DNA from: Candidatus Peregrinibacteria bacterium | GTDB lineage: Bacteria; Patescibacteriota; Gracilibacteria; Peribacterales; Peribacteraceae | Length of the DNA stretch: 60,456 bases | Assembly (NCBI GenBank): GCA_016178535.1 | Contig: JACOTD010000078.1 | Location: forward strand, 1-60,456 | Direction of reading: 5' to 3' | Part shown: positions 1 to 60,456 of the stretch, one piece after another | How positions within the stretch are numbered: the stretch's first letter is position 1 | Layout of the letters: each line of letters opens with the position of its first letter | Translations under genes and position numbers: made by a program | The notes under the pieces: model-generated | The model's input: only the letters and a program-made list of their open reading frames with translations | The model's database searches: none | What the model was told of the DNA's origin: nothing

Positions 1-130
1 CGTTCAGCGGCAAACCGGAAGCCAGTCGGTCGATGACATTTTCAAGCTTCTCCATGTCGAATCCAGATTTTCTGATTCTTTTGTAATCCTTTTTGTACCG
101 TTTCGTGGCTGTGACGTGATAGCGCTTCAT
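1..130 (-). CDS. YafQ/RelE-family type II toxin; only the N-terminal ~43 aa lie in the window
   Basis: The minus-strand ATG at 130..128 reads MKRYHVTATKRYKKDYKRIRKSGFDMEKLENVIDRLASGLPLN... This is a K/R-rich N-terminus of the YafQ/RelE mRNA-interferase type. Its ATG overlaps the stop of the upstream DinJ-like gene (ATGA at 127..130). Confidence 0.6.
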   Translation of the reverse strand, partial: MKRYHVTATKRYKKDYKRIRKSGFDMEKLENVIDRLASGLPLN

Positions 131-396
131 TCCTTGAGTATAGCTTCATGCAATGCTCTTGCAGATGCGTATCGCTTCCCATGCTTTTTGGTCCAGGCGA
201 TGTCCTTGAGGAGTTCTGCTTCCTCCGTCGGCGTCATGCCGTTCTCGGTAAGAATCTGGAACGGGATGCCGTTCTTCTGCACGATTTGCACGAGGTAGAT
301 GTTAATCGCGCTGCTGAGATCCAACCCCAAATTCGCGAGGACCCGCTGGGCCGCCTTCTTCGTTTTCTCGTTGGTGCGGACCTGAATGGTGGTCAT
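127..396 (-). CDS. RelB/DinJ-family antitoxin
   Basis: The ORF 127..453 contains MTTIQVRTNEKTKKAAQRVLANLGLDLSSAINIYLVQIVQKNGIPFQI..., a typical DinJ/RelB ribbon-helix-helix antitoxin. The start is chosen at the ATG at 396 (MTTIQV); upstream in-frame starts at 432/453 are possible. Confidence 0.8.
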   Translation of the reverse strand: MTTIQVRTNEKTKKAAQRVLANLGLDLSSAINIYLVQIVQKNGIPFQILTENGMTPTEEAELLKDIAWTKKHGKRYASARALHEAILKE

Positions 397-449
397 ACGA
401 TCAGTATAGATGCCCGTACGGGTATTGTCCATACAATGTCCATACATTT

Positions 450-2099
450 TCACCGTCGGACGGTGAACATGCTCTTCGGCAATTCATACTGTCCGACGAT
501 CGCGGCATTCCGCTTGTTTCTGCGCAGGAAAATGAGGATGTCATCGTCAACGAAGACAGGAGCCCACTGCGGATCCTGGACGCGCCGGATCATGAAGCCC
601 TGACCCCACTCCGTCAGGTCGCGCCGATAGAAGATGATCGCGTTGAAGCCCTCGCGCGCGTCGACGGTTTTCCAGATATCCTCCTTCTCCTGCATCGGCA
701 CGAGCTCATCGGTGAAGAAGGATGCGGGGTACGCTTCCGGCCGATTATCCACGAACACGCGTTCATCCGGATAGAGCGTGTAAATGAGGTACGCGCCGAT
801 GTCGTAATTGTTGAAGATCGGTCCGCGGAGATCGATTCTGTGCATGAAGTCCGCGGCGGCGAGATTGCCGGGCTTGAGGCCGATGCCGGTGCTCTGCGCT
901 TCCGCTTTCCACTCGTCCGGGCGGAGAGCGTAGAGACCGATGACGCTTCCAAGAATTAAGACGATCGCGATCATGTCCTGTTTCCAAGGCGTCATTGGCC
1001 ATGTGCGGAGCGTTTTCAGATTTCCGGCCGTGATGACGAAGCCGAGAATCCCAAAGAGGGCGAAGTTGCGGAAGGCAAACCAAGCCATTGTTGTGATCGT
1101 GATGCTCAAGAGGAGGAGAGCGATAGGAAAAGGGTCATGCCGTTTGATCAACGAAGGAAGAGCGATGAGCCAACTGACGACGAGCGCACCCAGCGCGACG
1201 AAGTAATACCTCATGAGCGGAAAGTCCCCGTAGTGCATCAGGAACCACACCGATTGATTCTCCGCCAGCTGGTACCCGAAGTTCGTGAAGATGGAGAGGG
1301 GAGCGAGCGCGCCGCGGATGAAGGCCGGATTGATGAGCGAGGCGAAGCCGCAGAGAATCAATGTTGTTCCAAGAATCTTTGCCCTTTTCCATTCTGTTGA
1401 ATGCCCCGAAAATAATTGTATCCCCTGAGGAGCGGGCATACTTGCCCGCGGACCGTTCCCAGGGATATTTTCTCGCAAGGATCGCATCGAATGTTCGATG
1501 AGAAAAAGAAACACCAAGAATCCTCCAAGGAAGAAATAAATGTGCAGATTCACCCACAGCAATTCGAGCAATGGAAGAGTAATCAGAAGTGTGTGATCGC
1601 GGATATCCCCTCGTTGCCATCCAAGCAGCAGCCAAAGAAAAATTGCCGTGAAGAGATAACTCAACGTCTCTGGCCGCACCTCCGGTCGACTGGTGATCAA
1701 GGGAAGAAACAGGGTGAACGCGAGCATGGTCGCTGCCCAGCCACTCTCTCTGCGCGCCGCATCGGCAAGCATGACGATTGTCGCGAGCATCAGGATGATC
1801 CAGAAGACCGAGAGCCCGCCGAAGCCGAACCACTGCTGCACGACATTCAAGATCACGCCGCCCCCCCAGTGGTGGTTGATAGTGGGGAAGTCCGGATACG
1901 TGTACGAATAGAGGTTCGTCTCGTGAACCTGGAAATTCTGGAAGAAGAGCTCGCCGTTCTTCAGATGTCTTCCGGTATCGGAATTGGCGAGATTGATGGG
2001 GTGAGCGAGGAGGAGGGCGCACAGGAAAACGAGCGCAACGCCGCAGAGAGTCACGAGAGCTCCTCGAAGCCGATCAGGAAACGTTGCACAACGATTCAT
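450..2099 (-). CDS. Polytopic integral membrane protein, possibly a GT-C/PMT-like glycosyltransferase; function unassigned
   Basis: 549-aa ORF with an ATG at 2099 and many hydrophobic segments (e.g. LVTLCGVALVFLCALLLA, LSVFWIILMLATIVMLA, LITLPLLELLWVNLHIYFFLGGFLVFLF), followed by a soluble C-terminal domain. No diagnostic motif was recognised. Confidence 0.6.
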   Translation of the reverse strand: MNRCATFPDRLRGALVTLCGVALVFLCALLLAHPINLANSDTGRHLKNGELFFQNFQVHETNLYSYTYPDFPTINHHWGGGVILNVVQQWFGFGGLSVFWIILMLATIVMLADAARRESGWAATMLAFTLFLPLITSRPEVRPETLSYLFTAIFLWLLLGWQRGDIRDHTLLITLPLLELLWVNLHIYFFLGGFLVFLFLIEHSMRSLRENIPGNGPRASMPAPQGIQLFSGHSTEWKRAKILGTTLILCGFASLINPAFIRGALAPLSIFTNFGYQLAENQSVWFLMHYGDFPLMRYYFVALGALVVSWLIALPSLIKRHDPFPIALLLLSITITTMAWFAFRNFALFGILGFVITAGNLKTLRTWPMTPWKQDMIAIVLILGSVIGLYALRPDEWKAEAQSTGIGLKPGNLAAADFMHRIDLRGPIFNNYDIGAYLIYTLYPDERVFVDNRPEAYPASFFTDELVPMQEKEDIWKTVDAREGFNAIIFYRRDLTEWGQGFMIRRVQDPQWAPVFVDDDILIFLRRNKRNAAIVGQYELPKSMFTVRR

Positions 2100-2202
2100 G
2101 TCGTGCGTGTCATCCTAGCAGATACCCTTTTTCTCACGGCGAACATTCGGTAGGCTTGAACCCCGAACCCTCGATTCTTTCGTTCATCCCCTCTGATTCG
2201 CC

Positions 2203-4863
<2,661 letters not shown>

Positions 4864-4868
4864 GGAAA

Positions 4869-5010
4869 TGGTTTGTTTGCTGTTTCTGTTTCCTCTCCCC
4901 CCGACCCCCTCTCCGATGGAGAGGGGGCGAAATGTTCCATTGTGCGAATTCTCCCCTCCTCCCTCGGAGGAGGGGCAGGGGGTGGAGGAAAACAACAAAC
5001 AACCCCAACA
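4869..5010. repeat. G/C-hairpin MITE-like element, family A, copy A1 (3' of gyrA)
   Basis: The termini gtttgtttgctgtttctgttt ... aaaacaacaaacaacc are inverted. Two perfect 10-bp hairpins are present: ccccctctcc-gat-ggagaggggg (4905-4927) and cccctcctcc-ctc-ggaggagggg (4953-4975), followed by gggggtggagg. It is homologous to 20813-20965 and related to 16606-16885 and 56076-56120. Confidence 0.8.
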
Positions 5011-5053
5011 CACCTCTTGTGCTCTCTGTCCATTTCTGTAGACTCTGCGAGCC

Positions 5054-5266
5054 ATGAAACCCGCCATTCACCCCACGATGCATGAGAAAGCGAAGACGAC
5101 CTGTGTCTCCTGTGGCGCCGTGTACCTCATCCCGAGCACGGTCAAAGCACAGACGGTCGAGGTGTGCCGTGCGTGCCATCCGATCTACACGGGCAAGGCG
5201 CAGAAAGATCTGAAGGGCGGCCGCGTCGACCGCTTCCGCAAGCGCATGGCGAAGGGGAAGAAGTGA
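5054..5266 (+). CDS. rpmE: 50S ribosomal protein L31
   Basis: 70 aa: MKPAIHPTMHEKAKTTCVSCGAVYLIPSTVKAQTVEVCRACHPIYTGKAQK..GRVDRFRKR. The CxxC...CxxH zinc motif and the L31 signature are present. Confidence 0.95.
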   Translation: MKPAIHPTMHEKAKTTCVSCGAVYLIPSTVKAQTVEVCRACHPIYTGKAQKDLKGGRVDRFRKRMAKGKK

Positions 5267-5343
5267 TCAAGCGTGGTCATGGCGTTCGTTCGTTGACCAC
5301 TCTTTTGTCAAAGGTGTATAATCAGTGTTACATCTTCTCATAC

Positions 5344-5535
5344 ATGCCGCAGTTCTCCCTTCGCAGGCTCGAAAAAGATCTTGCCGCGGCGCCGCGAGAA
5401 CAGCAGCGCGTTTTTTTGGCACATCTGCCGCAAATTCTGGATCTTGCGCCGTCCGATGTTGTTCTCCTCAAAGCTTCCGAGCCGTCGTTCGAATTCTGGA
5501 ATAATTCCGATGATGCGATCTATGACTCCCTTTGA
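5344..5535 (+). CDS. Putative antitoxin partnering the downstream MazF/PemK toxin
   Basis: 63 aa from the ATG at 5344 (MPQFSLRRLEKDL...SFEFWNNSDDAIYDSL). It overlaps the start of the MazF-like gene by 14 nt. An acidic ...W.N..DA.YD tail is common in small antitoxins. The family is not identified. Confidence 0.5.
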   Translation: MPQFSLRRLEKDLAAAPREQQRVFLAHLPQILDLAPSDVVLLKASEPSFEFWNNSDDAIYDSL

Positions 5536-5866
5536 ACCGGGAGATATCGTGCTCGTGCTCTTCCCCTTCACGGATTTTTCGACAGCCAAGCAGCGTCCGT
5601 GCGTTGTGCTTTCTTCCTCCCGATTCAACCGTTCCCATCGTGACGTGATCCTTGCGGCCATCACATCCAACGTCCACGATCGCCCCGATGAGAACGAGTA
5701 CCTCTTGACTGATCGCGAGCAGCAGATGTGCGGCCTTCCCAAAGTTTCCATGATCAAGGCCGCGAAGATCGTGACGGTTGATCAACGCTTGGTTCGTGTG
5801 AGGCTTGGCCGTCTCCCCGCTGCGTCTCTCCAGCGTATCCGTTCTCTGGTGCATCGCATCATTTGA
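5522..5866 (+). CDS. mazF: MazF/PemK-family type II toxin (mRNA interferase)
   Basis: MTPFEPGDIVLVLFPFTDFSTAKQRPCVVLSS...DVILAAITSNV...MIKAAKIVTVDQRLV. This is the canonical PemK/MazF SH3-like core (GD-V-F-...-KxRP-V-S). Confidence 0.85.
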   Translation: MTPFEPGDIVLVLFPFTDFSTAKQRPCVVLSSSRFNRSHRDVILAAITSNVHDRPDENEYLLTDREQQMCGLPKVSMIKAAKIVTVDQRLVRVRLGRLPAASLQRIRSLVHRII

Positions 5867-5878
5867 GACGAGAAAGCC

Positions 5879-5923
5879 CGCCGCGTGGATCGTTTCCGCA
5901 TGGCGAAGGGGAAGAAGGAGTGA
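5879..5923 (+). repeat. Relic second copy of the rpmE 3' end
   Basis: gcccgccgcgtggatcgtttccgcatggcgaaggggaagaaggagtga matches rpmE 5219-5266 (ggccgcgtcgaccgcttccgcaagcgcatggcgaaggggaagaagtga), apart from a 6-nt gap and a few substitutions. It would translate as ARRVDRFRMAKGKKE*. Confidence 0.75.
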
Positions 5924-5924
5924 T

Positions 5925-6137
5925 ATGAGCGCACAAGAATTTTCATGGTGGGGAGAACCTCTGACATTGAAGCCCGGCGATCGGATTCGTCGCACGGAAG
6001 TTCTCATCGGCGATCCCGGTGGCATGGACGGCATCTGTGGAACAGTTTTGAGATTCTCGCTGAAAAAGATCCTGATGGAGTGGGTTGTTTCGTACAAGAT
6101 GTATTGGGGAAGGCATCCATTCCGATGCGCTACCTGA
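5925..6137 (+). CDS. Hypothetical small protein (weak call)
   Basis: The ATG at 5925 lies directly after the relic rpmE stop (TGATATG) and gives 70 aa: MSAQEFSWWGEPLTLKPGDRIRRTEVLIGDPGGMDGICGTVLRF... No family was recognised and the composition is atypical. Confidence 0.25.
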   Translation: MSAQEFSWWGEPLTLKPGDRIRRTEVLIGDPGGMDGICGTVLRFSLKKILMEWVVSYKMYWGRHPFRCAT

Positions 6138-6208
6138 CTCGAATACTTTTTGAGAAGGTCTAAGAGCGTGCTCAAGATCTCTTGAATGGAGCAAATGAAA
6201 GCAATTTT

Positions 6209-6275
6209 GTCATCCTGAGCCGTGTCGAAGGAGAAAAAATGGCGGTTGTCATGGTTCGACACGGCTCACCAAGAC
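6209..6275. repeat. REP-like element, family B, inverted half-site pair (upstream of hrcA)
   Basis: gtcatcctgagccgtgtcgaagga (6209-6232) and ggttcgacacggctcaccaagac (6253-6275) are inverted copies of the TCGAC-N4-GCTCAG core that recurs across the window. Confidence 0.7.
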
Positions 6276-6379
6276 AACCTTCCTTTTTATTGTTCTACAA
6301 ATATGAAGATCTTGAACAGGCTCTAATGAGGGTCAGAGTTTGGTATCACTCCCCCGTCAAGACTGCTATACTCTCTTGC

Positions 6380-7096
6380 ATGAATTCCCGCCAAGCGAAG
6401 CTCCTCGCGGCGATCATCGACCAGTTCATCGAGACGGCCACGCCCATCGGTTCCAAGCATCTGCTCGAGGCAGGCGGCGAGCTCTTCTGCCTCTCGGGCG
6501 CGACGATCCGGAACGAGATGCGGGTGCTCGGCGACGAGGGCTATCTCGAACAGCCGCACATCTCCGCCGGCAGAGTCCCCACGGCCAAGGGGTACCGCGT
6601 GTACGTGAAGGAATTCATGGAGCCTTCGGTGCACGAGCGGCGAGTTCGACAGAAGTTCGCGACCCTCAAGGAACAGTATTTCCAACGGAAGGATCAGGAG
6701 CGGGCGTACGAAGCCGTCGCGCTTCTCTCGCAGATGATTCCGAACGTCGCTTTCGCGACGGTGCCGCACAAGCCGCGCGTTTCCTACCTGGGCCTCGCCA
6801 ATGCTCTGCGTCAGCCGGAATTCCTGATGAATCCGCGTCTGGCCACAACGGTCGTCGAGGTGCTCGAAGAACGTCTCTCGAATGTCCTCGCACACCTCGA
6901 AGTCGACGAGCGAGTGCGGTACTACATCGGCGACGAGCACGTGCTCCCGCAGATCCAGAGCTGCAGCCTCATCGTGCAGGAGTACCGCGTGCGCGGGAAC
7001 GGGGGCGTGATCGGCATCCTCGGCCCCATGCGGATGGACTACGGCTACAATACCGTCGCGCTGGAGCTGGTGAGGGAGTTGCTTGAGGCGAATTGA
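6380..7096 (+). CDS. hrcA: Heat-inducible transcription repressor HrcA
   Basis: From the ATG at 6380: MNSRQAKLLAAIIDQFIETATPIGSKHLLE...SGATIRNEMRVLGDEGYLEQPHISAGRVPTAKGYRVYV. This is the winged-helix HrcA N-terminus. The protein is short (238 aa) relative to classical HrcA. Confidence 0.85.
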   Translation: MNSRQAKLLAAIIDQFIETATPIGSKHLLEAGGELFCLSGATIRNEMRVLGDEGYLEQPHISAGRVPTAKGYRVYVKEFMEPSVHERRVRQKFATLKEQYFQRKDQERAYEAVALLSQMIPNVAFATVPHKPRVSYLGLANALRQPEFLMNPRLATTVVEVLEERLSNVLAHLEVDERVRYYIGDEHVLPQIQSCSLIVQEYRVRGNGGVIGILGPMRMDYGYNTVALELVRELLEAN

Positions 7097-7262
7097 AAAT
7101 GGAAAATGGATAATTGACCCCTCGACACGGCTCAGGATCACTCGCAGATTATTTGCATCACGAACATGTGTCACACTGAGCGAGGTCGAAGTGTGACAAT
7201 TATGGCAGGAATTCTCGTATCTGTATCGCTTCCAACATTATCCATTTTCAATTTTCATACTA
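7097..7262. repeat. Composite REP-like element, family B, copy B2
   Basis: Order of parts: aaatggaaaatggataattgac, then cccctcgacacggctcaggatcac (7118-7141), a 28-nt spacer, then gtcacactgagcgaggtcgaagtgtgac (7170-7197), aattatggcagg, and finally ccattttcaattttca words. The architecture matches 13396-13552 and, inverted, 15809-15985. Confidence 0.75.
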
Positions 7263-7267
7263 GTCGT

Positions 7268-9988
7268 ATGAACCAAACTCCGAAGCACGTGCTCTTGAGA
7301 ATCCGGCCGTCCCTTCCCGATCCCGACGAAGTGAGCGCGGCGCGCGGGCCGATCATGATGGAGGCGGTGATTGCGGCGATCCATTCGCTCAAGAAAACGC
7401 ACGGACAGATGAGCCTCGAAATCGGCAACAGCGAGGGGAAAATCGTGCTCTTCGCGCGGGCAGACGCCCAGGCGGCTCCGCTCGTCGAGAGCCAGCTCTA
7501 CGCGCAGTATCCGGATGCCGAGATTGATCGGGAGCCGAAGGATCTCTTCGCGACGAAGAGGGGAGAGAACGTTTGGTCATGCGATCTCGTCCTCACCGAT
7601 GCGGAAATCTTCCCCATCAAGCGCTATCCGCAGTTCACCGATCTCGCCACACGCCAGGCCATCGACACGATCGCGGGCATCACCTCGACGCTCGTGCGCT
7701 ACCCCAAGCACGGCATGCGCGGGCATATCCAAATCATCTTTCGTCCGATTGGTCACCGCTACCGCCGCGCGGCGTTGCGGTTCCTGCCGCTCCTCACGCG
7801 CGGGCTCTCGCGGCATTCGCAAGGCTACGCACGCTTCTTCGCCAAGATGCACCTGGCGCGCGGATGGAAGAAGCTCCTCTTCCTCGGACCCGATATCGCG
7901 ATGGGAGGGTTCCGCGCGTGGTTCCTGCGTCCTCCCAAGGTGCAGACGTCCCTCCTCACCGGCGACGAGGTCTCCGATACCACTCCCGATGAAGAAGCCG
8001 AGCGCGGCGCCATGCGCAACCACGATCGGGAAGATCCCGTGACCGCGGCCGTCGACAAGATGAATCACTTGCTCTTCCTCTGCAACATCCGCGTGAGCGT
8101 GATCGCGGATGCGGAGGATGAACAGGAAGCACGGGCGAAAGTGGAGGAGATTGCCAGCAGCTTCCGACAGTTCACGTTGCCGCAGTGCAACGGTTTCCGC
8201 CACAAGGCGATCCGAAGTCATGCGCAGATTCCATCGGGTTTCGTCGAATCCCCGTACGTGCTCTCCGCCGAGGAGCTCGCGACGATTTGGCACGTGCCTA
8301 ATATCCTCGTCAAAACCCCCAACATCGATTGGGTCCTCAGCAAGCAGCTGGAGCCGCCTGTGGATTTGCCCATTTCCTCCACCCCCGACCCCTCCTCCAA
8401 AGGAGGAGGGGGGAATGATCCAGACCTCACCATTCTCGGGCAGGCCGTGTTCCGCGGGCATCATGAGACGTTCGGGATCCGTCCAGATGATCGTCGGCGT
8501 CACATCTACATCATCGGGAAGACGGGCATGGGCAAGTCGACGCTCCTGGAGAATATGATCTTCAGCGACATCCACGCGGGGAAGGGCGTCGCCGTCGTCG
8601 ATCCGCACGGCGATTTGGTCGAAGCCGTTCTGCGCTTCATTCCCGCCAAGCGAAGCAATGACGTCATTCTCTTTGATCCGGCAGACAAGGAATTCCCCGT
8701 CTCGTTCAACATGCTCCAGTGCGAGAACGCCGAGGAGCGCGTCCTCGTCGTCTCCGGTCTTATGAGTGTGTTCAAGAAGCTCTGGCCCGAAGCCTTCTCC
8801 GGGCGCATGGAGTACATTTTGAGGAATACGCTCTTGGCCCTCACCGAAGCGGAGAATCAATCGATGCTCGGCATCATGCGTATGTTCTCCGATGCATCGT
8901 TCCGCGCGAAGATCCTCGAGCGCGTTTCGAACCACATGGTCAAGAGCTTCTGGCAGGACGAGTTCACCACGTGGTCGGAGAAGTACCAGACAGAAGCGCT
9001 CGCGGCCATCCAGAACAAGATCGGGCAGCTCCTCTCCGCGCCGCTCATTCGAAACATCGTCGGGCAAGTGGTCTCCAAGCTCGACATCCGTCACGCGATG
9101 GACACGGGGAAGATCATCCTGATGAATCTGAGCAAGGGAAAACTCGGCGAAGACAATTCGGCGTTCCTCGGTTCCATGTTCGTCACCAAGTTCCAGCTCG
9201 ATGCCATGAGCCGCGCCGATGTCCCCGAGAACGACCGTCGAGACTTCTACCTCTACGTCGACGAGTTCCAGAACTTCGCAACGGAATCGTTCGCGACGAT
9301 TCTGAGTGAGGCGCGCAAGTACCGTCTCAACCTCACGATGGCGCACCAGTACGTGGGGCAGTTGCTCCTCCAGAATGGGAACACTGCACTGCGGGACGCC
9401 GTCTTCGGCAATGTTGGCAGCATCGTCTGTTTCCAAGTCGGTTCCGATGATGCCGAGCCTCTCTCCGAGCAGTTCGAGGAGATGGTTCTGCCCAAAGACA
9501 TTCTGAGCCTTCCAAAATATCATGCCTACATGCGACTCATGATCAAAGGCATCCCGAGCAAGCCGTTCTCCGTCCGCACCCTTCCCCCGCCCGATTTCCG
9601 GCAGGATGAAGGACGGATGGAGAAGATCAAAAACCTTTCCCGCGAGCGGTACGCGGAAGAGCGCGTGATCGTCGAGGACAAGATCGGCAAGTGGGTCGCG
9701 AGCGCCCGCGCCGCGCATAAGAGCGCCAAGTCTTTCGAGAAATCCAAAGAGAAGGAGGAGGAAGAGAAGAAGAGAGCGAAGGCCAAGGGTCTGCCGCTCG
9801 AGGACTATCGAAAATGGCGCGACCGCGAGATGTGGACGAACGACTACAACATGCTCCGCAAGAAGAAGTTCAAAGGCGAAGCACTCACGAAAGATGATGA
9901 CGAGAAGATGAAGGATTTGGAGAAGAAGCTCGAAGCGAGCGGGGGAGTGCCTCCGCCGAGTAAGACGATGACTGCCAGTAAAAAGTGA
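7268..9988 (+). CDS. TraD/VirD4-like (type IV coupling protein family) P-loop ATPase with a ~400-aa uncharacterised N-terminal domain and a K/E-rich tail
   Basis: Walker A is IYIIGKTGMGKSTLLENM. Walker B/coupling-protein region is DFYLYVDEFQNFATESFATILSEARKYRLNLTMAHQYVGQL. No TM segment is obvious. The start is chosen at the ATG at 7268 (MNQTPKHVLLRIRP), downstream of the repeat. Confidence 0.75.
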   Translation: MNQTPKHVLLRIRPSLPDPDEVSAARGPIMMEAVIAAIHSLKKTHGQMSLEIGNSEGKIVLFARADAQAAPLVESQLYAQYPDAEIDREPKDLFATKRGENVWSCDLVLTDAEIFPIKRYPQFTDLATRQAIDTIAGITSTLVRYPKHGMRGHIQIIFRPIGHRYRRAALRFLPLLTRGLSRHSQGYARFFAKMHLARGWKKLLFLGPDIAMGGFRAWFLRPPKVQTSLLTGDEVSDTTPDEEAERGAMRNHDREDPVTAAVDKMNHLLFLCNIRVSVIADAEDEQEARAKVEEIASSFRQFTLPQCNGFRHKAIRSHAQIPSGFVESPYVLSAEELATIWHVPNILVKTPNIDWVLSKQLEPPVDLPISSTPDPSSKGGGGNDPDLTILGQAVFRGHHETFGIRPDDRRRHIYIIGKTGMGKSTLLENMIFSDIHAGKGVAVVDPHGDLVEAVLRFIPAKRSNDVILFDPADKEFPVSFNMLQCENAEERVLVVSGLMSVFKKLWPEAFSGRMEYILRNTLLALTEAENQSMLGIMRMFSDASFRAKILERVSNHMVKSFWQDEFTTWSEKYQTEALAAIQNKIGQLLSAPLIRNIVGQVVSKLDIRHAMDTGKIILMNLSKGKLGEDNSAFLGSMFVTKFQLDAMSRADVPENDRRDFYLYVDEFQNFATESFATILSEARKYRLNLTMAHQYVGQLLLQNGNTALRDAVFGNVGSIVCFQVGSDDAEPLSEQFEEMVLPKDILSLPKYHAYMRLMIKGIPSKPFSVRTLPPPDFRQDEGRMEKIKNLSRERYAEERVIVEDKIGKWVASARAAHKSAKSFEKSKEKEEEEKKRAKAKGLPLEDYRKWRDREMWTNDYNMLRKKKFKGEALTKDDDEKMKDLEKKLEASGGVPPPSKTMTASKK

Positions 9989-10113
9989 ATCCATTGTTCG
10001 CTCGTTCGCTCGCCTGTCCTGAGCGACGCCGAAGGGTTCCTCATTTTTTTCATCAGGTCGAGCTAGCAAGCTAACCAGCTAACTTTTTCTGAAGGGGATG
10101 CTATTCTCGATCC

Positions 10114-10794
10114 GTGCGGCGCTTCATCATTCCCTTGCTCGGATGCAGTCTCTTGCTTTCCTGTAGCCATTCGTCACTCAAATCATCCTTTTCTCCGAGT
10201 TCCATGGAACCGATTACGTACATGCCCATCGGCGATTCGTACACGATCGGGACGGGAGTGACGCCGGAAGAATCGTGGCCGGTGTTGCTCACGGAGGATC
10301 TCCGCAAACAAGGAATCCCGATTGCCCTTGGGTACAACCCCGCGGTCAACGGATGGACGGTGGGCGCCGCGATCGAGGGGGAACTGCCGTACATGGAACT
10401 CGAGCATCCGACATTTTCGACGCTCCTCATCGGCGCCAACGATGTCTACCGTGGCATCGGAACATCGCTTTTCCGCAATCGTCTACGCAGATTGATGGAT
10501 GACATGCTCAAAGTGCTTCAGAACAAGAATCGTCTTTTGGTCATCACAATCCCGAATTTCGCCGTCGCGCCGTCCATTGCCAATCCCGATTTCATCCCGA
10601 AGATCGAAGAGTACAACGGCATCATCCGCGATGAAGCGATCAAGAGGGGACTGACAGTTCTGGATCTCTTCGGGCCCACCACGGCCTTCGCGCCGGAGGA
10701 TTATGCGGAAGATGGTCTGCATTTTTCGCCGATTGGGCACAGGAAGCTGGAGACGATCATAGGACCGGTGGCGAAAGAATTAGTGGCCAAATGA
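10114..10794 (+). CDS. SGNH/GDSL-family hydrolase lipoprotein
   Basis: GTG start. The signal peptide has a lipobox (MRRFIIPLLGCSLLLSC). Block I is YMPIGDSYTIGTG, block III is GANDV, and block V is DGLHFSPIGH. Confidence 0.85.
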   Translation: MRRFIIPLLGCSLLLSCSHSSLKSSFSPSSMEPITYMPIGDSYTIGTGVTPEESWPVLLTEDLRKQGIPIALGYNPAVNGWTVGAAIEGELPYMELEHPTFSTLLIGANDVYRGIGTSLFRNRLRRLMDDMLKVLQNKNRLLVITIPNFAVAPSIANPDFIPKIEEYNGIIRDEAIKRGLTVLDLFGPTTAFAPEDYAEDGLHFSPIGHRKLETIIGPVAKELVAK

Positions 10795-11632
10795 AATTCT
10801 CTGGGAAGGATCCGCGGGCAGTCCTTCGACTCCGCTCAGGACAAGTATGCCCGCTCCTCAGCAGAAAAAGACACTTTCGGATTTCTCATACCTCAACAAA
10901 AAGACTCCTGACGGAGCCTTTTTGTGTGTGTATTCCCTCCTGCGACTATCGACGGTGTTTCTTCGAGGGACGACCGTTGAGCCGTTGTTGGTAGGAGGAT
11001 CCACGGAGGGGAGGTGCCCTCGTGCTCTTGCCCTGCTGGGGTTGCTTGTTTCTCCTCGTCACCCGGACGAAGTCCCCGTGCCGGTTCGCCGCGCGGGGCA
11101 CTGAGGCTCCGGGGGAACGCTGGGGAGAAAAGGGTGCACGTCCGTCGAGACAAACCTCTTCATCGCGGACGCGGCATCGCAGAGCAGAGAGAGGAGAAGG
11201 CACGGGCGATCCCGTGTCCTCTACCCAGAAATATCCAAGAGAGGAAATGTGTGGCCGGGAGGCACGAGCGCTTGAGCGCCTTCTCCCTTCTCTGCGCGGG
11301 GAGGAATCGTCAGATTGGTTTCTGATTTTTGGTATCTGGCTTTTCCTCAGAGTCGGTGGTGGCAAGGATCAGGGAATGTTTGTGTGGGCACCCGGGTGCG
11401 GTGTATGTGGGTGTGGATCTCTGTGATCTGCTCGGTAGCCATCGGCGTTGGAAGCAAATCTGAGCATGGTAAGGGTCGAGCTTTAGGTTTGCAAGCAACT
11501 GGGCTGTGATGACCATCGGAATTCTTCTGTGAATATATTTTGTATTCAGAAAACAAGAGGGATCGGTACATGGAGAATAAGAACATATAGATGCATTTCC
11601 GTATGTTCTCAAATTTTGTGCAAGTTCTTCCG

Positions 11633-12034
11633 TCATTGTCCCATGACGGCGGGGAAGAGGATGAGCACGATGACGATGAGGATGACGATGAAGCTCACGA
11701 GGGATGCGGCAGCCGCGACGTCCTTGGTTGCCCGTAATCCCGCGTGGTACTCCTCGCTCACCGATCCCGCGACCCGCAACTCATCGACGCAGTCCGTGAG
11801 GTGCTCGAGGGCGGTGTTCAGCAGCTCGATCGACAGGAAGAACCCTCCTGCGAGCGCGAGGGCAACCGTCTGCCACCGTTCGACGTTGAAGAGGGAAGAG
11901 ACCACGAGCAGCGCGATGAAGCCCGAGAGGAACAGCCGGAAGTTCCGTTCCTCCTTCAGCGCCTTCTGAAAGCCGCGCTTGGCATGGCCGAAGCTGCGGA
12001 CGGTGGTCTTGATCATGAGGGAAATGTACTCCAT
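11633..12034 (-). CDS. dgkA: Diacylglycerol kinase / undecaprenol kinase family (DgkA)
   Basis: RSFGHAKRGFQKALKEERNFRL...SIELLNTALEHLTDCVD...ATKDVAAAASLV, the DgkA signature with 3 TM helices. Start uncertain: ATG at 12034 or 12016, or TTG at 12082. Confidence 0.85.
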   Translation of the reverse strand: MEYISLMIKTTVRSFGHAKRGFQKALKEERNFRLFLSGFIALLVVSSLFNVERWQTVALALAGGFFLSIELLNTALEHLTDCVDELRVAGSVSEEYHAGLRATKDVAAAASLVSFIVILIVIVLILFPAVMGQ

Positions 12035-12084
12035 TTCCTGTAAACAATGAAAAGCGGTAAGCGGAGGATGCTTATCGCTCAACG

Positions 12085-13395
12085 TTAATCGCTTGCCGCT
12101 ATTCCTGGAACCGGGTACTTCAAACAGAACTCCTTCACTTCAGCATGGAGCTTCTCGAGCTCGGCTTCATCGCTGCGCTTCTCGATGGCCCTGAGCATGG
12201 ACGCGACGAGGAAATCCATCTCCGGTTCCTTCATGCCGCGCGTGGTGACGGCGGGGGTACCGAGGCGCAGGCCGCTGGGGGAGAACGGAGGGTTCGTGTC
12301 GTCCGGAACGGGGCTCTTGCTCGCCGTGATGCCGATGCGGTCGAAGAGATTTTCCACTTCTTTTCCATTGAGGTTGAACGACTGCACGCAGTTGACGATC
12401 ATCAAATGGTTGTCCGTGCCATTCGTCACGAGCTTGCAGCCGCCTTCCATCAGCCCCCGCGCCATCCGCTTGGCATTCTTCAGAATTTGCCTGGCGTACT
12501 CCTTGAACGACGGTTGCGTCGCTTCTCCCAGAGCCACGGCAATTGCCGCCGTCTGGTGCATGTGCGGACCGCCCTGCAGTCCCGGGAAGACACTGCGATC
12601 GAGGAGGGTCGGGAGGTTCGCGATGGTTTTCTCCGGAGCTCTGAGGGGATTCCCGACCGTTCCCTTACTCAGGATCATCGCGCCTCTGGGGCCGCGAAGA
12701 GTTTTGTGCGTCGTCGTGGTCATCACGTGGAAGCCGAAATCGAACGGATTCTTGAGAACTCCCGCCGCAATGAGGCCGGAGATATGCGCCATGTCCGCCA
12801 TGGCCACGGCGCCCACCTCATCCGCGATGCTCTTGAAGGCGGCGTAGTCGAGTTCGCGCGGGTAGGCCGTGAAGCCCGCGAGGATGATCTTGGGTTTCTC
12901 CTTCTTCGCCGTTTCCCGCATCTGATCGTAATCGAGCGCGCCCGTCTCGATGTCTTTCATTTTGTACCGCACGAAGCGGAAAATTCTTGCCATGTGCGTG
13001 ACGGGCGAGCCGTGGGTGAGATGTCCGCCGTGCGAGAGATCCATCCCGAGGATGGCGTCTCCCGGTTCCAGCCATGCCAAGTAGGCGGCCACGTTCGCCT
13101 CCGCGCCCGATGCGGGCTGCACGTTGGCGTGGTCGCAGCGGAAGATCGCCTTCGCCCGTTCGATCGCGAGCGTCTCCACCGCATCCGTGAATTGCTGCCC
13201 GCCGTAGTAGCGCTTGCCGGGGTACCCCTCGGAGTACTTGTTCGTGAACGGCGACCCCAGAGCTTCCAGAATGGAAGCCGAAACGTAGTTCTCCGATGCG
13301 ATCAGTTCCACTCCTTCTTGCTCCCGCCGCATTTCGCCTTTCACCGTGGCGTAGACGTCGGGATCGGTGCGTTGGAGGGAGGTGTAGATGGGCAT
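12085..13395 (-). CDS. glyA: Serine hydroxymethyltransferase
   Basis: MPIYTSLQRTDPDVYATVKGEMRREQEGVELIASENYVS...TTTTHKTLRGPRG (PLP lysine motif). The start is taken at the ATG at 13395, because the upstream part of the ORF runs into the REP element. Confidence 0.96.
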   Translation of the reverse strand: MPIYTSLQRTDPDVYATVKGEMRREQEGVELIASENYVSASILEALGSPFTNKYSEGYPGKRYYGGQQFTDAVETLAIERAKAIFRCDHANVQPASGAEANVAAYLAWLEPGDAILGMDLSHGGHLTHGSPVTHMARIFRFVRYKMKDIETGALDYDQMRETAKKEKPKIILAGFTAYPRELDYAAFKSIADEVGAVAMADMAHISGLIAAGVLKNPFDFGFHVMTTTTHKTLRGPRGAMILSKGTVGNPLRAPEKTIANLPTLLDRSVFPGLQGGPHMHQTAAIAVALGEATQPSFKEYARQILKNAKRMARGLMEGGCKLVTNGTDNHLMIVNCVQSFNLNGKEVENLFDRIGITASKSPVPDDTNPPFSPSGLRLGTPAVTTRGMKEPEMDFLVASMLRAIEKRSDEAELEKLHAEVKEFCLKYPVPGIAASD

Positions 13396-13552
13396 GGAAC
13401 AATGGAAAATTGACCCTTCGACACGGCTCAGGGTCACTTGGAGATAACTTTCATAGCTGGATTAGGGGTCATACTGAGCGAAGTCGAAGTGTGAAAATTA
13501 TGGAAGCGATTTAAGACTTGGCACTTCCTTCTCCATTTTCAATTATCAATTT
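13396..13552. repeat. Composite REP-like element, family B, copy B3 (glyA 5' region)
   Basis: ggaaaattgac, then cccttcgacacggctcagggtcac (13414-13437), a 30-nt spacer, then gtcatactgagcgaagtcgaagtgtga (13468-13494), aaattatggaagcg, and finally ccattttcaattatcaattttcaattgtcaattttt words. Confidence 0.75.
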
Positions 13553-14131
13553 TCAATTGTCAATTTTTCCCCTCGCCGTGATCACTGCATCCACCGTCTC
13601 ATCGTGCGCGTCCATCGGCACGTCGTTCACCATTTGCGCTTCGAAGCAGACTCCCCAGAATTTCGTCTGCGGATTCAGTGTTCGTTGCCTCCGGATCCAG
13701 ATGTCGTAGCCGCCGTTGCCTCGTCCGAGGCGTTTCCCCGTCTTGGTGTAGGCCCGCGCAGGAACGAGTGCGATCGAGAGTTCTTCCGGATTCAGCGGGG
13801 GAGAGGTCAGAGGAGGTTCGAGAATCTTGAGCGGTCCCATCACGAGACGTTCCAAGCTCTCCGCTCGACGGAACACCAGAGCGTTCTTCTCGAAAGCAGG
13901 CAGTGCGATGATCCAGCCTTCGCTGAGAAGTTCTTCCAGGAGAGGCCGGATATTCGGTTCCGTCGGCATCGGGACGTACCCGGCGATGACGCCCGGTTCC
14001 TTCGGAAGCACTTCGCGAATCCGTCGACAGAGGCTGCGGCTCTCGGCGTCGAGATTTTTCTTACTCCTATGCGCGAGGCGTTCCTGGATGGAGCGCCGGA
14101 GGAGTGTTTTCTGGTCGTGCAGATTGGTCAT
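13553..14131 (-). CDS. 5-formyltetrahydrofolate cyclo-ligase
   Basis: 192 aa: KTLLRRSIQERL...GYVPMPTEPNIRPLLEEL...LVPARAYTKTGKRLGRGNGGYD...DVPMDAHDETVDAVIT, the MTHFS family pattern. It is adjacent to glyA. Confidence 0.85.
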   Translation of the reverse strand: MTNLHDQKTLLRRSIQERLAHRSKKNLDAESRSLCRRIREVLPKEPGVIAGYVPMPTEPNIRPLLEELLSEGWIIALPAFEKNALVFRRAESLERLVMGPLKILEPPLTSPPLNPEELSIALVPARAYTKTGKRLGRGNGGYDIWIRRQRTLNPQTKFWGVCFEAQMVNDVPMDAHDETVDAVITARGKIDN

Positions 14132-14264
14132 ACAATCGAATGAAGAGAAAGTTGTTGGATGTGTTCGTCTCTCGTTGATCCTTTCTCGCTGAGGAGTTCT
14201 TCTGCATCTTCTTCTGAATCCATAAGCGAGAAACGCCCGCCTGCCGGACGGGCAGGAAAAACGA

Positions 14265-15770
14265 TCAAAAGATCTCCGTCACCGCTTCCGCCAGATCCAC
14301 CGCCTTGGCATCGACCATCACGGGTTCGCGGTCTTCTTCCACGATGCACAGGAGCTTGAGGGGTCGCTTGAACACATCGCGGAGATTCTCCTCGATACGG
14401 TAGGTCGCCTCGTTCCGCGAAACGCGGTCGCGGTGGAAGCGCGAAGAAAAGCTCACGGTCACGGTCAGATCCTCAATCGCCATCACCCGTCCGTTCTTGA
14501 GCGACATCTTCACCGCTGCCGGCGTCGCCTGGTCGACGATGGAGGGCCACAGACGAAGGATCGCCGCCATCGTCAGCTCGGGGGCTTCGATCGTCGCGGC
14601 AGCCGGGCTTTCGTTCTCCTGTTTGGCCGTCTTGTCCGGCTCCTTGCGTTCCTTCTGCGTGGTTCGGCGCGACGTTTCGGGATCCTTGGGTGTGAGCTCC
14701 GTCTTGATCGTGTCCTTCTTGACAGCGTCTTTTTCCTGTCGGACCGTGCTGTCGAGTTTCTCGGGGAGAACCTGTCCGCACAGCGAGAGCAGCGCAGATT
14801 CGAGCACGAGGCCCGGAATGGGGGCGACCCTGAGGTTCTTGATGGCCTCGAGCAGGATATCGAGCATCGCCACGATCGCCGTGATTTGCTGCTTCGCTTC
14901 AATCGCCGCGTGCAGACGCTGCCGGAGCATGCCGAGGAGAGAACGCGTCACGCCGTCGAGCGGGATGCCCGCATCTTCGGCGTGTCGCACAGCCGTGACG
15001 ATCCCCGTCCGATCCTTCTCTTCGAGTGTTTTCAGGATGGTCTCCGCTTCCTCCTCCCCCGAGGCCCCCATGCGCTCCCGCACTTCCTCGAGCCCGATCT
15101 TCTCCAGAGAACGCAGCTGATCAAGCAGCGAAATGCCGTCGCGCATGCCTCCCTGTGCGTGGTGCGCGATGGCCCGCAACGCGGCGCGGTCGACCGTGAT
15201 GTGCTCCTGATCGGCAATGTGCTGGAGCCGACGGACGATGTCATCTTCCCGGATGTGCCGGAACGTGTAGCGCTGGCACCGGGACTGGATCGTCGCGGGA
15301 ATCTTGTGGAGCTCGGTCGTGGCGAGGATGAAGTACGCGTAGGGCGGCGGTTCCTCGAGGGTCTTCAGGAGCGCATTGAATGCTTCGCGCGTGAGCATGT
15401 GGACTTCATCGATGATGTAGACCTTCGCGTGCGTCACGACCGGCGCGAATTCGATGCGCTCGATGAGGCTGCGGATGTCGTCGATTCCCCGATTGCTCGC
15501 TGCGTCGATCTCGATCAAGTCGACGATGCTCCCGTCTTCTACCCCCCGCACGATCTGCCGCGCGAGTGTCTCATCGTCGACCCCCCTCGTGAGGATCGCC
15601 TTCGCGAGGATGCGTGCCACAGAGGTCTTCCCCGTGCCGCGCGCACCGGCGAAGAGGTACGCATGCGCGATCTTGCCCTGCGCCGCCGCGTGCTCGAGCG
15701 TCGTCACGACGTGGTCCTGCCCCACGACATCGGCGAAGGTCTGCGGACGGTAGGTGCGGTAGAGGGACAT
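14265..15770 (-). CDS. dnaX: DNA polymerase III subunit gamma/tau
   Basis: MSLYRTYRPQTFADVVGQDHVVTTLEHAAAQGKIAHAYLFAGARGTGKTSVARILAKAI...IIDEVHML...SRCQRYTF. Confidence 0.95.
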   Translation of the reverse strand: MSLYRTYRPQTFADVVGQDHVVTTLEHAAAQGKIAHAYLFAGARGTGKTSVARILAKAILTRGVDDETLARQIVRGVEDGSIVDLIEIDAASNRGIDDIRSLIERIEFAPVVTHAKVYIIDEVHMLTREAFNALLKTLEEPPPYAYFILATTELHKIPATIQSRCQRYTFRHIREDDIVRRLQHIADQEHITVDRAALRAIAHHAQGGMRDGISLLDQLRSLEKIGLEEVRERMGASGEEEAETILKTLEEKDRTGIVTAVRHAEDAGIPLDGVTRSLLGMLRQRLHAAIEAKQQITAIVAMLDILLEAIKNLRVAPIPGLVLESALLSLCGQVLPEKLDSTVRQEKDAVKKDTIKTELTPKDPETSRRTTQKERKEPDKTAKQENESPAAATIEAPELTMAAILRLWPSIVDQATPAAVKMSLKNGRVMAIEDLTVTVSFSSRFHRDRVSRNEATYRIEENLRDVFKRPLKLLCIVEEDREPVMVDAKAVDLAEAVTEIF

Positions 15771-15808
15771 GGGGGGAGTATAGGGCGTTTTGAAGTCATT
15801 GATCTAGC

Positions 15809-15985
15809 GAGAAATTGACAATTGACAATTGAAAATGAACAATGCAAATATCGCTCTGATGCGAGAGGTGCTTCCATAATTTCACACTTCGACTCCGCTC
15901 AGTATGACCCACAGCCCAGATGTCAGAGTAATCTGCGAGTGATCCTGAGCTGTGTCGAAGGGGCAATTATCAATTTTCAATTCGC
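15809..15985. repeat. Composite REP-like element, family B, copy B4 (inverted orientation)
   Basis: aattgacaattgacaattgaaaatgaacaatg words, then cttccataatt, tcacacttcgactccgctcagtatgac (15882-15908), a 30-nt spacer, gtgatcctgagctgtgtcgaagggg (15939-15963), and caattatcaattttcaatt. It is the reverse complement of the B3 architecture. Confidence 0.75.
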
Positions 15986-16010
15986 GACGCATATGTTATT
16001 CTTTGCTCCT

Positions 16011-16604
16011 ATGAAACGGACCGCCTTCGTTCTCTTGATTCTCAACTTCGCGCTTACCGCCTGCGTTGACACAACGGACATCTCGCCGAGCTCCAGCCGC
16101 CCGCCGCGCGGCAATCCCCAAGCATCCATCCTTGTCCAGGAATTTGCCGATCTCCAATGTCCCTCCTGTCGATCCGCCCAGACGTTGGTCGTGCAGCCGC
16201 TCCTGGAGAAGTACGGCTCACAAATTCGCTTCGAGTATCGGCACTTCCCGATCCAATCCCTCCACCGCTACGCGCTCGATGCCGCGGAAGCAGCCGAATG
16301 CGCAGCCGACCAGGGGAAATTCTGGGAGTTCGTCGATCTGGATTACGCCAATCAGGATCTGCTCAACCGTACGGCGATCCAGCAGTGGGCGCAGCAGCTC
16401 AAGCTCGATACCTCTCTCTTCAGCCGCTGCACGCGCTCGCGCATCAAGCGCAAGGAGATTCTCGCTGACTACGACGAGGGAACGGCTGGGGGCGTTACGG
16501 GCACGCCGACATTCTTCGTCAACGGACAGAAGGTTGATTCGACCATTCAAGCACTGAGCGCAGCCATCGATGCAGCCATCAAGGGAACGGGGACGAAGTT
16601 GTGA
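16011..16604 (+). CDS. DsbA-family thiol:disulfide oxidoreductase lipoprotein
   Basis: MKRTAFVLLILNFALTAC (lipobox), the thioredoxin CxxC site in EFADLQCPSCRSA, and the C-terminal GVTGTPTFFVNG motif. An alternative ATG lies at 15993. Confidence 0.85.
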   Translation: MKRTAFVLLILNFALTACVDTTDISPSSSRPPRGNPQASILVQEFADLQCPSCRSAQTLVVQPLLEKYGSQIRFEYRHFPIQSLHRYALDAAEAAECAADQGKFWEFVDLDYANQDLLNRTAIQQWAQQLKLDTSLFSRCTRSRIKRKEILADYDEGTAGGVTGTPTFFVNGQKVDSTIQALSAAIDAAIKGTGTKL

Positions 16605-16605
16605 T

Positions 16606-16885
16606 GTATGGTTTTGGTTTGTTTTGTAGGCGATCTCACCCCCAACCCCTCTCCTCCTTCCAAAGAAGGAGCAAAGAGTTTTGTGTTCATCATTGATACA
16701 TCGAACAGAGGAGAGGGGAGTGTTTGTGTTCTGTTTGGTGGAAGCTAAAAAAACACAAACAAAACATCCCCCTCTCCTTTCTCCGAATCTTCAAGAATGT
16801 TCTCCTGCATCGAAGAAAGGAAAATGGAAGGAGGAGAGGGGCGAGGGGTGAGGTGAAACAGAAACAGAAACAAAAAATACAATTT
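16606..16885. repeat. Family A-related G/C-hairpin element(s); double, palindromic copy A2
   Basis: The left end ggtttgttttgtaggcgatctcaccccc pairs with the right end ggggtgaggtgaaacagaaacagaaacaaaa. Internal long-range pairs are cccctctcctc...gaggagagggg and ccccctctcc...ggaggagagggg. The central arms are gtgtttgtgttctgtttgg / aaacacaaacaaaaca. Confidence 0.7.
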
Positions 16886-16985
16886 CCTCATTCCAGAGCC
16901 CATCCTTCTCTCTTGACGAACGTGCAGAGAGAGAGCGCAGCTTCCATTTGTGCAGGACCCTGCATGTCAGTTTCGCTTTAATTCT

Positions 16986-17447
16986 ATGTCCACACCTGAG
17001 CAAGATTCACCCACTGATGTTCCTCCCCCAACGTCAGCCACTCCATCAGCGCCTGATACAGATGCAGTCACAGAGGAAGTGCGCCGAGCAATGCAGCCCC
17101 CACGTCGCAGGCGTCTCGAAGTTGATGACATCGGTGATGTAACCATTGTCAGCTTCACCGATCGCGACATTCTCGATGAGCACAACATCCAAGTCATCGG
17201 CGATCAGCTCTACGGACCCGTCGAAGAGGGGAGGAAGAAACTTCTCCTCAATTTTGGCAACGTCGAATACATGGCGTCCATGGCACTCGCGAAGCTCATA
17301 ACTCTTCAAAAGATCGTGCAAGATGCCGGAGGAAAATTGGTGCTCTGCAATCTCGATCCGGAGATTCGTGAGGTATTTGAAATTACCAGACTCGATACAA
17401 TGTTCGCGATTCGCGGAGATGAACAGGATGGTCTCCAGGTGTTTTGA
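16986..17447 (+). CDS. STAS-domain protein (anti-sigma-factor antagonist family)
   Basis: VDDIGDVTIVSFTDRDILDEHNIQVIGDQLY...KKLLLNFGNVEYMASMALAKLITLQKIVQDAGGKLVLCNLDPEIREVFEITRLDTMF, preceded by a P/T-rich N-terminal extension. Confidence 0.8.
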   Translation: MSTPEQDSPTDVPPPTSATPSAPDTDAVTEEVRRAMQPPRRRRLEVDDIGDVTIVSFTDRDILDEHNIQVIGDQLYGPVEEGRKKLLLNFGNVEYMASMALAKLITLQKIVQDAGGKLVLCNLDPEIREVFEITRLDTMFAIRGDEQDGLQVF

Positions 17448-17514
17448 GGCGAAATGTCATGACGCACTCCCCTGCCGGTTTTCTCTTCACCTCGAGGGGA
17501 AGACCGGCCTTTCG

Positions 17515-18132
17515 TTATCCCTTACTCAACTGCGCGAAGCCGTAGAGCAATTGCAATTGCGAATCCCAGAGGACGACCGTGCGGTAGTGAGGGGGAACCG
17601 CCGAGCCCGACCCCGACGGCTTGGGCGGCAGCGGCACATCGTACTGCTGTGAATCGTAGGGAGATTCCAGACGTCCGAGATCCACACTCGTCGCATCCGG
17701 GAAGGGTACGTCCCGCGGATCCATGACGGTCGTGAGGTACACGTGGAGCGACGGGCCGGGATCCGTTTCGAAGCCGGGTCCGAGCGAAAGAGCGTTGCCC
17801 GCGAGCATGGCGGGCCCCTGGACTTGCTCGCCGATCGAGACGAAGTTGCCGATGACCGCCTCATGACGTTTGCGCGTGTAGTCTTGCTCGCGGCCGAGCG
17901 CATCCAGGCGGATCTTGTCCACGATCGCCGCGCGGGTTTTATACTGCAGGAGCTTCTGGTCGTTCATCTGCAGGCTCACCATCCGGTCTACGAGCTCGCC
18001 CCAGTAGCGCTCCGCGAAGATGGGATTGCGCAGGCGCTGCTCGAGCGTCACGTGCGGCGTGGGGGCGGGTTGGCAGGCGGTGAGGGCGAGGACGAGGAGA
18101 GCACCGCACGAAAGAAGCAGAGATGAGCGCAT
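17515..18132 (-). CDS. Lipoprotein with a C-terminal DM13-like domain
   Basis: MRSSLLLSCGALLVLALTAC (lipobox). The C-terminal half (GNFVSIGEQVQGPAMLAGNALSLGPGFETDPGPSLHVYLT...DLGRLESPYDSQQYDVP) resembles the DM13 pattern (..F.t..GPdL.VyL..). The assignment is from memory of the family. Confidence 0.6.
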   Translation of the reverse strand: MRSSLLLSCGALLVLALTACQPAPTPHVTLEQRLRNPIFAERYWGELVDRMVSLQMNDQKLLQYKTRAAIVDKIRLDALGREQDYTRKRHEAVIGNFVSIGEQVQGPAMLAGNALSLGPGFETDPGPSLHVYLTTVMDPRDVPFPDATSVDLGRLESPYDSQQYDVPLPPKPSGSGSAVPPHYRTVVLWDSQLQLLYGFAQLSKG

Positions 18133-18210
18133 AGGGGCGCCATCCTAGTGTTGATCAGTGACAGTCGCAAGCTGAGATTCGCATCATTATCCAGCCATCC
18201 AACCATCATT

Positions 18211-20118
18211 TCACGCCGCCATCGCATGATGGGGTTCGTGCGCGGTTTTCGCATCGACCTCGGGTTGCGCGAGCGTCGTCGTTTTGTTGTGCTGCACTGC
18301 TCCGTTCTCCGTGAAGCGGATGCCGCGATTCTCCATCTCGTTCGCCAGACGCTGCAGGTGCGGATGCACGTTCTGGTTGATGTACTCGTGCTTCTCGTAG
18401 GCGAGGTCGACCGGGATCTCCGTGGTCCAGTACGTGAAGTAGAAGTTGTTCTTCTGCGCCTCGAGCATCTCGTCGAGCGGTCCCGCGCTCTGGCGATTCG
18501 TGTAGAGAATTTGGGGCGAATTCACGCGCTCCTGCTCGCGCATGGCCGCGTGGGCGTTCGTGGGGTTCGTCACACTATTCGCTTCGAGCCCTCTCTTGCT
18601 GTGGCCGTGCTTCATGCGCTCGGGGGTCTGCATCTCCGCGGATTTCTGGAGCGCTTTCTCCTTGTCGTCGTCCAGGTAGTGATGGCGCCGACACCACACG
18701 CGGTTGTACCAGAGGATGCGCTTGGCGCGGAACTTGCGCGCGCTCTGGAGTGAGAGCACGTGCGAACGGCGATGTTCCGCGGGAATCTGCTCCAGCCAGT
18801 GCCGCGTTTCGTCCACCACCTCCTGATCGCTCGGCTTGCGCTCTTCCTTCGTCTGCCCCTTTCCCCGGTCGCTTCGATGCTGCCGCAGGTACTGCTCCAT
18901 CGATTGCAGCTTCTGGCTGTCTTCGACGGTCATCGGCTTGCTCCTCGCCTCTTTGATCTCCCGCTGCGCGATGTCCCAGTCCTGCATGTCGAGCGCGTTT
19001 CGGATGCTGAGGAAGTCCGGCCGTTCCCTGTTGATGTCCGCAAACCTCCTCCCTGCTTCCTCCACGTAGGCTTTGCGCTTGTCGTAGTGCCAGTCCAGGA
19101 AAATATTCTTGTGGACGAAGTGGAAGGTGCGCGGCGTGCCGATCCTCTCCCGCATCTGCTCGATCTTCACGAATTCCCGCCCCACCTCCGTCCAGCGGTT
19201 GATGAGTTCGGAGAGCGTCATCGGCTCTTTGCCTTTGCCGTTCAGGAATGCCTCAATCTTGTGCGGATCGGCGCCGCTCTCGAAGATCCGGCGCAGCCAG
19301 AAGCCAACCTTCCAGGGTGCGAGGCCTCCGGCGCCCACCGCATCCCGCAACTTCGCCTCGGCCTTCTTATACAGTTCCTTGCAGCGGGCCTGCGGGTTCT
19401 TCTCCAGTTTCTTGAGCACCGCGATCTGCGCGAGGATTGTATCGACGATGTTCCTGCGGTACTCGAAGTGCCCGTCCTTGAACGCCTCCAACTTCACCAT
19501 CCCCAGCTGCTCGATGTCGTTCTCCGTGAGATGCATCTGCTTCACGTCCTTTTCAATGTCGTCCATGCTCTTCCCGAGCTTCTCCCAGTTCTTGTAGTAC
19601 TCGGGGAATTTCTCCGTCAAGAAAGCCTCTTTCTTCCAGTGCTGCACCTCATCGGTCTTCAGGCGCCTCATCCAATTCTCCGCGCTCGTTGCGCCGATCC
19701 AGCCTTTCGACGCAGCGTGCCGAATGTCGATCGTGAATTTCTGCTCCATTCGTGTGAGTCGGCTTTCCATTTCGGGAATGTATCGATCGATGGATTCGCG
19801 GACCACGTCCATTCGCTCTTCCATGGTTGAGCCTTTGCCCGTCGATTGCGCGTAGAGCTCCCACTGCGACTCGGAACGATTGTATCGTTCAAATTCTTCA
19901 AGATCTCGTTGGCTGACCATGGATGTCGCGCTCATCATGGATCGATAGCGCTGCAGGGCTTGCTCCAATACTCGTTTGAATTGTTCGGTCGCTTCCATGT
20001 CGCCCATCTGCGATGCTCCGTCACCGTAGTCTTTCCGTCCGGTTTTTTCAGCTATCACGCGATGCTGCGTTTCACCGATGGCCATCTTGCCGAGCGTTGT
20101 GAGGTGCACGTCTGGCAT
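18211..20118 (-). CDS. Hypothetical protein, 635 aa, charged/alpha-helical, no recognisable domain
   Basis: Uninterrupted ORF with an ATG at 20118 and GC3-rich codons like neighbouring genes. There is no TM or signal peptide. It is 78 nt upstream of, and co-oriented with, the DM13 lipoprotein gene. Confidence 0.65.
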   Translation of the reverse strand: MPDVHLTTLGKMAIGETQHRVIAEKTGRKDYGDGASQMGDMEATEQFKRVLEQALQRYRSMMSATSMVSQRDLEEFERYNRSESQWELYAQSTGKGSTMEERMDVVRESIDRYIPEMESRLTRMEQKFTIDIRHAASKGWIGATSAENWMRRLKTDEVQHWKKEAFLTEKFPEYYKNWEKLGKSMDDIEKDVKQMHLTENDIEQLGMVKLEAFKDGHFEYRRNIVDTILAQIAVLKKLEKNPQARCKELYKKAEAKLRDAVGAGGLAPWKVGFWLRRIFESGADPHKIEAFLNGKGKEPMTLSELINRWTEVGREFVKIEQMRERIGTPRTFHFVHKNIFLDWHYDKRKAYVEEAGRRFADINRERPDFLSIRNALDMQDWDIAQREIKEARSKPMTVEDSQKLQSMEQYLRQHRSDRGKGQTKEERKPSDQEVVDETRHWLEQIPAEHRRSHVLSLQSARKFRAKRILWYNRVWCRRHHYLDDDKEKALQKSAEMQTPERMKHGHSKRGLEANSVTNPTNAHAAMREQERVNSPQILYTNRQSAGPLDEMLEAQKNNFYFTYWTTEIPVDLAYEKHEYINQNVHPHLQRLANEMENRGIRFTENGAVQHNKTTTLAQPEVDAKTAHEPHHAMAA

Positions 20119-20197
20119 GGACGCTCATTCTACCAGCGCGATGGGGAATGACACTTCTCTTGGCACCAAAATCGTTTCCTGTGCTACGCTCCCCAAG

Positions 20198-20812
20198 ATG
20201 ATTCTCTCCGATCGCGATATTCGCAACGCGTTGGCCTCGGGCCGCGTCGTCATTGAATCTCCCCAGGAGGACGCATCGACTGCGCTCAGTGCAGGGATGT
20301 TCCCGCACATCCACGCCTCGAGCATGGATTTGCACCTGGGCAGCAGCTTCAAGCTCTACGAGCACAGCAAGTTCGCCGTCATCGATCCCAAGCGCCCGGA
20401 GACGTTCACCGGCAACATGCGGCTCATCACGGTCAACGAAGGCGAATCGTACATGGTGCAGCCGGGCGAGTTCGTGCTCGGCGTGACCGAGGAGACCATC
20501 ACCGTCCCCGATGACCTCGTGGTGAGAGTGGAAGGACGTTCCAGCCTCGGTCGGCTCGGGATCATCGTCCACTCCACGGCCGGCTTCGTGGATCCCGGCT
20601 TCTCCGGCACGATCACGCTCGAGATCAGCAACTTGAACCGCATGCCCATCGCCCTCTACCCGGGGATGCGCATCTGCCAGATCGCCTTCGAGGAGCTCAC
20701 GAGCCCCGCGGAGACGCCCTACCACAAGAAGCCGTTCTCCAAGTACCAGGGGCAGGTGCTGCCGGAGGAGAGCCGGCTGTCGATGGATCCGGAGTTCACG
20801 CGGAAGCGGTGA
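20198..20812 (+). CDS. dcd: dCTP deaminase
   Basis: MILSDRDIRNALASGRVVIE...GEFVLGVTEETITVPDDLVVRVEGRSSLGRLGIIVHSTAGFVDPGFSGTITLEISN...MRICQIAF. Confidence 0.93.
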   Translation: MILSDRDIRNALASGRVVIESPQEDASTALSAGMFPHIHASSMDLHLGSSFKLYEHSKFAVIDPKRPETFTGNMRLITVNEGESYMVQPGEFVLGVTEETITVPDDLVVRVEGRSSLGRLGIIVHSTAGFVDPGFSGTITLEISNLNRMPIALYPGMRICQIAFEELTSPAETPYHKKPFSKYQGQVLPEESRLSMDPEFTRKR

Positions 20813-20965
20813 GTGTTTGTTGTTTGTGTTTTCCTCTATCCCCCATCCCCTTTCTCCGGGGGAGAAAGGGGGGGCCTCAACAATTTGTGTTTTTGGAAAT
20901 TCTCCCCTCCTCCATCGGAGGAGGGGTCGGGGGTGGAGGTTGGACAAAAAATACAAAACAAACAT
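20813..20965. repeat. G/C-hairpin MITE-like element, family A, copy A3 (3' of dcd)
   Basis: gtgtttgttgtttgtgtttt ... aaaatacaaaacaaaca termini. Hairpin 1 is cccctttctc-cgggg-gagaaagggg (20846-20870). Hairpin 2 is cccctcctcc-atc-ggaggagggg (20903-20925), followed by tcgggggtggagg. It is collinear with A1. Confidence 0.8.
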
Positions 20966-20969
20966 CCCT

Positions 20970-21806
20970 TCACCACTCCCCAAACGATCCCAACGTCATC
21001 TTCCTCTCCCACAGCATCTCGGGCAGTTCCGGGTCCGTGAGCATTGCGAGTTCCGTGAGACGTTGGGGATCCCGGTCGAACTCGCTCCCGGTCGGGTTCG
21101 CGCTCCCCGGGTGCACCATCAATTCGGTCGTGCCCTCGGGGAGGCGGGCGAGGATGTGGCGCAGATTCTTCTTGCTTGCCGAGCCCACGAGCGCGAGCCC
21201 GCGGAAGTGATTGGTCGAGCCGATGCCGTTCTCTTCGTAGAGCGGGCGCACCGCTTCGGCTTGGGCACTGATCGCCTTCGCCGCTTCGAGCCGCTCGGGT
21301 GCGATTTCCCAGCCGAAATGGGGCAAGGGTTCGATCGGCAATCGGACGAAGCGAATCCCGTAGCGCAGGAGAATGGGGATCGCGAGCGGAACGATCGTCG
21401 GATGCACGTGGATGTGATGGTGTCCGTCGACGTGGGTGGGCGCCTCGCGGCGGTGATCGAGGAACCACTCGGCTTGTGCCCGAAGTTCGCGCTCAATATG
21501 CGTTCCATCAATGGCTCCTTCGTCGAGTGATCGTCGAAGTTGATGACGATCGAGGAAGGCGTCGTCGCGGCTGAGGAGGGAGGCGACGTCCGCGGCATTG
21601 CTGATGGGAGATCCCTCGGTGAGGTTCCAATGAAGTCCCGTGGGGAGCTTTCGTTCATGAGCATGCTTGGCGGCCGTCTCACTGTCGCTCCCATTCACAA
21701 TCAGTGTCGCGCTCGAGACGATGCCGAATTCAAACGCCTCGAAGATTCCGTGGCTCCTCTGCGGATTGATCCCGAGATCATCGGCGTTGACGATGAGGGT
21801 GCGCAC
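20970..21806 (-). CDS. ChbG/HpnK (YdjC) family carbohydrate deacetylase
   Basis: GTG start: MRTLIVNADDLGINPQRSHGIFEAFEFGIVSSATLIVNG...GLHWNLTEG...VDGHHHIHVHP. Confidence 0.85.
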   Translation of the reverse strand: MRTLIVNADDLGINPQRSHGIFEAFEFGIVSSATLIVNGSDSETAAKHAHERKLPTGLHWNLTEGSPISNAADVASLLSRDDAFLDRHQLRRSLDEGAIDGTHIERELRAQAEWFLDHRREAPTHVDGHHHIHVHPTIVPLAIPILLRYGIRFVRLPIEPLPHFGWEIAPERLEAAKAISAQAEAVRPLYEENGIGSTNHFRGLALVGSASKKNLRHILARLPEGTTELMVHPGSANPTGSEFDRDPQRLTELAMLTDPELPEMLWERKMTLGSFGEW

Positions 21807-21840
21807 AGGGGCATTCTACATGCTAGAATGTTCTCAGAGA

Positions 21841-21917
21841 GGACGATTAGCTCAGTTGGTTAGAGCGTGCGACTCACATTCGCAAGGTCACTGGTTCGAA
21901 CCCAGTATCGTCCACCA
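21841..21917 (+). tRNA. tRNA-Val (anticodon CAC), CCA encoded
   Basis: Manual cloverleaf: acceptor GGACGAT/ATCGTCC, D arm GCTC-AGTTGGTTA-GAGC, anticodon arm TGCGA-CTCACAT-TCGCA, variable loop AGGTC, T arm ACTGG-TTCGAAC-CCAGT, then discriminator A plus CCA. Confidence 0.9.
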
Positions 21918-22188
21918 TTCTGGATGTTCGTCATTCGCAAGGTCTCAGCCCAGGCTGATCGAACCCAGTATCGTCCACCATTCTGGATGTTCGTCATTCG
22001 CAAGGTCTCAGCCCAGGCTGATCGAACCCAGTATCGTCCACCATTCTGGATGTTCGTCATTCGCAAGGTCTCAGCCCAGGCTGATCGAACCCAGCCAGGC
22101 TGATCGAACCCAGTATCGTCCACCATTCTGGATGTTCGTCATTCGCAAGGTCTCAGCCCAGGCTGATCGAACCCAGTATCGTCCACCA
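21918..22188 (+). repeat. Tandem array of four 63-nt units, each a degenerate copy of the tRNA-Val 3' half
   Basis: The unit ttctggatgttcgtcattcgcaaggtctcagcccaggctgatcgaacccagtatcgtccacca occurs at 21918-21980, 21981-22043, 22044-22125 (with a 19-nt internal duplication, ccaggctgatcgaacccag) and 22126-22188. cattcgcaaggtc and cgaacccagtatcgtccacca are identical to tRNA positions 21877-21889 and 21897-21917. Confidence 0.9.
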
Positions 22189-22282
22189 TTCGACCGCCTG
22201 AGGCGGACTCATGGCAAGCCATTTGATTTGAATTTGTCCTCAGAACACAGTGCAGAATACATTGACGTACCCCGTGCCCGCT

Positions 22283-24073
22283 TCATCGTCGTTCCTCTCC
22301 AGTTGCTACGTTCAGCGCATGCTCCTCCTTCGGATTGATCGCGAGAGCCCTCCGCGCACTCTCCTGCGCGTCACTCTTCTCCCCGATCTGGTTCTGAATT
22401 TGCGCCAATCTTCCCCATGCTTCGGCGTCATGCGGATCGAGGATCAAGGCTTGCTGAAACGCCGTGATCGCGCTCTGCGGGTCTCCCTTTTTCGCGTACA
22501 GGATGCCGAGATTAAAGAACGCGGCTTCCAGGGTGGGGTCGCTCGTAGCGGCGGCTTCGAAGTGGGTGGTTGCTTCGTCGATGTTGTTTTCGGCCGAAAG
22601 GAGCGTGCCGAGGTTCAGGTGCGCGCGCGCGTGGTGCGGGTCGAGCGCGAGCGCCTGTGCGAATGCCTTCTTGGCTGCCGGGAGGAGATTCTTGTCGAGG
22701 TCGATGAGCCCAACGTTGTACCACGCTCGTGCCGTGGGGCGGATCGCGATGGAAGCTTTGTACTCAGCGAGCGCGCCATCCGCATTTCCCTCGTCCCGCA
22801 GATAATTCCCGACATTGTTGTGGGCGAGGTGGGAATTCGGATAGAGCGCGAGGGCGTTTCTGAAGAGCGTCTCCGTCTTCGCCCACACGAGCGATTGCCG
22901 GAAGGCCAGGACGCCGAAGATCGTTGTGATGATCATGGTCGGAATCGTCAGCGAGAGCGGGAACATCCTCCATTCATTCCTCTGCTCGAGCAGGAATTTG
23001 GCTGCGAATGCAATGAGCAGGAGCAACCCGATCATCGGCAGATAGGCGTAGCGGTCGAAGGCGAAGTAGAAATCGAGGAAGCCGTCGCCCCTGTTCACGT
23101 TGCCGAAGGTGGGGGCAATCGTGAGGAAGAAGATGCAGGCGCAGAGGAACATCGCACGTGTCCATCGGCGCGAAACGATTACGATCACGAGGAGCGCAAT
23201 CATGACGAAGAGCGAGAAGAGCAGGTGAGGTGAAGCGAGCGTGATCGGCGCGGTGTAGGGGTAGAGGACGGAGAGGTGCATCGGGAGGAGGAATTTCTCG
23301 AGCGTGAAGAGGACGCTTTTTCCTCCGAGCAGTATGTAGTCGAGGATCGTTGCATTCCCGATCGCCGCGGTTTTGCCGCCGTACGCGATGATTCCGAAGA
23401 GAAGACTCAGGAGGAAGTAGAGTGCTTTTTCCCAGACGAGTTTCCATCTCCACGGACGCCCTTCGAATTCATCCAGAGCCAGGAGCAGGAACGGGAGCAG
23501 AATGACGGTCACTTTCGAGAGCAGCGCAAGGAGGAATGTCGCGATGCTCAGCCAGTGCCACAAGCGTTTTTCGGATCGCAGAAAGACGATGTACGTCGCG
23601 AGCGCGAACAAGAAGAAAAACGCCGATTGCAGATCTTTGCGTGCCGCCGCCCACGCAACGGCTTCCGTATTCAGCGGATGCACGAGGAAGAGGAGCGCGC
23701 AGAGGATGGCCAAGTCCTTCCTGCGAACGAGGAGGAGCGCGAGCCAGAAGACGAGCAGGGCATTGGCGATGTGCAGTGCCAGATTATGCGCGTGGTAGAG
23801 GAAGGGATGCAGTCCCGCGATCAGATAGTCGAATTGGTACGAGACGAACGTGAGGGGAATGTAGAGCTCCGGATCATAGGAGGTAAATGCTTTCGCGACA
23901 TTGGTCGGAGTCGGTCCCTGCACGATGGGATTTTTGAAGATCAGCACACCGTCGTCGAAGTCGACGAAGGAATTCCGGAGACTCACGCCGTACACGAGCA
24001 GCGCGATCCCCGTGAGAGCGATGGCCAGCAGGAACCATGCGCGGAGAGAGAAGTCGCGGTCGGGGGGAGGCAT
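22283..24073 (-). CDS. Membrane glycosyltransferase-like (PMT/TMTC-type, GT-C) protein with C-terminal TPR repeats
   Basis: 596 aa. The N-terminal polytopic region begins FVDFDDGVLIFKNPIVQG...YDPELYIPLTFVSYQFDY...HAHNLALHIANALLVFWL. The C-terminus carries several TPR units (AHNNVGNYLRDEGNADGALAEYKASIAIRP..., ARAHLNLGTLL..., AFFNLGILYAKKGDPQSAITAFQQALILDP). Confidence 0.8.
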   Translation of the reverse strand: MPPPDRDFSLRAWFLLAIALTGIALLVYGVSLRNSFVDFDDGVLIFKNPIVQGPTPTNVAKAFTSYDPELYIPLTFVSYQFDYLIAGLHPFLYHAHNLALHIANALLVFWLALLLVRRKDLAILCALLFLVHPLNTEAVAWAAARKDLQSAFFFLFALATYIVFLRSEKRLWHWLSIATFLLALLSKVTVILLPFLLLALDEFEGRPWRWKLVWEKALYFLLSLLFGIIAYGGKTAAIGNATILDYILLGGKSVLFTLEKFLLPMHLSVLYPYTAPITLASPHLLFSLFVMIALLVIVIVSRRWTRAMFLCACIFFLTIAPTFGNVNRGDGFLDFYFAFDRYAYLPMIGLLLLIAFAAKFLLEQRNEWRMFPLSLTIPTMIITTIFGVLAFRQSLVWAKTETLFRNALALYPNSHLAHNNVGNYLRDEGNADGALAEYKASIAIRPTARAWYNVGLIDLDKNLLPAAKKAFAQALALDPHHARAHLNLGTLLSAENNIDEATTHFEAAATSDPTLEAAFFNLGILYAKKGDPQSAITAFQQALILDPHDAEAWGRLAQIQNQIGEKSDAQESARRALAINPKEEHALNVATGEERR

Positions 24074-24250
24074 GGCGCTATCCTACCGAGGAATGCCCAG
24101 GTGATCACGATGAAGGCGTCAGCCAGCCGGGAGATTCTCGCTATGCTGCGCGTGCGGAAACAGGCAACGCTCTGCGTATCGTATGCACCGCTTGAAGATC
24201 GGTTTGAAGAGGAAGACCGCTGCGCATCCGACCCACGGACCGATGTCTTC

Positions 24251-24545
24251 TCATTCACCTCCTGCCTTCATCGCTGTGAGGATTTCGCGCACGCGTTTCA
24301 TCAGTTCATCGCTGAATTCCACCGTGTCGTCCACAATGGTAAAGCATTCTGGTTTCAGCGGCGGCCATTCATCGGGGGTCGTGCCATTGTAGCCGTCTGC
24401 GAGGAAGTGGCTGATGCTGTGAAAGACCAGGTCATGGTACCTTTGCCACGTTCGCTTTCAGAGTACCCCCGCGCAGTGTCTCGATTTGCAATCCGCATTC
24501 TCGGTGCATGTCGAGGAAAGCCTGATTGTTTTCCTGTGTTCTCAT
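24251..24545 (-). pseudogene. Small ORF interrupted by a +1 frame change (pseudogene, sequencing indel or recoding)
   Basis: The ATG at 24545 overlaps the DUF11 gene stop (ATGA). It reads MRTQENNQAFLDMHRECGLQIETLRGGTLKANVAKVP* and stops at 24434..24432. The +1 frame then continues without a start codon as ..YHDLVFHSISHFLADGYNGTTPDEWPPLKPECFTIVDDTVEFSDELMKRVREILTAMKAGGE* and ends at 24251. Confidence 0.4.
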
Positions 24546-25276
24546 TTCGCGATGCGATGCACATTCTCCTCCACGATCGGGTCGGTGAAGCCACTCCTGC
24601 CCGTCTGGGGCATCTTCTGGACGATGCGCACTTCTGCTGTGGAAGTCGTGGGGAGGCGGAGGTCGCCGCCGCGGACCGCGACGACGTTGAGGATGCTGTC
24701 GCCGGCCGTCACGTCTCGATTCGCACGACCCTCGACGTGGAGGACGCGGACCTGCTGCGATTGCAGGTTCCCGATTGTCCAGGTGATCCTGTTGCCGTTG
24801 ACGGTCCCTCCACCCGCATCCGTGAGCTTCAGTTTCCCGAGGGGCATCGTATCTTCCACTTTGATGTTCGAGAGGGGAGCCTTGCCGTCGTTGCTCAGTA
24901 GAATGTCGATCCCGAGCATGCCTCCCGCTTGCACGGTACTTTTGTCCGCCCGTTGCGACACTCTCAGCGTTTCCTTGGTTTCTTTCATGGTCGCTACAGA
25001 GGAGGCGCTCGACGATGTCCGCTCGATCGGGAGATCGAAGATGATAGGTCGGGCGGATGCGGAGGATGCCCTTACGGACATCGCGGATGATGCCGAACTC
25101 GCTGTTTCTTCCTCGTAATAGACCGTCGTTCCGGATTCCTCGCGCACCGTCACCGATGCGGTCGAACCTTGCTTTGTGCTCGCCCCCGACCCGAATTTGC
25201 TCGCGCAATCGGCGAGCGTGAGGCAAACCAGGAGTGAACTCAGGATGATGAGTCTGCGGCGGACGGCGAGATCCAT
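24542..25276 (-). CDS. Secreted/cell-surface protein with a DUF11-like (conserved repeat, Ig-like) domain
   Basis: N-terminal hydrophobic signal MDLAVRRRLIILSSLLVCLTLADC and an S/T-rich linker. This is followed by LRVSQRADKSTVQAGGMLGIDILLSNDGKAPLSNIKVEDTMP...ITWTIGNLQSQQVRVLHVEGRANRDV, typical of DUF11 beta-sandwich repeats. Confidence 0.6.
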   Translation of the reverse strand: MDLAVRRRLIILSSLLVCLTLADCASKFGSGASTKQGSTASVTVREESGTTVYYEEETASSASSAMSVRASSASARPIIFDLPIERTSSSASSVATMKETKETLRVSQRADKSTVQAGGMLGIDILLSNDGKAPLSNIKVEDTMPLGKLKLTDAGGGTVNGNRITWTIGNLQSQQVRVLHVEGRANRDVTAGDSILNVVAVRGGDLRLPTTSTAEVRIVQKMPQTGRSGFTDPIVEENVHRIAK

Positions 25277-25386
25277 AGCGTGCGAGAATACCCCTTGCGT
25301 CTCAGTATGGCAGGAGGAGACCGCCGCAACACCTCGGCCTTAGTTTCCATCTTGAAATGCAACACAGATATCCCTCTGAACAGTCC

Positions 25387-25815
25387 TCACGCGGTCTTCC
25401 CGATGACCGCTTCCACTTTTCCAACCAATTCATTGAGCGAAATGCTCGATTTCATGAAACAGTCCCGTGCGCCGAGCTTTTTGGCTTTCACCATGATCTC
25501 TTCTTGCCCCAGGTTCGTGAGGACGATCACCGGCGTTCGAATGTTGAGCGTTTCGGCCATTTTGCTGAGAACTGTGAAGCCGTCCACGCCCGGCATGAGC
25601 AAATCGAGCAGGATGATGTCGAATGTTTCCCTCTTCAACCTGTCGATCGCGTCTTTGCCGTTGCAGCAACGCTCGGCCAAAAAGCCGTTGTGCTCGAACT
25701 TGTTCACGAGCACCCTCGCCATCGCATCTTCATCTTCCACGACGAGCATACGCCTGCAACGCCCCCCGGCGGGGTCCAGAGCACTTTTCCCGGAAAGTTC
25801 CTTCTTCTTGGACAT
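25387..25815 (-). CDS. Single-domain response regulator (CheY-like receiver)
   Basis: MLVVEDEDAMARVL...DIILLDLLMPGVDGFTVL...PVIVLTNLG...KAKKLGARDCFMK. The start is taken at the ATG at 25815 (MSKKKEL). Confidence 0.85.
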   Translation of the reverse strand: MSKKKELSGKSALDPAGGRCRRMLVVEDEDAMARVLVNKFEHNGFLAERCCNGKDAIDRLKRETFDIILLDLLMPGVDGFTVLSKMAETLNIRTPVIVLTNLGQEEIMVKAKKLGARDCFMKSSISLNELVGKVEAVIGKTA

Positions 25816-26011
25816 CGGGAAAGTATAGCACAGAAGCATCCCTGCCGGTAGATCAAAATCCCCCTTCAATGACGAATTGCGAAGGGCGAATTGCCCGCCC
25901 GCCCTGGGCGTTCGGGTAGGCGAATTGCGAGAAATCCAGATTCAGCCCATTCGCAACTCGCCAATGCCACTTCGCCGTTGGGGCTTCGAGGGCAGGCGCA
26001 ATTCGCACTTC

Positions 26012-26749
26012 TTACAGCTCCATCTCCAACAGCACCGGCAAGTGATCCGAGAGCTTCACCTCGTGCAGCACGTGGAACGCTCGAAGGTGAATGTGTCTGG
26101 AGCAGAGGAAGAGATCAATGTCCTTGGTGGGATGGATGGCCGGGTACGTCGCTTCGGCTTGAGGATTGATGATCTTGAGTCCGGACCCCCGCGCAAATTT
26201 CTGCAGTTCCTCGGGATGGGAGAAGGTATTGAAATCGCCGCAGAGGATCACGTCGTCGTGTTTCGCGACGATTTCCTTCAGTTCCACGAATTGTCTGCGA
26301 CGGGTCGCCGCGCGCAGTGAGAAGTGCGCGAAGAGCAAACAAGCGCCGTTTTCGAGTTTGACCTCATACATCAGCTTCTTCGTGCCGTTCCTGAAGTACG
26401 ATTTGCGGTACGAAACGGGCCGCTGCGAGAAAATGCCGTTGCAGTTATTGCGGAAAAACGGGAGACGCCGAAGCCAACTCCTGCGGCCGTACTTATTATC
26501 GATCGCATGGAACGTATACGAGCGCAGATGCGGCGCCGATCGTCGGCCCTTGTGAATCTCCGCGAAGCAGCACAGGTCCGGCCGCACGCGCTCCACGAGT
26601 CGGTTGAGTCCTCTCATCACTTCCCTCAGAATCCTGCGCGGCGTGTAGAAGTACCGGTAGAAGTGGAGGATATAGCCCCAGAGCGACCCGTCCAATTCCG
26701 TGCAGTACCCGACGTTGTAGAGGAGGATGCGAAACGGTTGGGTTTCCAT
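26012..26749 (-). CDS. Endonuclease/exonuclease/phosphatase (EEP) family protein
   Basis: FRILLYNVGY...DLCCFAEI...VILCGDFNTF...LSDHLPVLLEMEL, matching the EEP catalytic motifs (N, E, D-x-N, SDH). Confidence 0.8.
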   Translation of the reverse strand: METQPFRILLYNVGYCTELDGSLWGYILHFYRYFYTPRRILREVMRGLNRLVERVRPDLCCFAEIHKGRRSAPHLRSYTFHAIDNKYGRRSWLRRLPFFRNNCNGIFSQRPVSYRKSYFRNGTKKLMYEVKLENGACLLFAHFSLRAATRRRQFVELKEIVAKHDDVILCGDFNTFSHPEELQKFARGSGLKIINPQAEATYPAIHPTKDIDLFLCSRHIHLRAFHVLHEVKLSDHLPVLLEMEL

Positions 26750-27197
26750 GAGATTGGGTGTCGTTTGCTATTATATCACGAATCTTTTGAAATATTAATG
26801 CTCATATTTTGCTTCACAGAGGGCATTATCATGACAAGTTGTTGACTCTCATCCATGGATGTGATTCATTATCCCCCTATGCATGCACCGAAGAATCTGG
26901 TCCGTCACCATTCGAATCTGGCACCGATCAACGTTTGAGACGTGATCGCATTGGTGGCAACAACAAAGTCGATCCTTTGGAAAAATATCAAGCTTCCGCT
27001 GATGTGCGTTATTTTCTGGGACGCGATTTGTGGCCAGATTCAGAAGAGGATGATGTTCCTGCAAAACCATCACCTGTTTCTGCGCCTGAGAACCAGGAAC
27101 TCGGCATGCGTGGTGTTTCTTCTGATCCATCTGATCCACATGGTGATTGAGAAGATGGAAAATAGTTTCCCTGGCTCATGCACGGTACAGTCTGGCT

Positions 27198-27857
27198 ATG
27201 TCCATCGATCCCAAGCGCATCCTGTTTCGCGATGATTCGTTCCTCGCGGTGCTGAAGCTGAGCGGCGAACTCGTCGTGAAAGGGAAGGGGAGAGTGGACC
27301 GGTTGCCGCTCCTCGATTTTCTCCGGAAAGAATTCCCAGGATTGCACCCGATCAGTCGTTTGGACTTCGAGACATCGGGAGTAGTGCTCTTCGCGAGGAA
27401 TCGCTCGGTGCTCAAGATTTTCCTGGATACAAAGTTTGCGCAGTGGTCGAAGACGTACCAGGCGATCGTTGCGCACCGCATCGACCGCGATCAGGGGCTC
27501 ATCTCCTTCCCACTCCCGGCGCGCACAGCGAAAGTGACAGTGGAAGCGAAGACGATGTATCGCGTTCTCGAGCGCTTCGCGGATGCCAGTTTGGTCGAAG
27601 CGGAAACCTCCACCGGTCGCCACCACCAGATCCGGCGGCACTTGCGCATGATCGGCCATCCTCTCGCGCTCGATGCGGTCTACGGCCAGGAGAAATTCAA
27701 CACGCTCTTCACGCGCGCATTCCACTGCCGTCGCTTCTTCCTCCACGCATCCGCCGTCTCATTCCAACATCCAGTCACGAAGGAAATGCTTCGGATCGAA
27801 GCGCCGAGGCCGAAAGTGTTCGAGGAGATGCTGGGGAAATTGAGAATTGAAAATTGA
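27198..27857 (+). CDS. RluA-family pseudouridine synthase
   Basis: HPISRLDFETSGVVLFARN (catalytic Asp motif), YQAIV, and TGRHHQIRRHLRMIGHPLALDAVYG. Confidence 0.88.
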   Translation: MSIDPKRILFRDDSFLAVLKLSGELVVKGKGRVDRLPLLDFLRKEFPGLHPISRLDFETSGVVLFARNRSVLKIFLDTKFAQWSKTYQAIVAHRIDRDQGLISFPLPARTAKVTVEAKTMYRVLERFADASLVEAETSTGRHHQIRRHLRMIGHPLALDAVYGQEKFNTLFTRAFHCRRFFLHASAVSFQHPVTKEMLRIEAPRPKVFEEMLGKLRIEN

Positions 27858-27946
27858 GAATTGAAAATGATGGAAGAAATTTCACGTTCTGCGCTGCTGC
27901 CATAATTTTCAATTTTTCATTCAATTTTCAATTACACTGTGCCTCT

Positions 27947-28342
27947 ATGGAAGCCGCAATCGTCCTCGATGAACAGTTGGGTCCAGGCTACCTCGCGAAT
28001 GCGGCCGCATGCATTGCGACCGGTATCTTCCGCGAGGCGGGCGACGTGTACGGAGCGGAAATCCAGGGGGCGGATTGCACCTTCATCTCCATCACGAAGA
28101 TCGGGATTCCAATTTTGCGCAAAGGACACAAGGACTTCCCTGAATTGCTCAAGAGAGCACAGACCAACGGCTTGAAGACGATGATCTTCACCAGAGAGGC
28201 GCAATCCACCAACAAGTACGACGAGTACATCCGCAGAGTGCAGGGCAAGAAGCTCGCGGATCTCACGATCATCGGCATCGGCGTGATCGGCGAGGACGCG
28301 GCCGTCACCAAATTTGCGGGGGATTTGCCGCTGCTTCGATAG
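27947..28342 (+). CDS. DUF2000-family protein
   Basis: MEAAIVLDEQLGPGYLANAAACIATGIF...IPILRKGHKDFPELLKRAQTNGLKTMIFTREAQSTNKYDEY...IGIGVIGEDAAVTKFAGDLPLLR. This matches my recollection of the DUF2000 consensus (..L..G...N.aa.l...iG ... ft..aq.t..Y.ey ... G.LkLl). Confidence 0.65.
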   Translation: MEAAIVLDEQLGPGYLANAAACIATGIFREAGDVYGAEIQGADCTFISITKIGIPILRKGHKDFPELLKRAQTNGLKTMIFTREAQSTNKYDEYIRRVQGKKLADLTIIGIGVIGEDAAVTKFAGDLPLLR

Positions 28343-28383
28343 ATCTCTGTCCACTGTCCACTGTCCGTTGTACACTCCATCGC

Positions 28384-29346
28384 ATGAGAGTTCTCTCCGG
28401 AATGCAGCCCTCGGGGGCTCTGCATCTCGGCAACTACTTCGGGTCGATGAAACCCAATTTGGAATTGAGCGCGAAAGCCGATGAGAGCCTGTTTTTCATT
28501 GTTGATCTCCACGCCCTCACGAGCGTTCAAGATCCATCTCTCCTCCGCCAATACCGTTGCGACGCTCTCGTCGATTACCTGGCTGCAGGATTCGATCCAC
28601 AGAAGACGATACTTTGCTACCAATCGGACGTTCCCGCGCATGCGGAACTTGCGTGGATCCTCTCGACGGTCACTCCCATGGGGCTCCTCGAGCGAGCGGT
28701 GAGTTACAAGGAGAAAGTGGAGAAGGGGATTGCGGCTTCGGCGGGGCTCTTCACGTATCCGGTGCTGATGGCCGCAGACATCCTCCTCTACGATGCGAAC
28801 GTGGTGCCGGTGGGAAAAGATCAGAAGCAGCACCTGGAGATGACGAGGGACATCGCGATCAAATTCAATAATGCCTATGGTGATACACTCACGGTCCCCG
28901 AGGCGCTCATCCGCGAAGACGTTGCGGTGGTGCCGGGCATAGACGGGCAGAAGATGAGCAAGAGCTACGGCAACACGATCCCCATCTTCGGAGACGAGAG
29001 CGCGATCAAGAAGGCGATCATGGGCATCAAAACCGATTCGAAAGGGGCGACGGATTCCAAGGATCCTGGGACGTGCATCGTCTATCAGCTCCACAAGCTC
29101 TTCCTCTCCGTTGCAGAGCAGAAGGCGCTCGCGGAGGAATATCGAAACGGAATCAGCTACGGCGATGCGAAGAAGAAGCTCTTCGGCACGTACATGGATG
29201 TGTTCGGAGCGATGCGCAGGAAGCGCAGCGAGTTCGAGAACAATCCGACTTTCGTCGAAGAAGTCGTCCGCGACGGCGCCAAGCGCGCCTCCGCCTATGC
29301 GGGGAAGACAATGGAGCGAGTGCGAAAGGCGGTGGGACTTCTCTGA
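28384..29346 (+). CDS. trpS: Tryptophan--tRNA ligase
   Basis: MRVLSGMQPSGALHLGNYFG (HIGH-type motif), PVGKDQKQHLEMTRDIA, and KMSKSYGN (KMSKS). Confidence 0.95.
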   Translation: MRVLSGMQPSGALHLGNYFGSMKPNLELSAKADESLFFIVDLHALTSVQDPSLLRQYRCDALVDYLAAGFDPQKTILCYQSDVPAHAELAWILSTVTPMGLLERAVSYKEKVEKGIAASAGLFTYPVLMAADILLYDANVVPVGKDQKQHLEMTRDIAIKFNNAYGDTLTVPEALIREDVAVVPGIDGQKMSKSYGNTIPIFGDESAIKKAIMGIKTDSKGATDSKDPGTCIVYQLHKLFLSVAEQKALAEEYRNGISYGDAKKKLFGTYMDVFGAMRRKRSEFENNPTFVEEVVRDGAKRASAYAGKTMERVRKAVGLL

Positions 29347-29356
29347 GAATCTATCG

Positions 29357-29566
29357 TCACCGTATTTTTCGAACCAATTCGTCCAAATCACCTTCCAATG
29401 TCGGTTCTTTTTCAGCGCGAAGGACGGCTTGGATAGCATGTTCTTCGACATATCTTTCGACTGCCTTGCGAATCACATCAGCCCTGCTCTTCGCAATACC
29501 GTCATCGACCAATTCATCCATATAGTGGATCGTCTTTTGAGAAAGTGTGGCAGAGACAGTTGTCAT
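29357..29566 (-). CDS. Ribbon-helix-helix (CopG-like) protein, antitoxin-like, with no adjacent toxin
   Basis: 69 aa: MTTVSATLSQKTIHYMDELVDDGIAKSRADVIRKAVERYVEE..., giving a beta-strand then helix-helix RHH pattern. Confidence 0.65.
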   Translation of the reverse strand: MTTVSATLSQKTIHYMDELVDDGIAKSRADVIRKAVERYVEEHAIQAVLRAEKEPTLEGDLDELVRKIR

Positions 29567-29588
29567 AGCTGCTATATATCATACACCT

Positions 29589-30173
29589 ATGTCCCATTTG
29601 ATCCTCGCCTCGGCCAGTCCACAGCGAAAGTCATTGCTTCACGGACTCGGTGTTTTGTTCGATGTGGTGCCGAGCGATGTAGCCGAGGAATCCTGCGGCG
29701 AAGTCCATCCTCGTCGTCGTGCCCAGGCGCTCGCGGAACTCAAAGCACGCGACGTCGCGGGGAAGCATCCGGAATCCTGGGTCATCGGCTGCGACACGCT
29801 CGTCGTCGGCTGCGAAGGAACGATCCTCAAGAAACCCCGAGATGAACGTGATGCTCGCCGCATGTTGCAGCTGCAGAGCGGCAAGACGTCCGTCGTCCAT
29901 TCCGGACTCTGTCTGGTCGCTCCGGACGGTCGAGAGGCGAGCGACGCCTCGAGCAGTTTCGTCACGTTCAAGACGTTGAGTGATCGAGAGATCGAGTGGT
30001 GGATCGGCACCGATCAATGGAGAGATCGCTCCGGCGGATTTCAAATCGATGGTCTGGGACAGTTGATGATCGCGAAGATCGAGGGTGATTGGACGAGTAT
30101 CGTCGGATTTCCGGTGTTTCTGTTCGGAGAAATGTGCCGGGGGATGGGGGCGCCGTTCTCGAACGTTGCTTGA
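29589..30173 (+). CDS. maf: Maf-family nucleoside-triphosphate pyrophosphatase
   Basis: MSHLILASASPQRKSLLHGLGVLFDVVPSDVAE...VIGCDTLVV...ILKKPRDERDARRMLQLQSGKT..VHSGL...GGFQIDG. Confidence 0.9.
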   Translation: MSHLILASASPQRKSLLHGLGVLFDVVPSDVAEESCGEVHPRRRAQALAELKARDVAGKHPESWVIGCDTLVVGCEGTILKKPRDERDARRMLQLQSGKTSVVHSGLCLVAPDGREASDASSSFVTFKTLSDREIEWWIGTDQWRDRSGGFQIDGLGQLMIAKIEGDWTSIVGFPVFLFGEMCRGMGAPFSNVA

Positions 30174-30247
30174 ACCATGCTCGTTCACTTGTTGCTCGTT
30201 GCAATACTTTATCGAGCAACGGAACATGGTCAAGCAACGAGCAACGT

Positions 30248-30409
30248 TCATAAAATTTGATCCTCCTCCGGCGGGTGTCCTTCGCCGATTCTCTGCCCCA
30301 GCTCGCCGAGGTTGTTCGTGTCCTGCGGGCGAATGTCGGATGGGGAGCTCGACTCATCGCCGGGGCCGCTGTCATCGTTCTTTCCTTTCTTGGGAGGGAG
30401 ATTCTTCAT
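30248..30409 (-). CDS. Small hypothetical protein (53 aa, acidic/Pro-rich)
   Basis: The ATG at 30409 gives MKNLPPKKGKNDDSGPGDESSSPSDIRPQDTNNLGELGQRIGEGHPPEEDQIL. Codons are GC3-rich like the host genes, and it is the last gene of the minus-strand operon. No family was recognised. Confidence 0.35.
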   Translation of the reverse strand: MKNLPPKKGKNDDSGPGDESSSPSDIRPQDTNNLGELGQRIGEGHPPEEDQIL

Positions 30410-30438
30410 TGGCGCATGGTAGCATCTCTTCGCCTTGC

Positions 30439-31149
30439 TCACAACGAGCAGATGGAGAAATGTCTCATCGCGCGGCGAATACGATCGTACTCGGGACATG
30501 CCCGTTCCACTTCGCGCCAGAATGCACGGGCATGGTTGCCGTGAATGCGGTGCGCGAGCTCATGGACGATCACGTACTCGAGCATGTCTTGGGGCAGGAA
30601 GAGCAGGACGGCATTGAGCGCGATGCTGCCGATGTGCGAGCAGCTTCCCCACAGCGTCGTCGCGCTGTGGAGCTTCACTCCGCGCACGCGCACGCGCAGC
30701 GTCTGGGTATTGATCGCGTGCACGAGAGAGCGAATGCGAGGCAGTTCGAGTTCCGAGAGGAGCCTCCACAGGAAGCGGTGGAAGCGAGCGCGGCGGATGC
30801 CCGGTCCGAGAGTGACCGCCCATCCCTCAGTCGTTCGCCTCGCCCGCGTCCGGTCTCCGGCTTCCAGCGTAAAGCGGTACGATCCGCCGCCGGGGACGGC
30901 GATCGTGAGCTCAGACGCTCCTTCGAGGAGCGGTCGGAAGGGATCGATGCGCGTTCTGCGTTCTTCTCGTATCACGAATTTCTCCATGCGCTTGAGGAGA
31001 TTCTCGATATGCCGCTGCTCTTCGCGCAGGGAGAGATTGCGCGCGAGGCGGATCACAATCGTCTCGTCTCTGTACACCGCGTTGGAATGGCGGTTGCGGG
31101 TGCGTTCGAGGCGGTAAGGGAGGGACATGAGAAAGGATGGGTGTTTCAT
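30439..31149 (-). CDS. YgjP-like (DUF45 / M48-type, SprT-like) zinc metallopeptidase
   Basis: WGSCSHIGSIALNAVLLFLPQDMLEYVIVHELAHRIHGNHARAFWREVERACPEY contains the HExxH motif in the DUF45 context. The ATG at 31149 overlaps the upstream stop (ATGA). Confidence 0.8.
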   Translation of the reverse strand: MKHPSFLMSLPYRLERTRNRHSNAVYRDETIVIRLARNLSLREEQRHIENLLKRMEKFVIREERRTRIDPFRPLLEGASELTIAVPGGGSYRFTLEAGDRTRARRTTEGWAVTLGPGIRRARFHRFLWRLLSELELPRIRSLVHAINTQTLRVRVRGVKLHSATTLWGSCSHIGSIALNAVLLFLPQDMLEYVIVHELAHRIHGNHARAFWREVERACPEYDRIRRAMRHFSICSL

Positions 31150-32006
31150 TGTGAGCTCGAGCTGCTCATCATCGCTCCGGAGGCGGTCATCGGCATTGCG
31201 GCGAACTTCATCAGCGATGCGCAGGTGTGGAGGGATGGGGCGAGGGAGGGGAAGGAGCCGCCCGTGCCGGCGATCACGCGCGCTCGCACGTCGTAGAGCG
31301 AGGTCTCCGCGCTGAGCAGACACTGCGTCGCCGTGTTCCATGGAGAAGGATCGCCGGCGGCCGCGGCTTGGTCGCGCGCTTCGAGGAGCAGGTAATCGAC
31401 CCACGTGATGAGCCGCTCGATGCGCAGCTGCGTCCATCCTTCCCAGACGATGTTCCGGTAGCGATCGCGCAGATTATTGCGGGCTTCCAGCAGATCATCC
31501 CTCCCCGTGTACACGCCGGCGTCCACCGCGCTCACGACGGTGCCGAGCGCATCCGTGAGGGCGCCGATCTTCTTCCCGAGCGCCTGCCGCACGTCCGAGG
31601 GAATGCCTGGAGCATCATGGAGATACCCCGTTTGGGCCAGGAGCAGCGCTCTCTCTTGCGTGATCTCCCCGCGGAAGCACCGCTGGATCGTCGGGAACTT
31701 CGTGTCCCTGTTTGCGCGACGGATCTCGTCCCTGCACTGCGCGCGGAACTCCGCGCGCTTCTTGTCGTACCGCGCGACGGCGCCCCTCTTGCGCTGCTCT
31801 CTCGCCTGCGCATCCAGCACCCGGTTCCAGAAATCCTTCGTCCGCGCGACGCGCGATTGCCACTGGAGGAGCAGTGCGCCCGTGTTGGTCATCATCTTGT
31901 TTGTCTCTGTTCCGCTTCCGGTTGCTGTTGCGCGCACGCCCACGCTCCATTCGATCACGAGGAAGAGGAGCGTGAGGGAGAGGAGGACGGGGCGGAGGCG
32001 GGGCAT
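31146..32006 (-). CDS. Secreted hypothetical protein (286 aa)
   Basis: Signal-like N-terminus MPRLRPVLLSLTLLFLVIEWSVGVRA followed by a helical, R/E-rich body. Its stop overlaps the start of the DUF45 peptidase gene. No family was recognised. Confidence 0.6.
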   Translation of the reverse strand: MPRLRPVLLSLTLLFLVIEWSVGVRATATGSGTETNKMMTNTGALLLQWQSRVARTKDFWNRVLDAQAREQRKRGAVARYDKKRAEFRAQCRDEIRRANRDTKFPTIQRCFRGEITQERALLLAQTGYLHDAPGIPSDVRQALGKKIGALTDALGTVVSAVDAGVYTGRDDLLEARNNLRDRYRNIVWEGWTQLRIERLITWVDYLLLEARDQAAAAGDPSPWNTATQCLLSAETSLYDVRARVIAGTGGSFPSLAPSLHTCASLMKFAAMPMTASGAMMSSSSSQ

Positions 32007-32049
32007 GACGGGAGTATACCTCAGAGATTTTTGAGGAGAGGAAAACCGT

Positions 32050-34122
32050 TCACCCGCCCCCCATCTTCGCGTAGATTTCCTGCCCCAGGAGGCTGCGCTC
32101 TTTGTTCAAGTACTGGATCACCGTCTCCACGAACGTTGAATGGCTCCAGGTGAGGGGGGCCACCGAGAGGGGGGCGCCGGTGAGGGGGTGCATCTGCTCG
32201 GGGAGGATGCCGCTGGGGGAGGCGCAGCGAAGCACCCACTCGAGGATGCCCTTGGCACCCGCCAGATCGCCCGAGATTTTCGCCGTCGCGATCTGCCACT
32301 GCGCGAACCAGAGGGTGGTGATGATCCAGGGGTTTCCGGGGATATCGCCGCCGATCGGAACGACTTCCTGGTAGTGGTCGCCCGGGTAGCGCGCGAAGCC
32401 TTTGATCCCTGTTTTGAGGCTCAGCTGCTCGGTCAGTTGGCGCATGGTGGAGAGAACGCGCGGGTCATCGACGGGGAGGACGCCGAGAATCCAGATCATC
32501 GCGATGCTCGCATCGGGGGTCAGATCCCGCTCGGTCGTCTGGCCGTCCTTGCGCTTGATCTTCTTGAGGAAGCGCTGAGTTCCTTCATCGAAGAGGTGGA
32601 AGAGGAGCGCCTGGCGCATTTGATCGGCCGCGGCTTCGTAGATCTCGGAGTGCTGATGATGGCCGAGAATGTGACAGATGCGGGCCGATGCGTGGAGGCC
32701 GGCGATGGTCGCCGCCGTGGTGTAGGTGAAGATGCCGCGGTGCTCCTCCCACGGATCGTAGCTGGGGAGCGGCAGACCCGTCTTCTCCTCACGGAAATCG
32801 CAGAGGAAGTTCGATCCCTTCCGCACGAAGTTCTCGTACATCTCCTGTAAGAATTCAAAGTCGTTGGTGCTCTGGAAGTGCTTCCACAGCGCGTGGATCA
32901 CGAGTGCCGTCTCATCCTCCTGAATCGGGAGCTGTGCTTCGCCGCTGCGGAACCACGGGTGCCACGAGGAACCGAGCGAGCCATCGGGATTGTATTTATG
33001 CAGCAGGTAGCCGTCCGGCGATTGGATGCGGCAGCAGAAGCGGAAGAACTCGCGCGTCACTTCCTGGTAGCCGGCCTGGTCGAGTGCGAGGGAGACGAAC
33101 GCGCCGTCTCGCGGCCACACGTACGTGTACGTGTCGCGGTTGAAGGCCATGATGTCGCTGTCCGCCGCCGCGATCACGCCGCCATTCTTGTCGATGTGCG
33201 TGCGGATGAGGAGCAAGCTCCGCTTGAAGAGTTCGATCAGCTGCGGCGAGAGCGAGCCGAAGTTCCACTGGGTCTTGTTCACCCAGCTCTTCCAGTAGTT
33301 GTGGCAGTGGCGCAGCAAGCGCTCGGGAGTGTCGTCGAGCACGATCTGCTGCAGGCGCAGGACGTCATTCAGCGTCTTCCCGAGACACAGCCACAGGACC
33401 ACTTCCGTTTCCTTGTCCGCCCCCACCGCGCAGTGGATGCCGACCGTCGAATCAACCGATCCCTGCTCGATGGGGTTTCTGTTCAGCTCGCCGTCTTCCG
33501 CATCCTTCCACGTCCCCTCGAGACCGCGGTAATCGGCCTTGCCCACGTTGAACGAGGAGATGCCGCATGTCTTGAGATGTTGCATGCTCCGCAGCACAGA
33601 CTCGTAGCGTCCGCCATCCACGCCCGTGACGCACTCGGTGGGCCGGTCCGTCGTCCCGCCGACGAGGAAGTAGCGCGACTGGCGGTAGTGAATGATGCAG
33701 TTCGTGTACGGTTCGTAGAAGGCCGTGTCTTTCTGCTTGTCGCCGTAGATGTAGAAGTTGTGGTTGAAGAACATGCGCACGTGCCTGGCGCCGTCCGTCG
33801 ACCGCATGCGGAAGTGACGAAGCAGAATATTGTGGACGGGGTGGACGTAATCGAACGCGGTGATCACGAGTCCCAACCGGTCATTCCTGAGGGTCGAATT
33901 TCCCACGAGCGTCTCCGGGGTGTAGCTCGGCGTCACGCGCCAGCTGCCGTCGCCGAGCCACGAGAATCCCCGCCCCTCCACGAGCACACCGATGCGGTGC
34001 ATGTGCCCGTACGTCGTCTGGTCTTCCATACCCACGTACGGGTAGTACAGGTCGCGCATCTGGAGCGTCTCGTCGAACGTCGCGAGCATGTGGCTGTTGC
34101 CGAAGACGAGGGAGCGAGGCAT
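32050..34122 (-). CDS. Glycoside hydrolase family 15 (glucoamylase/glucodextranase-like)
   Basis: MPRSLVFGNSHMLATFDETLQMRDLYYPYVG...YTYVWPRDGAFVSLALDQAG...IQEDETALVIHALWKHF...SYDPWEEHRGIFTYTTAATIAGL. The start is taken at the ATG at 34122. Confidence 0.85.
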   Translation of the reverse strand: MPRSLVFGNSHMLATFDETLQMRDLYYPYVGMEDQTTYGHMHRIGVLVEGRGFSWLGDGSWRVTPSYTPETLVGNSTLRNDRLGLVITAFDYVHPVHNILLRHFRMRSTDGARHVRMFFNHNFYIYGDKQKDTAFYEPYTNCIIHYRQSRYFLVGGTTDRPTECVTGVDGGRYESVLRSMQHLKTCGISSFNVGKADYRGLEGTWKDAEDGELNRNPIEQGSVDSTVGIHCAVGADKETEVVLWLCLGKTLNDVLRLQQIVLDDTPERLLRHCHNYWKSWVNKTQWNFGSLSPQLIELFKRSLLLIRTHIDKNGGVIAAADSDIMAFNRDTYTYVWPRDGAFVSLALDQAGYQEVTREFFRFCCRIQSPDGYLLHKYNPDGSLGSSWHPWFRSGEAQLPIQEDETALVIHALWKHFQSTNDFEFLQEMYENFVRKGSNFLCDFREEKTGLPLPSYDPWEEHRGIFTYTTAATIAGLHASARICHILGHHQHSEIYEAAADQMRQALLFHLFDEGTQRFLKKIKRKDGQTTERDLTPDASIAMIWILGVLPVDDPRVLSTMRQLTEQLSLKTGIKGFARYPGDHYQEVVPIGGDIPGNPWIITTLWFAQWQIATAKISGDLAGAKGILEWVLRCASPSGILPEQMHPLTGAPLSVAPLTWSHSTFVETVIQYLNKERSLLGQEIYAKMGGG

Positions 34123-34124
34123 AT

Positions 34125-35480
34125 CTAACGGGAAGATCCAAGGTGCAAGAAACAAGATCCAAACATTTTTTTGAAGAAGCTGTTGAGGGAGTAGCCATTG
34201 GCACTCTGTGATTCTTCTTTGTTTCTTGTATCTTGTATCTTTATTGTTTCGTTGAGTCGCTCCCGCAAATCGCACAGTGCATGGCTGTACCTCCGGTACG
34301 CTTCGTACGGGGAATCATAGGGGCTGAAGTACTTGTGCACGTCGCCGTCGTTCCAGTACTTGGTGCACATGTAGTAGAAGTGATCCGAGGTCTGCAATCT
34401 TCCCCACATCTTCGCGAGTTCTTCGCTGTGACTTCGTTCCACCAGATCCTCGAGACCGTAGAGCGCATCGAGTGCGGAGCGCTGGATGCGATTGCCCTGC
34501 CACGCGGAGAGATCGCGCTCGGTATCCGCCCAGGAGATGAAGTCGTGCGCGTCGTACGTCTGCGAGGCGCCCTGCCATCGCGCGATCACCTCCGAGGGAG
34601 TTGTCGTCGCAATCCCGCGCTCGTCCCAGATCCGCGGCAACGCGCGCAAGAATTCGAAGATTCCCGTGTCTTCCCACTGGTGCTCGCCGAAGGTCTCGTA
34701 GTCCATGAAGAGGTTGATGCTGTGGCCCCCGGTTGCCATGAGCCAATCCGTGAACGTGTCGGCATGGAGCGGATAGCCCACCCACGACCGGTCTGAGAAA
34801 CGGAACGCGACGTCATCGGAGAGTCGGTAATTCTTGAGGAGAATGTGGATCTGGTCGGAAGGCGGCATCCAGCGCTCACGGTTGATGATCTGCTCCTGCT
34901 CGGGGCGCAGTGGGAAATCGGGAGGCGTGAACGGTTCGTTGGCGCTGCGGTTCCCGAGCAACCGGTCGGTGCCTTCGGCGAGGATGCCGCGGAAGCCGAG
35001 CACGCGAGCGATGAGCGCGAGCTCATTGTTGTAGATCAGCTCCGTATTGCGGAAGACCGTCGGACGCTGCCCGAATTTACGCTCAATCGCACGACAATGC
35101 ATGCGCACCTGTCGACAGAATTCCGGGAGTGATTTGAGGCATGAGAGCGAGTGGTAGTACGTCTCGCCGAGGAACTCGACCCGGCCCGTTTTCGCAAGCG
35201 CGCGGAAACTCTCGAGCACGTCCTGCCCGTACTCCTCGCACTGCTCCAGGAACACCCCCGAGAGCGAATACGCGATGCGGAAATTCGAATAGCGCTCCAG
35301 GAGATCGAGCATCAGGCGATTGGCCGGCAGGTAACATTTTTCGGCGACTTTGCGGAAGACGCCGCGGTTCTTCTGCGCATCGAAGTACTTCGCCTCGCCT
35401 TTTCCAATCTCCGTGATGCGCAGGTCGCGCAGACGGTACGGTTGGTGAACTTGGAAGTAGAAGGTGATCGAGGGAGTCAT
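34125..35480 (-). CDS. Glycoside hydrolase family 57 (alpha-amylase / alpha-glucanotransferase-like)
   Basis: MTPSITFYFQVHQPYRLR...YLPANRLMLDLLE...ISGVFLEQ...FLGETYYHSL...NTELIYN...INLFMDYETFGEHQWE, matching conserved GH57 regions. The long upstream part of the track ORF is a run-on through the repeat spacer. Confidence 0.88.
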   Translation of the reverse strand: MTPSITFYFQVHQPYRLRDLRITEIGKGEAKYFDAQKNRGVFRKVAEKCYLPANRLMLDLLERYSNFRIAYSLSGVFLEQCEEYGQDVLESFRALAKTGRVEFLGETYYHSLSCLKSLPEFCRQVRMHCRAIERKFGQRPTVFRNTELIYNNELALIARVLGFRGILAEGTDRLLGNRSANEPFTPPDFPLRPEQEQIINRERWMPPSDQIHILLKNYRLSDDVAFRFSDRSWVGYPLHADTFTDWLMATGGHSINLFMDYETFGEHQWEDTGIFEFLRALPRIWDERGIATTTPSEVIARWQGASQTYDAHDFISWADTERDLSAWQGNRIQRSALDALYGLEDLVERSHSEELAKMWGRLQTSDHFYYMCTKYWNDGDVHKYFSPYDSPYEAYRRYSHALCDLRERLNETIKIQDTRNKEESQSANGYSLNSFFKKMFGSCFLHLGSSR

Positions 35481-35551
35481 GGGAGTGATGGGAAGTTGCG
35501 AGTTGCGAGTTGCGAATTGCGAGTTACGAATGACGAATGACGAATTACGGA

Positions 35552-36781
35552 TCAACTCGTGATGAGGTTCTGGTAAATCGACCGGACATTGCCGGCCTGG
35601 TTTTGCCACGTGAGGCGTCGGAGGACATGGGGGGCTTCGGAGCGCAATTGCTGCGCGAGCGGCTCTTCGCGCAGGATCGTGAGGACGCAGTCGGCCATTT
35701 TCTCCGCGTCCCAGGCGTCGACCGTGAAGGCGTGCTGGATCACTTCTGCGGCTCCCGATTGCTTGCTCAAAATCACCGGCGTGCCGTGCTCGATCGCCTC
35801 GAGCGCCACGAGGCCGAAGGGCTCCGAGAGCGAGGGCATCACGAAGCAGCTCGCCGCAGCGAAGAGGCTCCGCACTTCCTCCCTGCCCGCCTTGCCCGTG
35901 AAGATCACGCAGTCCTGGAGATGGAGCTCGCACGCCCGATCGATCAGCGTTCCGAGCATCGGCCCGTCGCCCGCCATCACGAAGCGGACATCGGGTCGCA
36001 GGTCGTGGACGCGCTTGGCCATTTCCAAGAATTGCCACGGGTTCTTCTGCACCGTGAGGCGTCCCAGGAAGAGGATGAGCGGATTCTTTCCCTGCGTGAA
36101 GGGATTTCGCAGCACGCTCTGGACGGGGAAATGTTCGCGGTCATGGCCGTTGTGGATGACGGCGATCTTGTCGCCGGGGATTCCATAGTGCCGCATGAGC
36201 ATGTTCTTGGTGTACCCGCTCACGGCGATCACTCTGTCGGCGGCGAGAAGCCCGCCGCGTTCCCGAGCCGCGATCCATTCATTGGGATGGAAGTCCGTGC
36301 GGTCGAGCTCGGTGGCGTGAATGTGCGCGACGAGGGGTTTTCGCTTCTGTCGAGAGGTGCGGATGCCCGCTTCAAAGGTCATCCAATCGTGGCAGTGGAC
36401 CACGTCCGGGTTCACGTTGGTGGTTATCTCGACGCTGAGCTGTGCGAACTGTTCCACCGCTTCCCCGAGGTTCTCGCCGTAGAGTTCCTGCGCATCGCGA
36501 GGGAGCGAGATGATCTCAGTCTTGGCCCGAGTGCTGTAGTCGGCGAACGTGTCGTAGGGCTGGAGTTTGCTGCGGATACTCAAGCGCGAGAGAAGTTTCT
36601 GCTCCTCGGTGGGGCAGATCACCGTGATGTCGTCGCTCCCTTCATGGGCATTGGGGAGTACGAGCGTCACCTGAACGCCGTGCTTCAAGAGTCCTCGAAC
36701 GAGCCCTTGGCACGCAATCCCCAGTCCTCCGGAATGACGTGGCGGATACTCCCAGCCAAACATTAACGTGTGCAATGACAT
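35552..36781 (-). CDS. GT4-type glycosyltransferase, glycogen-synthase-like
   Basis: LMFGWEYPPRHSGGLGIACQGLVRGL...VVHCHDWMT...LFLGRLTVQKN...FVMPSLSEPFGLVALEAIEHGTPVI (E-x7-E). It heads the GH57/GH15 operon. Confidence 0.85.
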   Translation of the reverse strand: MSLHTLMFGWEYPPRHSGGLGIACQGLVRGLLKHGVQVTLVLPNAHEGSDDITVICPTEEQKLLSRLSIRSKLQPYDTFADYSTRAKTEIISLPRDAQELYGENLGEAVEQFAQLSVEITTNVNPDVVHCHDWMTFEAGIRTSRQKRKPLVAHIHATELDRTDFHPNEWIAARERGGLLAADRVIAVSGYTKNMLMRHYGIPGDKIAVIHNGHDREHFPVQSVLRNPFTQGKNPLILFLGRLTVQKNPWQFLEMAKRVHDLRPDVRFVMAGDGPMLGTLIDRACELHLQDCVIFTGKAGREEVRSLFAAASCFVMPSLSEPFGLVALEAIEHGTPVILSKQSGAAEVIQHAFTVDAWDAEKMADCVLTILREEPLAQQLRSEAPHVLRRLTWQNQAGNVRSIYQNLITS

Positions 36782-37046
36782 TGTGCGTGTTTGTATCTCC
36801 CGAACGCGCGTTCAGGAAAATCTCTGAAGTATACCAGGAAATGCCTTTCTGTACCAGAGATTTTCGCTCTTCGGTGTCAATTGATCGGCTTCTTTTCCAT
36901 GAGTGTGTTGTACCGTCTTGCATGTGGAACTTGGCACTTCAACCCGCCGTTCTTCTCCATTATTTCTTGAGCAATGTTGCATCCCATCCGACTTCGCCGC
37001 ACGTGCATTTTGGTCATGAACAGTCCATCGCGTACTCTCGGGACGC

Positions 37047-38345
37047 ATGCCGATTTCTCCGTACGCGTCCACACTCAACGATATCCTCAATGCGGAGCAT
37101 CCTTCATTGCTTGCGGCTCTCTCGAAGCGAGGGAAATCGATCTACTTTCCGCATGCGGGAATTCTCGGACAAACCGCGGAGGCGAAAGGGAAATCCATCA
37201 ACGCAACAATCGGCATCGCGGTGGGAGATGACGGAGCGCCGCTCCACCTCTCCTCGATCGCGAACACGATCGCGCTCCCGCCCGCATCGATCTTTCCGTA
37301 CGCTCCTGGCTTCGGTCTCGCAGCACTCCGGTCGGCATGGTTCGCAGAGCTTGTGCGGAAAAATCCATCGCTGTTCGCGTCGAGCTTCACGTTGCCTGTT
37401 GTGACGGGCGGTCTCACGCACTCCCTCAGCATCGCCGGCTACCTCTTCACCGACGAAGGCGATGACATCATCGTGCCGGAGCCGCACTGGGACAATTACG
37501 GCCTCCTCTATGAGCAGACGTACGGCGCAACACTCTCGACATTTCCCTTGTTCGCGAAGGATGGCTTCAACCTCGATGGATTGCGAGAGCATCTTCGATC
37601 CCATTCAGGAAAGCAGATCCTCCTCCTCAATTTCCCCAACAACCCGACCGGGTATTCTCCGCTTCGGTTCGAGGCCGACGACATCGTCATGATCCTCCGT
37701 GAGAGTGCCGAGGCAGGCAACACGGTCATCGTTCTCCTCGATGACGCGTACTTCGGCCTCGTGCACGACGAGGACGTCTATCCCGAGTCATTGTTCTCTC
37801 TGCTCGCGAATCTCCACGAGCGGATCATCGCCGTGAAGATCGATGGGTGCTCGAAGGAAGACTACGCGTGGGGGCTCCGAGTCGGGTTCCTCACGTACGG
37901 CATGAAAGGCCTCACGAAGGACGTCGTTCGCGTGCTCGAGGACAAAACCGCCGGCGCCGTACGCGCGACGGTCTCGAATGCCTGTCACCTCTCGCAGTCG
38001 CTCTTGCTCGCTTCCCTTCGCGACCCTTCCTCCGCGCGGGATCGAACGCATCATGCCGATCTTTTGCGCAGACGGTACAAGAAATTGAAGAGTCTTCTCG
38101 AGGAATCGTCTCCCAACTTCCGTCTCCTTCCCTGTAACTCCGGGTACTTCCTATGTGTGGAACTCGCGGACGGCATCGATGTCGATCGCGTCCGTCGCCT
38201 CCTTCTCGACGAGTACGGAACCGGCGTGATTGCGCTCGGCTCGCTCATCCGGATTGCCTTCTCCTCCGTTCCCGAATCGAACATGGAACAACTCGTCCGC
38301 AACATTCGCGAAGCATGTTCGCGCGCATCCTCCTTCGCCTCTTGA
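37047..38345 (+). CDS. Class I/II PLP-dependent aminotransferase (aspartate-aminotransferase-like)
   Basis: 432 aa: NATIGIA..DDG..., LLLNFPNNPTGYSP, VLLDDAYFGLV, and KIDGCSKEDYAWGLRVGFL (PLP-Lys region SK). Confidence 0.8.
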   Translation: MPISPYASTLNDILNAEHPSLLAALSKRGKSIYFPHAGILGQTAEAKGKSINATIGIAVGDDGAPLHLSSIANTIALPPASIFPYAPGFGLAALRSAWFAELVRKNPSLFASSFTLPVVTGGLTHSLSIAGYLFTDEGDDIIVPEPHWDNYGLLYEQTYGATLSTFPLFAKDGFNLDGLREHLRSHSGKQILLLNFPNNPTGYSPLRFEADDIVMILRESAEAGNTVIVLLDDAYFGLVHDEDVYPESLFSLLANLHERIIAVKIDGCSKEDYAWGLRVGFLTYGMKGLTKDVVRVLEDKTAGAVRATVSNACHLSQSLLLASLRDPSSARDRTHHADLLRRRYKKLKSLLEESSPNFRLLPCNSGYFLCVELADGIDVDRVRRLLLDEYGTGVIALGSLIRIAFSSVPESNMEQLVRNIREACSRASSFAS

Positions 38346-39991
38346 TGATGTCACCTCTCACACTGCGTCGGTTGGAGTCGAACACCCGCCTCATCGCGAA
38401 TCCGTCGCGCCAGACGATGATCGACGATGTGATGAACGCCCGTGAAGCGATTGTCACAAAAACGGGAGCGCTCGCCGCATGGTTCCCCTCAACCGACACC
38501 GGTCGCATCCCCAAAGACACGTACATCGTGAAGCACGGACCGAGCGTCGAAGCCGTCGACTGGACATCTCCGAATGCGCATCCGATGACGCCGGAGATGT
38601 TCGATTGTCTGTTCGATCAAGCACTGGAGATTCTCTCTGCCAAGCGGAAACTCTACGTCCTCGACCGCAGCGTTGGGGCGCAGGAGCAGTACGCGTTGCC
38701 GCTGAAAGTGATGACGGACAGTCCGCTGACGTCGCTCTTCGCCGACACGATGTTTCGGCCATGCTTCGACAGGGCTCAGCATGACAGTTCCAAGAGCGTC
38801 TTCGCCGATCAACCGTTCACGCTCCTCGTGCTTCCGCACGATCCTCTTCGCACGGAAAACTTCGAAGGAGAACTCCGTATCGAGCATGGAGCCATCGTTC
38901 CTCGTGTCGTCGCGATGGACATGGAGCGGCGAATGGGGATCGTGCTGGGGACGAAGTACCTCGGCGCCGTCAAGAAAACGCTCTTCACCGCGATGAATCA
39001 TCTCTTGCCCGATCACGGCGTGCTTCCGCTCCACTGCTCTGCGGTCTCGGACAACTGCGGGGAGACCCATCTCTTCCTCGGGCTCTCGGGGACGGGCAAG
39101 ACGACGCTTTCGACCGCAGCGAATCTCTCGCTCATCGGCGATGACGAGCATCTGTGGTCGAGTGACGGCATCGCGAACATCGAGAACGGCTGCTACGCCA
39201 AGCTCATCCGCTTGAGCACAGAGAAGGAGCCGCAGATTTACGAAGCGGCCTTCGGATCACGCTCGAATGTCACCAATGGCGTCATCATCGAGAATACGAT
39301 GGTCTACCCCGATGGCAGCGTCGACTTGGACGACGATCGTCTTACAGAAAACTCCCGCGCGGCCTACCCGCTCTCGTTCCTCGAGAACACCGTTCCTTCC
39401 GCAACCGGAAGCCATCCGCAAACGATCCTCTTCCTCACCGCCGATGCCGAAGGAGTCCTTCCGCCCATCAGCAAACTGACGCTCCATCAGGCGCTGCTGT
39501 GGTTCCTCATGGGCTACACGAGCAAGCTCGCGGGAACCGAGACGGGCGTGATCGAACCGCAGCCGAACTTCTCCCGCTTCTTCGGCGCGCCGTTCATGCT
39601 CAGGAGACCGCACGACTATCTCGATCTCTTCCAGAAGTTCGTCACCGCGCATGGAAGCGATATCTATTTGGTCAATACTGGGTGGGCGGGAGGCCCGTAC
39701 GGAGTCGGGAAGAGGATGGATATTTCTCTGACGCGCTCGCTCGTCACCTCCGCTCTCACGGGCGCGCTCGAGAGCGTTCCGTACCGTGAAGACCGCCGCT
39801 TCCATCTCTTCGTCCCGGAGAGTTGTCCGGGCATCGATCCGATGCTCCTGAATCCAGAACGTCAGTGGAGCGATCGTGATGCATACGCCAGGAGGGCCGA
39901 CGCGCTCGCGGCAAAATTCGCGGCGACCTTCGAGAAGAATTTCGGCGGAACCGTCGCGGAAGAAATCGCGAGGGAATGTCCTGGGAGATAA
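38345..39991 (+). CDS. pckA: Phosphoenolpyruvate carboxykinase (ATP)
   Basis: The kinase-1a P-loop is FLGLSGTGKTTLS, followed by LIGDDEHLWS, and the ATP-type PEPCK C-terminal NTGWAGGPYGVGKRM. The ATG at 38345 overlaps the aminotransferase stop (TGATG). Confidence 0.92.
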   Translation: MMSPLTLRRLESNTRLIANPSRQTMIDDVMNAREAIVTKTGALAAWFPSTDTGRIPKDTYIVKHGPSVEAVDWTSPNAHPMTPEMFDCLFDQALEILSAKRKLYVLDRSVGAQEQYALPLKVMTDSPLTSLFADTMFRPCFDRAQHDSSKSVFADQPFTLLVLPHDPLRTENFEGELRIEHGAIVPRVVAMDMERRMGIVLGTKYLGAVKKTLFTAMNHLLPDHGVLPLHCSAVSDNCGETHLFLGLSGTGKTTLSTAANLSLIGDDEHLWSSDGIANIENGCYAKLIRLSTEKEPQIYEAAFGSRSNVTNGVIIENTMVYPDGSVDLDDDRLTENSRAAYPLSFLENTVPSATGSHPQTILFLTADAEGVLPPISKLTLHQALLWFLMGYTSKLAGTETGVIEPQPNFSRFFGAPFMLRRPHDYLDLFQKFVTAHGSDIYLVNTGWAGGPYGVGKRMDISLTRSLVTSALTGALESVPYREDRRFHLFVPESCPGIDPMLLNPERQWSDRDAYARRADALAAKFAATFEKNFGGTVAEEIARECPGR

Positions 39992-40039
39992 ACGATGCTT
40001 GCTGCTTTCAAAATGCGTCAATATCCCTACAATTGACCT

Positions 40040-41539
40040 ATGCGCGATATTTTCGATCACGAACGGCTCAGTCCTGCCGTTTCTGGATTGTTGCCAAGCA
40101 TGAATCCTTGGTGGGAAGGAAAGCCAGCCAAGCCGCAACCGCCCTTTCATCGATGGGCGTTTTCCATCACGAAGAAGAAACTCGATTCCGACCTCGCGCC
40201 GATCGTTGTGATACGCGGACCGAGGCAGGTGGGGAAAACCACCCTTCAAATGCAGCTCATCGAACACTACATCAAGGACAGAGGCATCGATCCTTCGCGC
40301 ATACTTCGTGTGCAATTCGACGACCTTCCCTCGTTGAGAGAATTGGCAGATCCCATACTGTCCATTGGTCGTTGGTTTGAAAGTCGCGTGTTGAAGCGAA
40401 CATTCAATCAGGCCGCCACAGACGGACAGCCAGCTTTCCTGTTCTTCGATGAAATACAGAACATCGCCGATTGGGCGATTCAGCTTAAATCTCTTGTCGA
40501 TACTCATCGCGTAAAAGTTCTGGTTACCGGCAGTTCGGCGCTACGAATGACCGCTGGAAAGGACAGCTTGGCAGGTCGCATTGCACAAGTGGATCTCGGC
40601 ACGTTGCTTCTGCGGGAAATCGCCGGCATTCGCTACGGGGAAACCATTGAGCCGCACTTGCCCCATAATGGACTTGATCCTTTACTCCTTCCAGATTTCT
40701 GGCGATCGTTGCAGCAGTATGGACTCAAGAATCGGGAAATCCGCGACCGCGCCTTCAGTGCTTTTTCGGCGAGAGGAGGCTATCCCATCGCTCATGTTCG
40801 CGAAGAGACACCATGGCCGGAAATCGCCGAGCAACTCAATGAGAACGTCGTGAAGCGCGCCATTCAGCACGATCTTCGGATCGGGGAGCGCGGCAAACGG
40901 AGAAACCAGGGGCTGCTCGAGGAGGTTTTCCTGCTCGCCTCCCGATACGTCGGCCAATCGCCCGGGCAGGCCGTATTCGTTCAGGAGGTGCGCAGCGCGC
41001 TTCGAGCAAGTGTGAGCTGGGACAAAATCCGGAATTATCTGAAATTCCTGGATTCCGCTCTTCTCTTGAAGCTCATCGAACCCTTGGAGCTTCGACTGAA
41101 GAAGAAAAAGGGGAATTATAAACTCTGCATCTGCGATCACGGGCTCCGAGCCAGCTGGCTGCGCGAAGTGGTTCCCCTCGATCCCGTCGCATTGCAACGC
41201 CTGAGTCATCTGAGCGATCTCGCGGGACATATTGCAGAGAGCGTCGTGGGGTATTTTCTCGCGGGTTTGCCCAACATGAGTATCAACCATTTCCCCGAAC
41301 GAGACATTGAGCCGGAAATCGACTTTATCCTCACCGTCGGCGCGCATCGCATTCCCGTCGAAGTGAAGTATCGGCAACGCATCGATCCCCACAGAGACAC
41401 CTTGGGGCTGCGGGCCTTTCTCGAGAAGACCGTGTACAACGCTCCGTTCGGCATTCTTGTGACCCTCGATGATACCATTGAAATTCCCGATGCTCGGATC
41501 ATCCCCATCTCCTTGCGGTCATTGTTGCTTCTGCGTTGA
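40040..41539 (+). CDS. COG1373-type AAA+ ATPase (AAA_14 plus a DUF4143-like C-terminal domain)
   Basis: NPWWEGKP...IVVIRGPRQVGKTTLQMQLI (Walker A) and AFLFFDEIQNIADW (Walker B). The C-terminal region with IAESVVGYFL...EIDFILT...IPVEVKY is typical of DUF4143 PD-(D/E)xK-like ends. Confidence 0.8.
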   Translation: MRDIFDHERLSPAVSGLLPSMNPWWEGKPAKPQPPFHRWAFSITKKKLDSDLAPIVVIRGPRQVGKTTLQMQLIEHYIKDRGIDPSRILRVQFDDLPSLRELADPILSIGRWFESRVLKRTFNQAATDGQPAFLFFDEIQNIADWAIQLKSLVDTHRVKVLVTGSSALRMTAGKDSLAGRIAQVDLGTLLLREIAGIRYGETIEPHLPHNGLDPLLLPDFWRSLQQYGLKNREIRDRAFSAFSARGGYPIAHVREETPWPEIAEQLNENVVKRAIQHDLRIGERGKRRNQGLLEEVFLLASRYVGQSPGQAVFVQEVRSALRASVSWDKIRNYLKFLDSALLLKLIEPLELRLKKKKGNYKLCICDHGLRASWLREVVPLDPVALQRLSHLSDLAGHIAESVVGYFLAGLPNMSINHFPERDIEPEIDFILTVGAHRIPVEVKYRQRIDPHRDTLGLRAFLEKTVYNAPFGILVTLDDTIEIPDARIIPISLRSLLLLR

Positions 41540-41560
41540 AATTCAGCCTAGCTTCTCTCG

Positions 41561-41637
41561 AAATCCGCGGCGACCTTCGAGAAGAATTTCGGCGGAACCG
41601 TCGCGGAAGAAATCGCGAGGGAATGTCTGGGGAGGTA
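41561..41637 (+). repeat. Relic second copy of the pckA 3' end (~77 nt)
   Basis: aaatccgcggcgaccttcgagaagaatttcggcggaaccgtcgcggaagaaatcgcgagggaatgtctggggaggtag is near-identical to pckA 39914-39991 (aaattcgcggcgaccttcgagaag...gagggaatgtcctgggagataa). Confidence 0.9.
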
Positions 41638-41648
41638 GGAGATCAACT

Positions 41649-44048
41649 TTACCTTTGAGGATTGGAATTGCTATCCACAGACATACGTCGTTCTTCCGTG
41701 GGATACAATTTTTTCAGCACCAATCCCCATGCCTGATGTTGTCGTTCGGATTGGGATGCCACTCGGATTTGTTCAAGGCGTGAACGCAATTCATTCACAA
41801 GTCTGCGCACGTAAGTGTCTCCGCATTCCACCGTATCAAGCCATCGCCAGGCAATTTCACCGGACAGAATTTTTCTCATGTCTGGCATGGTTACTTCCCA
41901 TGGCTGTTTGCCAAGTTTTCCTGCAACGCCTTCGATGTCGGTACGGAAATCTGCAATTGCCTGAGGATCATCCAATAGAGATTCTTCTGAACGAATCACA
42001 CCTGTTCTATGGGTACTTCTCTGTTCTTCGATAAGGGTGCGTATCGCGCGTTCGAATTGCTCTTCGCTTTCCCAGTGGAGACGCCTGCAATTGAACATCG
42101 TACGCATATTCTTGCTATTCACTCTTCCTACGTATTCGTCAGTTCCTCTTGGTTGTCGCGTGAAGAACGCTGCCATGTACGAGTCATCGTTGAGAATGAA
42201 TTGCAGGGAAAGCTGAGGCAGAGTCACCACGATGTGGTGCCCGTGATGAATGGTAGAATAATCGCGTTGCTGCGTATCAGTTGTATCTGCTCCATCCGTG
42301 TCCCACGCGAATTCTGCGCTTTCACGCTGCTGCAGCAGTACTTTGTGAAGACAGGCAAGTCGAGGCATTGATGTTCTCCTTCCCCCAGGTGTTCCTTCTT
42401 GTGCGTGATCGCTACCATCGCCATCCACCGCATCTGTTTGTCGTTCTCGCGAAAGATATATTCCCTCAACATCATTCGAGTGCAGCAGCCGAGACTCCAG
42501 TGTCCGTAAAGAAGGTACACTCATTGCCGACCACTGATCTTTATCAGCTGCGTTGATGCCCGCGATGAGAAATGTCGCGCTAATGTTGTTCGAGTCTTCA
42601 TCAACGGCGCCGGGCAATTGTGGTTTAGTCGTCGAACCTGGATACAGAATATGGACGAAATCTTGAAATTCGACGAATATGCATGAACGAAGCAACTCCT
42701 CTTGCTCCTTCCATTGAGGACAAAGTATTTCGAGCATTCTCTGCATACGACCTGCAAGTCGCGGCAAATTCTCCTTGATCGCAATTGTTTTCTCCAGAAT
42801 TGGAGATGGAAAGGAGAGAGGCGGAATCCAATTTTTATTGCCTGTCATTTGAACATCATCTGGGGATGCAGTGATACCATTTCCGTTATCTGATCTTATA
42901 AGCGACAAAGTACGTTCTTTCGTCTCAGAGAAGCGGACTCCATTGTCACTATCCTTCCAACCATAAGTACCAATGAGATGAGGCAGATTTCTTTTGGCTC
43001 GAATTGACGGCAGATACCCATGGGGAAATCTTGAAAGTATTCCATGTGCAATCTCTACGTTTGCGCATTCTTGTTCAAAATTGTTGAAAGTATCACGTAC
43101 AGCGCCAATTGCATTGCCATAATGCGATGACGATTGCCCAAATTGATGCATTTCTCCATCATTGAGCGGGTCTTTCGCGTGCTTGGGCCGCCGCATTTCC
43201 CAATTTTGATTTTGCGTTTGCAAAAGACGGCGAAACGCTGCTTGTTTCTCTGCGGGGGGAATTGGAAGTTTGCCAAATGCATGGCGCAACATCGATGTCA
43301 AAAATACTACCGAAAAAATTCTTGGATCAATAGTACCAGGTTCAATGATGTCAATGATTTTCTCCATGCATCGAATGCTTATGGCAATAAGCGCCGTGAG
43401 AAATTCTTCTGGAGACAAACTCGGCATTACCGTTCCAATTTCCATTGCGATTGACTCACTGATTTCCTTAGTAAGATCATGCAGTGTTGCCCGTGTTATC
43501 CCTACGCCCATTCGCACACTCTCTCCATTTTCCGTTGTTGTTACCCTTATTCCTTGATAGATCTGATTGATGGTCTCGCATCGTATTGCTATTGCTGGGT
43601 CCAGAACATCCATGATCGGAGCAATTCTCAATCGATCATTCATGAGCTGAGTCTTGGTATCGTCGCGCAATTTTTGAAGACTGATTCTTTCAGTATGATC
43701 ATCCATCATCAAATTTGCTACCATGAGCGGGTAGAGAGCCTTTTCTCTCAGTCTTTCCGAGGATTCTACGGATCTGGTTGGAACAGTTGGATCATCAGTT
43801 GTCTCTGAATCATTTGATATCGCAACTTGTGGGTTCAGCACATTACCAACTTCATGCCGTGCGGTTAAGCGCTCCCGCTCCAATCGTTGACCCAATTCCT
43901 CTTCAATTGCTCGCAGCAAAGTCTCTTCGTCGGGAGCCAGCGTCTTGCCTTTACGAACACGCCGAGGATCATCTCGTTTGCCTTCCAGTTGTTCTTTTTT
44001 ACGTCGCAATAAAGTTGTCTCTGACGAGGCTATTTGGTCTAGTTTCAT
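41649..44048 (-). CDS. Hypothetical protein, 799 aa, AT-richer foreign composition, no recognisable domain
   Basis: Clean 2.4-kb ORF with an ATG at 44048. Codon usage is visibly A/T3-rich, unlike the flanking genes. No TM or signal peptide is present. The N-terminus is charged and coiled-coil-like (KKEQLEGKRDDPRRVRKGK...EEELGQRLERERL). Confidence 0.7.
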   Translation of the reverse strand: MKLDQIASSETTLLRRKKEQLEGKRDDPRRVRKGKTLAPDEETLLRAIEEELGQRLERERLTARHEVGNVLNPQVAISNDSETTDDPTVPTRSVESSERLREKALYPLMVANLMMDDHTERISLQKLRDDTKTQLMNDRLRIAPIMDVLDPAIAIRCETINQIYQGIRVTTTENGESVRMGVGITRATLHDLTKEISESIAMEIGTVMPSLSPEEFLTALIAISIRCMEKIIDIIEPGTIDPRIFSVVFLTSMLRHAFGKLPIPPAEKQAAFRRLLQTQNQNWEMRRPKHAKDPLNDGEMHQFGQSSSHYGNAIGAVRDTFNNFEQECANVEIAHGILSRFPHGYLPSIRAKRNLPHLIGTYGWKDSDNGVRFSETKERTLSLIRSDNGNGITASPDDVQMTGNKNWIPPLSFPSPILEKTIAIKENLPRLAGRMQRMLEILCPQWKEQEELLRSCIFVEFQDFVHILYPGSTTKPQLPGAVDEDSNNISATFLIAGINAADKDQWSAMSVPSLRTLESRLLHSNDVEGIYLSRERQTDAVDGDGSDHAQEGTPGGRRTSMPRLACLHKVLLQQRESAEFAWDTDGADTTDTQQRDYSTIHHGHHIVVTLPQLSLQFILNDDSYMAAFFTRQPRGTDEYVGRVNSKNMRTMFNCRRLHWESEEQFERAIRTLIEEQRSTHRTGVIRSEESLLDDPQAIADFRTDIEGVAGKLGKQPWEVTMPDMRKILSGEIAWRWLDTVECGDTYVRRLVNELRSRLEQIRVASQSERQHQAWGLVLKKLYPTEERRMSVDSNSNPQR

Positions 44049-44054
44049 ATTGAT

Positions 44055-44083
44055 ATATTAATCTATAAATTCTTTAGAGTCAA
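44055..44083 (-). promoter_or_regulatory. Sigma-70-like promoter for the 799-aa gene (candidate leaderless transcript)
   Basis: On the minus strand: TTGACT (44083-44078), a 17-nt spacer, TAATAT (44060-44055), then atcaat and the ATG at 44048. No Shine-Dalgarno sequence fits in the 6 nt between. Confidence 0.4.
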
Positions 44084-44116
44084 CAAAGGCTTTTTGCCTT
44101 CCTTAAGCACTCTTTA

Positions 44117-44236
44117 ACCCCGGCACCTTCTGCTTCAGAAGCTCCACGACGGCGTCCAAATCTTCATTCACCATGATGTGATCGAAGAGATCCTTTCGCT
44201 CGGAAAAGAAGTCGAGGTCTTTCTCCCATTCTTCTG
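44117..44236 (-). repeat. Relic second copy (~120 nt) of the 3' end of the DUF35-GK gene
   Basis: aaccccggcaccttctgcttcagaagctccacgacggcgtccaaatcttcattcaccatgatgtgatcgaagagatcctttcgctcggaaaagaagtcgaggtctttctcccattcttc versus 44770-44890. About eight differences were counted by eye, including a 1-nt gap. Confidence 0.9.
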
Positions 44237-44325
44237 GACGAGTTTTTTGCGGGTTCCTGATTGACATGCACTAAAAGCTTGCATAGAATTGTCTCATTAG
44301 TGGCTTCGGCCTCCGAGGACTCCGC

Positions 44326-44730
44326 TCACGCGGGGTCCGATTTTATATACGAGGCGATGCATGCACGAACGGAAGTGAATTCTTTGGTGGAGATCATGCC
44401 GATTTTTCGAAGGAGCCGTTTACTGCTGATCGTTCGGAGTTGCGACAAGCAAGCGAATGAAACTCCCCGATCATGAGCAATCCGATGATAGTGCTTGCCG
44501 AATCGTTTCTTCGATGTGAGTGGGATAACCCACAGCATGTATCCGTTGAATTTTTTCACAATGAGAACGGGGCGCTCAAAGTGATCGTTCTTCCCGTCAC
44601 TCTCCACTCCCACATTGATCCCAATTGAGCACCACCACACTTCTCGTTCATGAAAAAATACCGTCCGCTTGTCTTCCTGGGCGTCGAGCTTCTTTTTCAT
44701 GCTGTTCCATTGATCGAAGAGTTTTTGCAT
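44326..44730 (-). CDS. PemK/MazF-like toxin, solitary (no adjacent antitoxin ORF)
   Basis: 134 aa: WNSMKKKLDAQEDKRTVFFHEREVWWCSIGINVGVESDGKNDHFERPVLIVKKFNGYMLWVIPLTSKK. This matches the long-form PemK/MazF pattern (..WW...G.N.G.E.dGk...f.RPvlI..kf). It is AT-richer than the host genes. Confidence 0.7.
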   Translation of the reverse strand: MQKLFDQWNSMKKKLDAQEDKRTVFFHEREVWWCSIGINVGVESDGKNDHFERPVLIVKKFNGYMLWVIPLTSKKRFGKHYHRIAHDRGVSFACLSQLRTISSKRLLRKIGMISTKEFTSVRACIASYIKSDPA

Positions 44731-44757
44731 ATCGGCTCACGGCATGAATCTTCAGTG

Positions 44758-45711
44758 TCACGCCCCCCTCAATCCCGGCACCTTCTGCTTCAGAAGCTCC
44801 ACGACGGCGTCCACGTCTTCATTCACCATGATGTGATCGAAGAGGTCTTTGCGCTCGGAAAAGAAGTCGAGGTCCTTCTCCGCATTCTTCAGGCGGTCGG
44901 CGATGTGCTCTTCGGTGTCGCGGCCTCTTGTTCGGAGTCTGTGCAATAAATGACTCAGCATCGCCCGCTTGCTGTTGCCGGGCGGGAGGAGGCCGCAGGA
45001 GAGGATGGAGCGGCGGCCGTACTGTTCGGCGAGGCCTTGGAGCAAGTGCATCTCGGTGATGACGACGGGAATTTTCCCCGCCTTCCAAATGCGCTCGATG
45101 TCCTGCGCGCGGTAGCCGTACAGACGGTCTTCGGATGAGGAAGGGATCTGCGTGCTCGCGATGATCTCGCCTCGGCTCTGGAGTTCAGCGAAGGTTTTCT
45201 TGGCAATGTAGCGATACTCGCCGTCGTCTCCCGCTTTCTTCCTGCGCGTCGTGTGGATCGGCACGTTCTCGAGGTAGCTGGAACACATCTGAACGAGGAG
45301 GCGGCTGATGGTGGATTTTCCCACGCCCGAGGGGCCAGTCAGTGCAAGAATGTATCCAGGGAAGTTCGGCACTTCCTTCGAAACGGGCAGACGTTGTTTC
45401 GTTGTCTCGTTGTGTTGTTGCTTGTCTTGCGATGCAGGTTCGAATGCGACGTCATACATTCGGAGCTTCTCTCCATTGATTCGAGAAAGTCTCATGCGGG
45501 GGAGAACGGCGTCACCAATCGAACAGGGGGCCGTGAGAGGCGCGAGAACGTTGGAGCCGTCTTCGAGCGCGATGAGGGCGATGCGCCGCGGGAATTTCCC
45601 AAAGGCTGCAGGCGGATGCAGGAGGGTCGTCACGGAGACGACGGTGCCGGGCTGCATCTTGCTCCCGCGCTGCTTGAGCGCACGGTGAAGGGAAGGCGAC
45701 GTGTCAGTCAT
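44758..45711 (-). CDS. Fusion protein: DUF35-type OB-fold domain (thiolase/HMG-CoA-synthase partner) plus a guanylate-kinase-like P-loop domain
   Basis: The N-terminal part GTVVSVTTLLHPPAAFGKFPRRIALIALEDGSNVLAPLTAPCSIGDAVLPRMRL fits the DUF35 OB fold, and no Zn-ribbon Cys pairs are present. The C-terminal part LTGPSGVGKSTISRLL...IHTTRRKKAGDDGEYRYI...LYGY...NEDVD fits a guanylate-kinase-like fold. The ATG at 45711 overlaps the thiolase stop by 8 nt. Confidence 0.75.
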   Translation of the reverse strand: MTDTSPSLHRALKQRGSKMQPGTVVSVTTLLHPPAAFGKFPRRIALIALEDGSNVLAPLTAPCSIGDAVLPRMRLSRINGEKLRMYDVAFEPASQDKQQHNETTKQRLPVSKEVPNFPGYILALTGPSGVGKSTISRLLVQMCSSYLENVPIHTTRRKKAGDDGEYRYIAKKTFAELQSRGEIIASTQIPSSSEDRLYGYRAQDIERIWKAGKIPVVITEMHLLQGLAEQYGRRSILSCGLLPPGNSKRAMLSHLLHRLRTRGRDTEEHIADRLKNAEKDLDFFSERKDLFDHIMVNEDVDAVVELLKQKVPGLRGA

Positions 45712-46831
45712 GCATGCGTTCGAGGATATGTATACCACAGCTCGCGCACGCGCCGCCGAAATTATGCGCCATTCCCCACCTCTCTTCGCGCTCTGTCAAC
45801 TGCTTCGCGAGGTCGTTCAGCTGCTTGATGCCGGTGGCGGCGACGGGGTGTCCGCAGCCTTTGAGTCCACCGCTCGCGTTGATGGCGAAGCGCGTCTTCT
45901 TCCCTTCGTACAAATCCTTGTAGAGCGAAATTCCCTCGCCCGGGTTCGCAAAGCCCAGATCTTCCAGGTTGATGAGAGCGGCGATGGAGAAGCAGTCGTG
46001 GGTCTCGAGGCACGAGAGATCGTCGAGCGTGATGTCGGCTTCTTTCAGCGCTCTCCCACAGGCATCCCTCGACGCCGGGAAGCTCGTGATGGACGGACGC
46101 TTCGTGATGCTGACGGCATCGGAGGCGATGCTCGAGGCGGCGAGACGGAATTCGCTCTCGTGATTGGTCGAGAGGATGCAGGCGGCGCCGCCGTCGCTGA
46201 TGGGGGAGCAATCGAGGAGGCGGAGCGGATCGGCCACGAGCGGGCTTTTGGAAACCGCTTCCGGCGTGATGACGTTTCGAAACTGCGCGAAGAGATTCCC
46301 TTTCGCATTCCTGTGATGTACGGCGGAGACGAGGCTCAGCTCTTCCCGCGTGAGGCCGTGCTCGTGCATGTAGCGCGCGGCGATGAGTCCGAAGATACCG
46401 GGGAACGTGAGGCCCGATGGACGATCTTCTTCGCTGTCCGCTGCAACCATCAGCCCCGCGGCGATGGCATCGACGGAGACGTCGGTCATTTTCTCCGCTC
46501 CGACGACGAGCACCGTCTTCGCTCTGCCGCTCTCGAGGAACGCGCACGCCGTGTGAAGGGCGTACGCCCCCGACCCGCAGGCGGATTCCACCCGGATGGC
46601 GGGCGGGCGGTGAGGGAGCAAGGCCGAAACGAGCGAGCCGAGGTGCGCTTGGCTGCTCGTCACTTCTCCGAGCATATTGCTCACGATGATGGCATCAATC
46701 TCCAGAGCCGTGATGCGCGAGGAATCGATGGCCGCCGTCACGGCTTCCTCAATGAGATCCATCAAACTTTTGTCCCATCGCTCGCCGAAGCGGGTTTGGC
46801 CTTGGCCGATGAGGGAGATGGAAGTGTTCAA
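45704..46831 (-). CDS. Archaeal-type acetyl-CoA C-acetyltransferase (thiolase)
   Basis: 375 aa: VESACGSGAYALHTA (nucleophile Cys), ...ETHDCFSIAAL, GGLKGCGHPVAATG, and NFGGACAS. This is the short thiolase form that pairs with HMG-CoA synthase and DUF35. Confidence 0.88.
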   Translation of the reverse strand: MNTSISLIGQGQTRFGERWDKSLMDLIEEAVTAAIDSSRITALEIDAIIVSNMLGEVTSSQAHLGSLVSALLPHRPPAIRVESACGSGAYALHTACAFLESGRAKTVLVVGAEKMTDVSVDAIAAGLMVAADSEEDRPSGLTFPGIFGLIAARYMHEHGLTREELSLVSAVHHRNAKGNLFAQFRNVITPEAVSKSPLVADPLRLLDCSPISDGGAACILSTNHESEFRLAASSIASDAVSITKRPSITSFPASRDACGRALKEADITLDDLSCLETHDCFSIAALINLEDLGFANPGEGISLYKDLYEGKKTRFAINASGGLKGCGHPVAATGIKQLNDLAKQLTEREERWGMAHNFGGACASCGIHILERMHD

Positions 46832-46872
46832 GGAGGGCAGAAAGGACAGGAAAGTGAGAAAAGGCAGGAAGG

Positions 46873-47898
46873 TCAGTGCGTTCTGGAATGCTCGATGTAC
46901 TGACTGTAATCCACATGCTGTTCTTCGCGCTCGTCTGGCGGAAGTCGCACGCCGTCTCGCAGCATGGTCATGAAGAATGCGTCCGCTCCGGAGCCCGATC
47001 CGTAGGAAACGAGCAGGATCGTCTCATCCTTCTTCGCTTCTTCGAGAACGAACGTCAATCCCAGCGGCGAGCAGGCGCTGTACGTGTTGCCGATGCGCGG
47101 GACGATGAGCCCATGCCGCAGTTGTTCCTTGGTGATGCCGAATTCCTTGGCGATCGCTTGCGGGAACTTGGCATTGGGCATGTGGAGGATGACGTGATCG
47201 ATCTCTCGAAGATCCAGCTTCGCGACTTCCACGATGCCGCGAATCGCTTCTCGAACATGGTGGAAATACCCCGGTTCCCCCGTAAACCGTCCGGCATGGT
47301 GCGGGAACTTCTCGCCGGATGGACGCCAGAAATCCGGCGTGTCGGTGGTGAAGGAAAGCGTTTCTTCGATCCGCGCGATGGCGCTCGCACTCCTCTCGGA
47401 TCCAAGGAGGAGTGCCGCCGCGCCCGCCGACGCCGTGTACTCGAGCGCATCGCCGGGTTTCGCTTGGGCCGTGTCCGATCCGATGGCGAGGCCGTAGTGT
47501 ATCTGACCGCTCCGCACGAACGCATCGACGATCTGCATCGCGGCCGTTCCCGCCTTGCAGGCGAATTCCAAATCCGCGGCGAAGGAGAAGGGATGCAGCT
47601 CGAGGGCGGTTGCGAGCATCGCGCTCGTGGGTTTGACGGCGTAAGGATGGCTCTCGGATCCCACGAACACGGCGGAAACTTCCGAGGACGCGATCCCCGC
47701 CATCGCGATCGCCTGTTTGCTGGCTTCAAAGGCCATGGTGAACGTGTCCTCGTCGGGCGCGGGAACCGTCTTCTCCTCCACTCCGATGCTCGCGGCAATC
47801 CCCCGGCCATCCTGGCCCCAATGCTCGGCGATGGTTGCCGTCGTGATCCGGAACACCGGGAGGTACCTGCCGAAGCTGACGATGGCTGAGTGGGACAT
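46873..47898 (-). CDS. Hydroxymethylglutaryl-CoA synthase (archaeal type)
   Basis: MSHSAIVSFGRYLPVFRI...DEDTFTMAFEA...VGSESHPYAVKPTS...DLEFACKAGT (catalytic Cys)...ILHMPNAKF...GNTYSACSPLGL. The start is taken at the ATG at 47898. Confidence 0.88.
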   Translation of the reverse strand: MSHSAIVSFGRYLPVFRITTATIAEHWGQDGRGIAASIGVEEKTVPAPDEDTFTMAFEASKQAIAMAGIASSEVSAVFVGSESHPYAVKPTSAMLATALELHPFSFAADLEFACKAGTAAMQIVDAFVRSGQIHYGLAIGSDTAQAKPGDALEYTASAGAAALLLGSERSASAIARIEETLSFTTDTPDFWRPSGEKFPHHAGRFTGEPGYFHHVREAIRGIVEVAKLDLREIDHVILHMPNAKFPQAIAKEFGITKEQLRHGLIVPRIGNTYSACSPLGLTFVLEEAKKDETILLVSYGSGSGADAFFMTMLRDGVRLPPDEREEQHVDYSQYIEHSRTH

Positions 47899-48060
47899 CC
47901 GGGGAAGGATAGCAGGAAAATGAAAGATGTCTTCAGGAATATCGCAGCTCGGTGACATCCCACTTGCCCGATGCCGATGACCATGGATACTCCTCAGCCG
48001 ATGCAGCCAGTCCTTCGACAACGGGATTTTGATGGATAGAACGCAGGACCGCCGCCGATC

Positions 48061-49269
48061 TCAACATGATCTGCCAAGCTTCTCATGAGCCTTCGCCAAA
48101 CTATGGCTTGCCAGTGCAGCCAGGAGTGACAATTCCCCCGCGAGCACAGCCGCTCCACAACTCTCCGCAACGTGGCGACAGGGATGTATGGTTCGACAGG
48201 GCTCACCATGACATCCCAAAAGCATGGAGAGACATTGGTTCTGCGCGGGCAGTCCCGTTCCTCCTCCGCGAACTCCGACGAGGATTGCCGGGAGCCGTAC
48301 AGTGATCTTCAATCCGTTCTCAACTTGGGAGACGCTCGTGTCCGCGAGCGATCCTTCCACCACGTGCGCGGCATCTTGTCCGGTTGCCAGGTAAAGCGCA
48401 GCAATCACATTCGCCGCATGAAGATTGCTCCCGATTGCTCCCGCGATCTCGGATCCCAGTTCCAGCTTCGCTCTAGCGACTTCCAGAAGATCGACGCTCG
48501 AGGATTTCAGAATGGATCCAAGAATTTCTTCGGGGATCGTCGCTTCCGCAAAGACCTCGTAGCCCCGACCGCGCTCGTAGGTGCGCAAGCTCGGCTTTTT
48601 ATCGCTCTCCACGTTCGCAGCAACGGTCACGAAGCTGCAGCCGCCAATCGTCTCCGCGATCCACTCGCCCACAGACTGCGCGGCGATCGTGATCATGTTC
48701 ATGCCCATGGCTTCATCGGTATCGGCGGAGACTGTGAGGAAGACGTAGTCATCGCGCTCGTCGATTTCGAAGTTCATGACCTTCAGATGTTTGCTTGTGC
48801 GCTCTGCAATCGCAATCCATTCGGCCGACCTTGTTTTTACACTGTCCACTTTCCCTGCCTGTCCCTGCCTCGCCGGCAGGCGGGCGGCAGGTCCACTTTC
48901 CACTCGCAGCGCAATGGAGCGGCTGATCCCGCGATGTTCGGATGATGTCTTCACTCCACCGGACGCGCTCACCGCCTTGCATCCGCGGTTCACGCTGGCC
49001 ACGAGCGCTCCTTCCGTGGTTGCGAGCGGCAGATGGATATTGTGTTTTTCGTTTGAGCTGAATGTCACGGCCAAAGGTCCCGCATACCCAACGGGAATCG
49101 GCACCGCGCCGAACATCTGTTCGCAGTTCTTCTCGTCTGCAGCTCCGAGATCCTCATCGAGGAAACGCGTCCTGGAAAGATCAATGTCGAGTTCCCGCTC
49201 GATGCGACTGCGCCGCTCATTGCAGCGATCAGTGGGGGAAAGGCCGGGGGGCAGGGAACGAAGATCCAT
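48061..49269 (-). CDS. HMG-CoA reductase (class I-like)
   Basis: CEQMFGAVPIPVGYAGPL...LPLATTEGALVASVNRGCKA...DAMGMNMIT...GSNLHAANVIAALYLATGQDAAHVVEGS...VGVRGGGTGL. It contains an in-frame repeat-derived insert at 48843-48906. Confidence 0.9.
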   Translation of the reverse strand: MDLRSLPPGLSPTDRCNERRSRIERELDIDLSRTRFLDEDLGAADEKNCEQMFGAVPIPVGYAGPLAVTFSSNEKHNIHLPLATTEGALVASVNRGCKAVSASGGVKTSSEHRGISRSIALRVESGPAARLPARQGQAGKVDSVKTRSAEWIAIAERTSKHLKVMNFEIDERDDYVFLTVSADTDEAMGMNMITIAAQSVGEWIAETIGGCSFVTVAANVESDKKPSLRTYERGRGYEVFAEATIPEEILGSILKSSSVDLLEVARAKLELGSEIAGAIGSNLHAANVIAALYLATGQDAAHVVEGSLADTSVSQVENGLKITVRLPAILVGVRGGGTGLPAQNQCLSMLLGCHGEPCRTIHPCRHVAESCGAAVLAGELSLLAALASHSLAKAHEKLGRSC

Positions 49270-49356
49270 GGGAAGAATGACGAGTTACGAATTACGATTG
49301 GAAGATTGGAGCATTGAACATTCATTCGTACATCGCAATTCGTCAATCGTACATGC

Positions 49357-50364
49357 TCAGTTGATCACATGCGCCCCTTTCCCCGTATGCGCGACAAACA
49401 CCGTGCATCCCTGTTGTTCGTGAGCGAAGTGCAGCACGTCTTCCTTGGCTTCCGCCGGGCAGAAGAGGTGGACGGTGGGACCGGCGTCCATCGTGTAGAG
49501 GACGGGCAGGCGCTTCATCCGCCGGTACACCGTGATCTCCTCGAGGATCAGTCGCGTGTCGCGCGTGAGGTACTGGAGCGAGGGCGTACTCGTGCGCATC
49601 ACCTCGTGCATGTCGAGGCAATCCTCCTCCGCCACGCGTTGGAGCTTCTCGAAGTCCCGTGTGCGGATGGCATCGATGCATTCGCGTTGTCTTCTGGGGA
49701 TCTCCTGCACGCGCTTGGGGAAGAGAGGACTCGTGCGCGCCAGTGAATGACCTTCCGTCGATCCGTACTCCTTCTCCTTCCGGCTCGGGACGATGATGAT
49801 GTCGTAGAGGAGCCAATGTTGATCATCCGCGACGGGAACGGCCTTCGCGCTGTCGATGGCGTCGCCCGTGCCCGCCTCGAGCGCAACGTACCCGTCGAAT
49901 GCGCCGCGCGCTGCGGATCCCGATCCGAGTCTTCCGATCACGCTGATCTCCTCCCGCGAGAGTTTCCGCTCCGTTTCGATGAGTCCCGCGTACGCCTGCG
50001 CGAGGCAACTGAAGACGGCTGCGGACGAGGCGATGCCGATGCCCGGAGGGATCGCGGAATGGATGGTGATCGAGACGGATGCGGGGATCGCTTCGGGAGA
50101 ACCCAACTCGGCGAGATACTGTTTCGTGAGTTCCAGATGACGGTTGAATCGCAGCACGTGCTTCATGGTCATCCTCCGCTCTCTGCCATCAGATTCGAAC
50201 GAGTGAATGTCGAGGACATCCGAGTCATCCACGATGATCTCGACGGAAGGCGTATTGAGCGCCATGGAGAGCGAATCCGCGGCGGGCAGACGCAGGCCGT
50301 CGTTGCGGTTGCCCCAGTACTTGATGAGGGCGATGTTCGGGGTGGAGCGGGCAGTGATTGGCAT
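49357..50364 (-). CDS. GHMP-family (di)phosphomevalonate decarboxylase
   Basis: MPITARSTPNIALIKYWGNRNDGLRLPAADSLSMAL...IPPGIGIASSAAVFSCLA...GSGSAARG...TMDAGPTVHLF. The substrate (mevalonate-5-PP versus mevalonate-5-P) cannot be told from sequence by eye. Confidence 0.85.
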   Translation of the reverse strand: MPITARSTPNIALIKYWGNRNDGLRLPAADSLSMALNTPSVEIIVDDSDVLDIHSFESDGRERRMTMKHVLRFNRHLELTKQYLAELGSPEAIPASVSITIHSAIPPGIGIASSAAVFSCLAQAYAGLIETERKLSREEISVIGRLGSGSAARGAFDGYVALEAGTGDAIDSAKAVPVADDQHWLLYDIIIVPSRKEKEYGSTEGHSLARTSPLFPKRVQEIPRRQRECIDAIRTRDFEKLQRVAEEDCLDMHEVMRTSTPSLQYLTRDTRLILEEITVYRRMKRLPVLYTMDAGPTVHLFCPAEAKEDVLHFAHEQQGCTVFVAHTGKGAHVIN

Positions 50365-50372
50365 GCGTGAAC

Positions 50373-50408
50373 GATACAGAAAACACCCGCCTTTGTAGAG
50401 GCGGGCGT
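50373..50408 (-). terminator. Rho-independent-terminator-like hairpin between mvk and the decarboxylase gene
   Basis: Minus strand: ACGCCCGCC-TCTACAAA-GGCGGGTGT followed by TTTCTGT. It lies 16 nt after the mvk stop and just upstream of the next ATG (50364). Confidence 0.45.
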
Positions 50409-50423
50409 CGGCATGCCAGATTT

Positions 50424-51284
50424 TCAATGCACAATACTGAATCCAGAGCGTTCGGAAATGAATCGCAGTGCTTCCGAATCTTTGTGCAGTCCCAAGACGA
50501 CTCCGCTGCAGCCAGTCCGCCCTCCCGCACCAATGACTTTCGCTGCACCTCTCATTTCTTCCATTCCCTCGATGAGTCTTTGCACTCGCTGCGGCACTAC
50601 GCCGAGCGCGACTTGAGCGCGGTGATGGTCGGGAATGACAGAAGCGAGCGGTTCGCCTCCTTCGATTCTCTCCGTGCATCGGCCGATGATTTCAAAGAAC
50701 GGCATCAGCTCTTTTTTCCTCGCTTGCACCCACGCGACGAGTTCGGGAGTCGTTTCTCTTGGCATCCCCGTGTCGATGAGGATCATCTCCTGCTCCAGCG
50801 AAGAGGGGAGTGCGATGTCTTTTGGCTCATGGCCGCGCTGGAATCGCAGCGGACGATTATTCCAGATAACGGCGAAGTCGAGGCCGCTGTTCCCCGGGTT
50901 CACGGCATCCTCGATCTGCTGCGCATGATTTTCACAGCCTTCGCCGAACAAGCATCGTGCGATCGCAATGACGGCGGCAGTCGAAGAGCCCATGCCTTTT
51001 CCGATCGGAATGTCATTTTCGATCGTGATTGTCCCGAACCATTTCCGATCTGCGATTTTCTCAGATTCTCGAACAATGCGGTCGAGATAATTTTGCCACG
51101 CAGGATGCGTCATAGACGGATCGCAGCGGAGTTCCAGTGTTCCCGAGTCCCTCTCTTCGAACGTCACGGTCAATCGCTGCCGCGAAGGCATGGCGATTCC
51201 CGGGAAGCCGGAGACGACCGCATGGTCGCCGCTCAGGATAATCTTGCCGGGGACGGAGACAGTGCGAGATGGCATGGAGATCAT
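50424..51284 (-). CDS. mvk: Mevalonate kinase (GHMP family)
   Basis: VSVPGKIILSGDHAVVSG (motif I) and IPIGKGMGSSTAAVIAIARCL (GHMP motif II). Its position heads the mevalonate operon. Confidence 0.85.
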   Translation of the reverse strand: MISMPSRTVSVPGKIILSGDHAVVSGFPGIAMPSRQRLTVTFEERDSGTLELRCDPSMTHPAWQNYLDRIVRESEKIADRKWFGTITIENDIPIGKGMGSSTAAVIAIARCLFGEGCENHAQQIEDAVNPGNSGLDFAVIWNNRPLRFQRGHEPKDIALPSSLEQEMILIDTGMPRETTPELVAWVQARKKELMPFFEIIGRCTERIEGGEPLASVIPDHHRAQVALGVVPQRVQRLIEGMEEMRGAAKVIGAGGRTGCSGVVLGLHKDSEALRFISERSGFSIVH

Positions 51285-51412
51285 TGAGAAATTTGGATGG
51301 TTGGATGGTCAAATGGTTCGCAGGCGATTCTCGGAGCCTCAGGATATTCTATGAACCATCTCACCATCCGTATCCTGTGAAAATTCTCGCAAGGGAGCCT
51401 ACCATACGGGTG

Positions 51413-52291
51413 ATGAATGCCGACATTCCATCCTTCCGAGAGGCGAGCGGTCGACTGCTTCCCCTGATCGAGAAATCCCTCACCGATGCCGTTGCATTCC
51501 CGGGAATTCCCGAGACGACCTTGATCCGTGCGATGCGTTACGCACTTTTGCTTCCTGGAAAACGTCTGCGTCCGCTCCTGGTCTTGCTCGCGTGCGAAGC
51601 GTGCGGCGGTTTTTCTGCGAAGGCGCTTCCTGCGGCGTGCGCCGTGGAGATGGTCCATGCCTTCTCGCTCATCCACGACGACCTCCCGTGCATGGACGAT
51701 GACGATCTTCGCAGGGGGAAGCCCACGAATCACACCGTCTTCGGCGAGGCGCAGGCACTGCTCGCGGGGGATGCGCTGCTCGCACTCGCGTTCAGAACTC
51801 TCGCGGAACATCTGCCGCAGGGGATTGCGTCTTCGTGTGTTCATGAGCTCGCGCAAGCGTCCCTCGCGATGGCAGGCGGTCAATCGCTCGACATGGAAGG
51901 TTTTGGTGACAATCCTCCTCGAGGCGAGATCGAGGGAATGGAACGGAAGAAGACGGGCGCGCTCATCACGGCGGCGCTCGAGATGGGCGGCATCGTCGCC
52001 GAAGCTTCGCAGGAACATCTCGCGGCATTGCGTGAGTATGGATGGCGTATCGGTCTCGCGTTCCAGATCATGGATGATCTCCTCGATGTTGAAGGGTCGC
52101 AGGAAGACACTGGAAAGCGTGTTGGAAAGGATGCGGAAAAGGGCAAGCGGACGCTTCCGGCAATCATCGGAGTAGAGCGAAGCCGCAAGAGAGCGGAGCA
52201 GTTGATCGAGGAAGCATGTTCAGCATTAGAAATATTCCAAAGCGGATCGACTATGCTTCTATCTCTTGCGAATTTCATTGAGGTTCCTTAA
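51413..52291 (+). CDS. Polyprenyl diphosphate synthase (FPP/GGPP synthase family)
   Basis: LLPGKRLRPLLVLLA...VEMVHAFSLIHDDLPCMDDDDLRRGKPT (first DDxxD) and FQIMDDLLDV (second DDxxD)...GKDAEKGKRT. Confidence 0.92.
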   Translation: MNADIPSFREASGRLLPLIEKSLTDAVAFPGIPETTLIRAMRYALLLPGKRLRPLLVLLACEACGGFSAKALPAACAVEMVHAFSLIHDDLPCMDDDDLRRGKPTNHTVFGEAQALLAGDALLALAFRTLAEHLPQGIASSCVHELAQASLAMAGGQSLDMEGFGDNPPRGEIEGMERKKTGALITAALEMGGIVAEASQEHLAALREYGWRIGLAFQIMDDLLDVEGSQEDTGKRVGKDAEKGKRTLPAIIGVERSRKRAEQLIEEACSALEIFQSGSTMLLSLANFIEVP

Positions 52292-52300
52292 GCTTTTTCT

Positions 52301-52531
52301 ATGGAAGAGAACCTCATCATAACTGTATCTGCCGAGGGAGAATGTCCAGTAGATCGCGCTGAATTTTCTGCAGATCTTCAAGCGACAATTCAACCTATTC
52401 TTCAGCGTTACAATTTGTCACTCAGGGGTTCTGTCCTCGTTGAGGATGATTTGTTGGGAGCGATTGTTGCCTTCAATGACGAGGAGCGCGACGAAGTGTC
52501 ACTTGGTGGTGACATGATTGGATCTGATTGA
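52301..52531 (+). CDS. Small acidic hypothetical protein (76 aa)
   Basis: The ATG at 52301 lies 9 nt after the polyprenyl synthase stop: MEENLIITVSAEGECPVDRAEFSADLQATIQPILQRYNLSLRGSVLVEDDLLGAIVAFNDEERDEV... Codons are A/T3-rich, atypical for the host. No family was recognised. Confidence 0.35.
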   Translation: MEENLIITVSAEGECPVDRAEFSADLQATIQPILQRYNLSLRGSVLVEDDLLGAIVAFNDEERDEVSLGGDMIGSD

Positions 52532-52541
52532 TTGCGAATCA

Positions 52542-53801
52542 TCACGAACCGAATCTCCTCTCTCGCTTCATGAATCCGTCGATCGCATTCTGGAGATCCT
52601 CCGGCGTCAGATCCGGAAAGTACTTCTCCAGGAACAGCCACTCCGCGTACGCGGTCTGCCAGAGGAAGAAGTTCGAGGTGCGCTGCTCGCCGGAGGTGCG
52701 GATCACGAGATCGATGTCCGGGAGCTCGGGATGATCCAGATGTGCGCGGAGATCTTCCTCCGTGACGTCTGCGCCTTTCGGAAGCGTTCTGATCGCGCGG
52801 AGCAGCTCATCCTTTCCGCCGTAATCGAGCGCCAGGTGCAGCGTCATCGCCGGATCCTCTGCGGTCGCTCGATCCAGTTCCTCGAGGGAGGTGAGCAGGG
52901 CGGGAGAGATGCGATCGCTGCGGCCGGAACGGATGAGGTGGATGCGATTCTCGATGAGTTTCTCGCGCTTCGTCTCGACGGATTCCTCCAGCAATTCCAT
53001 CAACTTCTTCACTTCCTTGGGATCGCGCTTCCAGTTCTCCGTCGAGAAGCACCAGAAGGTCAGCACCCCGATGCGGCCGTCGTTGCGACACCACTCGACC
53101 AATGCGTCGAATGTCTCCGCCGATTGCTCATGGCCCTTCCATGGCAGAAAGCTTCGCTCCCGCGCCCAGCGGCGGTTGCCGTCGGGGATGATTGCCAAGT
53201 GCAGACGTGGTGATGGCTTTTGCATGCGATGGCGGAACGTTTCTCGTTGTCTCGTTGTCTCGTTGTCTCGTTCAATTCTTGATTGTTGAAAGATTTGGTG
53301 AAGTCCAAAGTGGAACCACGGTGCGAATTGTTCGGGATTTCTTGTCATCTCTCGTTTGAGATCCATGAGGGCGATCCATCGAACGGCCGACGCTTCTTTC
53401 GGATCGGGCTTCACAGGAATCGTCTCCGGTGTTCGACCGAGGAGAATCGTGACGTGCTCATGTTCGACGCCTCTGTGTTGCGGATCCTCCGCGCGATAGA
53501 TGAACGTGCCTTGAATTTCGAGCGGCACATCGATCCCAAGTTCTTCCTGGAGACGTCTCCTCCCCGCAGTCACTGCATCTTCATGTTTGAACAGATGGCT
53601 GCAGCACGTGTTCGCCCAGATTCCGGGCCACAGCATTTTCTCGCTGCTTCGCTGCTGGATGAGGATGTTCTTGCCATCCTCGCTGAAGAGGTACACGGAA
53701 AACGCGCGGTGGAGCGAACCCTTCCCCGTGTGCGCGGCGATCACGTCTTCGGTGCCGATCGCGGCGCCGGAGGCATCGGTGAGGGTGACGGTGCGGGGCA
53801 T
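52542..53801 (-). CDS. Fusion: type 1 isopentenyl-diphosphate isomerase (Nudix) plus undecaprenyl-diphosphate (cis-prenyl) synthase
   Basis: The N-terminal half is LHRAFSVYLFSEDGKNILIQQRSSEKMLWPGIWANTCCSH...LQEELGI (IDI-1). The C-terminal half is HLAIIPDGNRRWARER...VLTFWCFSTENWKR...DLVIRTSGEQRTSNFFLWQTAYAEW...RRFG (UppS). The start is taken at the ATG at 53801. Confidence 0.88.
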   Translation of the reverse strand: MPRTVTLTDASGAAIGTEDVIAAHTGKGSLHRAFSVYLFSEDGKNILIQQRSSEKMLWPGIWANTCCSHLFKHEDAVTAGRRRLQEELGIDVPLEIQGTFIYRAEDPQHRGVEHEHVTILLGRTPETIPVKPDPKEASAVRWIALMDLKREMTRNPEQFAPWFHFGLHQIFQQSRIERDNETTRQRETFRHRMQKPSPRLHLAIIPDGNRRWARERSFLPWKGHEQSAETFDALVEWCRNDGRIGVLTFWCFSTENWKRDPKEVKKLMELLEESVETKREKLIENRIHLIRSGRSDRISPALLTSLEELDRATAEDPAMTLHLALDYGGKDELLRAIRTLPKGADVTEEDLRAHLDHPELPDIDLVIRTSGEQRTSNFFLWQTAYAEWLFLEKYFPDLTPEDLQNAIDGFMKRERRFGS

Positions 53802-53901
53802 GACTTCAGCATAGGCGAGGGTGCGATAGGATGCGAGACGGTGAATTGACTGCGGTGTTCCTGTTGACGACGAGTTGAGGCTGGCTTCCACCAATGATTG
53901 A

Positions 53902-54420
53902 TTAGCGCCTTCCTTTTGCCTTCCGTGCGCGGCCGCCTTTTTTGACTGCGCGCTTCTTCATGCTCTTCTTCGTCGATCGCGCCGGCTTCTTCATCTTCTT
54001 CGCCGGACGCATGCTTTTTTTCTTCATCGTTTTCTTCGCCATGGCACGCTTTGCCTTGACGGTTTTTTTCTTGGACTTCTTCACTTTCATCGGACGGGAA
54101 GGCTTGGCTTTCATCATCTTCTCGACTGGCTTCTTCGCATTCGCGCGCACCATCGATGTCATCTTCTTCACGGTCTTCTTGGTGATGTTCGTCTCCCGAG
54201 GCGTCTCGATGTGAGGTGCTTCCTGCGGCGGCTCAGGCTCAGGCATGGGAGGTTCTTCCGAAACCTCCGGTAAGGGCATCAAGACCGGCCCCTCCTCGGG
54301 CATGTCCATGGGCTCGGGCTCCGTCACTGTTTCCGTGAACGTCGGTTCGGGGACGGGCTCAGAGCGTTCCCACATGTTCCAGTCATCGGTCCCGGCGGCA
54401 AACTGTTGGCGCATGGTCAT
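53902..54420 (-). CDS. Bipartite low-complexity protein: acidic/Pro-rich N-terminal half and lysine-rich histone-H1-like C-terminal half
   Basis: MTMRQQFAAGTDDWNMWERSEPVPEPTFTETVTEPEPMDMPEEGP...PEPEPPQEAP is followed by KKTVKKMTSMVRANAKKPVEKMMKAKPSRPMKVKKSKKKTVKAKRAMAKK...KGGRARKAKGRR. Confidence 0.55.
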   Translation of the reverse strand: MTMRQQFAAGTDDWNMWERSEPVPEPTFTETVTEPEPMDMPEEGPVLMPLPEVSEEPPMPEPEPPQEAPHIETPRETNITKKTVKKMTSMVRANAKKPVEKMMKAKPSRPMKVKKSKKKTVKAKRAMAKKTMKKKSMRPAKKMKKPARSTKKSMKKRAVKKGGRARKAKGRR

Positions 54421-54718
54421 ACGGAGGGGAGGAAGAGAAGTGCGGCGCACAGGGTAGGACGATCGGGGCATCCCACGCAAGTGGAGACAAGGGGAATCGG
54501 AAAAAAGACCCAAGCACCAAGCCCCAAATCCCGCTTCGACTCTGCTCAGGGCAGGCAAACAATTCATAAAGGTAACAGGTTTGAATTTTCAAGAGTTTCT
54601 TGATAATCGATGAATTGTTTGGTCACCCGTTCCGGGCCTGAGTGCCCGTCATGGCCTCGAACGGCTGGAGCCTCGGTGATTGATGCTTTTCTGCGATCCG
54701 CTCTCCCGGAGGCATCAT

Positions 54719-56005
54719 TCACAGCACAAACATCAACACCGCACACAGCACCATGATTGCCGCGATGGCGATGCCGAGAACCGTCGAGAGGCGCGAATTC
54801 ACGTACTGCCCCATGATCCGGCGGTTGCGCGCGATCAGGAGGATGAGGATGATCAGCGGAGGGGCCACGATGCCGTTCAACATTGCGGTGTCGTAGAGGA
54901 ACCGGAAGGGCGGCACGTTCGTGAAGTTGATCGCGAGCCCCGCCAGCGTCGCGATTGTGATGATGCCGTAGAAGCCGTGCGCCTGGGCGAACGTCCGGTA
55001 CAGCCCCTCGCGCCGCCACCCGAGCGCCTCCGAGAGCGCGTACGAGGCCGATCCCGCGAGCACCGGTACGGCGAGGAGTCCCGTGCCGATCACGCCGAGC
55101 GCGAAGAGCACGGAGGTTGCGTTCCCCGCGAGCGGACGCAGCGCCTCCGCCGCCTGCGCGGCCGTATCGATCTGCGTCACGCCGCTCCTGTAGAGGGTGG
55201 ACGCCGCCGTGACGATGATGAAGAAGGTGATCAAGTTCGAGAAGACCATGCCGGCGACGGTGTCGTTCTGCATCGTGCGGATATCCCCGACGCCGAACCG
55301 CGGCTTCCCGCGGCCCATCACGCGCAGTCTTCCCTCCGCCACTTCCTCCTCCACTTCTTCGCCTGCCTGCCAAAAGAAGAGGTACGGGGAGATCGTCGTC
55401 CCCAGCAGTGCGACGATGTTCTGGATTTGCTCGCGATTGAAGGAGAAGTGGGGGATGAATGTGTGGAGGAGCACCATGCTCCAGTCCTGCCGCGTGAGGA
55501 GCCCGGTGAGGACGTACGCGAGGAGGGTCAGCGCGAAGTACTTGAGCACGTTCGCATACGTCTTGTACGAGACGAACACCTCGAGCACGAGCGTGAGGAT
55601 CGTCATCGCGAGGATGAGCACAGGGAAGGGGAGTCCGATGATGAGCTGCAGCGACGCCGCCATCGCGCCCAGGTCCGCGCCGATGTTGATGGTGTTGGCT
55701 ACGAGTAAAAGAGTCAGCGCCACCCAGAGGATGCGCTTGGAATAGTATTTCCGGATGACGCCCGCGAGCCCCTTGCCCGTCACGAGTCCGATCCTCCCGC
55801 ACATCTCCTGCACCGCGATCATGAAGGGCAGCGTGAAGAGCGCGGTCCACAGCTGCGTGTAGCCGAACTGCGCCCCCGTCTGCGCGTACGTCCCGATTCC
55901 CGAGGGATCATCGTCCGAAGCGCCCGTGATGAACCCGGGTCCCAGCGCGCGGAGCCACCCCCGCGCACTCCTTCTCCGGCGATGCCGTGGATCCTGCGGA
56001 GTCAT
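54719..56005 (-). CDS. NRAMP-family divalent metal transporter (MntH-like)
   Basis: ALGPGFITGASDDDPSGIGTYAQTGAQFGYTQLW...PFMIAVQEMCGRIGLVTGKGLA, about 11 TM segments. The start is taken at the ATG at 56005. Confidence 0.9.
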   Translation of the reverse strand: MTPQDPRHRRRRSARGWLRALGPGFITGASDDDPSGIGTYAQTGAQFGYTQLWTALFTLPFMIAVQEMCGRIGLVTGKGLAGVIRKYYSKRILWVALTLLLVANTINIGADLGAMAASLQLIIGLPFPVLILAMTILTLVLEVFVSYKTYANVLKYFALTLLAYVLTGLLTRQDWSMVLLHTFIPHFSFNREQIQNIVALLGTTISPYLFFWQAGEEVEEEVAEGRLRVMGRGKPRFGVGDIRTMQNDTVAGMVFSNLITFFIIVTAASTLYRSGVTQIDTAAQAAEALRPLAGNATSVLFALGVIGTGLLAVPVLAGSASYALSEALGWRREGLYRTFAQAHGFYGIITIATLAGLAINFTNVPPFRFLYDTAMLNGIVAPPLIILILLIARNRRIMGQYVNSRLSTVLGIAIAAIMVLCAVLMFVL

Positions 56006-56266
56006 TGCGGAGAGAGGGTACTCTGATTCTTTGGCTTGAGACAGATGGGTGTCGTGACGTGCTGTGAGTTCGGAAGTGTGTTGGTATTGTTTTGTAGGCG
56101 ACCTCACCCCTCTCCAGCCTTTCAGCTTCGATCGTCTCAAAATTAGGAGGAAGCGATGCTCTTTTCAAAGAGGGACTTCACGCGGGATCTCCATCCGTTT
56201 GGATTGCTCTCGTTTCTGCTCCATTAATAGTAGTGTATGCTATGAACTCATCATTGGCTTCGTGCG

Positions 56267-56367
56267 TCCGGCTTCGTTTGCGAACTACGCCGAGGCATCC
56301 GGCGTAATGATCGAGCAGAGCAAAATCTTGGCGTAGTCCGGCACCACAGTGCCGAGACGAAGCCGGA
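56267..56367. ncRNA. Unassigned 101-nt multi-helix element abutting the 3' end of tRNA-Gly (candidate structured RNA; strand undetermined)
   Basis: Closing helix: tccggcttcgt (56267-77) with acgaagccgga (56357-67), 11 bp. actacgcc (56284-91) can pair with ggcgtagt (56330-37). Alternatively, tacgccg (56286-92) can pair with the local cggcgta (56300-06). A third hairpin is ccggcac-caca-gtgccg (56338-54). Confidence 0.35.
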
Positions 56368-56442
56368 TGGAGCGGGCGAGCGGAATCGAACCGCCCTTCC
56401 CAGCTTGGAAGGCTGGTGTAATAGCCACTATACGACGCCCGC
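56368..56442 (-). tRNA. tRNA-Gly (anticodon UCC), CCA encoded
   Basis: The reverse complement is GCGGGCGTCGTATAGTGGCTATTACACCAGCCTTCCAAGCTGGGAAGGGCGGTTCGATTCCGCTCGCCCGCTCCA. The anticodon arm is CCAGC-CTTCCAA-GCTGG, the T arm is GGCGG-TTCGATT-CCGCT, and the acceptor is GCGGGCG/CGCCCGC. Confidence 0.9.
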
Positions 56443-56530
56443 ACGAAAGGGAAGGATCAGAAGTCAACGTTCCTTTCGATGAAACAAGTGTAGAGCCAGA
56501 GTCCTTCTCTTGAAAGAGGCTCGGACGGCC

Positions 56531-56812
56531 TCAGGGCTTCGTCTCGCTCTTCTTCTCACGCTTGCGATGCTTCTTCTGGACGCGTTCGAGCACCCACTGG
56601 AGGATCTGGTCGACCATCGAGATCGGCTTCATGAGGACGGATTCCAGTTCCTCCGTAACGTCGTTGATGCGCCGCACGATCTTGCGGAGATCCGCCGCGA
56701 TGAAGAGGACGTGGTAGAGGACGACGACGAGCATCACGGCCACGACGACGTAGAGGAACATCAGGACGTCGGTGACGGTCAGGGGAGGCATGGATCGGAG
56801 GAAGGCGTACAC
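56531..56812 (-). CDS. Small membrane-anchored protein (DUF948-like)
   Basis: 93 aa with one N-terminal TM segment (VLMFLYVVVAVMLVVVLYHVLFIA), then a helical segment DLRKIVRRINDVTEELESVL and a basic tail. The family assignment is tentative. Confidence 0.5.
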   Translation of the reverse strand: MYAFLRSMPPLTVTDVLMFLYVVVAVMLVVVLYHVLFIAADLRKIVRRINDVTEELESVLMKPISMVDQILQWVLERVQKKHRKREKKSETKP

Positions 56813-56862
56813 TGAAGGGTAGCGATTCCGATGTTCAGCTGCAATTCCCTCGCACCCGATTC

Positions 56863-57126
56863 ATGGTACGGAAGATTCTCCCCGCACTCTGGCGCCTACC
56901 GCGCAACGGCCTGATCGCATGCATCACGCTCTACCAGCAGACCCTCTCGCCCGATCACGGACGCTTCTGCCGCCACGAGCCCACGTGCTCGGAGTATGCA
57001 AAGGTTGTTTTGAGCGAGAGGGGAGTGGTGCTCGGGATGCCGATGATGCTGTTGAGACTTCTCTCGTGTCATCCGTGGAGGAGAATTGATGAGGCGAAGA
57101 TAAGAAAGATCCTTCGGGAAATCTGA
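56863..57126 (+). CDS. yidD: Membrane protein insertion efficiency factor YidD
   Basis: ITLYQQTLSPDHGRFCRHEPTCSEYAKVVLSERGVVLGMPMMLLRLLSCHPW, the YidD signature (YQ..SP....CR..PTCS.Y......G...G......R...CHP). Confidence 0.9.
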   Translation: MVRKILPALWRLPRNGLIACITLYQQTLSPDHGRFCRHEPTCSEYAKVVLSERGVVLGMPMMLLRLLSCHPWRRIDEAKIRKILREI

Positions 57127-57251
57127 TCAGAGAAACCAGAAGCCAGAATTCAGAAGCCAGGCAGGTGAAAGGACTCAGAAAAAAGTTGAGAGACCTTCTT
57201 CCTCTTTCCTTGTTTCTCCTTGGCTTCTGGTTTCTGAACCCTGGTTTTTCC

Positions 57252-57746
57252 TCAGAGGATCGGTTGATGATCGATGAACACGCGGATGAAGAGACGTCTG
57301 AGGAGATCGAGCGAGGCTTCCAGAATTTCTGCGAGGAGCGCATTCAGGCGCCGGATGCGGGCGTAGATTTGGTTGAGCGAATGGGCGCCGCCCGGGCGCG
57401 ACGTGCGCGACGCCCTGCGCGCGAGCGCGCGCAAGCTCTTGATTTCTCCCGTGATGTGCTGTTCCAGCTTCTTCTTGATGACGGCCTCCGCCGGAATGTT
57501 CGCAATCGCCTGGTCGCGGGCGGATGCGCCGCTCGTGCCCTGCTGTCCCGTTGTCCCGGCTCCCGCGCCGCCGAGATCAGCCGAGCGGTCTTCCGCCGTT
57601 CGTTCGCTCACTCTGCGGTCGAGATTCTCCAGGCTGAGCAGAAGATCGTTGAGTTCGGTGAGCTTGGCGGGTTGGCTCACGATGAGACGGCTCGTCTCCA
57701 CGCTCGAGATTTGCGAGAGGCCGCGCTCGGCATTCGTGATCGTCAT
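57252..57746 (-). CDS. Hypothetical protein (164 aa)
   Basis: The ATG at 57746 starts an ORF with strongly GC3-biased codons like the host genes, which is why it is preferred over the antisense 57165..57830 ORF. The protein is helical with a G/T/S-rich central linker. No family was recognised. Confidence 0.5.
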   Translation of the reverse strand: MTITNAERGLSQISSVETSRLIVSQPAKLTELNDLLLSLENLDRRVSERTAEDRSADLGGAGAGTTGQQGTSGASARDQAIANIPAEAVIKKKLEQHITGEIKSLRALARRASRTSRPGGAHSLNQIYARIRRLNALLAEILEASLDLLRRLFIRVFIDHQPIL

Positions 57747-57822
57747 GACACTCCTATTGTCCCTTTTTTCTGTGGAAAAGTCAATGAACGGTTATCCGAC
57801 TTTATGGCTAGAATGAGAGCCG

Positions 57823-57909
57823 ATGAATGAAGAGCGCACGATTTTCCACCCTTCGATTGTGCTCAGGGTGGATAGCCGCATTGTCCTTCTTTCCAAAAAA
57901 TTGCTATGA
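57823..57909 (+). other. Decoy upstream ORF created by duplication of the hinT 5' end plus a 56-nt REP-containing insert
   Basis: atgaatgaagagcgcacgattttccac (57823-57849) and atgactgaagagcgcacgattttccac (57906-57932) differ at one position. The upstream copy reads MNEERTIFHPSIVLRVDSRIVLLSKKLL* and its TGA (57907-09) overlaps the genuine ATG (57906-08). Confidence 0.7.
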
Positions 57910-58235
57910 CTGAAGAGCGCACGATTTTCCACAAGATTCGTGATAAAGAGCTCCCCGCGACGATCGTTTTCGAGGATGACGACGTCCTCGCCTGCAAGGA
58001 CATTCATCCCAAGGCGCCGTTGCATTTGCTCTTCATTCCCAAGCACTTCGTCTCCTCCATTGCGGATGTGACGCCGGAAACGGCGCACCTGCCCGGGATG
58101 CTCATCCTCAAGGCACAGCGGTATGCGAAGGAGAAGGGGATCTCTGGCTACAAGCTCACGTTCCACGTGGGGAAGGGAGGCGGGCAGGAGGTGCCGTACC
58201 TGCATCTGCATTTGTTGAGTGAGCAGGCATTGTGA
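57906..58235 (+). CDS. HIT-family (HinT-like) nucleotide hydrolase
   Basis: MTEERTIFHKIRDKELPATIVFEDDDVLACKDIHPKAPLHLLFIPK...GGQEVPYLHLHLL (histidine triad H-x-H-x-H-x-x). Confidence 0.92.
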   Translation: MTEERTIFHKIRDKELPATIVFEDDDVLACKDIHPKAPLHLLFIPKHFVSSIADVTPETAHLPGMLILKAQRYAKEKGISGYKLTFHVGKGGGQEVPYLHLHLLSEQAL

Positions 58236-58300
58236 ACGTCTCTGCCCATGCCTCCCGTCCCTGGATATCGGCAACATTCATTGATGCAGATGGTACGCAT

Positions 58301-59770
58301 TCACGCTGAGTATCCTGCAGCCTCCGACTCCTTTTCATTCTTGAAGTATATGCGGTTCTCTTCCTTGATCTTCTTCCCTGCGGCGGATGCGATCGGATAG
58401 AACTTCTTGCCGGTCTTGGAGGCGACGAATGCGGCGCCGGATGCCGATGCGCTCGAGGCGGGTGTGGATTCTTCGGCGGTCTTGGGCTTTCCTTTCTTGG
58501 GAGGAGATGTTTTCTTTCCTTTTTCGGCGCTTTCGGTGACTGGCGCAGCCGTGGATGGTTCGACTTCTCTCACCACAGGAGGCTGCAATGCGGTTGCCGA
58601 TTCGACGGCCTTTCGTTTGGCTTCGTCTTCTTCTCTCTCCCTCTTGAGGCGTTCCATCGTCTCCTTATCGATGGGCTTGAGGGCTTTGATGGAGAGGCCG
58701 ATGCGCCGCTCGTCGACGTCGATGTTGATCACCTGGGCGTCCACCTTCTGGCCGATCGTGAGGACTTCGGCGGGATCCGTGACGCGGTGGTGCGCCAGTT
58801 CCGAGAGGTGCACGAGACCGTTGATGTCCTTCTCGAGCTTGAGGAACGCGCCGTAATCCGCGAAGCGCACGACCGTTCCCTGCACCTTCTTGCCCACCGG
58901 GTAGCGCTCGGCGATCTCTTCCCACGGGTCCTTCGTGAGCTGCTTGATCGAGAGCGAGAGCTTCTCGCCGTCCACGCCGATCACCTTCACGGTCACCTTG
59001 TCGCCCGCTTCCGCGTGCTCCGCGGGATTCTTCACGTGGCCCCATGCGATCTCCGAAATGTGGACGAGTCCCTCGAGGCCCTCGAACGACACGAAGAGGC
59101 CGAACTTCACGATGCCGCTCACGAGGCCGTCCTTCACGTCGCCCACCTTCAGATGTTCGAGCGCCTTGGCACGCTCCTCGGAGAGCGCCTCGCGCTCGGA
59201 GACGACGATCTTGCCGGATTCCTCGTCCATGGTGATGATTTTCACCGTGAAGGCGTGGCCGATGAACTTCTGGAGGCGATTGATGATCTCGCTGGCGTCA
59301 GCGTTATTCACGCGCGGGTAATTGACCGGCGCCAGTTGGGAGACGGGGAGGAAGGTGCGGATGCCGTCGATGTTCGCCAGGAGTCCTCCTTTGTTCGCTT
59401 CCTGAGGAATGAACTTCATCGTCGCGTCGGTTTCGACGAGCCGGTGGAACTTGTCCCATGCCTTCTGCTGGCTCGCCATCCGCAGGCTCAGAACGACCAT
59501 TCCCTCATCGTTCTCCTCTTCGAGCACCAGCGCCGAAACGGGTGCTCCCATCGTCAAATCCTTGAATGTGTTGAAGGAATCCCGCAGTTCCCTGCCGGAG
59601 ACGATTCCCGTGGCCACGCCCTGGATATCGAGCAGCAGCTTGTTCTTCCCGCGGAAGACGACGACCCCTTCCACGAGCTCCCCGGGCTTCACGCGCAACA
59701 CCTGCGGCGATTCGCGGAGGAGAGCGTCCATGACGGATGTGTCTTTGCGGCGAGAGGTTGCGGTTGCCAT
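58301..59770 (-). CDS. rpsA: 30S ribosomal protein S1 with a long K/E/A-rich C-terminal extension
   Basis: Several S1/OB repeats are present (VKPGELVEGVVVFRGKNKLLLDIQG, FTVKIITMDEESGKIVVSER, VGDVKDGLVSGIVKFGLFVSFEGLEGLVHISE, VGKKVQGTVVRFADYGAFLKL...GLVHLSE). The start is taken at the ATG at 59770. Confidence 0.88.
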   Translation of the reverse strand: MATATSRRKDTSVMDALLRESPQVLRVKPGELVEGVVVFRGKNKLLLDIQGVATGIVSGRELRDSFNTFKDLTMGAPVSALVLEEENDEGMVVLSLRMASQQKAWDKFHRLVETDATMKFIPQEANKGGLLANIDGIRTFLPVSQLAPVNYPRVNNADASEIINRLQKFIGHAFTVKIITMDEESGKIVVSEREALSEERAKALEHLKVGDVKDGLVSGIVKFGLFVSFEGLEGLVHISEIAWGHVKNPAEHAEAGDKVTVKVIGVDGEKLSLSIKQLTKDPWEEIAERYPVGKKVQGTVVRFADYGAFLKLEKDINGLVHLSELAHHRVTDPAEVLTIGQKVDAQVINIDVDERRIGLSIKALKPIDKETMERLKREREEDEAKRKAVESATALQPPVVREVEPSTAAPVTESAEKGKKTSPPKKGKPKTAEESTPASSASASGAAFVASKTGKKFYPIASAAGKKIKEENRIYFKNEKESEAAGYSA

Positions 59771-59949
59771 ACGAAAGAGGGGGTGCGAGCGGAAGAAATG
59801 AAGAGAGTCAGTGTCCTCGCACGAGCAATACTGACGATGCAATCGTATTTCCATTGTGGCAGCGTGTCAATGGCGAAGCCGACGGAAAATGACCAATAAC
59901 CAAGCACCGATTAGCGGTTGGTCATCGGTCATTGCTCATCGGTCATTCG

Positions 59950-60456
59950 TCAGAGAACGTTCCTCGCCAGCTTCAACGCACTCTCCTCCTGCGGCAGCTT
60001 CTGCTCCTGGCTCGTCCTGGGATTGTAGATGTGGTAGAAGAGCTCGATGAGCTCGTGCGTTTGCAGCCTCTTGCTCATGAGGCCGATGTTCTCCAGGCCG
60101 GCCTGCACGAGATTCACTCGGTCTTTGAGCGCCTTGCCGCCGGCGGAGAATTCCCGGTTGCGCTGGAGGGCCTTGCTCGCGGAATCATCCTGCTGCATCC
60201 ATCCGAGGAATTGCTCGACCAGATTCTTCTTGCGTTCCTGCAGATCGAACGGCACGACCACATAGAAACGCTTCTGCATGATGTCGGCGATATCGACGAG
60301 CTTCTCGATGAAGTCCGCGTACGCGACGGTCTGTTCCTTGAGGAGCGCATTCTCCTGCTTTTCGGCGATCGTCCGCAGCTGATCCAGGTACGGATCGATG
60401 TTCATCTTGGTGGAACTGATCACGACCTGGAGCGGGAAATTGATCGTGTTCACGAA
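59950..60456 (-). CDS. Hypothetical protein, 5' end outside the window; resembles the non-ATPase N-terminal region of VirB4/TrbE-like proteins
   Basis: The reading frame is open to the window edge: ..INFPLQVVISSTKMNIDPYLDQLRTIAEKQENALLKEQTVAYADFIEKLVDIADIMQKRFYVVVPFD... This pattern is recalled from the N-terminal regions of CPR/Gram-positive VirB4-like ORFs. No Walker motif precedes the stop at 59950. Confidence 0.4.
   Translation of the reverse strand, partial: FVNTINFPLQVVISSTKMNIDPYLDQLRTIAEKQENALLKEQTVAYADFIEKLVDIADIMQKRFYVVVPFDLQERKKNLVEQFLGWMQQDDSASKALQRNREFSAGGKALKDRVNLVQAGLENIGLMSKRLQTHELIELFYHIYNPRTSQEQKLPQEESALKLARNVL

Follow-up and report, generated by a model that had tools for sequence, protein, structure and literature searches.

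A tandem array of 63-nt units, each ending in a copy of the tRNA 3' end, lies directly behind the tRNA-Val(CAC) gene of the window (the whole stretch of 60,456 nt that was analyzed). By all its testable defining features, namely its position, the 22/22 identity of its 3' ends, and its copy number, the array is a locus of tRNA-linked repeats (TLRs); it is a curiosity resembling the long-known TLRs of Escherichia coli, a precedent that the original prediction had not named, and not a new kind of system. We consider it likely that a decayed partial copy of tRNA-Val, ancestrally a single unit, was amplified here to about four units. The locus offers a clean natural example of TLR growth, with one copy versus four in sister species and the seeding direct repeat visible, and it reveals repeats of this kind in CPR bacteria, whose genomes are reduced. 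In practical terms, the array breaks short-read assemblies at the locus and spawns spurious repetitive ORFs.

Organization of the array, the tRNA-Val gene, and its flanks

The positions of all features are given in Table 1. Downstream of tRNA-Val(CAC), Tandem Repeats Finder (TRF) detected a 63-nt period with 100% matches (score 398), and unit 1 begins at the base right after the encoded CCA of the tRNA, with no spacer. ARAGORN and Rfam, for the tRNA, and TRF, for the repeats, together confirm this arrangement, which had been proposed from the letters of the DNA as a tRNA-Val(CAC) gene followed by four spacerless 63-nt copies.

Each unit holds two blocks shared with the tRNA. The 13-nt block CATTCGCAAGGTC, which occurs five times, corresponds to tRNA positions 36-48 (3' side of the anticodon arm plus variable loop), and the block TCGAACCCAGTATCGTCCACCA corresponds to the 22-nt 3' terminus of the tRNA (T loop through CCA), with 22 of 22 positions identical in the four units. 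Within 3 mismatches, TCGAACCCAGTATCGTCCACCA has five occurrences in the window and none in 100 shuffles. The 5' strand of the T stem is replaced by TCAGCCCAGGCTGA, a 14-nt palindrome (TCAGCC-CA-GGCTGA). The trinucleotide TTC that follows CCA is common to the tRNA, all units, and the exit flank (TTCGACC...); therefore, the true direct repeat, or anchor, is 25 nt long. The exact identity to the tRNA 3' end that the original prediction had described is present, but it covers 22 nt instead of 21 and is repeated as the 25-nt anchor with TTC. When we searched the window for the palindrome or the exit flank hairpin as a dispersed REP-like element, both were found only at the array locus.

Unit 3 departs from the common pattern; TRF places its doubled 19-nt segment at 22076-22113. 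This unit could equally be the product of two units fused via a 44-nt deletion, and inspection of its junction by eye showed no clear microhomology.

No unit was called a tRNA by ARAGORN, and none was detected by Rfam RF00005 at E <= 10. Over positions 20500-23500, Rfam returned the tRNA only at E <= 10, and miRNA and snoRNA hits in this region were discarded as noise. The spurious miRNA-family hits were caused by a long C-tract/G-tract inverted repeat at 20841-20932, past the 3' end of dcd and within the 3' ends of minus-strand ORFs (20072-20983), which is possibly a terminator hairpin. Look-ups of the two repetitive ORFs across the array (88 and 223 amino acids) gave no recorded protein. Because no such proteins are on record and a relative with a single unit cannot conserve them, these ORFs are artefacts, as had been suspected.

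Table 1. Features of the tRNA-Val locus and its tandem array
Feature	Position	Strand	Description
YdjC/ChbG deacetylase	20970-21806	-	Upstream, divergent
Putative extended -10 promoter element	21821..21829	+	TGCTAGAAT; 11 nt upstream of the tRNA 5' end
tRNA-Val(CAC) with encoded CCA	21841..21917	+	ARAGORN; Rfam RF00005, 70.8 bits, E = 9e-15
Unit 1	21918..21980	+	63 nt: TTCT + GGATGTT + CGT + CATTCGCAAGGTC + TCAGCCCAGGCTGA + TCGAACCCAGTATCGTCCACCA
Unit 2	21981..22043	+	Identical to unit 1
Unit 3	22044..22125	+	82 nt, owing to a tandem 19-nt duplication of CCAGGCTGATCGAACCCAG
Unit 4	22126..22188	+	Identical to unit 1
Ancestral 3' flank of the tRNA (exit flank)	22189..22270	+	Opens with TTC, as each unit does
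TPR protein	22283-24073	-	Downstream, convergent

The tRNA-Val gene itself folds with z = -2.3. The putative promoter element upstream of it is identical in the sister locus; since a consensus promoter scan at the locus gave no full -35/-10 promoter, we assign it this role tentatively. The exit flank carries a hairpin, CCGCC-TGA-GGCGG, at 22194-22206, followed between 22211 and about 22237 by AUGG-CAAG-CCAU and a U-rich tract. The latter two may form a weak terminator, a role that we can only propose, because a terminator consensus scan found none at the locus. Compared with the flank that follows the single unit of the sister species, the exit flank is identical at 72 of 82 positions, with the stems kept and one loop change, and the flank at a further locus (L026) shares TTCGAC...CTCATGG.

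The neighbors of the array are ordinary chromosomal genes. The dCTP deaminase gene (dcd, stop at 20812) precedes ydjC, and dnaX, glyA, a mevalonate-pathway cluster, and PEP carboxykinase are found further away. Pfam scans of 40 large ORFs across the 60-kb window revealed no integrase or recombinase. Orthologous tRNA-Val genes adjoin dcd/ydjC in other Peribacteria, and MAGs labelled Candidatus Peribacteria or Peregrinibacteria share with the window both the sequence of the tRNA and the order p635-dcd-(ydjC)-tRNA-Val. The G+C content of the window (about 0.58), the mevalonate genes, the tRNA, and the gene order place the window in the CPR class Peribacteria, in agreement with the description of that class (PMC4736985).

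Unit-to-unit junctions in other assemblies and a single unit in the sister species

The array also interrupts three other assemblies of this population, which still show unit-to-unit junctions. In the NCBI assembly GCA_016200245.1, obtained from the same population, the locus is split over two contigs. JACQFC010000028.1 ends with the tRNA, one unit, and 45 nt of a second and includes the junction of unit 1 to unit 2, whereas JACQFC010000071.1 starts with 37 nt of a unit, followed by one full unit and the exit flank, and includes both a unit-to-unit and the unit-to-exit junction. Both contigs carry the junction GCTGA-TCGAAC...CCA-TTCTGGATG, which is impossible from a single-copy locus. A Logan contig of SRR12113411 ends at 21925. 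Logan graphs are built with k = 31 (PMC12424806). In this contig, the final 31-mer begins on the last base specific to the tRNA (21895), and the 31-mer after it belongs to both kinds of junction, tRNA-to-unit and unit-to-unit. The end of the contig thus coincides with the point at which a second path would enter the graph, a break expected only if the reads hold a unit-to-unit junction. The window differs from JACQFC010000028.1 by two SNPs (20633 and 20635) and therefore represents a separate consensus that also found the tandem array. Because unit-to-unit junctions are present in independent assemblies, the tandem arrangement is real, and an array of at least 2-3 units is established.

The original prediction had named an assembly expansion of a single copy as a finding that would count against it. 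On this reading, the genome has one unit, like its sister, and the assembler looped the graph several times. The NCBI assembly of the same population does break precisely within the array, the 19-nt duplication is present in one of two assemblies only, and short reads are unable to count identical 63-nt units. Against this, the two NCBI contig ends each hold a full unit and part of a second with the junction sequence between them, the Logan contig ends at a node that merges the tRNA-to-unit and unit-to-unit paths, the window is a separate consensus with the same tandem arrangement, and the single-copy locus of the sister species assembles straight through. We therefore regard such an artefact as very improbable. 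The copy number of four and the 19-nt duplication are not secure and could reflect strain variation or assembler choices, as both were taken from assemblies. The duplication predicted for the third copy is present in the window and absent at the matching position in JACQFC010000071.1, where the penultimate unit is canonical.

Four Logan k = 31 contigs from other samples that contain YdjC homologues (L053, L054, L056, and L057) likewise end in or at tRNA-Val. This illustrates that the tRNA-Val sequence, common to co-occurring Peribacteria, routinely breaks assemblies.

A protein search with YdjC identified one close relative (92% amino acid identity) in assembly GCA_016201685.1, hereafter L050. 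Its locus is 91.6% identical to the window at the nucleotide level through dcd, ydjC, and the tRNA, and its contig, which passes uninterrupted through the locus, contains exactly one 63-nt unit, TTCTGGATGTTCGTCATTCGCAAGGTCTCAGCCTAGGCTGATCGAACCCAGCATCGTCCACCA, directly after tRNA-Val. This unit differs from that of the window at 2 of 63 positions. In L050, the 3' ends of the tRNA and the unit match at 20 of 22 positions, the mismatches being one substitution in the T loop of the tRNA and one, from T to C, in the unit; the corresponding match in the window is 22/22, which makes it the better substrate for slippage. The comparison of copy number with relatives that had been suggested as a check thus gave one unit in L050 versus four here.

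More distant relatives lack the unit. None was found at twelve further tRNA-Val loci of Peribacteria/Peregrinibacteria recovered in a genome scan, 6 of which show dcd adjoining tRNA-Val. Three more YdjC homologues led to six loci with 63-66% identity, none of which shows the unit; four of these reach the flank, and two stop inside the tRNA gene. An identical array in distant relatives, which had been named as evidence that would count against the prediction, is therefore absent from the twelve loci and from the four that reach the flank. Because L050 has one unit and distant Peribacteria have none, the single unit appears to be ancestral and the array a recent expansion. The data fit a genus-level feature that was present once in the common ancestor and would have multiplied in the lineage of the window. 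Since the unit is present in just two genomes, whether the array expanded here or contracted in the sister lineage is judged by parsimony and by the perfect identity of the copies.

The two loci also differ by an indel that starts 82 nt after the array. Opposite positions 22270-22313 of the window, L050 (reverse complement, 4403-11894) contains a 7.5-kb block found in L050 only, which encodes TrmB-like and Asp-protease-like proteins, an ABC transporter, an SLH protein, and a 536-aa ORF. Its far end has no tRNA fragment.

TLR likeness, proposed growth of the array, and competing readings

TLRs of E. coli were described by Egan & Landy 1978 and Rudd 1999, as summarized in PMC8144298. [quoted passage not shown] We checked the tyrV locus in NC_000913.3 and found three 178-nt repeats behind tyrV; they are 95% identical and extend over the last 19 nt of the tRNA. 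In the annotated rttR (rtT RNA; tyrT-tyrV repeats), an internal GGGGAAGGAU pairs with the tRNA-derived 3' end.

The array of the window shares with these elements its place directly downstream of a tRNA gene and within the presumed transcription unit, the head-to-tail arrangement (1-5 copies per locus in E. coli, 4 here, and 1 in L050), the ending of each copy in the 3' end of the upstream tRNA with CCA (18-19 bp in E. coli, 22 here), a trailer after each copy that is the same as after the tRNA, and an internal stretch complementary to the tRNA-derived 3' strand. It differs in several respects. The unit is 63 nt long instead of the 178 nt of the tyrV repeats, its copies are 100% rather than 95% identical, and it contains a second tRNA-derived block, the 3' side of the anticodon arm with the variable loop. 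The host belongs to the CPR, and the sequence is unrelated to any E. coli TLR. Furthermore, a single-copy orthologue in the sister species documents expansion here.

Perfect tandem copies, a copy number that differs between close relatives, and a small internal duplication are also found in minisatellites or VNTRs. Unlike an anonymous intergenic tract, the array is seeded by the end of a tRNA gene and overlaps the 3' terminus of a functional gene, which ties it to a transcript. Expansion of a minisatellite by slippage was among the explanations originally offered, and it gained support, as the four copies are identical, L050 has one unit at the orthologous site, and the assemblies disagree on structure. 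These features, namely 100% identity, four copies versus one between sisters, and a structure that differs between assemblies, are those of a slippage minisatellite.

In the mechanism that we propose, a decayed partial copy of tRNA-Val would have stood behind the tRNA as one 63-nt unit in the common ancestor with the sister species. It would have kept the block of acceptor 3' strand and T loop, the anticodon-arm block, and a short 5' piece pairing with the 3' strand. The 25-nt repeat of tRNA 3' end plus TTC would thereby recur 63 nt downstream, and whole units would have been added whenever these direct repeats mispaired by strand slippage or recombined unequally, resulting here in at least four identical copies. 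We infer that this is the simplest route to the array; the perfect identity of the copies would follow because each event gains or loses whole units. Because it follows the tRNA and precedes the conserved hairpin and U-rich flank, the array is probably co-transcribed with tRNA-Val and removed during maturation. On this scheme, tRNA-Val and the array would share one transcript from which the array is cut away, and the extra copies presumably have no function of their own.

The stable single copy of the sister species speaks against a further reading, in which the units are a series of att scars from an element that targets the 3' half of tRNA-Val and has repeatedly integrated and been excised. 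The resemblance to the attL/attR sites of tyrosine-integrase islands and prophages lies in the duplicated 3' part of the tRNA from the anticodon loop onward, and tRNA-Val does attract insertions in this class: at two loci, L009 and L022, a GIY-YIG gene and a 164-aa ORF, respectively, lie between an intact and a degenerate tRNA-Val. The sequence TCCGACTAGGCGGT in L009 shares 9-10 of 14 positions with the unit palindrome (p about 3e-4 to 2e-3), and the 7.5-kb indel relative to L050 begins 82 nt past the array. In contrast to att sites, however, the units abut with no cargo, no integrase or recombinase is encoded in the 40 large ORFs scanned, as had been noted from the letters, and the identity to the tRNA is split into 13 + 22 nt by the 14-nt palindrome and does not form one contiguous core. 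The four units are identical, including the 28 nt not derived from the tRNA, which independent events would not yield. Under this reading, the attP would be expected to contain the leader, CATTCGCAAGGTC, and TCAGCCYAGGCTGA. Three scans of viral contigs (for the 22-nt 3' block, the anticodon-block/palindrome junction, and the leader junction) gave 0 hits, and a BLAST search with the unit found nothing in phages or plasmids; the proposed search for an element carrying the unit as attP was thus negative. A scan of metagenome contigs with CGTCCACCA-N(5-30)-CATTCGCAAGGTC returned 4 hits, all chance matches inside unrelated sequence. Taken together, these results make serial scars, which the original prediction had listed among its explanations, a highly improbable source of the array.

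Growth of the array by slippage would leave the origin of its first copy to be considered separately. In L009 (5942-6374), a Peribacteria MAG, tRNA-Val is followed by an 88-aa GIY-YIG nuclease ORF (6038-6304; Pfam E = 2.7e-17) and by a 100-nt degenerate tRNA-Val copy (6275-6374) with a perfect acceptor stem and the T loop kept. The D, anticodon, and T-stem-5' parts of this copy are replaced by mutually complementary GC-rich segments, and the T-stem 5' replacement is the sequence that matches the unit palindrome at the same site (9/14 for the window and 10/14 for L050). In L022 (735-1432, minus strand), a Peribacteraceae MAG, an intact tRNA-Val is followed by the 164-aa ORF, which has no Pfam hit, and then by a 66-nt degenerate 3' part of tRNA-Val that forms a long hairpin (z = -2.9). 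These two loci, from more distant Peribacteria, show that the 3' side of tRNA-Val is unstable. Because both carry cargo before a degenerate tRNA-Val, an old insertion or duplication at tRNA-Val is a possible source of the first copy, which suggests that the unit may descend from an older degenerate tRNA-Val duplicate, perhaps via an insertion event. A 19-nt direct repeat at 21759-21777 and 22328-22346 (17/19) that brackets the tRNA and the array was also considered and set aside as probably chance or coding convergence, since both copies are coding and specify similar peptides (LGINPQ in YdjC and LAINPK in the TPR protein).

A different question is whether the unit could be a selected RNA, namely a 60-65-nt tRNA-like piece cut from the tRNA-Val transcript, with an acceptor-like stem, a discriminator A, and CCA, that would offer RNase P a cleavage site right behind the tRNA, leaving a trailer of 4 nt, or would work as a decoy or small RNA, the extra copies raising its dose. 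The conservation between the two species hints at purifying selection on the unit rather than a neutral relic. The unit differs at 2 of 63 positions and the tRNA at 2 of 77, compared with 49 of 229 four-fold sites of ydjC and dcd (21%; Fisher p = 0.0003 against the unit), and for the 28 non-tRNA bases the comparison with four-fold sites gives p = 0.01; the single substitution in the palindrome falls in its loop. Against flanking non-coding DNA (14/116), the conservation of the unit is borderline and not significantly higher (p = 0.056), with p = 0.13 for the 28 non-tRNA bases, and the comparison spans two species only.

The structural evidence is similarly divided. The leader and 3' strand can pair as GGAUGUU/AUCGUCC in the exact tRNA register, with one G-U and one U-U mismatch and A73-CCA left free. 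The pairing of TGGATG with CGTCCA that was originally pointed out does exist, although this register is better and 9% of random 14-mers from the window pair likewise upon resampling. Because so many random 14-mers match equally, the complementarity is not significant on its own, and a first estimate that took it as significant (about 0.002) was dropped. The GGAUG/CGUCC stem in the tRNA register has an ensemble probability of 0.57-0.63 here and of 0.27-0.39 in L050. In E. coli, transcripts of the TLRs in rRNA operons are processed and bind Hfq/CsrA, although TLRs are so far without known function (PMC8144298), and rttR likewise pairs its internal stretch with the tRNA-derived 3' end. On the other hand, the folds of single units are no more stable than those of shuffled sequences (z = -0.7 and -1.2), the minimum free energy structure differs from the acceptor-like stem, and in a long transcript the same bases favor a local hairpin across each CCA junction. 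The T-stem is destroyed, consistent with the lack of any match to the Rfam tRNA model at E <= 10, and the two checks that had been proposed, ARAGORN and folding of single units, were both negative (no unit called; z = -0.7 versus shuffles).

On balance, we think it rather unlikely that the unit is a selected RNA of this kind, and we would give a role as RNase P entry site or small RNA a similarly low chance. The broader idea seems quite unlikely to us as well, namely that TLR-type elements from E. coli to the CPR are a selected class of tRNA-derived trailer RNAs. The unit would then retain just the acceptor stem, A73, and CCA of tRNA-Val and be released from the transcript. It could be the RNase P entry site through which the tRNA matures at its 3' end where the host has few RNases, or a small RNA or decoy that bears CCA, with slippage tuning the dosage. 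Should the unit prove to be processed and selected, it would provide a second, phylogenetically remote test case for TLRs.

Other features of the window

No repeat is linked to the other tRNA gene of the window, tRNA-Gly (56368-56442). At 7166-9988, the window encodes a 940-aa protein with a type IV secretion coupling-protein (TrwB/VirD4-like) ATPase domain, flanked by large ORFs with no Pfam matches. The only low-G+C stretch of the window (0.465) is found at 41649-44048; it contains a 799-aa ORF with no Pfam match, is adjoined by an AAA_14/DUF4143 ATPase gene (40040-41539), and may be foreign DNA. Short tandem repeats occur elsewhere, namely heptamer arrays at 13535-13567, 27837-27868, and 35494-35549 and the octamer CGTTGTCT, which is tandemly repeated at 45392-45413 (2.8 copies) and at 53238-53272 (4.5 copies).

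Follow-up and report, generated by a model that had tools for sequence, protein, structure and literature searches.

A one-gene ATPase cassette lies exactly at the stop codon of pckA in a groundwater Peribacteria genome (CPR; G000, 1.25 Mb), between two in-frame copies of the pckA 3' end, and was probably, though by no means certainly, added there through Campbell-type integration that used a short stretch of gene-end homology and no dedicated recombinase. The locus is part of the 60,456-nt stretch of DNA that was analyzed as a whole (the window), and its features are collected in Table 1. The relatives used most often below are G001, a sister species of the same genus, and G019, a member of the same family.

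Table 1 Features of the pckA locus and of its downstream neighborhood (positions in the window).
Feature	Position	Strand	Evidence or remark
pckA (ATP-dependent PEP carboxykinase), intact, 548 aa	38345..39991	+	PF01293, E 1e-146, 490 bits
Proximal, functional pckA-tail copy, last 25 codons + TAA	39914..39991	+	repeat search, BLAST
Inserted segment, 1,569 nt, single ORF	39992..41560	+	between the pckA-tail copies
TACAAT, resembling a -10 hexamer, 6 nt upstream of the ATPase ATG	40028..40033	+	read from sequence
Cargo gene, 499-aa AAA_14 + DUF4143 ATPase	40040..41539	+	PF13173, PF13635
Displaced pckA-tail copy, in frame, own TAG stop	41561..41638	+	repeat search, BLAST
Orphan gene, 799 aa	41649..44048	-	low G+C (0.44-0.50); between the two displaced tails
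Displaced 3'-end copy of the gmk-like gene, 41 codons + TAA	44103..44237	-	repeat comparison
Second cassette, solitary PemK/MazF-type toxin gene	44326..44730	-	PF02452, E 2e-11
Functional tail of the gmk-like gene (whole gene 44758-45738), counterpart of its displaced copy	44758..44892	-	

A repeat search bore out the sequence-only reading, which had noticed that the last ~77 nt of pckA recur with few substitutions directly after a ~1.57-kb segment carrying an AAA ATPase. The direct repeat (39914-39990 and 41561-41637) is 77 nt long with 73 of 77 positions identical (95%) and a start-to-start spacing of 1647; counted with the stop codon, it has 78 nt and five differences. BLAST of the whole 1.25-Mb genome with the pckA tail returned exactly two copies (E 3.5e-35 and 1.8e-29), and a 23-nt core of the repeat occurs twice in the window and in none of 100 shuffles. 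Frame and stop are kept in both copies, the displaced one ending in ..ECLGR-TAG and the functional one in ..ECPGR-TAA, and the differences cluster toward the repeat edges, leaving an identical core of 61 nt. The C-terminus ..RECPG[RHKL]* is kept in four more distant relatives, and the same 548-aa pckA product is present in the protein database (P0121), where the genus consists of G000 and G001 only. The first copy ends at the pckA TAA, so the insertion lies exactly at the stop codon between direct repeats of coding sequence, as had been proposed, and the repeat is indeed much longer than IS target duplications. An IS or transposon was rejected on the 77-nt duplication and on the lack of terminal inverted repeats and of a transposase; no inverted repeats were found at the insert ends. 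The insert has a slightly lower G+C content than pckA (0.52-0.58 vs ~0.59-0.61), its gene is flanked by ~50 nt upstream and 21 nt downstream, and the displaced tail and the stop codon of the 799-aa gene, which is convergent, lie 11 nt apart.

An empty site exists in G019, where the pckA stop is followed by 38 nt and the stop of a convergent gmk-like gene, and the pckA tail is single in G019, G018, G031 and G040. Exact-pattern scans of JGI metagenomes found neither an empty site nor other strains, and exact-protein look-ups of pckA and MazF returned no record. The interval between pckA and the gmk-like gene measures 4.77 kb in G000 vs 2.1 kb in G001, where three pckA-tail copies (72, 38 and 31 nt) separate a DUF5678 gene and two orphan genes. 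No cassette at this site is common to the two species, G001 having neither the ATPase nor MazF, and the repeat length at the site varies from 31 to 77 nt. A ~31-nt core next to the stop codon is common to all five pckA-tail copies of the two species; the repeats at other loci are unrelated to it. The last sense codon is AGG in the distal-most tails of both G000 and G001 and AGA or CTT in the remaining three, with AGA-TAA and CTT-TGA as the proximal variants. This one-codon hint suggests that the distal AGG tails may be the older, displaced ends and that new ends may have arrived with the cassettes.

A second cassette with the same geometry, the solitary MazF gene, lies ~3 kb from the ATPase cassette between a displaced and the functional tail of the gmk-like gene, which differ at 13 positions (10 of 13 synonymous or stop-preserving). 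It is missing in G001, whose gmk-like gene carries only one tail. The 799-aa gene between the two cassettes is probably an older insertion into the spacer between pckA and the gmk-like gene: it is not present in G001, and the corresponding spacer in G019 is the 38 nt given above. A comparison of this gene with the G001 cassette proteins found them unrelated.

Similar inserts recur in the 1.25-Mb genome. We counted 14, including MazF, with repeats of 41-123 nt and unrelated sequences that for the most part reproduce the 3' or 5' terminus of a neighboring gene; where the inserts bear genes, the cargo is mostly toxin-antitoxin (TA) or defense genes. The examples comprise the gmk-like tail (123 nt, MazF), the adk 5' end (78 nt, ParE and antitoxin), and loci on contigs C86 (41 nt, HicAB), C47 (81 nt, PIN and Phd), C88 (59 nt, 59/59 identical, an uncharacterized gene), C72 (an array with Zeta toxin and DUF3800) and C16 (106 nt, a Sel1 protein). 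For two of them, adk and C88, G001 provides empty sites at the nucleotide level. The pattern was also found in G001 itself and in another genus, where a zwf tail of G166 flanks a gene that is GNAT-like by motif. Self-BLAST pairs that represent tandem paralogues (C33, C39, C55), an rRNA/intron region (C29), intergenic repeat families or k-mer artifacts at contig ends were set aside. A literature search for such a pattern in TA genes or CPR bacteria found no paper.

That the second pckA tail is an assembly artifact is very unlikely, its probability being close to nil; such an artifact could have come about if two strains, or the chromosome and a small circle with the tail in common, had been joined into a chimera. 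The genome is metagenome-assembled and has perfect repeats of 140/141 nt at contig ends, which are typical of k-mer artifacts, and a k=31 graph is unable to separate the integrated form from an empty site plus a 1.65-kb circle. However, 4-5 positions distinguish the copies from each other, and their 77 nt fall below the apparent final k of 141, so that single reads or k-mers span them. Moreover, contigs from independent Logan assemblies (SRR12113389, SRR12113410) are 100% identical to window positions 39951-41595 and 41598-44148 and reproduce three of the four junctions in two or three runs; their breaks fall precisely at the point in the 61-nt identical core at which branching of a k=31 graph is unavoidable, and the junction of the displaced tail with the 799-aa gene was confirmed in Logan contig L142. 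The same architecture also appears at many other places in this genome, as well as in two further genomes that were assembled independently.

The differences between the copies are informative about their origin. Over five repeat pairs, 32 of 42 differences (76%) are synonymous or stop-preserving, vs 11.5 expected under random substitution (P<5e-5), and this mostly synonymous pattern argues that the copies are not decayed target duplications but allelic versions of functional gene ends that recombination brought together. At adk, about the same distance separates the displaced fragment, the functional gene start and the G001 orthologue from one another, with differences almost all at third positions. 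Counting against the allelic reading, the pairs on C43 and C64 differ mostly at non-synonymous positions. Polarity gave a mixed picture: with G001 as the outgroup the test was weakly informative for pckA, with two informative sites, the adk mosaic was 6:3 and not clean, and the displaced gmk-like tail looked foreign over its whole length, which the simple model did not fit.

A true target duplication at the moment of insertion is another account of such repeats. [quoted passage not shown] 2000 (Gene 259:99). The term is applied to restriction-modification (RM) systems, mostly in naturally competent species, with repeats that often span start or stop codons; the mechanism was left unresolved, and the authors suspected DNA breakage, the reading that the published name implies (Furuta, Abe & Kobayashi 2010, NAR 38:2428, PMC2853133). 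Here, non-homologous DNA would have entered a staggered break, or a replication fork would have switched template, duplicating 40-125 nt of the recipient; the copies would later have diverged, or the functional gene end would have been replaced by a relative's allele. We consider this unlikely for the present locus. It would account for the pairs that are 99-100% identical (C88 and C72), as expected for fresh duplications, and for a cargo that apparently came from outside the class and needed some illegitimate joining step; the ATPase, too, carries a PD-(D/E)xK-like motif. Nevertheless, a synonymous or stop-preserving fraction of 76% is too high for neutral drift, unless allelic replacement is added locus by locus. 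Allele-like differences could also have arisen in this way, by a true target duplication followed by allelic replacement of the functional gene. Most cargos of the sister cassettes (MazF, ParE, HicA, PIN, Zeta) also have no DNA-cutting activity, no Ku was found in the genome, and no microhomology is visible in the sequence at the pckA junctions.

The sequence-only reading likened the geometry to integrative elements with a replacement gene end. As it had stated, the window has no integrase or transposase: its contig contains no match to tyrosine or serine recombinases, rve, DDE_Tnp_1 or TnpB. The rest of the genome encodes a single tyrosine recombinase, which is Xer-like (SAM-like N-domain and Phage_integrase, PF02899+PF00589; contig C61), and four large serine recombinases (Resolvase domain, 453-640 aa), all on other contigs. 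With these enzymes at hand, the cassette might be a remnant or satellite of a site-specific element whose integrase (serine or Xer-like) was lost or lies elsewhere, the pckA tail serving as the attachment site and attP bringing the replacement tail. The ~31-nt core by the stop codon and the tandem accretion at one site, which is typical of integrase-driven islands, would suit this account, but we judge it quite improbable. The insert and its surroundings encode no recombinase, roughly a dozen other sites have unrelated repeats of 41-123 nt that include gene 5' ends, the repeat at the pckA site itself varies in length (31-77 nt), and serine integrases leave identities of only ~2 bp, not repeats of 77 nt. 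A structured repeat of the attC type was rejected as well: the two pckA copies and the gmk copy folded no better as DNA than shuffled sequences did (z -1.3 to -1.4), and there was no Rfam match at E<=0.1 and no tRNA or tmRNA in the 36-48 kb region. An integron was likewise rejected: no IntI lies by the array, the sole tyrosine recombinase is of the Xer type and on another contig, attC folds are missing, and no GTTRRRY core was found at the insert boundaries. Of the earlier comparison, the incoming copy of a gene end fits the allele-like differences and the distal AGG codons, while a dedicated integrase is unsupported because the insert has a single cargo and the roughly dozen repeats are unrelated, variable in length and partly derived from 5' ends.

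The cargo itself scores well above the Pfam cut-offs (AAA_14, 93.4 bits vs 27; DUF4143, 49.6 bits vs 28.1), and PADLOC PDC-S01 models match it with E down to 1e-33. Walker A (G60-T68, GPRQVGKTT), Walker B (D137-E138) and D428..E441-x-K443 show no variation across 12 homologues, the PD-(D/E)xK-like motif lying at the C-terminus. On the basis of these matches, the ATPase is a candidate single-gene anti-phage defense system, PDC-S01 being itself a candidate system. No solved structure was found for it. The TACAAT hexamer may be a possible leaderless-type promoter; no -35 element is present, and a consensus promoter scan did not report the hexamer. The nearest relatives, from other phyla, are only 62-70% identical (best ~68%), and no homologue at E<=1e-20 was found in 150 other genomes of the class. 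At three homologue loci in other phyla (Planctomycetota, Omnitrophota and others), the ATPase is a solitary gene and no flanking direct repeats were found, which argues that the repeat belongs to the host and not to the cargo. For the same reason, and since the other cassettes have no nuclease, we rejected self-mobilization of the ATPase, with the repeats as its product, as a general cause. Together, these repeat-free homologues and the roughly dozen sites with unrelated repeats suggest that the duplication reflects DNA uptake by this lineage rather than a property of an element.

Under additive integration on gene-end homology, the preferred reading, the incoming DNA would consist of the cargo joined to a handle that derives from the pckA of a relative and comprises its final ~77 nt. 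Recombination of this handle with the resident pckA tail would place the cargo directly behind an intact pckA and leave the second, now non-functional tail at the far side. We infer a single crossover, a circular intermediate or one with one-sided homology, and uptake by transformation. The enzymes would be the host's own, and the genome encodes RecA and the DNA-uptake channel ComEC; a dedicated integrase would not be needed. We propose that the repeats are gene tails or starts because only handles with the very end of a gene give viable products, and repeated rounds at one handle would build cassette arrays with tail copies in between, like the one in G001. The ATPase gene would then, on our best reading, be a small selfish or defense cassette. 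The related donor having both the pckA tail and the ATPase is hypothetical, given the lack of a homologue in the class and the ~68% identity of the best relatives.

The genomes of CPR bacteria are tiny and poor in classical mobile elements, and for this reason their gain of accessory and defense genes is poorly understood. The locus and its siblings point to a simple route without a dedicated enzyme, in which a short copy of a gene end adds a cassette and leaves the gene unharmed. More tentatively, and as a conjecture that may well fail, Peribacteria and perhaps CPR bacteria generally could use gene ends as reusable landing pads in a recombinase-independent, integron-like cassette economy. Small TA and defense cassettes would circulate among related cells, each with a single gene-end handle and possibly in the form of ~1-2-kb circles that recombination between the flanking copies had excised, and would be added at a matching end by transformation and RecA, building arrays and continually swapping the last codons of housekeeping genes. 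For annotation, displaced gene tails are markers of recent gene gain and can help to find cassettes.

The locus resembles several known systems, and differs from each, as follows. First, the polymorphic-toxin loci rhs, cdiA and tpsA (e.g. Neisseria tpsA) carry displaced orphan arrays, in which modules enter by recombination on a conserved 3' stretch and push older ones downstream, each keeping a fragment. There, however, recombination uses a handle within the gene and replaces the C-terminal toxin domain, whereas the insertion at pckA leaves the encoded protein as it was and the cargo forms a gene of its own. A Hint-domain protein on contig C2 of this genome seems to be a true example of the displaced polymorphic-toxin type. 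Second, integron arrays are alike in outcome, with promoter-poor, TA-rich one-gene cassettes and a repeated site at a fixed chromosomal position, but the present locus has no IntI, attI, attC hairpins or core sites, and its repeat is coding sequence of a housekeeping gene. Third, integrative elements at the 3' ends of tRNA or protein genes, tandem arrays and integrase-less satellites among them, also duplicate the end on both sides, keep the gene intact, push older ends outward and accrete recurrently; they need a cognate tyrosine integrase and a fixed att core, whereas here there is neither a linked integrase nor one site or length. Fourth, Campbell insertion-duplication, the single crossover of circular DNA carrying a gene fragment, gives the same product of target fragment, insert and target fragment, leaves the gene intact only if the fragment includes the gene end, and makes hybrid copies if the alleles differ. 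It is mainly known as a laboratory tool and from plasmids; here it would act naturally, on handles of only 31-123 nt and on tiny cassettes of one or two genes, through a circle that we infer. Finally, the locus shares with the published long target duplications a small gene unit without transposase or integrase, variable and genome-unique repeats, and a neighboring gene that is kept intact; as in the definition given by that study, there is an empty site in a relative, the repeats exceed 30 bp and derive from a single-copy target, and the insert is below 20 kb and free of mobile-element genes (PMC2853133). In contrast to the RM cargo described there, whose own DNA breakage was suspected, the cargo here is an AAA_14-DUF4143 ATPase, and the sister cassettes carry MazF, ParE, HicA, PIN and Zeta, RNase or kinase toxins without a DNA-cutting role; the host is a CPR bacterium, the site is reused to form arrays, and the copies differ as alleles do. 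The phenomenon thus extends beyond RM genes, and for the 25-year-old puzzle of long target duplication, the diverged alleles argue for homologous recombination with DNA from relatives and not for a staggered cut.

The pckA tail duplication is a genuine feature of the source genome (GCA_016178535.1; 1.25 Mb in 92 contigs, 97.5% complete), in which the window is contig C71. A repeat search of the window returned one such repeat, a 77-nt direct repeat of 95% identity whose second, displaced copy lies at 41561-41637, and whole-genome BLAST with the pckA tail recovered these two copies only (E values of 3.5e-35 and 1.8e-29), confirming the sequence-only reading that the pckA 3' end is duplicated around an AAA-ATPase gene. 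The 23-nt core of the repeat occurs twice in the window versus zero times in 100 shuffles. Compared base by base, as that reading had proposed, the copies measure 78 nt including the stop codon and have five differences, which sit at both edges of a 61-nt identical core: position 5 is T or C, and positions 67-78 are CCTGGGAGATAA or CTGGGGAGGTAG, the integrated arrangement combining a T...AGATAA copy with a C...AGGTAG copy. The tail belongs natively to pckA, since four more distant relatives keep the C-terminal ..RECPG-x-stop in their own pckA. The insert lies exactly at the pckA stop codon, again as first described, with copies of the pckA coding end on both flanks (Table).

An assembly artefact, named in the sequence-only reading as what could undo the duplication, is unlikely. 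Between the copies there are 4-5 differing positions, and their length is below the apparent largest k-mer of the assembler, a value inferred from 140/141-nt perfect terminal repeats elsewhere in the assembly. Furthermore, Logan contigs, which are independent assemblies of runs SRR12113389 and SRR12113410, are 100% identical to window positions 39951-41595 (two runs) and 41598-44148, so that three of the four junctions are covered. The contigs end exactly at the necessary branch point of the k=31 graph, inside the 61-nt identical core, and in such a graph the integrated form is indistinguishable from an empty site plus a 1.65-kb circle. The same architecture is present in two other, independently assembled genomes, which also argues against an artefact.

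The cargo, a 499-aa protein, is of full length for its family, a very large group of ~500-aa proteins, with relatives of 62-70% identity from Planctomycetota, Omnitrophota, Pseudomonadota and others; the Walker A, Walker B and C-terminal D..E-x-K motifs are invariant in 12 family members. The PADLOC match of the protein is PDC-S01 (E 1e-33), a candidate single-gene defence family, and no solved structure was related to the protein in sequence. As far as the lineage has been sampled, the ATPase gene is foreign to it: the 150 other genomes searched from the class gave no homologue at E ≤ 1e-20. At three homologue loci from other phyla the gene is solitary among housekeeping genes and flanking repeats are absent, which suggests that the tail duplication marks the host lineage's mode of DNA integration and not the ATPase family.

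The site itself differs among relatives. A search for the empty site, which the first reading had recommended, succeeded in a genome of the same family (G019), where 38 nt separate pckA from the stop of the convergent gmk-like gene. The distance between the two genes is 4.77 kb in the window versus 2.1 kb in a same-genus relative (G001), whose site flanks are ~87% identical to the window at the nucleotide level. G001 carries the pckA tail three times (72, 38 and 31 nt), the copies separating three genes (56-aa DUF5678, 230-aa orphan and 301-aa orphan), none of which is present at the locus in the source genome; conversely, the ATPase, the MazF gene and a 799-aa gene of the window have no counterpart in G001, the sole match being a weak 32% hit to the P-loop region of the ATPase. 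Because the cassette genes are not shared and the spacer is 38 nt in G019, the spacer between the pckA and gmk-like ends is a hot spot that was filled independently. The frame and stop are kept in all five tail copies (..CPGR-TAA, ..CLGR-TAG, ..CPGL-TGA, ..CPGR-TAA and ..CPGR-TGA). The last sense codon is AGG in the most distal copy of each genome and AGA (twice) or CTT in the other three, a pattern that would fit new ends arriving with each cassette while old ends are pushed outward, but a weak hint given so few informative sites. The 799-aa orphan (41649-44048), positioned between the two displaced tails, is lower in G+C (0.44-0.50) than anything else in the region; it probably entered the ancestral 38-nt spacer in an earlier insertion, and no flanking repeat of its own is left. 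The second displaced tail belongs to the gmk-like gene, whose duplication (span 44103-44892) is ~3 kb from that of pckA; no antitoxin ORF was recognised beside its PemK/MazF gene.

Gene-end repeats, their inserts and large serine recombinase genes in the source genome (C-numbers are contigs; C71 is the window)
Feature	Location	Strand	Repeat	Description
pckA tail, copy 1	C71:39914-39990 (+ stop)			Genuine pckA end; PF01293 profile match
Insert	C71:39992-41560			1,569 nt; begins directly after pckA TAA, ends 21 nt past ATPase stop
Sole insert ORF	C71:40040-41539			AAA_14 and DUF4143 domains
gmk-like tail	C71:44758-44880, recurring at 44103-44225	minus	last 41 codons
PemK/MazF toxin gene	C71:44326-44730	minus		Solitary; between gmk-like tails
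adk 5' end	C16:15430-16319		first 78 nt including ATG	ParE plus antitoxin between copies
C86 repeat	C86		41 nt	HicB-HicA
C47 5' end	C47		81 nt	PIN plus Phd
C88 repeat	C88		59 nt, 100% identity	Unknown 189-aa gene
C72 repeats	C72:286-2279		three, 81-89 nt, 99-100% identity	Separate DUF3800 and Zeta-toxin genes
Repeat after rpsI	C16		106 nt	Sel1 lipoprotein
Hint/intein-domain protein end	C2:44-2210		three copies	Last ~85 nt recur twice downstream
Short inserts	C43, C34, C45, C64 and C68			Repeat-flanked
Large serine recombinase genes	C34:13871-15373; C41:1747-3669; C5:4541-6169; C26:8852-10213

Self-BLAST of the genome for local direct repeats, after removal of tandem paralogues, the rRNA/intron region, dispersed intergenic repeats and k-mer artefacts, revealed further cassettes, i.e., inserts between repeats that mostly duplicate an adjacent gene end, whose cargo is dominated by addiction or defence genes (Table). 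Repeats of different loci share no sequence relationship, and a neighbouring gene's start or stop lies within most of those examined. At adk, the upstream copy retains the adk start and now would encode just a 29-aa peptide. Between the C2 copies lie small membrane-protein and ParE-like genes, and the locus looks like one of polymorphic-toxin type with displaced C-terminal or immunity cassettes. On the minus strand, the C72 repeat codes for a hydrophobic peptide and may be a gene tail. For adk and C88, the exact empty sites exist in G001, with one repeat copy contiguous with both flanks. G001 has its own set: one cassette pairs HNH with a partner gene, for example, and another holds a nucleotidyltransferase at a tail also used on C43 of the source genome. 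In a genome from another genus of the family (G166, 396 kb of which was covered), 60-nt copies of the zwf 3' end (87%) flank a gene at C1:76519-77257 that is labelled GNAT-like solely by an acetyltransferase-type motif. Separately, a ~150-nt MITE-like element, TATACCCCTTCGC...AACGAGTATA, occurs at C68:5177-5326 and C64:11292-11445, both within inserts flanked by local direct repeats, and in at least 15 copies in G001, where it is a frequent break point of contigs; it is 96-100% identical between the two genomes, whose genes are only ~87% identical.

The differences between copies were analyzed in the five pairs with a clear frame (pckA, gmk-like, adk, C47 and C86). Synonymous or stop-preserving changes account for 32 of the 42 differences versus 11.5 if substitutions were random and had the same transition share (P<5e-5); by pair, the counts are 10/13 for gmk-like (P 1.5e-4), 9/11 for adk (P 1e-4), 7/10 for C47, 3/3 for C86 and 3/5 for pckA. 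Had the copies started identical and the displaced one drifted, we estimate that at most about 40% should appear synonymous. Pairwise, the displaced adk copy, its functional counterpart and the orthologue in G001 are approximately equidistant: over 78 nt the differences number 11, 9 and 12, almost exclusively at third positions. Because the differences are mostly synonymous and the adk trio is equidistant, the two copies are different alleles of a functional gene end united by recombination. In the C43 and C64 pairs the differences are mostly non-synonymous; in the C64 pair (10931-11045 / 11542-11656) the displaced copy carries 15 non-synonymous changes, nearly all toward Asn codons, a biased divergence from YWVSVGWNGDRLSFYSW to NWVNVNWNSDQLNFNNW. 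With G001 as outgroup, pckA gives a weak polarity signal, the 5' part of adk a mixed one (6:3) and the gmk-like tail a contrary one, a single outgroup being unreliable since hot-spot tails themselves get replaced.

Two alleles would be united most simply, in a single event, by a Campbell-type crossover in which the resident gene end recombines with a homologous handle, a short gene-end copy on incoming DNA from a diverged relative. At pckA, the exchange would have occurred within the 61-nt identical core, leaving the differences at its edges. The shortest repeat at the site is 31 nt (G001), and ~31 nt is about the minimal length used by RecA-type recombination; the source genome encodes RecA and ComEC, and Ku was not found in it. 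Handles lacking the gene end would not leave an intact gene, which would explain why the repeats are tails or starts; Furuta et al. make this viability argument too (PMC2853133). The same pattern would also result, in two steps, if the insertion had made a true target duplication and the functional gene had later undergone allelic replacement.

Alternatively, the pckA site may be used by a site-specific element mobilised in trans. The copies share a common core, and the genome-wide search suggested by the first reading did find recombinases, including four large serine recombinase genes (Table). This explanation applies to the pckA site only, however, and does not account for the number of unrelated sites, the use of 5' ends, the variation in repeat length or the missing structure. 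The C34 and C41 recombinase genes each lie between ~80-nt inverted repeats (C34: 13934-14012 / 15442-15519, 96%), and the end of the C34 recombinase ORF resembles a translated tRNA gene. An IS or transposon and an integron were also considered and rejected, as their defining features are absent.

The pckA locus is one well-documented example of how CPR bacteria may gain accessory genes. The cassette geometry is that of insertion with long target duplication, which Furuta et al. 2010 (PMC2853133), citing Nobusato et al. 2000, describe for restriction-modification genes of Helicobacter, Haemophilus, Neisseria and others, with repeats of >30 bp, often across start or stop codons, mostly in competent species, and with no known mechanism. 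In contrast to those cases, the cargo here is not a restriction-modification gene, and the pckA locus further adds the reuse of one handle in sister species, a dense set of cassettes in a 1.25-Mb genome and an allele-like signature of the copies.

What the first reader, a model, noticed from the sequence alone, without database searches (positions are those of the whole stretch)
39992..44757. AT-richer 4.8-kb accessory island between pckA and the mevalonate operon: AAA ATPase, 799-aa orphan, solitary MazF-like toxin
pckA (+) and the DUF35-GK gene (-) converge on a segment whose base composition drops visibly. Long A/T3-rich codon runs in 41649-44048 and 44326-44730 contrast with GC3-rich flanks.

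The segment carries three genes. One is a COG1373/DUF4143-type AAA+ ATPase. One is a 799-aa protein with no motif I can place. One is a long-form PemK/MazF toxin with no antitoxin ORF next to it.

Both outer cassettes are bracketed by duplicated termini of the flanking housekeeping genes (reported separately), so the island was assembled by at least two or three separate insertions.

An NTPase, a large unknown and a toxin sitting together in a compositionally foreign hotspot is what uncharacterised anti-phage or addiction systems look like. This is my best candidate for an undescribed system, although the three genes are not one operon (orientations are +, -, -).
Basis: partly seen in the sequence, partly recalled or inferred. 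Interest (0 to 1): 0.75.

Follow-up and report, generated by a model that had tools for sequence, protein, structure and literature searches.

The report
Variable gene-insertion hotspot in a Peregrinibacteria genome
Between two housekeeping genes of an uncultured Peregrinibacteria bacterium lies a real, AT-richer 4.8-kb hotspot where three unrelated single genes were inserted separately; it is not one new three-gene system.

Summary
Positions 39992-44757 are the lowest-GC stretch of the contig (0.492 against 0.583, z -6.5). The gene calls are correct, and both outer genes are bracketed by duplicated 3' ends of pckA (77 nt, 95%) and of the DUF35-guanylate-kinase gene (120 nt, 91%).

A sister genome keeps both flanking genes but carries entirely different cargo, separated by three copies of the same pckA terminal core. 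The site is therefore a strain-variable insertion hotspot.

The three genes are independent modules:
- The ATPase (AAA_14 + DUF4143) is an ordinary member of PADLOC candidate PDC-S01. Thousands of 62-70% identical relatives occur across phyla.
- The MazF is a long-form PemK toxin that keeps the conserved RP-motif arginine. Its plasmid and prophage relatives also have no annotated antitoxin.
- The 799-aa protein is not a true orphan. It belongs to a small family whose named members all come from Peregrinibacteria. Its N-terminal half is hypervariable. Its roughly 390-aa C-terminal domain models confidently but matches no known fold.

The repeat-flanked cassettes most resemble decayed integrative elements (CIME-like) that lack an integrase. 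The one-system reading is not supported. Interest is moderate.

The parts
38315..39991 (+). pckA (ATP-dependent PEP carboxykinase), left core flank. The start is approximate.
   Evidence: Pfam PEPCK_ATP 9.7e-147. Homology to sister genome L002 runs up to its stop codon and then ends.
39914..39990 (+). pckA 3'-terminal repeat, copy 1 (in frame; the functional end of pckA; attL-like)
   Evidence: 77-nt direct repeat, 95% identical to 41561-41637. A 36-nt core is invariant in five copies across two genomes.
40040..41539 (+). AAA_14 + DUF4143 ATPase fused to a PD-(D/E)xK-type domain; PADLOC candidate PDC-S01. Cargo of a 1647-bp cassette.
   Evidence: Pfam. PADLOC PDC-S01 1.2e-33. 3285 homologues at E<1e-20, the best 62-70% identical; the named ones come from Planctomycetota, Omnitrophica and Pseudomonadota MAGs. 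Walker A (GPRQVGKT), Walker B (FFDE) and D...EVK motifs are read directly from the translation.
41561..41637 (+). pckA 3'-terminal repeat, copy 2 (displaced, no longer attached to a gene; attR-like)
   Evidence: It carries 4 copy-specific substitutions against 1 in the functional copy. The junction is confirmed by Logan unitigs.
41649..44048 (-). 799-aa protein. The N-terminal half (1-~400) is unique. The C-terminal ~390 aa is a conserved domain of a family whose named members are all Peregrinibacteria.
   Evidence: No hit in any profile library. 24 distant relatives match residues ~406-790 only. All six named clusters are Peregrinibacteria or Peribacter(ales). AF2 model of residues 400-799: pLDDT 80.6, pTM 0.78. 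No Foldseek match in PDB or BFVD better than E = 0.2. GC3 is 0.414.
44107..44226 (-). Displaced copy of the 3' end of the DUF35-guanylate-kinase gene. It lies inside a 54-aa ORF (44103-44267) that is most likely a by-product.
   Evidence: 120-nt direct repeat, 91% identical to 44762-44881. It carries 10 copy-specific substitutions, mostly towards A/T, against 3 in the functional copy.
44261..44346 (+). Candidate small antisense transcription unit: promoter-like site TTGACA-17-TAGAAT, then a terminator hairpin overlapping the mazF stop codon. This is a lead only.
   Evidence: 11 of 12 promoter match, and the strongest terminator-like site of the region. The hairpin is -22 kcal/mol, z -2.95, and more stable on the + strand. 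No Rfam match. A similar antisense terminator occurs at the mazF end in Campylobacter prophage CJIE4-3 but is weak or absent elsewhere.
44326..44730 (-). Long-form PemK/MazF endoribonuclease toxin with no adjacent antitoxin gene. Cargo of a 655-bp cassette.
   Evidence: Pfam PemK_toxin 1.9e-11 and phrog_9567 1e-18. In an alignment with E. coli MazF and B. subtilis EndoA sequences that I entered from memory, R53 aligns with the arginine of their RP motif, which from memory is the catalytic Arg29/Arg25. The T of PLTSK falls within the aligned segment that holds Thr52/Thr48, one column off the Thr52 position as I count it. No nearby ORF could encode an antitoxin.
44758..45738 (-). DUF35(OB)-guanylate-kinase-like gene, last gene of the mevalonate operon; right core flank. 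Its last 120 nt (44762-44881) are the functional repeat copy.
   Evidence: Pfam. 83% identical orthologue in L002. Homology to L002 ends at its stop codon.

Best explanation
The segment is a strain-variable insertion hotspot between two convergent core genes, pckA and the last gene of the mevalonate operon, in a Peregrinibacteria (CPR) chromosome. It holds three independent single-gene modules rather than one system.

Two modules are small cassettes, each flanked by direct repeats that copy the 3' end of the adjacent core gene:
- a 1.65-kb cassette carrying the PDC-S01-type ATPase-nuclease;
- a 0.66-kb cassette carrying the long-form MazF.

This is the footprint expected when a small circular DNA carrying a copy of the target gene's end integrates by a single crossover (Campbell type). 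The gene keeps an intact end, and a second copy is left on the far side of the insert. No recombinase is present, so the cassettes are best read as decayed, cis-mobilizable-type integrative elements (CIME-like). They would have been inserted by an integrase acting in trans or since lost.

The middle gene (799 aa) fills the space between the two displaced gene ends. It belongs to a family whose named members are all Peregrinibacteria and whose function is unknown. It was probably acquired from an AT-richer member of the same phylum.

Likely roles (inferred, not shown):
- ATPase: a stand-alone NTP-dependent nuclease of the defence-candidate class.
- MazF: an mRNA interferase, possibly read through from the mevalonate operon and possibly checked by a cis-antisense RNA.
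- 799-aa protein: a conflict- or host-interaction-type protein, with a variable N-terminal module on a conserved C-terminal scaffold.

The confidence of 0.6 is for the whole statement. The hotspot with independent modules I hold at about 0.85, and integration by a site-specific recombinase at about 0.5.
For: Hotspot:
- The composition minimum of the contig falls exactly on the segment.
- Sister genome L002 is 84-88% identical in the flanks. Its homology stops at the two stop codons, and the interval holds unrelated genes: a 56-aa DUF5678 protein, a 230-aa ORF and a 301-aa ORF.

Serial insertion:
- The window has two copies and L002 three copies of one invariant 36-nt pckA-terminal core, each separating single-gene units of 0.33-1.65 kb.
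- The kinase-gene end is duplicated around mazF.
- The displaced copies carry most of the substitutions.
- Independent assemblies confirm the junctions.

Independence of the genes:
- Their GC3 values differ: 0.62, 0.41 and 0.58.
- They do not co-occur in any relative's context.

ATPase: PDC-S01 hit; described as an ATPase fused to a PD-(D/E)xK domain, common and not yet validated (PMC12988326); a huge cross-phylum family.

799-aa family:
- Found only by exhaustive search; every named member is from Peregrinibacteria.
- In all eight loci examined, the family gene's GC3 lies below that of nearly all neighbouring genes.
- The N-terminal halves are unrelated between subfamilies.

Known precedent: CIMEs and microCIMEs stacked at the 3' ends of fda, rpsI, rpmG and rplL in streptococci (PMC7563491).
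Against: - No integrase or any other mobility gene lies in the island. A crude motif scan of the 60-kb contig found none either.
- No intact element carrying the same att sequence was found. The pckA and kinase cores are absent from the viral contig collection.
- The cassettes are smaller than classical cargo-carrying CIMEs (1.2-13 kb).
- Crossover by the host's own homologous recombination would leave the same footprint.
- The 799-aa gene has no flanking repeats of its own, so how it arrived is not shown.
- Its low GC3 could have causes other than recent transfer.
- Nothing is known experimentally about the activity of any of the three proteins.
Confidence: 0.6

Rival explanations
1. One cooperative, undescribed defence or addiction system made of the ATPase, the 799-aa protein and MazF.
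For: The three genes lie next to each other in a compositionally foreign hotspot. The ATPase matches a defence candidate. MazF lacks its own antitoxin gene, so a non-canonical partner is conceivable.
Against: - Each outer gene has its own pair of flanking repeats.
- Orientations are +, -, - and the GC3 values differ.
- None of eight contexts of the 799-aa family holds an AAA_14 or PemK gene.
- The closest ATPase relative and the MazF relatives occur without the others.
- The sister genome has none of the three genes at this site.
Confidence: 0.04
2. The hotspot and the independent cassettes are as described, but the duplicated gene ends were made by the host's homologous recombination (a single crossover of circularised DNA from related strains sharing 36-120 nt of the gene end), not by a site-specific integrase.
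For: No integrase was found. The repeat length varies from 36 to 77 to 120 nt, as expected if homology rather than a fixed att site sets the limits. The repeats have no special secondary structure.
Against: - The same 36-nt terminal core, ending at the stop codon, is reused five times in two genomes.
- Two repeat variants occur in the same order in both genomes, which points to a defined site.
- Homology of 36 nt is short for efficient RecA crossover (my own knowledge).
- No donor strain with the cassette next to pckA is known.
Confidence: 0.25
3. The 799-aa gene is not foreign. It is a vertically inherited, fast-evolving signature gene of Peregrinibacteria, and only the two flanking cassettes are insertions.
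For: All named family members are Peregrinibacteria. In marine Peribacter the gene sits in a stable context on many contigs. It has no flanking repeats or mobility genes.
Against: - It is absent from the syntenic site of a sister genome with 84-88% identical flanks.
- Its GC3 of 0.41 against 0.75 is far from the host's equilibrium. The same deficit is seen in three other GC-rich hosts.
- Its genomic context differs in all eight loci.
Confidence: 0.2
4. Assembly artefact: a chimeric join of strain variants at a shared repeat.
For: The contig comes from a metagenome-assembled genome, and the repeats are 91-95% identical, as strain variants might be.
Against: - Unitigs from two sequencing runs match the contig at 100% across all four repeat/cassette junctions, including truncated copies joined to non-pckA sequence.
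- A different species' contig shows the same kind of array.
Confidence: 0.03

Closest known systems
CIMEs and microCIMEs: decayed, cis-mobilizable integrative elements stacked at the 3' ends of fda, rpsI, rpmG and rplL in streptococci (PMC7563491)
   Same: They insert at the 3' end of a housekeeping gene, which stays intact. Direct repeats of the gene end flank each unit. Tandem arrays of two or three units occur. They carry no integrase or transfer genes. Their cargo is adaptive or toxin genes, and their presence varies between strains.
   Different: - The host here is a CPR bacterium, where no parental ICE/IME is known for these sites.
- The units are single genes of 0.33-1.65 kb, between microCIMEs (130-220 bp, no gene) and classical CIMEs (1.2-13 kb).
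- The repeats are longer (36-120 nt).
- Two convergent genes both serve as targets.
Chromosomal integration hotspots or defence islets between conserved core genes (as described for E. coli and Pseudomonas pan-genomes; my own knowledge)
   Same: Fixed core-gene flanks, AT-richer variable cargo, defence-type genes and toxins, and different content in close relatives.
   Different: It is very small (4.8 kb, three genes). Only one of the three genes matches a catalogued defence candidate. Only two genomes could be compared.
PADLOC PDC-S01 (AAA_14 + DUF4143, COG1373-type ATPase fused to a PD-(D/E)xK domain)
   Same: Full-length domain architecture, an HMM match at 1e-33, intact Walker A/B and D...ExK motifs, and a single-gene stand-alone arrangement.
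   Different: Nothing notable. The family itself has no experimentally shown anti-phage activity (PMC12988326).
Type II mazEF/pemIK toxin-antitoxin modules
   Same: The PemK/MazF fold family. The RP-motif arginine is conserved, and a Thr/Ser lies in the PLTSK segment that aligns with the catalytic-Thr region.
   Different: There is no upstream antitoxin gene. The protein has a 25-aa basic N-terminal extension (FDxWNxxKKKL) and an insertion before the RP motif. Its relatives on Campylobacter prophages and on Helicobacter and Nitratiruptor plasmids likewise have no annotated antitoxin.
Integron cassette arrays / CALINs
   Same: Arrays of single-gene units separated by a repeated sequence, with content that is swapped between relatives.
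   Different: The repeats are copies of a coding gene end and do not fold as attC hairpins. The genes point in both directions. No intI gene is present.

Membership tests
PADLOC PDC-S01 / COG1373 ATPase | N-terminal AAA_14 P-loop domain with Walker A and B motifs | tested here: met
   Pfam AAA_14 1.4e-26, residues 54-194. GPRQVGKT and FFDE are read from the translation.
PADLOC PDC-S01 / COG1373 ATPase | C-terminal DUF4143 (PD-(D/E)xK-type) domain | tested here: met
   Pfam DUF4143 4.7e-13, residues 283-445. An EIDF...EVK motif is present.
PADLOC PDC-S01 / COG1373 ATPase | Match to the PDC-S01 profile HMMs | tested here: met
   Seven PDC-S01 models hit, the best at 1.2e-33.
PADLOC PDC-S01 / COG1373 ATPase | Protection against phage | not testable with these tools
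   Validation is pending for the family as a whole (PMC12988326).
Type II MazEF/PemIK module | PemK/MazF toxin domain | tested here: met
   Pfam PF02452 1.9e-11, above the curated cut-off. phrog_9567 1e-18.
Type II MazEF/PemIK module | Catalytic Arg and Thr of MazF retained | tested here: inconclusive
   The reference sequences of E. coli MazF and B. subtilis EndoA were entered from memory, and the catalytic-residue numbering is also from memory. R53 aligns with the arginine of their RP motif. A Thr/Ser is present in the PLTSK segment opposite the reference segment that holds Thr52/Thr48, but the T of PLTSK is offset by one column from the Thr52 position as I count it (A6). No PDB sequence match was available for a checked alignment.
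Type II MazEF/PemIK module | Adjacent, co-transcribed protein antitoxin gene | tested here: not met
   The gap to the upstream kinase gene is 27 bp. The only downstream ORF is the 54-aa relic of the kinase gene end.
CIME-like decayed integrative element | Unit flanked by direct repeats (attL/attR) derived from the 3' end of the target gene, which stays intact | tested here: met
   77-nt and 120-nt repeats, with the functional copies in frame.
CIME-like decayed integrative element | No integrase, relaxase or transfer genes inside the unit | tested here: met
   Each cassette holds a single gene with no mobility domain.
CIME-like decayed integrative element | Variable presence and tandem accretion at the same site in relatives | tested here: met
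   L002 has three copies of the pckA core separating different single-gene units.
CIME-like decayed integrative element | Derivation from, or mobilisation by, an ICE/IME or other element with an integrase specific for the same att site | tested here: inconclusive
   None was found in the contig or in viral contigs.
Integron / CALIN | attC sites that fold into imperfect hairpins; cassettes in one orientation; intI nearby | tested here: not met
   The repeats fold no better than shuffles (z between -1.5 and +0.1). Gene orientations are mixed. No integrase was found.
Any described protein family, for the 799-aa protein | Significant match to a curated profile or to a solved or predicted structure | tested here: not met
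   Pfam, NCBIfam, PHROGs and PADLOC gave nothing, for the protein itself and for its relatives. The PDB profile search gave nothing better than E = 0.33. Foldseek against PDB and BFVD gave nothing better than E = 0.2 with a model of pLDDT 80.6.

The most novel reading that the evidence does not exclude
Two linked readings remain open.

(a) The arrays of single-gene units separated by copies of the last 36+ nt of pckA occur in two Peregrinibacteria species, with the repeat variants in the same order but the cargo swapped. They could be a dedicated cassette-capture platform of CPR bacteria. It would be functionally like an integron, but would use the end of a housekeeping gene as its recombination site and an unidentified recombinase.

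(b) The 799-aa family could be a new class of conflict protein (defence or host interaction) that moves horizontally within the phylum. Its named members are all Peregrinibacteria, its GC3 lies below that of nearly all neighbouring genes, its N-terminal half is hypervariable, and its C-terminal domain has no known fold.

A smaller side reading is that the long-form MazF is held in check by a roughly 50-nt cis-antisense RNA rather than by a protein antitoxin.
Probability: 0.12. Interest if true: 0.8.

Novelty: new member of a known kind. Interest (0 to 1): 0.42.

Why it matters
CPR bacteria have tiny genomes, and how they gain and exchange genes is poorly documented. This locus gives a clean, junction-level example of serial single-gene insertion at the ends of two core genes, with a sister genome for comparison.

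It also flags a protein family of 650-1600 aa, all of whose named members are Peregrinibacteria. Its C-terminal domain models confidently yet matches nothing known, which makes it a reasonable target for structural or functional work.

The practical lesson for scans of this kind is that an NTPase, a large unknown protein and a toxin lying side by side need not be a system. Repeat boundaries and co-occurrence in relatives settle the question.

Tried and rejected
- A word-indexed search with the 799-aa protein, and with a profile of its C-terminal domain, found only the protein itself plus one relative. Only the exhaustive search worked.
- The single-sequence AF2 model of the full protein was useless (pLDDT 38).
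- The search for related loci with the broad domain alignment failed because no stretch was conserved enough. A subfamily alignment gave one short metagenome locus and no viral locus.
- I tested whether L002's 301-aa or 230-aa ORFs are diverged relatives of the 799-aa protein. They are not.
- I looked for inverted or direct repeats around family genes and around the ATPase relative in other genomes. None were found. This argues against the 799-aa gene being a self-mobile element, as do its single copy and its lack of near-identical copies.
- I tested an attC-like hairpin reading of the repeats and rejected it.
- A target-site-duplication reading was considered. Repeats of 77-120 nt are far longer than transposase target duplications (my own knowledge). 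The substitution tally cannot distinguish decay of a duplicated copy from import of a foreign copy.
- An integrase motif scan of the contig gave two ORF hits, neither with any integrase or recombinase domain in Pfam. The ORF on the opposite strand of one of them is a GHMP-kinase gene of the mevalonate operon.
- Rfam found nothing in the island.
- A conserved antisense terminator at the mazF 3' end is strong in two of nine loci and weak or absent in the rest. It is kept only as a lead.
Full report
SOURCE. The window is a complete 60,456-bp contig of a metagenome-assembled Candidatus Peregrinibacteria (CPR) genome. The 799-aa ORF is recorded in NCBI as hypothetical protein HY285_04885.

OBSERVATION: COMPOSITION. 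The composition drop is real and localised. With 1-kb windows, GC falls from 0.58-0.60 to 0.45-0.51 between 41 and 45 kb. The interval 39992-44757 has GC 0.492 against 0.583 for the rest of the contig. The lowest-GC 4,766-nt window of the whole contig is 40001-44766 (z = -6.5 against all non-overlapping windows). Third-position GC is 0.72-0.78 in the flanking genes (aminotransferase, pckA, DUF35-kinase, thiolase, HMG-CoA synthase). It is 0.618 in the ATPase, 0.414 in the 799-aa ORF and 0.578 in mazF.

OBSERVATION: GENE CALLS.
- pckA matches PEPCK_ATP at 1e-146.
- 40040-41539(+) carries AAA_14 and DUF4143.
- 41649-44048(-), 799 aa, has no match in any profile library.
- 44326-44730(-) matches PemK/MazF.
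- 44758-45738(-) is a guanylate-kinase-like P-loop protein with a weak DUF35-type OB-fold match.
- Downstream lie thiolase, HMG-CoA synthase, HMG-CoA reductase, a mevalonate-diphosphate-decarboxylase-like gene, a GHMP kinase and a polyprenyl synthase.

OBSERVATION: DUPLICATED TERMINI. The duplicated gene ends exist. 39914-39990 and 41561-41637 are 77 nt at 95% identity (the pckA end). 44107-44226 and 44762-44881 are 120 nt at 91% identity (the kinase-gene end).

OBSERVATION: ASSEMBLY. Logan unitigs from two sequencing runs match 39951-41595 and 41598-44148 at 100%. They span all four repeat/cassette junctions, so the arrangement is not an artefact of the MAG assembly.

THE SITE IS A VARIABLE HOTSPOT. 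A related Peregrinibacteria contig from groundwater (L002, JACQCJ010000041) has an 83% identical kinase protein and flanks 84-88% identical in DNA. It has the same convergent pckA and mevalonate-operon arrangement. BLASTN shows that homology runs up to the two stop codons and then ends. The 2.1-kb interval in L002 shares nothing with the 4.8-kb interval here except short pckA-terminal repeats. L002's interval is also AT-richer. It holds three different units:
- a 56-aa DUF5678 gene (Pfam 7.9e-6);
- a 230-aa ORF;
- a 301-aa ORF.

The two larger ORFs have no Pfam, PADLOC or PHROG match, and neither is related to the 799-aa protein. A more distant relative (L003, kinase 55% identical) has no pckA nearby and no duplicated kinase-gene end.

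THE REPEATS. Five copies of the pckA end (two here, three in L002) share an invariant core of about 36 nt, GAAGAAATCGCGAGGGAATGTCC.GGGG, which runs into the stop codon. Each copy separates single-gene units of 0.33, 0.87 and 1.65 kb. The mazF unit, bounded by the kinase-gene repeats, is 0.66 kb.

Two repeat variants (ending ...GGGAGATAA and ...GGGAGGTRR) occur in the same order in both genomes with different cargo between them. L002 has one further insertion next to pckA. The displaced copies carry most of the substitutions: 10 against 3 for the kinase end, and 4 against 1 for the pckA end. This fits either neutral decay or a foreign origin and does not distinguish between them.

The repeats do not fold better than shuffled sequence, so they are not attC-like. 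There is no integrase or other mobility gene in the island, and a crude motif scan of the contig found none. Neither core occurs in the viral contig collection.

The pattern is this: insertion exactly at the 3' end of a conserved gene, that gene left intact, direct repeats of its end flanking each unit, tandem stacking, and no recombination genes. This is what has been described for cis-mobilizable elements (CIMEs and microCIMEs) at the 3' ends of fda, rpsI, rpmG and rplL in streptococci (PMC7563491). I take that as the closest known kind. A single crossover by the host's own homologous recombination would leave the same footprint and remains a serious rival.

THE ATPASE. It matches seven PADLOC PDC-S01 models, the best at 1.2e-33. 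It has intact Walker A (GPRQVGKT) and Walker B (FFDE) motifs, and a D...EVK motif in the DUF4143 part (read).

A recent survey describes PDC-S01 as an ATPase fused to a PD-(D/E)xK-superfamily domain. It ranks PDC-S01 as the fourth most common defence candidate in prokaryotes and notes that most such candidates still lack experimental validation (PMC12988326).

The protein has 3,285 homologues at E<1e-20. The best are 62-70% identical over the full length, and the named ones are MAGs of Planctomycetota, Omnitrophica and Pseudomonadota. This indicates a widely exchanged single gene. The closest relative also stands alone between housekeeping genes, without flanking repeats. No PDB sequence relative was found. 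This part of the finding is an ordinary member of a catalogued family.

THE MAZF. It is a long-form PemK toxin. I aligned it with E. coli MazF and B. subtilis EndoA, entering both sequences from memory. R53 lines up with the arginine of their RP motif, which from memory is the catalytic Arg29/Arg25. The T of PLTSK falls in the aligned segment that holds Thr52/Thr48, offset by one column from the Thr52 position as I count it, so this point is only suggestive. The protein also has a 25-aa basic N-terminal extension (FDxWNxxKKKL) that it shares with its closest relatives.

Those relatives are in several places, in each case without an annotated antitoxin:
- Campylobacter prophages of the CJIE4 type, between the terminase and portal genes;
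- Nitratiruptor, Helicobacter and Campylobacter plasmids;
- Lactobacillaceae plasmids, where in two cases the gene follows a DUF3800 gene.

Here the gene starts 27 bp after the kinase stop codon. The only nearby ORF is the 54-aa relic of the duplicated kinase-gene end. Solitary toxins are a known phenomenon (for example PMC3141249, listed).

One lead concerns the + strand just downstream of mazF. It carries a near-consensus promoter-like site (TTGACA-17-TAGAAT, 11 of 12). About 30 nt further on lies the strongest terminator-like hairpin of the region, which overlaps the mazF stop codon. The hairpin is -22 kcal/mol, z -2.95, and more stable on the + strand. This would give a roughly 50-nt RNA antisense to the mazF 3' end.

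Support for this lead is limited. A comparable antisense terminator sits at the mazF end in prophage CJIE4-3, but the feature is weak or absent in seven other loci. Promoter-like sites are not enriched in the region, and Rfam has no match. I keep it as a hypothesis at about 25%.

THE 799-AA PROTEIN: FAMILY. Word-indexed search finds only the protein itself. Exhaustive phmmer against 1.84 billion cluster representatives finds 24 relatives (E from 2e-46 to 5e-4). All of them match only residues ~406-790. The relatives are 434-1,620 aa long and have no significant Pfam, PADLOC or PHROG match.

Conserved motifs of the C-terminal domain include PRL..LR..LL, GHYVVVT.P....Q.L.SDD, W.S.EQF and SG...W.FGG.A.G..YLDRLA. 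Few polar residues are invariant. The N-terminal halves are alike only within subfamilies, and the N-terminal half here matches none. Some larger members duplicate the first sub-domain.

THE 799-AA PROTEIN: STRUCTURE. With a 19-sequence alignment, AlphaFold2 models residues 400-799 at pLDDT 80.6 and pTM 0.78. Foldseek finds nothing better than E = 0.2 in PDB or BFVD. A profile search of PDB sequences finds nothing better than E = 0.33.

THE 799-AA PROTEIN: DISTRIBUTION AND CONTEXT. Every cluster that carries an organism name is Candidatus Peregrinibacteria, Peribacteria, Peribacterales or Peribacter. The eight genomic contexts share no neighbour and contain no mobility, AAA_14 or PemK genes:
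- inside an ATP-synthase operon;
- in glycosyltransferase clusters;
- next to rlmH;
- after ndk;
- after methyltransferase genes.

In every locus the family gene's GC3 lies below that of nearly all its neighbours. In GC-rich hosts the gap is large: 0.41 against 0.75 here, 0.57 against 0.88, 0.565 against 0.85, and 0.55 against ~0.73. In AT-rich hosts it is small or absent, and in L018 one neighbour is slightly lower. The gene is also absent from the syntenic site of the sister genome. Together these points favour repeated transfer within the phylum from AT-richer donors over vertical descent. The latter is not excluded (I put it at about 0.2).

The gene is single-copy in its 90% cluster and has no terminal repeats here or elsewhere. 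I therefore reject a self-mobile element. Function remains unknown. The architecture (variable N-terminal module, conserved C-terminal scaffold), the restriction to one phylum and the location in hotspots are what conflict-related proteins look like, but that is inference only.

ONE SYSTEM OR THREE MODULES. Several lines argue against a single three-gene system:
- The boundaries are separate.
- The genes point in mixed directions.
- The three GC3 values differ.
- The sister genome has none of the three genes at this site.
- There is no co-occurrence in any relative's context.

I put the single-system reading at about 0.04.

VERDICT. Its headline hope of an undescribed system is not supported. 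What remains of interest is:
- a junction-level example of serial, repeat-flanked single-gene insertion at the ends of two core genes in a CPR genome, mirrored in a sister species;
- a protein family, all of whose named members are Peregrinibacteria, with a confidently modelled domain of unknown fold;
- a weak lead for an antisense RNA partner of a solitary MazF.

Overall this is a new member of a known kind (integration hotspot with CIME-like cassettes), and interest is moderate.

Noticed in passing
window 21841-22191: tRNA-Val(CAC) is followed by a perfect tandem array of 63-nt units (one unit is 82 nt). Each unit repeats the last 22 nt of the tRNA (TCGAACCCAGTATCGTCCACCA), and the copies are 100% identical. 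This could be serial att-like duplication of a tRNA 3' end, or an assembly artefact.
   Followed up: partly
window 7105-7213 and 13401-13511: An intergenic sequence of about 110 nt, containing a hairpin (GTCACACTGAGCGAGGTCGAAGTGTGAC), is repeated 6.3 kb apart at 85-86% identity. It has no Rfam match at gathering threshold.
   Followed up: no
window 44758-45738; L002 4930-5868; L003 9953-10939: A DUF35-type OB-fold fused to a guanylate-kinase-like P-loop kinase closes the mevalonate operon. The fusion is conserved in two other Patescibacteria genomes (83% and 55% identity). It may be a non-canonical kinase of the pathway.
   Followed up: no
L013 10001-12514: The closest relative of the 799-aa protein (33% identical) sits in the middle of an F-type ATP-synthase operon, between atpC and atpI/atpB. 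Its GC3 is 0.57 against about 0.88 for its neighbours.
   Followed up: partly
L029 1-1056; L030 1-1017: On two Lactobacillaceae plasmids the long-form MazF gene directly follows a DUF3800-domain gene, which is a possible conserved pair.
   Followed up: no
L002 7719-8007: The cassette next to pckA in the sister genome is only about 290 bp long between the repeats and encodes a single 56-aa DUF5678 protein.
   Followed up: yes
window 4940-4988 and 20891-20939: A 49-nt GC-rich palindromic sequence, terminator-like, is repeated 16 kb apart at 88% identity.
   Followed up: no

Follow-up and report, generated by a model that had tools for sequence, protein, structure and literature searches.

Leaderless genes described in bacteria include lambda cI transcribed from PRM and many genes of Actinobacteria and Deinococcus-Thermus. 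On such mRNAs the 5'-terminal AUG is recognized directly, and for sigma-70 the spacing from the -10 element to the transcription start is established. The gene for a 799-aa protein of a Candidatus Peregrinibacteria bacterium, located in a stretch of 60,456 nucleotides that was analysed as a whole (contig JACOTD010000078.1, hereafter the window), resembles the known leaderless genes in having a -10 element that ends about 6-9 nt before the start codon, no Shine-Dalgarno (SD) sequence, and an AUG (or GUG in some cases) at or next to the predicted 5' end. In contrast to the known examples, the layout, here read from the sequence, looks like the default in Peregrinibacteria, because this candidate-phyla-radiation group is reported to be SD-scarce and to lack the anti-SD, with Ca. 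Peribacter riflensis among the SD-scarce organisms without a CCUCC anti-SD (PMC10783764).

The long and clean ORF of the preliminary description is present on the minus strand. Its ATG occupies positions 44046-44048, and translation cannot begin further upstream, since an in-frame TAA precedes the ATG by four codons. The GC content is 46.5% with a GC3 of 0.41, whereas host genes have a GC3 of 0.6-0.85 (about 0.7). The product is predicted to be soluble and acidic, and in agreement with the preliminary description neither a transmembrane segment nor a signal peptide was predicted; the proposed coiled-coil N-terminus is matched by a helical prediction for this part. No nuclease, NTPase, TIR, Sir2 or similar motif was found in the protein. 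The His-rich R-x5-H patch QQRDYSTIHHGHH, which had been pointed out as a feature, is not conserved among family members and is thereby ruled out as a metal or active site. A PD-(D/E)xK-like reading of SDD..K was ruled out as well, since both D and K are unconserved in the family. Features of the locus are collected in Table 1.

Table 1. Positions of the 799-aa gene, its promoter and the surrounding features in the window.
Feature	Position	Strand	Remarks
ORF, 799 aa	41649..44048	minus	ATG start; NCBI: hypothetical protein HY285_04885, Candidatus Peregrinibacteria bacterium
N-terminal half, residues 1-414	42807..44048	minus	helical, partly disordered; low-confidence model
C-terminal domain, residues ~415-795	41664..42806	minus	conserved; sole part common to the 24 relatives
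-35 hexamer TTGACT	44078..44083	minus	direct reading and promoter scan
-10 hexamer TAATAT	44055..44060	minus	17 nt after -35, 6 nt before ATG
Hairpin GAAGGC-AAAAA-GCCUUU	44085..44101	minus	just past the stop of the displaced upstream-gene 3' end
4.77-kb insertion	39992..44757		between convergent pckA and last gene of mevalonate operon
AAA_14/DUF4143 ATPase	40040-41539	plus	in insertion; matches PADLOC candidate PDC-S01, E = 1e-33
pckA 3'-end remnant, in-frame	41561..41637	plus	95% identical to 39914-39990
OB/guanylate-kinase-like gene 3'-end remnant, in-frame	44103..44267	minus	
MazF/PemK-like gene, solitary	44326-44730	minus	in insertion
Window genes with leaderless-type layout	14265-15770, 17515-18132, 18211-20118, 20970-21806, 22283-24073, 40040-41539		

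The protein had been described as an orphan. However, an exhaustive phmmer/HMMER search of 1.84 billion representatives recovered 24 distant relatives (E = 1.8e-46 to about 5e-4), which makes it a member of a family that is restricted to the lineage and comprises about 25 clusters at 50% identity. Every named relative comes from Ca. Peregrinibacteria, Peribacter or Peribacterales. A word-indexed search returned the query alone, even with family alignments as input. The relatives align only to query residues ~406-788, with 22-33% identity over residues ~410-790, and are unrelated in the N-terminal half, which is conserved in neither sequence nor length within the family; tblastn to the family loci confirmed the C-terminal similarity. 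The domain of ~380 residues held in common with the hypothetical proteins MBT4119701.1, HLC75587.1 and TSC58953.1 (Ca. Peribacter / Peribacterales / Peregrinibacteria) contains the shared motifs (L)PRL..L...LL, F.WD, GH.(V/I)VVT, EQF and CG..(Y/F)L. The gene and its Peregrinibacteria relatives are further alike in promoter-start geometry and in a soluble acidic product with no Pfam domain, but the window gene has another location, within an insertion, and is far more AT-rich than its host. For the window protein and all 25 family members, searches of Pfam, NCBIfam, PADLOC and PHROGs gave no convincing match (best PADLOC E = 0.055 for the window protein; one of the 25 reached E = 0.0028 to PDC-M38B), and PDB sequence-profile searches returned no match.

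The C-terminal domain was modelled confidently by AF2 (pLDDT 83.9, pTM 0.82) as alpha/beta subdomains, an acidic disordered linker and a helical bundle. Foldseek with this model found no match in the PDB (best E = 1.2, TM at most 0.14) or in BFVD (best E = 0.3), and the full-length model gave only spurious helical matches (translin, 14-3-3 and designed bundles) with E of at least 0.07. None of these sequence and structure searches thus assigned the protein with confidence to a known family or fold, an outcome that the preliminary description had named as refuting its reading had it occurred. Near-invariant in the family are R563, L571/L572, D583, S620, Q664, G743 and L747 (numbering of the window protein) plus hydrophobic positions, all carried by the window protein, which was itself included in those alignments. 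Conserved acidic, His, Cys or Lys residues typical of a catalytic or metal site are absent from the family alignments. Our best guess, made with low confidence and mainly from the absence of motifs and database matches, is that the protein may be a non-enzymatic binding or scaffold protein. Equally tentatively, the C-terminal domain might serve as a common functional or oligomerisation module, and the fast-evolving N-terminal half as the source of specificity.

Substitution rates were compared between relatives. For the pair L004/L019 dN/dS is about 0.17 in the C-terminal half and about 0.5 in the N-terminal half, values that are approximate because dS is saturated; judged by these ratios the family gene is a constrained coding gene. 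In five species it directly follows ndk, and there Ndk is 88-95% identical between species whereas the family protein is 33-60% identical. For L009/L014, dN amounts to 0.66 in the family gene vs 0.076 in ndk, and for L004/L019 to 0.52 vs 0.17 and 0.44 in two neighbouring glycosyltransferase genes. The family evolves three to nine times faster than its housekeeping neighbours ndk and GT2, but only about 1.2 times faster than a third, GT1. Besides the position after ndk, members are found in glycosyltransferase clusters and between ATP synthase gene blocks. Taken together, the ORF is a real gene for a soluble protein whose family is small, evolves fast and is confined to Peregrinibacteria.

Remnants of the flanking genes lie between the three cassettes of the insertion and suggest that these were inserted separately. 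The end of the pckA remnant is 11 nt away from the stop codon of the 799-aa ORF, and on the other side a direct repeat is formed by 44107-44226, which is 91% identical to 44762-44881. On the related contig L021 the two flanking genes lie 8 nt apart, representing the empty site; a metagenome scan with pckA returned mostly distant phyla, and L021 alone was informative. The best explanation for the presence of the gene at this site is that it is accessory cargo of a small insertion hotspot, where its neighbours are a candidate-defence ATPase and a solitary MazF. A type II toxin-antitoxin module with MazF was not found: the 799-aa gene is not antitoxin-sized, and the remnant, the hairpin and its own promoter intervene. 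The idea that MazF is functionally connected with leaderless translation was rejected, as the other family members have no MazF gene nearby and SD-independence holds for the lineage in any case.

Two readings would give the gene a role in conflict, and both are unlikely. The somewhat less unlikely of the two, to which we give perhaps one chance in a handful, is a new Peregrinibacteria-specific fold, strongly and autonomously expressed, in which a conserved C-terminal domain is combined with an N-terminal half diverging in an arms race, either in the interaction of a presumed episymbiont with its host cell or as a single-gene defence system of a kind not recognised before; a TTGACA-N3-TGTCAA operator over the -35 element in one subgroup may control its expression. 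The second, which we regard as slightly less probable, is that of an anti-phage or anti-MGE gene, acting as a single-protein system or as partner of the adjacent ATPase or MazF, with the variable N-terminal half sensing the invader and the C-terminal domain as effector. The locus does resemble defence-island cargo and PADLOC candidates in its ATPase and MazF-like toxin neighbours, its accessory site that is empty in a relative, its foreign composition with low GC3 and its fast evolution with a variable N-terminal half. However, unlike such cargo the protein has no PADLOC match and no recognisable effector domain, and the relatives are found outside defence contexts, among housekeeping genes and with neither a MazF nor an AAA_14 gene nearby. 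One fixed locus in five species is also unlike typical defence cargo, and the flanking-gene remnants argue against joint acquisition with the neighbouring cassettes.

On the coding strand the region before the gene reads AAGGCAAAAAGCCTT-TG-TTGACT-(17 nt)-TAATAT-ATCAAT-ATG and contains the promoter string exactly as reported before. Only ATCAAT stands between the -10 element and the ATG, so that the lack of room for an SD sequence was described correctly and no SD was found. The designation of the promoter as near-consensus is weakened: it scores 9/12, which is the threshold of the scan, and the surrounding 7-kb region contains 3 sites at this score vs 4.2 expected from shuffles. Taken singly, TTGACT-17-TAATAT is no better than chance and is weak evidence. 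The family comparison gives a different picture. A -35/-10 pair of the type TTGAC(A/T/G)-16..18-TAnnnT is present in all 16 members of the family for which the start is known, and in all of them the -10 element ends 6-10 nt before the start codon; the pair is weaker in L002, L007 and L101. These 16 members have 20-60% mutual identity and come from many different loci. Promoters that score 9/12 or more and directly adjoin the start occur in 12 of the 14 family members scored vs 5 of 103 other genes (Fisher p = 7e-11), where the family loci are not all independent and represent roughly nine to eleven independent positions, and where each comparison gene was assumed to start with its longest ORF, which is probably wrong in some cases. 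On account of this promoter-start geometry across the family, and not of the single sequence, a leaderless or near-leaderless autonomous unit, as predicted in the preliminary description, is well supported for the 799-aa gene. With TAATAT ending 6 nt before the ATG, a sigma-70-type promoter would be expected to start transcription at, or 1-2 nt from, the A of the ATG (44048), and the 5'-terminal AUG of the mRNA would be recognized directly by the ribosome, IF2 and fMet-tRNA. In most relatives the gap between promoter and start is 9 nt, which would give a leader of about 2-3 nt and not zero.

Neighbouring host genes had been said not to show this arrangement, but at least six other window genes are alike, each lacking an SD and having a -10-like hexamer at 6-9 nt from its start codon. 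Across the window, SD cores are not enriched at any position. Among 101 non-family Peregrinibacteria genes with an upstream gap, a -10-like box lies exactly 6 nt before the start in 14, which is the modal position, and 5-10 nt before it in 24. The leaderless layout is normal for many genes of this SD-poor lineage and is not a foreign peculiarity. The trait specific to the family is the full, strong pair of -35 and -10 elements: family members carry a full consensus -35, whereas many other leaderless-type genes in these genomes do so without one.

The same data bear on a simpler view of the promoter, namely that it is a chance match in an AT-rich spacer and that the gene is expressed by read-through from the kinase-like gene and MazF, with leadered, SD-independent translation. 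The score of 9/12 and the frequency of such sites in shuffles agree with this view, and the upstream genes share the strand of the 799-aa ORF. In addition, the hairpin that was said to separate the gene from the MazF cassette exists, but it is not called by the terminator scan and is not a canonical terminator: its 6-pair stem has 3 G-C pairs, and its UUUGUU tail lies partly within the stem. Nevertheless it folds better than shuffles (-13.1 kcal/mol, z = -2.6) and possibly acts as a weak terminator that insulates the unit. Considering in particular the recurrence of the -35/-10/start geometry at unrelated loci, and the match of the 6-nt distance to the modal layout of the lineage, we regard a chance promoter with read-through as quite improbable, and a leaderless-type autonomous unit as the preferred reading.

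About as improbable, if not slightly more so, is an assembly chimera, in which a low-GC gene from another population was joined in at repeated 3' ends. Repeats do bound the gene on both sides, the independent Logan contig L001 stops inside both of them, and the GC3 is strongly unlike that of the host. However, L001 is identical to window positions 41598-44148 and so includes about 40 nt of each repeat copy, with the variants that distinguish the copy at 41561-41637. Identity between the repeat copies is only 91-95%, so that they are not collapsed duplicates. The gene itself was assembled from SRR12113389 and occurs in 3 samples. Moreover, a pckA remnant downstream of the ATPase cassette is not produced by a simple two-strain chimera, and the gene family is Peregrinibacteria-specific, like the contig.

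Least probable of all is that the gene belongs to a mobile element, be it a prophage remnant, IS, integrative element or plasmid, and encodes a protein for its replication, transposition or structure, for although the low GC3, the position within an insertion and the different loci of the family subgroups would fit, tblastn gave 0 matches in 50,697 phage and 72,556 plasmid records, the profile of the ndk-linked subgroup (A2), which was used for the locus scans in place of the window protein, found 6 GTDB loci and 0 in IMG/VR, PHROGs and BFVD gave no sequence or structural match, the ORF lacks a transposase domain and is flanked by neither terminal inverted repeats nor short target duplications, its surroundings contain no integrase, transposase or tRNA (Rfam and tRNA scans were negative there), and the synteny after ndk is stable across species.

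Taken together, a single-gene unit with leaderless-type expression, whose Peregrinibacteria-restricted product is accessory cargo at this site, is in our judgement probably the right explanation. Lineage-specific hypothetical proteins are very common in Peregrinibacteria genomes, and the 799-aa gene reveals no new mechanism. The family is lineage-restricted, and its confidently modelled domain has no match among solved or viral structures, which makes it a reasonable target for structural or functional studies in candidate-phyla-radiation biology. For Peregrinibacteria in general, the -10 box at a fixed distance of 6-9 nt is a common gene-start signal, which can help to place start codons and operon heads in these SD-poor genomes.

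The 799-aa protein (NCBI: hypothetical protein HY285_04885, Candidatus Peregrinibacteria bacterium) is encoded by an ORF with an in-frame TAA four codons 5' of the ATG. On the coding strand it is preceded by AAGGCAAAAAGCCTT-TG-TTGACT-(17 nt)-TAATAT-ATCAAT-ATG, identical to the string given in the preliminary description. With a GC content of 46.5% (GC3 0.41), compared to a window mean of 57.5% and a GC3 of 0.6-0.85 for host genes, the gene is compositionally foreign.

Coordinates of the 799-aa gene, its surroundings and start-abutting promoters
Locus	Feature	Position	Strand	Remark
Window	799-aa ORF	44048 to 41649	minus	uninterrupted, start ATG
Window	ATG	44046-44048	minus	
Window	-10, TAATAT	44055-44060	minus	
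Window	-35, TTGACT	44078-44083	minus	
Window	hairpin	44085-44101		-13.1 kcal/mol, z = -2.6
Window	pckA 3' 77 nt	39914-39990		repeated at 41561-41637, 95% identity
Window	AAA_14/DUF4143 ATPase	40040-41539	plus	TACAAT-6-ATG, leaderless-type start
Window	kinase-like gene 3' 120 nt	44762-44881		repeated at 44107-44226, 91% identity
Window	MazF/PemK-like	44326-44730	minus	134 aa; Pfam E = 2e-11, PHROG 9567 E = 1e-18
Window	mevalonate-pathway operon	44758-50679	minus	
Window	gene	14265-15770		TATACT-6-ATG
Window	gene	17515-18132		TAGGAT-9-ATG
Window	gene	18211-20118		TGgTAGAAT-8-ATG
Window	gene	20970-21806		TGTAGAAT-6-GTG
Window	gene	22283-24073		TAGGAT-6-ATG
L002	P0002 gene and surroundings	9507-12900		TG-TATAAT-7-ATG
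L004	family gene			TTGACA-16-TAGAAT-9-ATG
L009	family gene			TTGACA-16-TAAAAT-9-ATG
L010	family gene			TTGACT-18-TAAAAT-9-ATG
L015	family gene			TTGACG-17-TAGAAT-7-ATG
L017	family gene			TTGACA-17-TACAAT-6-ATG
L018	family gene			TTGCTA-17-TATAAT-8-ATG
L102	family gene			TTGACG-16-TAAAAT-8-GTG
L009	palindrome over -35	7964-7978		TTGACA-N3-TGTCAA
L012	palindrome over -35	3934-3948		TTGACA-N3-TGTCAA
L013	palindrome over -35	383-397		TTGACA-N3-TGTCAA
L014	palindrome over -35	2155-2169		TTGACA-N3-TGTCAA
L015	palindrome over -35	2876-2890		TTGACA-N3-TGTCAA
L017	palindrome over -35	2193-2207		TTGACA-N3-TGTCAA

The gene had been regarded as an orphan, and a word-indexed homologue search found only the protein itself. 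When all 1.84 billion representative proteins were scored, 24 relatives of 434 to 1620 aa were detected (E 1.8e-46 to 5e-4), all aligning to residues ~406-790 only (identity 22-33%). The named relatives all belong to Ca. Peribacter, Peribacteria, Peribacterales or Peregrinibacteria, and six more family loci were found in GTDB genomes of the same lineage, one of them labelled merely as a Patescibacteria-group MAG. The gene is thus a member of a Peregrinibacteria-only family, which is already catalogued, yet unstudied; no member gave a convincing match in Pfam, NCBIfam, PADLOC or PHROG. The C-domain (residues ~415-795) carries the consensus motifs LPRL..LR..LL, F..DE, GHYVVVT, Q.LVSDD, EQF and FGG.ACG..YLDRLA, and R563, L571/L572, D583, S620, Q664, G743 and L747 are near-invariant. 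The N-half (residues 1-414) is mostly helical, differs in length between members and cannot be aligned. The family alignment holds no conserved Cys, His or acidic cluster, and the His-rich patch noticed earlier is not kept. All members are soluble proteins without TM segments and have an acidic pI (4.8-6.8).

The promoter of the 799-aa gene matches the consensus hexamers in 9 of 12 positions. As three such sites were found in the surrounding 7 kb and 4.2 are expected from shuffles, the single sequence is no proof of a promoter, and by itself the match does not exceed chance. Across the family such a coincidence is unlikely, since the promoter-start arrangement is conserved. In the DNA gathered for 16 members from about ten different genomic positions, a -35/-10 pair is present in 16/16, with the -10 ending 6-10 nt before the start codon; most of these pairs are near-consensus, those of L002, L007 and L101 being weaker. 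Fourteen members were formally scored against controls from the same loci, namely 103 further genes preceded by a gap. A start-abutting promoter of at least 9/12 was found in 12 members but in only 5 of the controls (Fisher p = 7e-11; the loci are not all independent and comprise at least nine independent positions). The proteins that keep it are only 20-60% identical, which is good evidence that the family promoter is real. The conserved arrangement supports the leaderless reading proposed before, with a leader of 0-3 nt in the mRNA; transcription of the 799-aa gene would start at the ATG and its mRNA would be translated leaderless via 5'-AUG recognition.

The same arrangement is common in the lineage. 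A further six genes of the window lack an SD sequence and carry a -10-like hexamer at 6-9 nt from the start codon, in several cases preceded by TGn. Of 101 pooled non-family Peregrinibacteria genes preceded by a gap, 24 carry the hexamer with its end 5-10 nt from the start codon, and in 14 this distance is exactly 6 nt (any other single distance: 0-5). SD cores in the window showed no positional enrichment, and Ca. Peribacter riflensis is named among the SD-scarce organisms without the CCUCC anti-SD (PMC10783764). By these counts, leaderless expression looks like a general trait of the Peregrinibacteria lineage. The layout of the 799-aa gene is ordinary for it, and the family stands out by having a consensus -35 in addition. 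The preliminary description was accurate as an observation, whereas its framing as an orphan unlike its neighbours fails: this is a leaderless-type gene of a catalogued family. Leaderless-type -10 hexamers without SD, often TGn-extended, also occur in the loci L004, L007, L010 and L015.

The family gene immediately follows ndk in five species. In this subgroup the -35 forms half of a perfect palindrome, and five of the six palindrome-bearing loci are ndk-linked; the palindrome is absent in front of the window's 799-aa gene. The relaxed form TTGAC-N5-GTCAA has seven matches in 281 kb, six of them in front of family genes, which suggests a putative operator. Among the ndk-linked species Ndk is 88-95% identical, the family protein only 33-60%. 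The dN of the family gene was 0.66 vs 0.076 for ndk, and in a second pair 0.52 vs 0.17 and 0.44 for two adjoining glycosyltransferase genes. Between L004 and L019, dN/dS was ~0.17 for the C-half and ~0.5 for the N-half, values that are approximate as dS is saturated. Synteny and rates point to a family that is vertically kept in some clades, with a constrained C-domain and fast overall evolution; the 799-aa gene itself is real and constrained. The family genes exceed their flanks in AT content where the host is GC-rich; where it is AT-rich, their GC equals or exceeds that of the flanks. Their GC (L002-L020, L101, L102) is 0.38-0.61 with host flanks of 0.39 to 0.66, and lies up to 14 points below the flanks in GC-rich hosts, even with conserved synteny. 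The gene of the closest relative, P0002 (GC 0.565, flanks 0.62), lies where two blocks of ATP-synthase genes meet, atpD-atpC and atpI-B-E-F-H-A-G, with atpC and atpI as its neighbours.

The 799-aa gene lies in an accessory insertion. The order is pckA, AAA_14/DUF4143 ATPase gene, pckA remnant, 799-aa gene (reverse), kinase-like remnant, MazF/PemK-like gene (reverse) and OB/guanylate-kinase-like gene (reverse; the kinase-like gene), both remnants having kept frame and stop codon. In the related metagenome contig L021, whose proteins match those of the window (PckA 66%, aminotransferase 51%, kinase-like 51%), the convergent pckA and kinase-like genes are 8 nt apart (6500-6530), an empty site which shows 39992-44757 to be a 4.77-kb three-cassette insertion between pckA and the last mevalonate-operon gene. 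The outer cassettes, ATPase and MazF, are each bracketed by a direct repeat (77 or 120 nt) and appear to be later arrivals, each with a replacement 3' end, and the 3' ends flanking the 799-aa gene look like the original ones. The pattern looks like homology-anchored entry of foreign cassettes carrying replacement 3' ends. The hairpin lies directly past the displaced 3' end and its stop codon and is plausibly the former, weak terminator of the kinase-like gene; a terminator scan did not call it. The MazF/PemK-like gene, without a recognisable adjoining antitoxin gene, starts 27 nt past the kinase-like stop and is thus probably co-transcribed with the mevalonate operon. This operon contains MVD-like, HMG-CoA reductase, HMG-CoA-synthase-like and thiolase genes. 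Its last gene encodes a fusion protein of 326 aa, in which a weak DUF35/OB_ChsH2_C-like domain (E = 4e-5) is combined with a guanylate-kinase-like P-loop domain; the fusion might connect the scaffold protein of thiolase/HMGCS with a non-orthologous phosphomevalonate kinase.

The ATPase matches the PADLOC candidate system PDC-S01 (E = 1e-33), and next to it and MazF a defence or conflict role of the 799-aa gene can be imagined, with a low probability; neither MazF nor AAA_14 was found near other family members. A mobile-element origin would fit the foreign composition but is unlikely: phage and plasmid records gave no family match, nor did viral contigs (searched with the ndk-linked subgroup profile only), and no inverted repeats, integrase, tRNA or Rfam element were found near the gene. 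That the arrangement is an assembly chimera is unlikely too, as an independent Logan assembly (L001), which breaks within both repeats, holds an exact copy of 41598-44148.

AlphaFold2 with the family alignment modelled the N-half poorly and residues ~420-795 well; the C-domain alone reached a pLDDT of 83.9 and a pTM of 0.82. Its model shows a pair of small alpha/beta units, an acidic, disordered linker and, at the C-terminal end, a helical bundle. Foldseek with this model found nothing credible in the PDB (top match E = 1.2, TM at most 0.14) or in BFVD (top match E = 0.3), and profile searches of PDB sequences gave no matches. A relation of the protein to known families or, among solved and viral structures, to known folds is not detectable. 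It may have a non-enzymatic binding or scaffold role, in which the variable N-half would confer specificity and the C-domain would be the conserved part. What remains of interest is an apparently new domain in an uncharacterised, strongly promoted and fast-evolving family.
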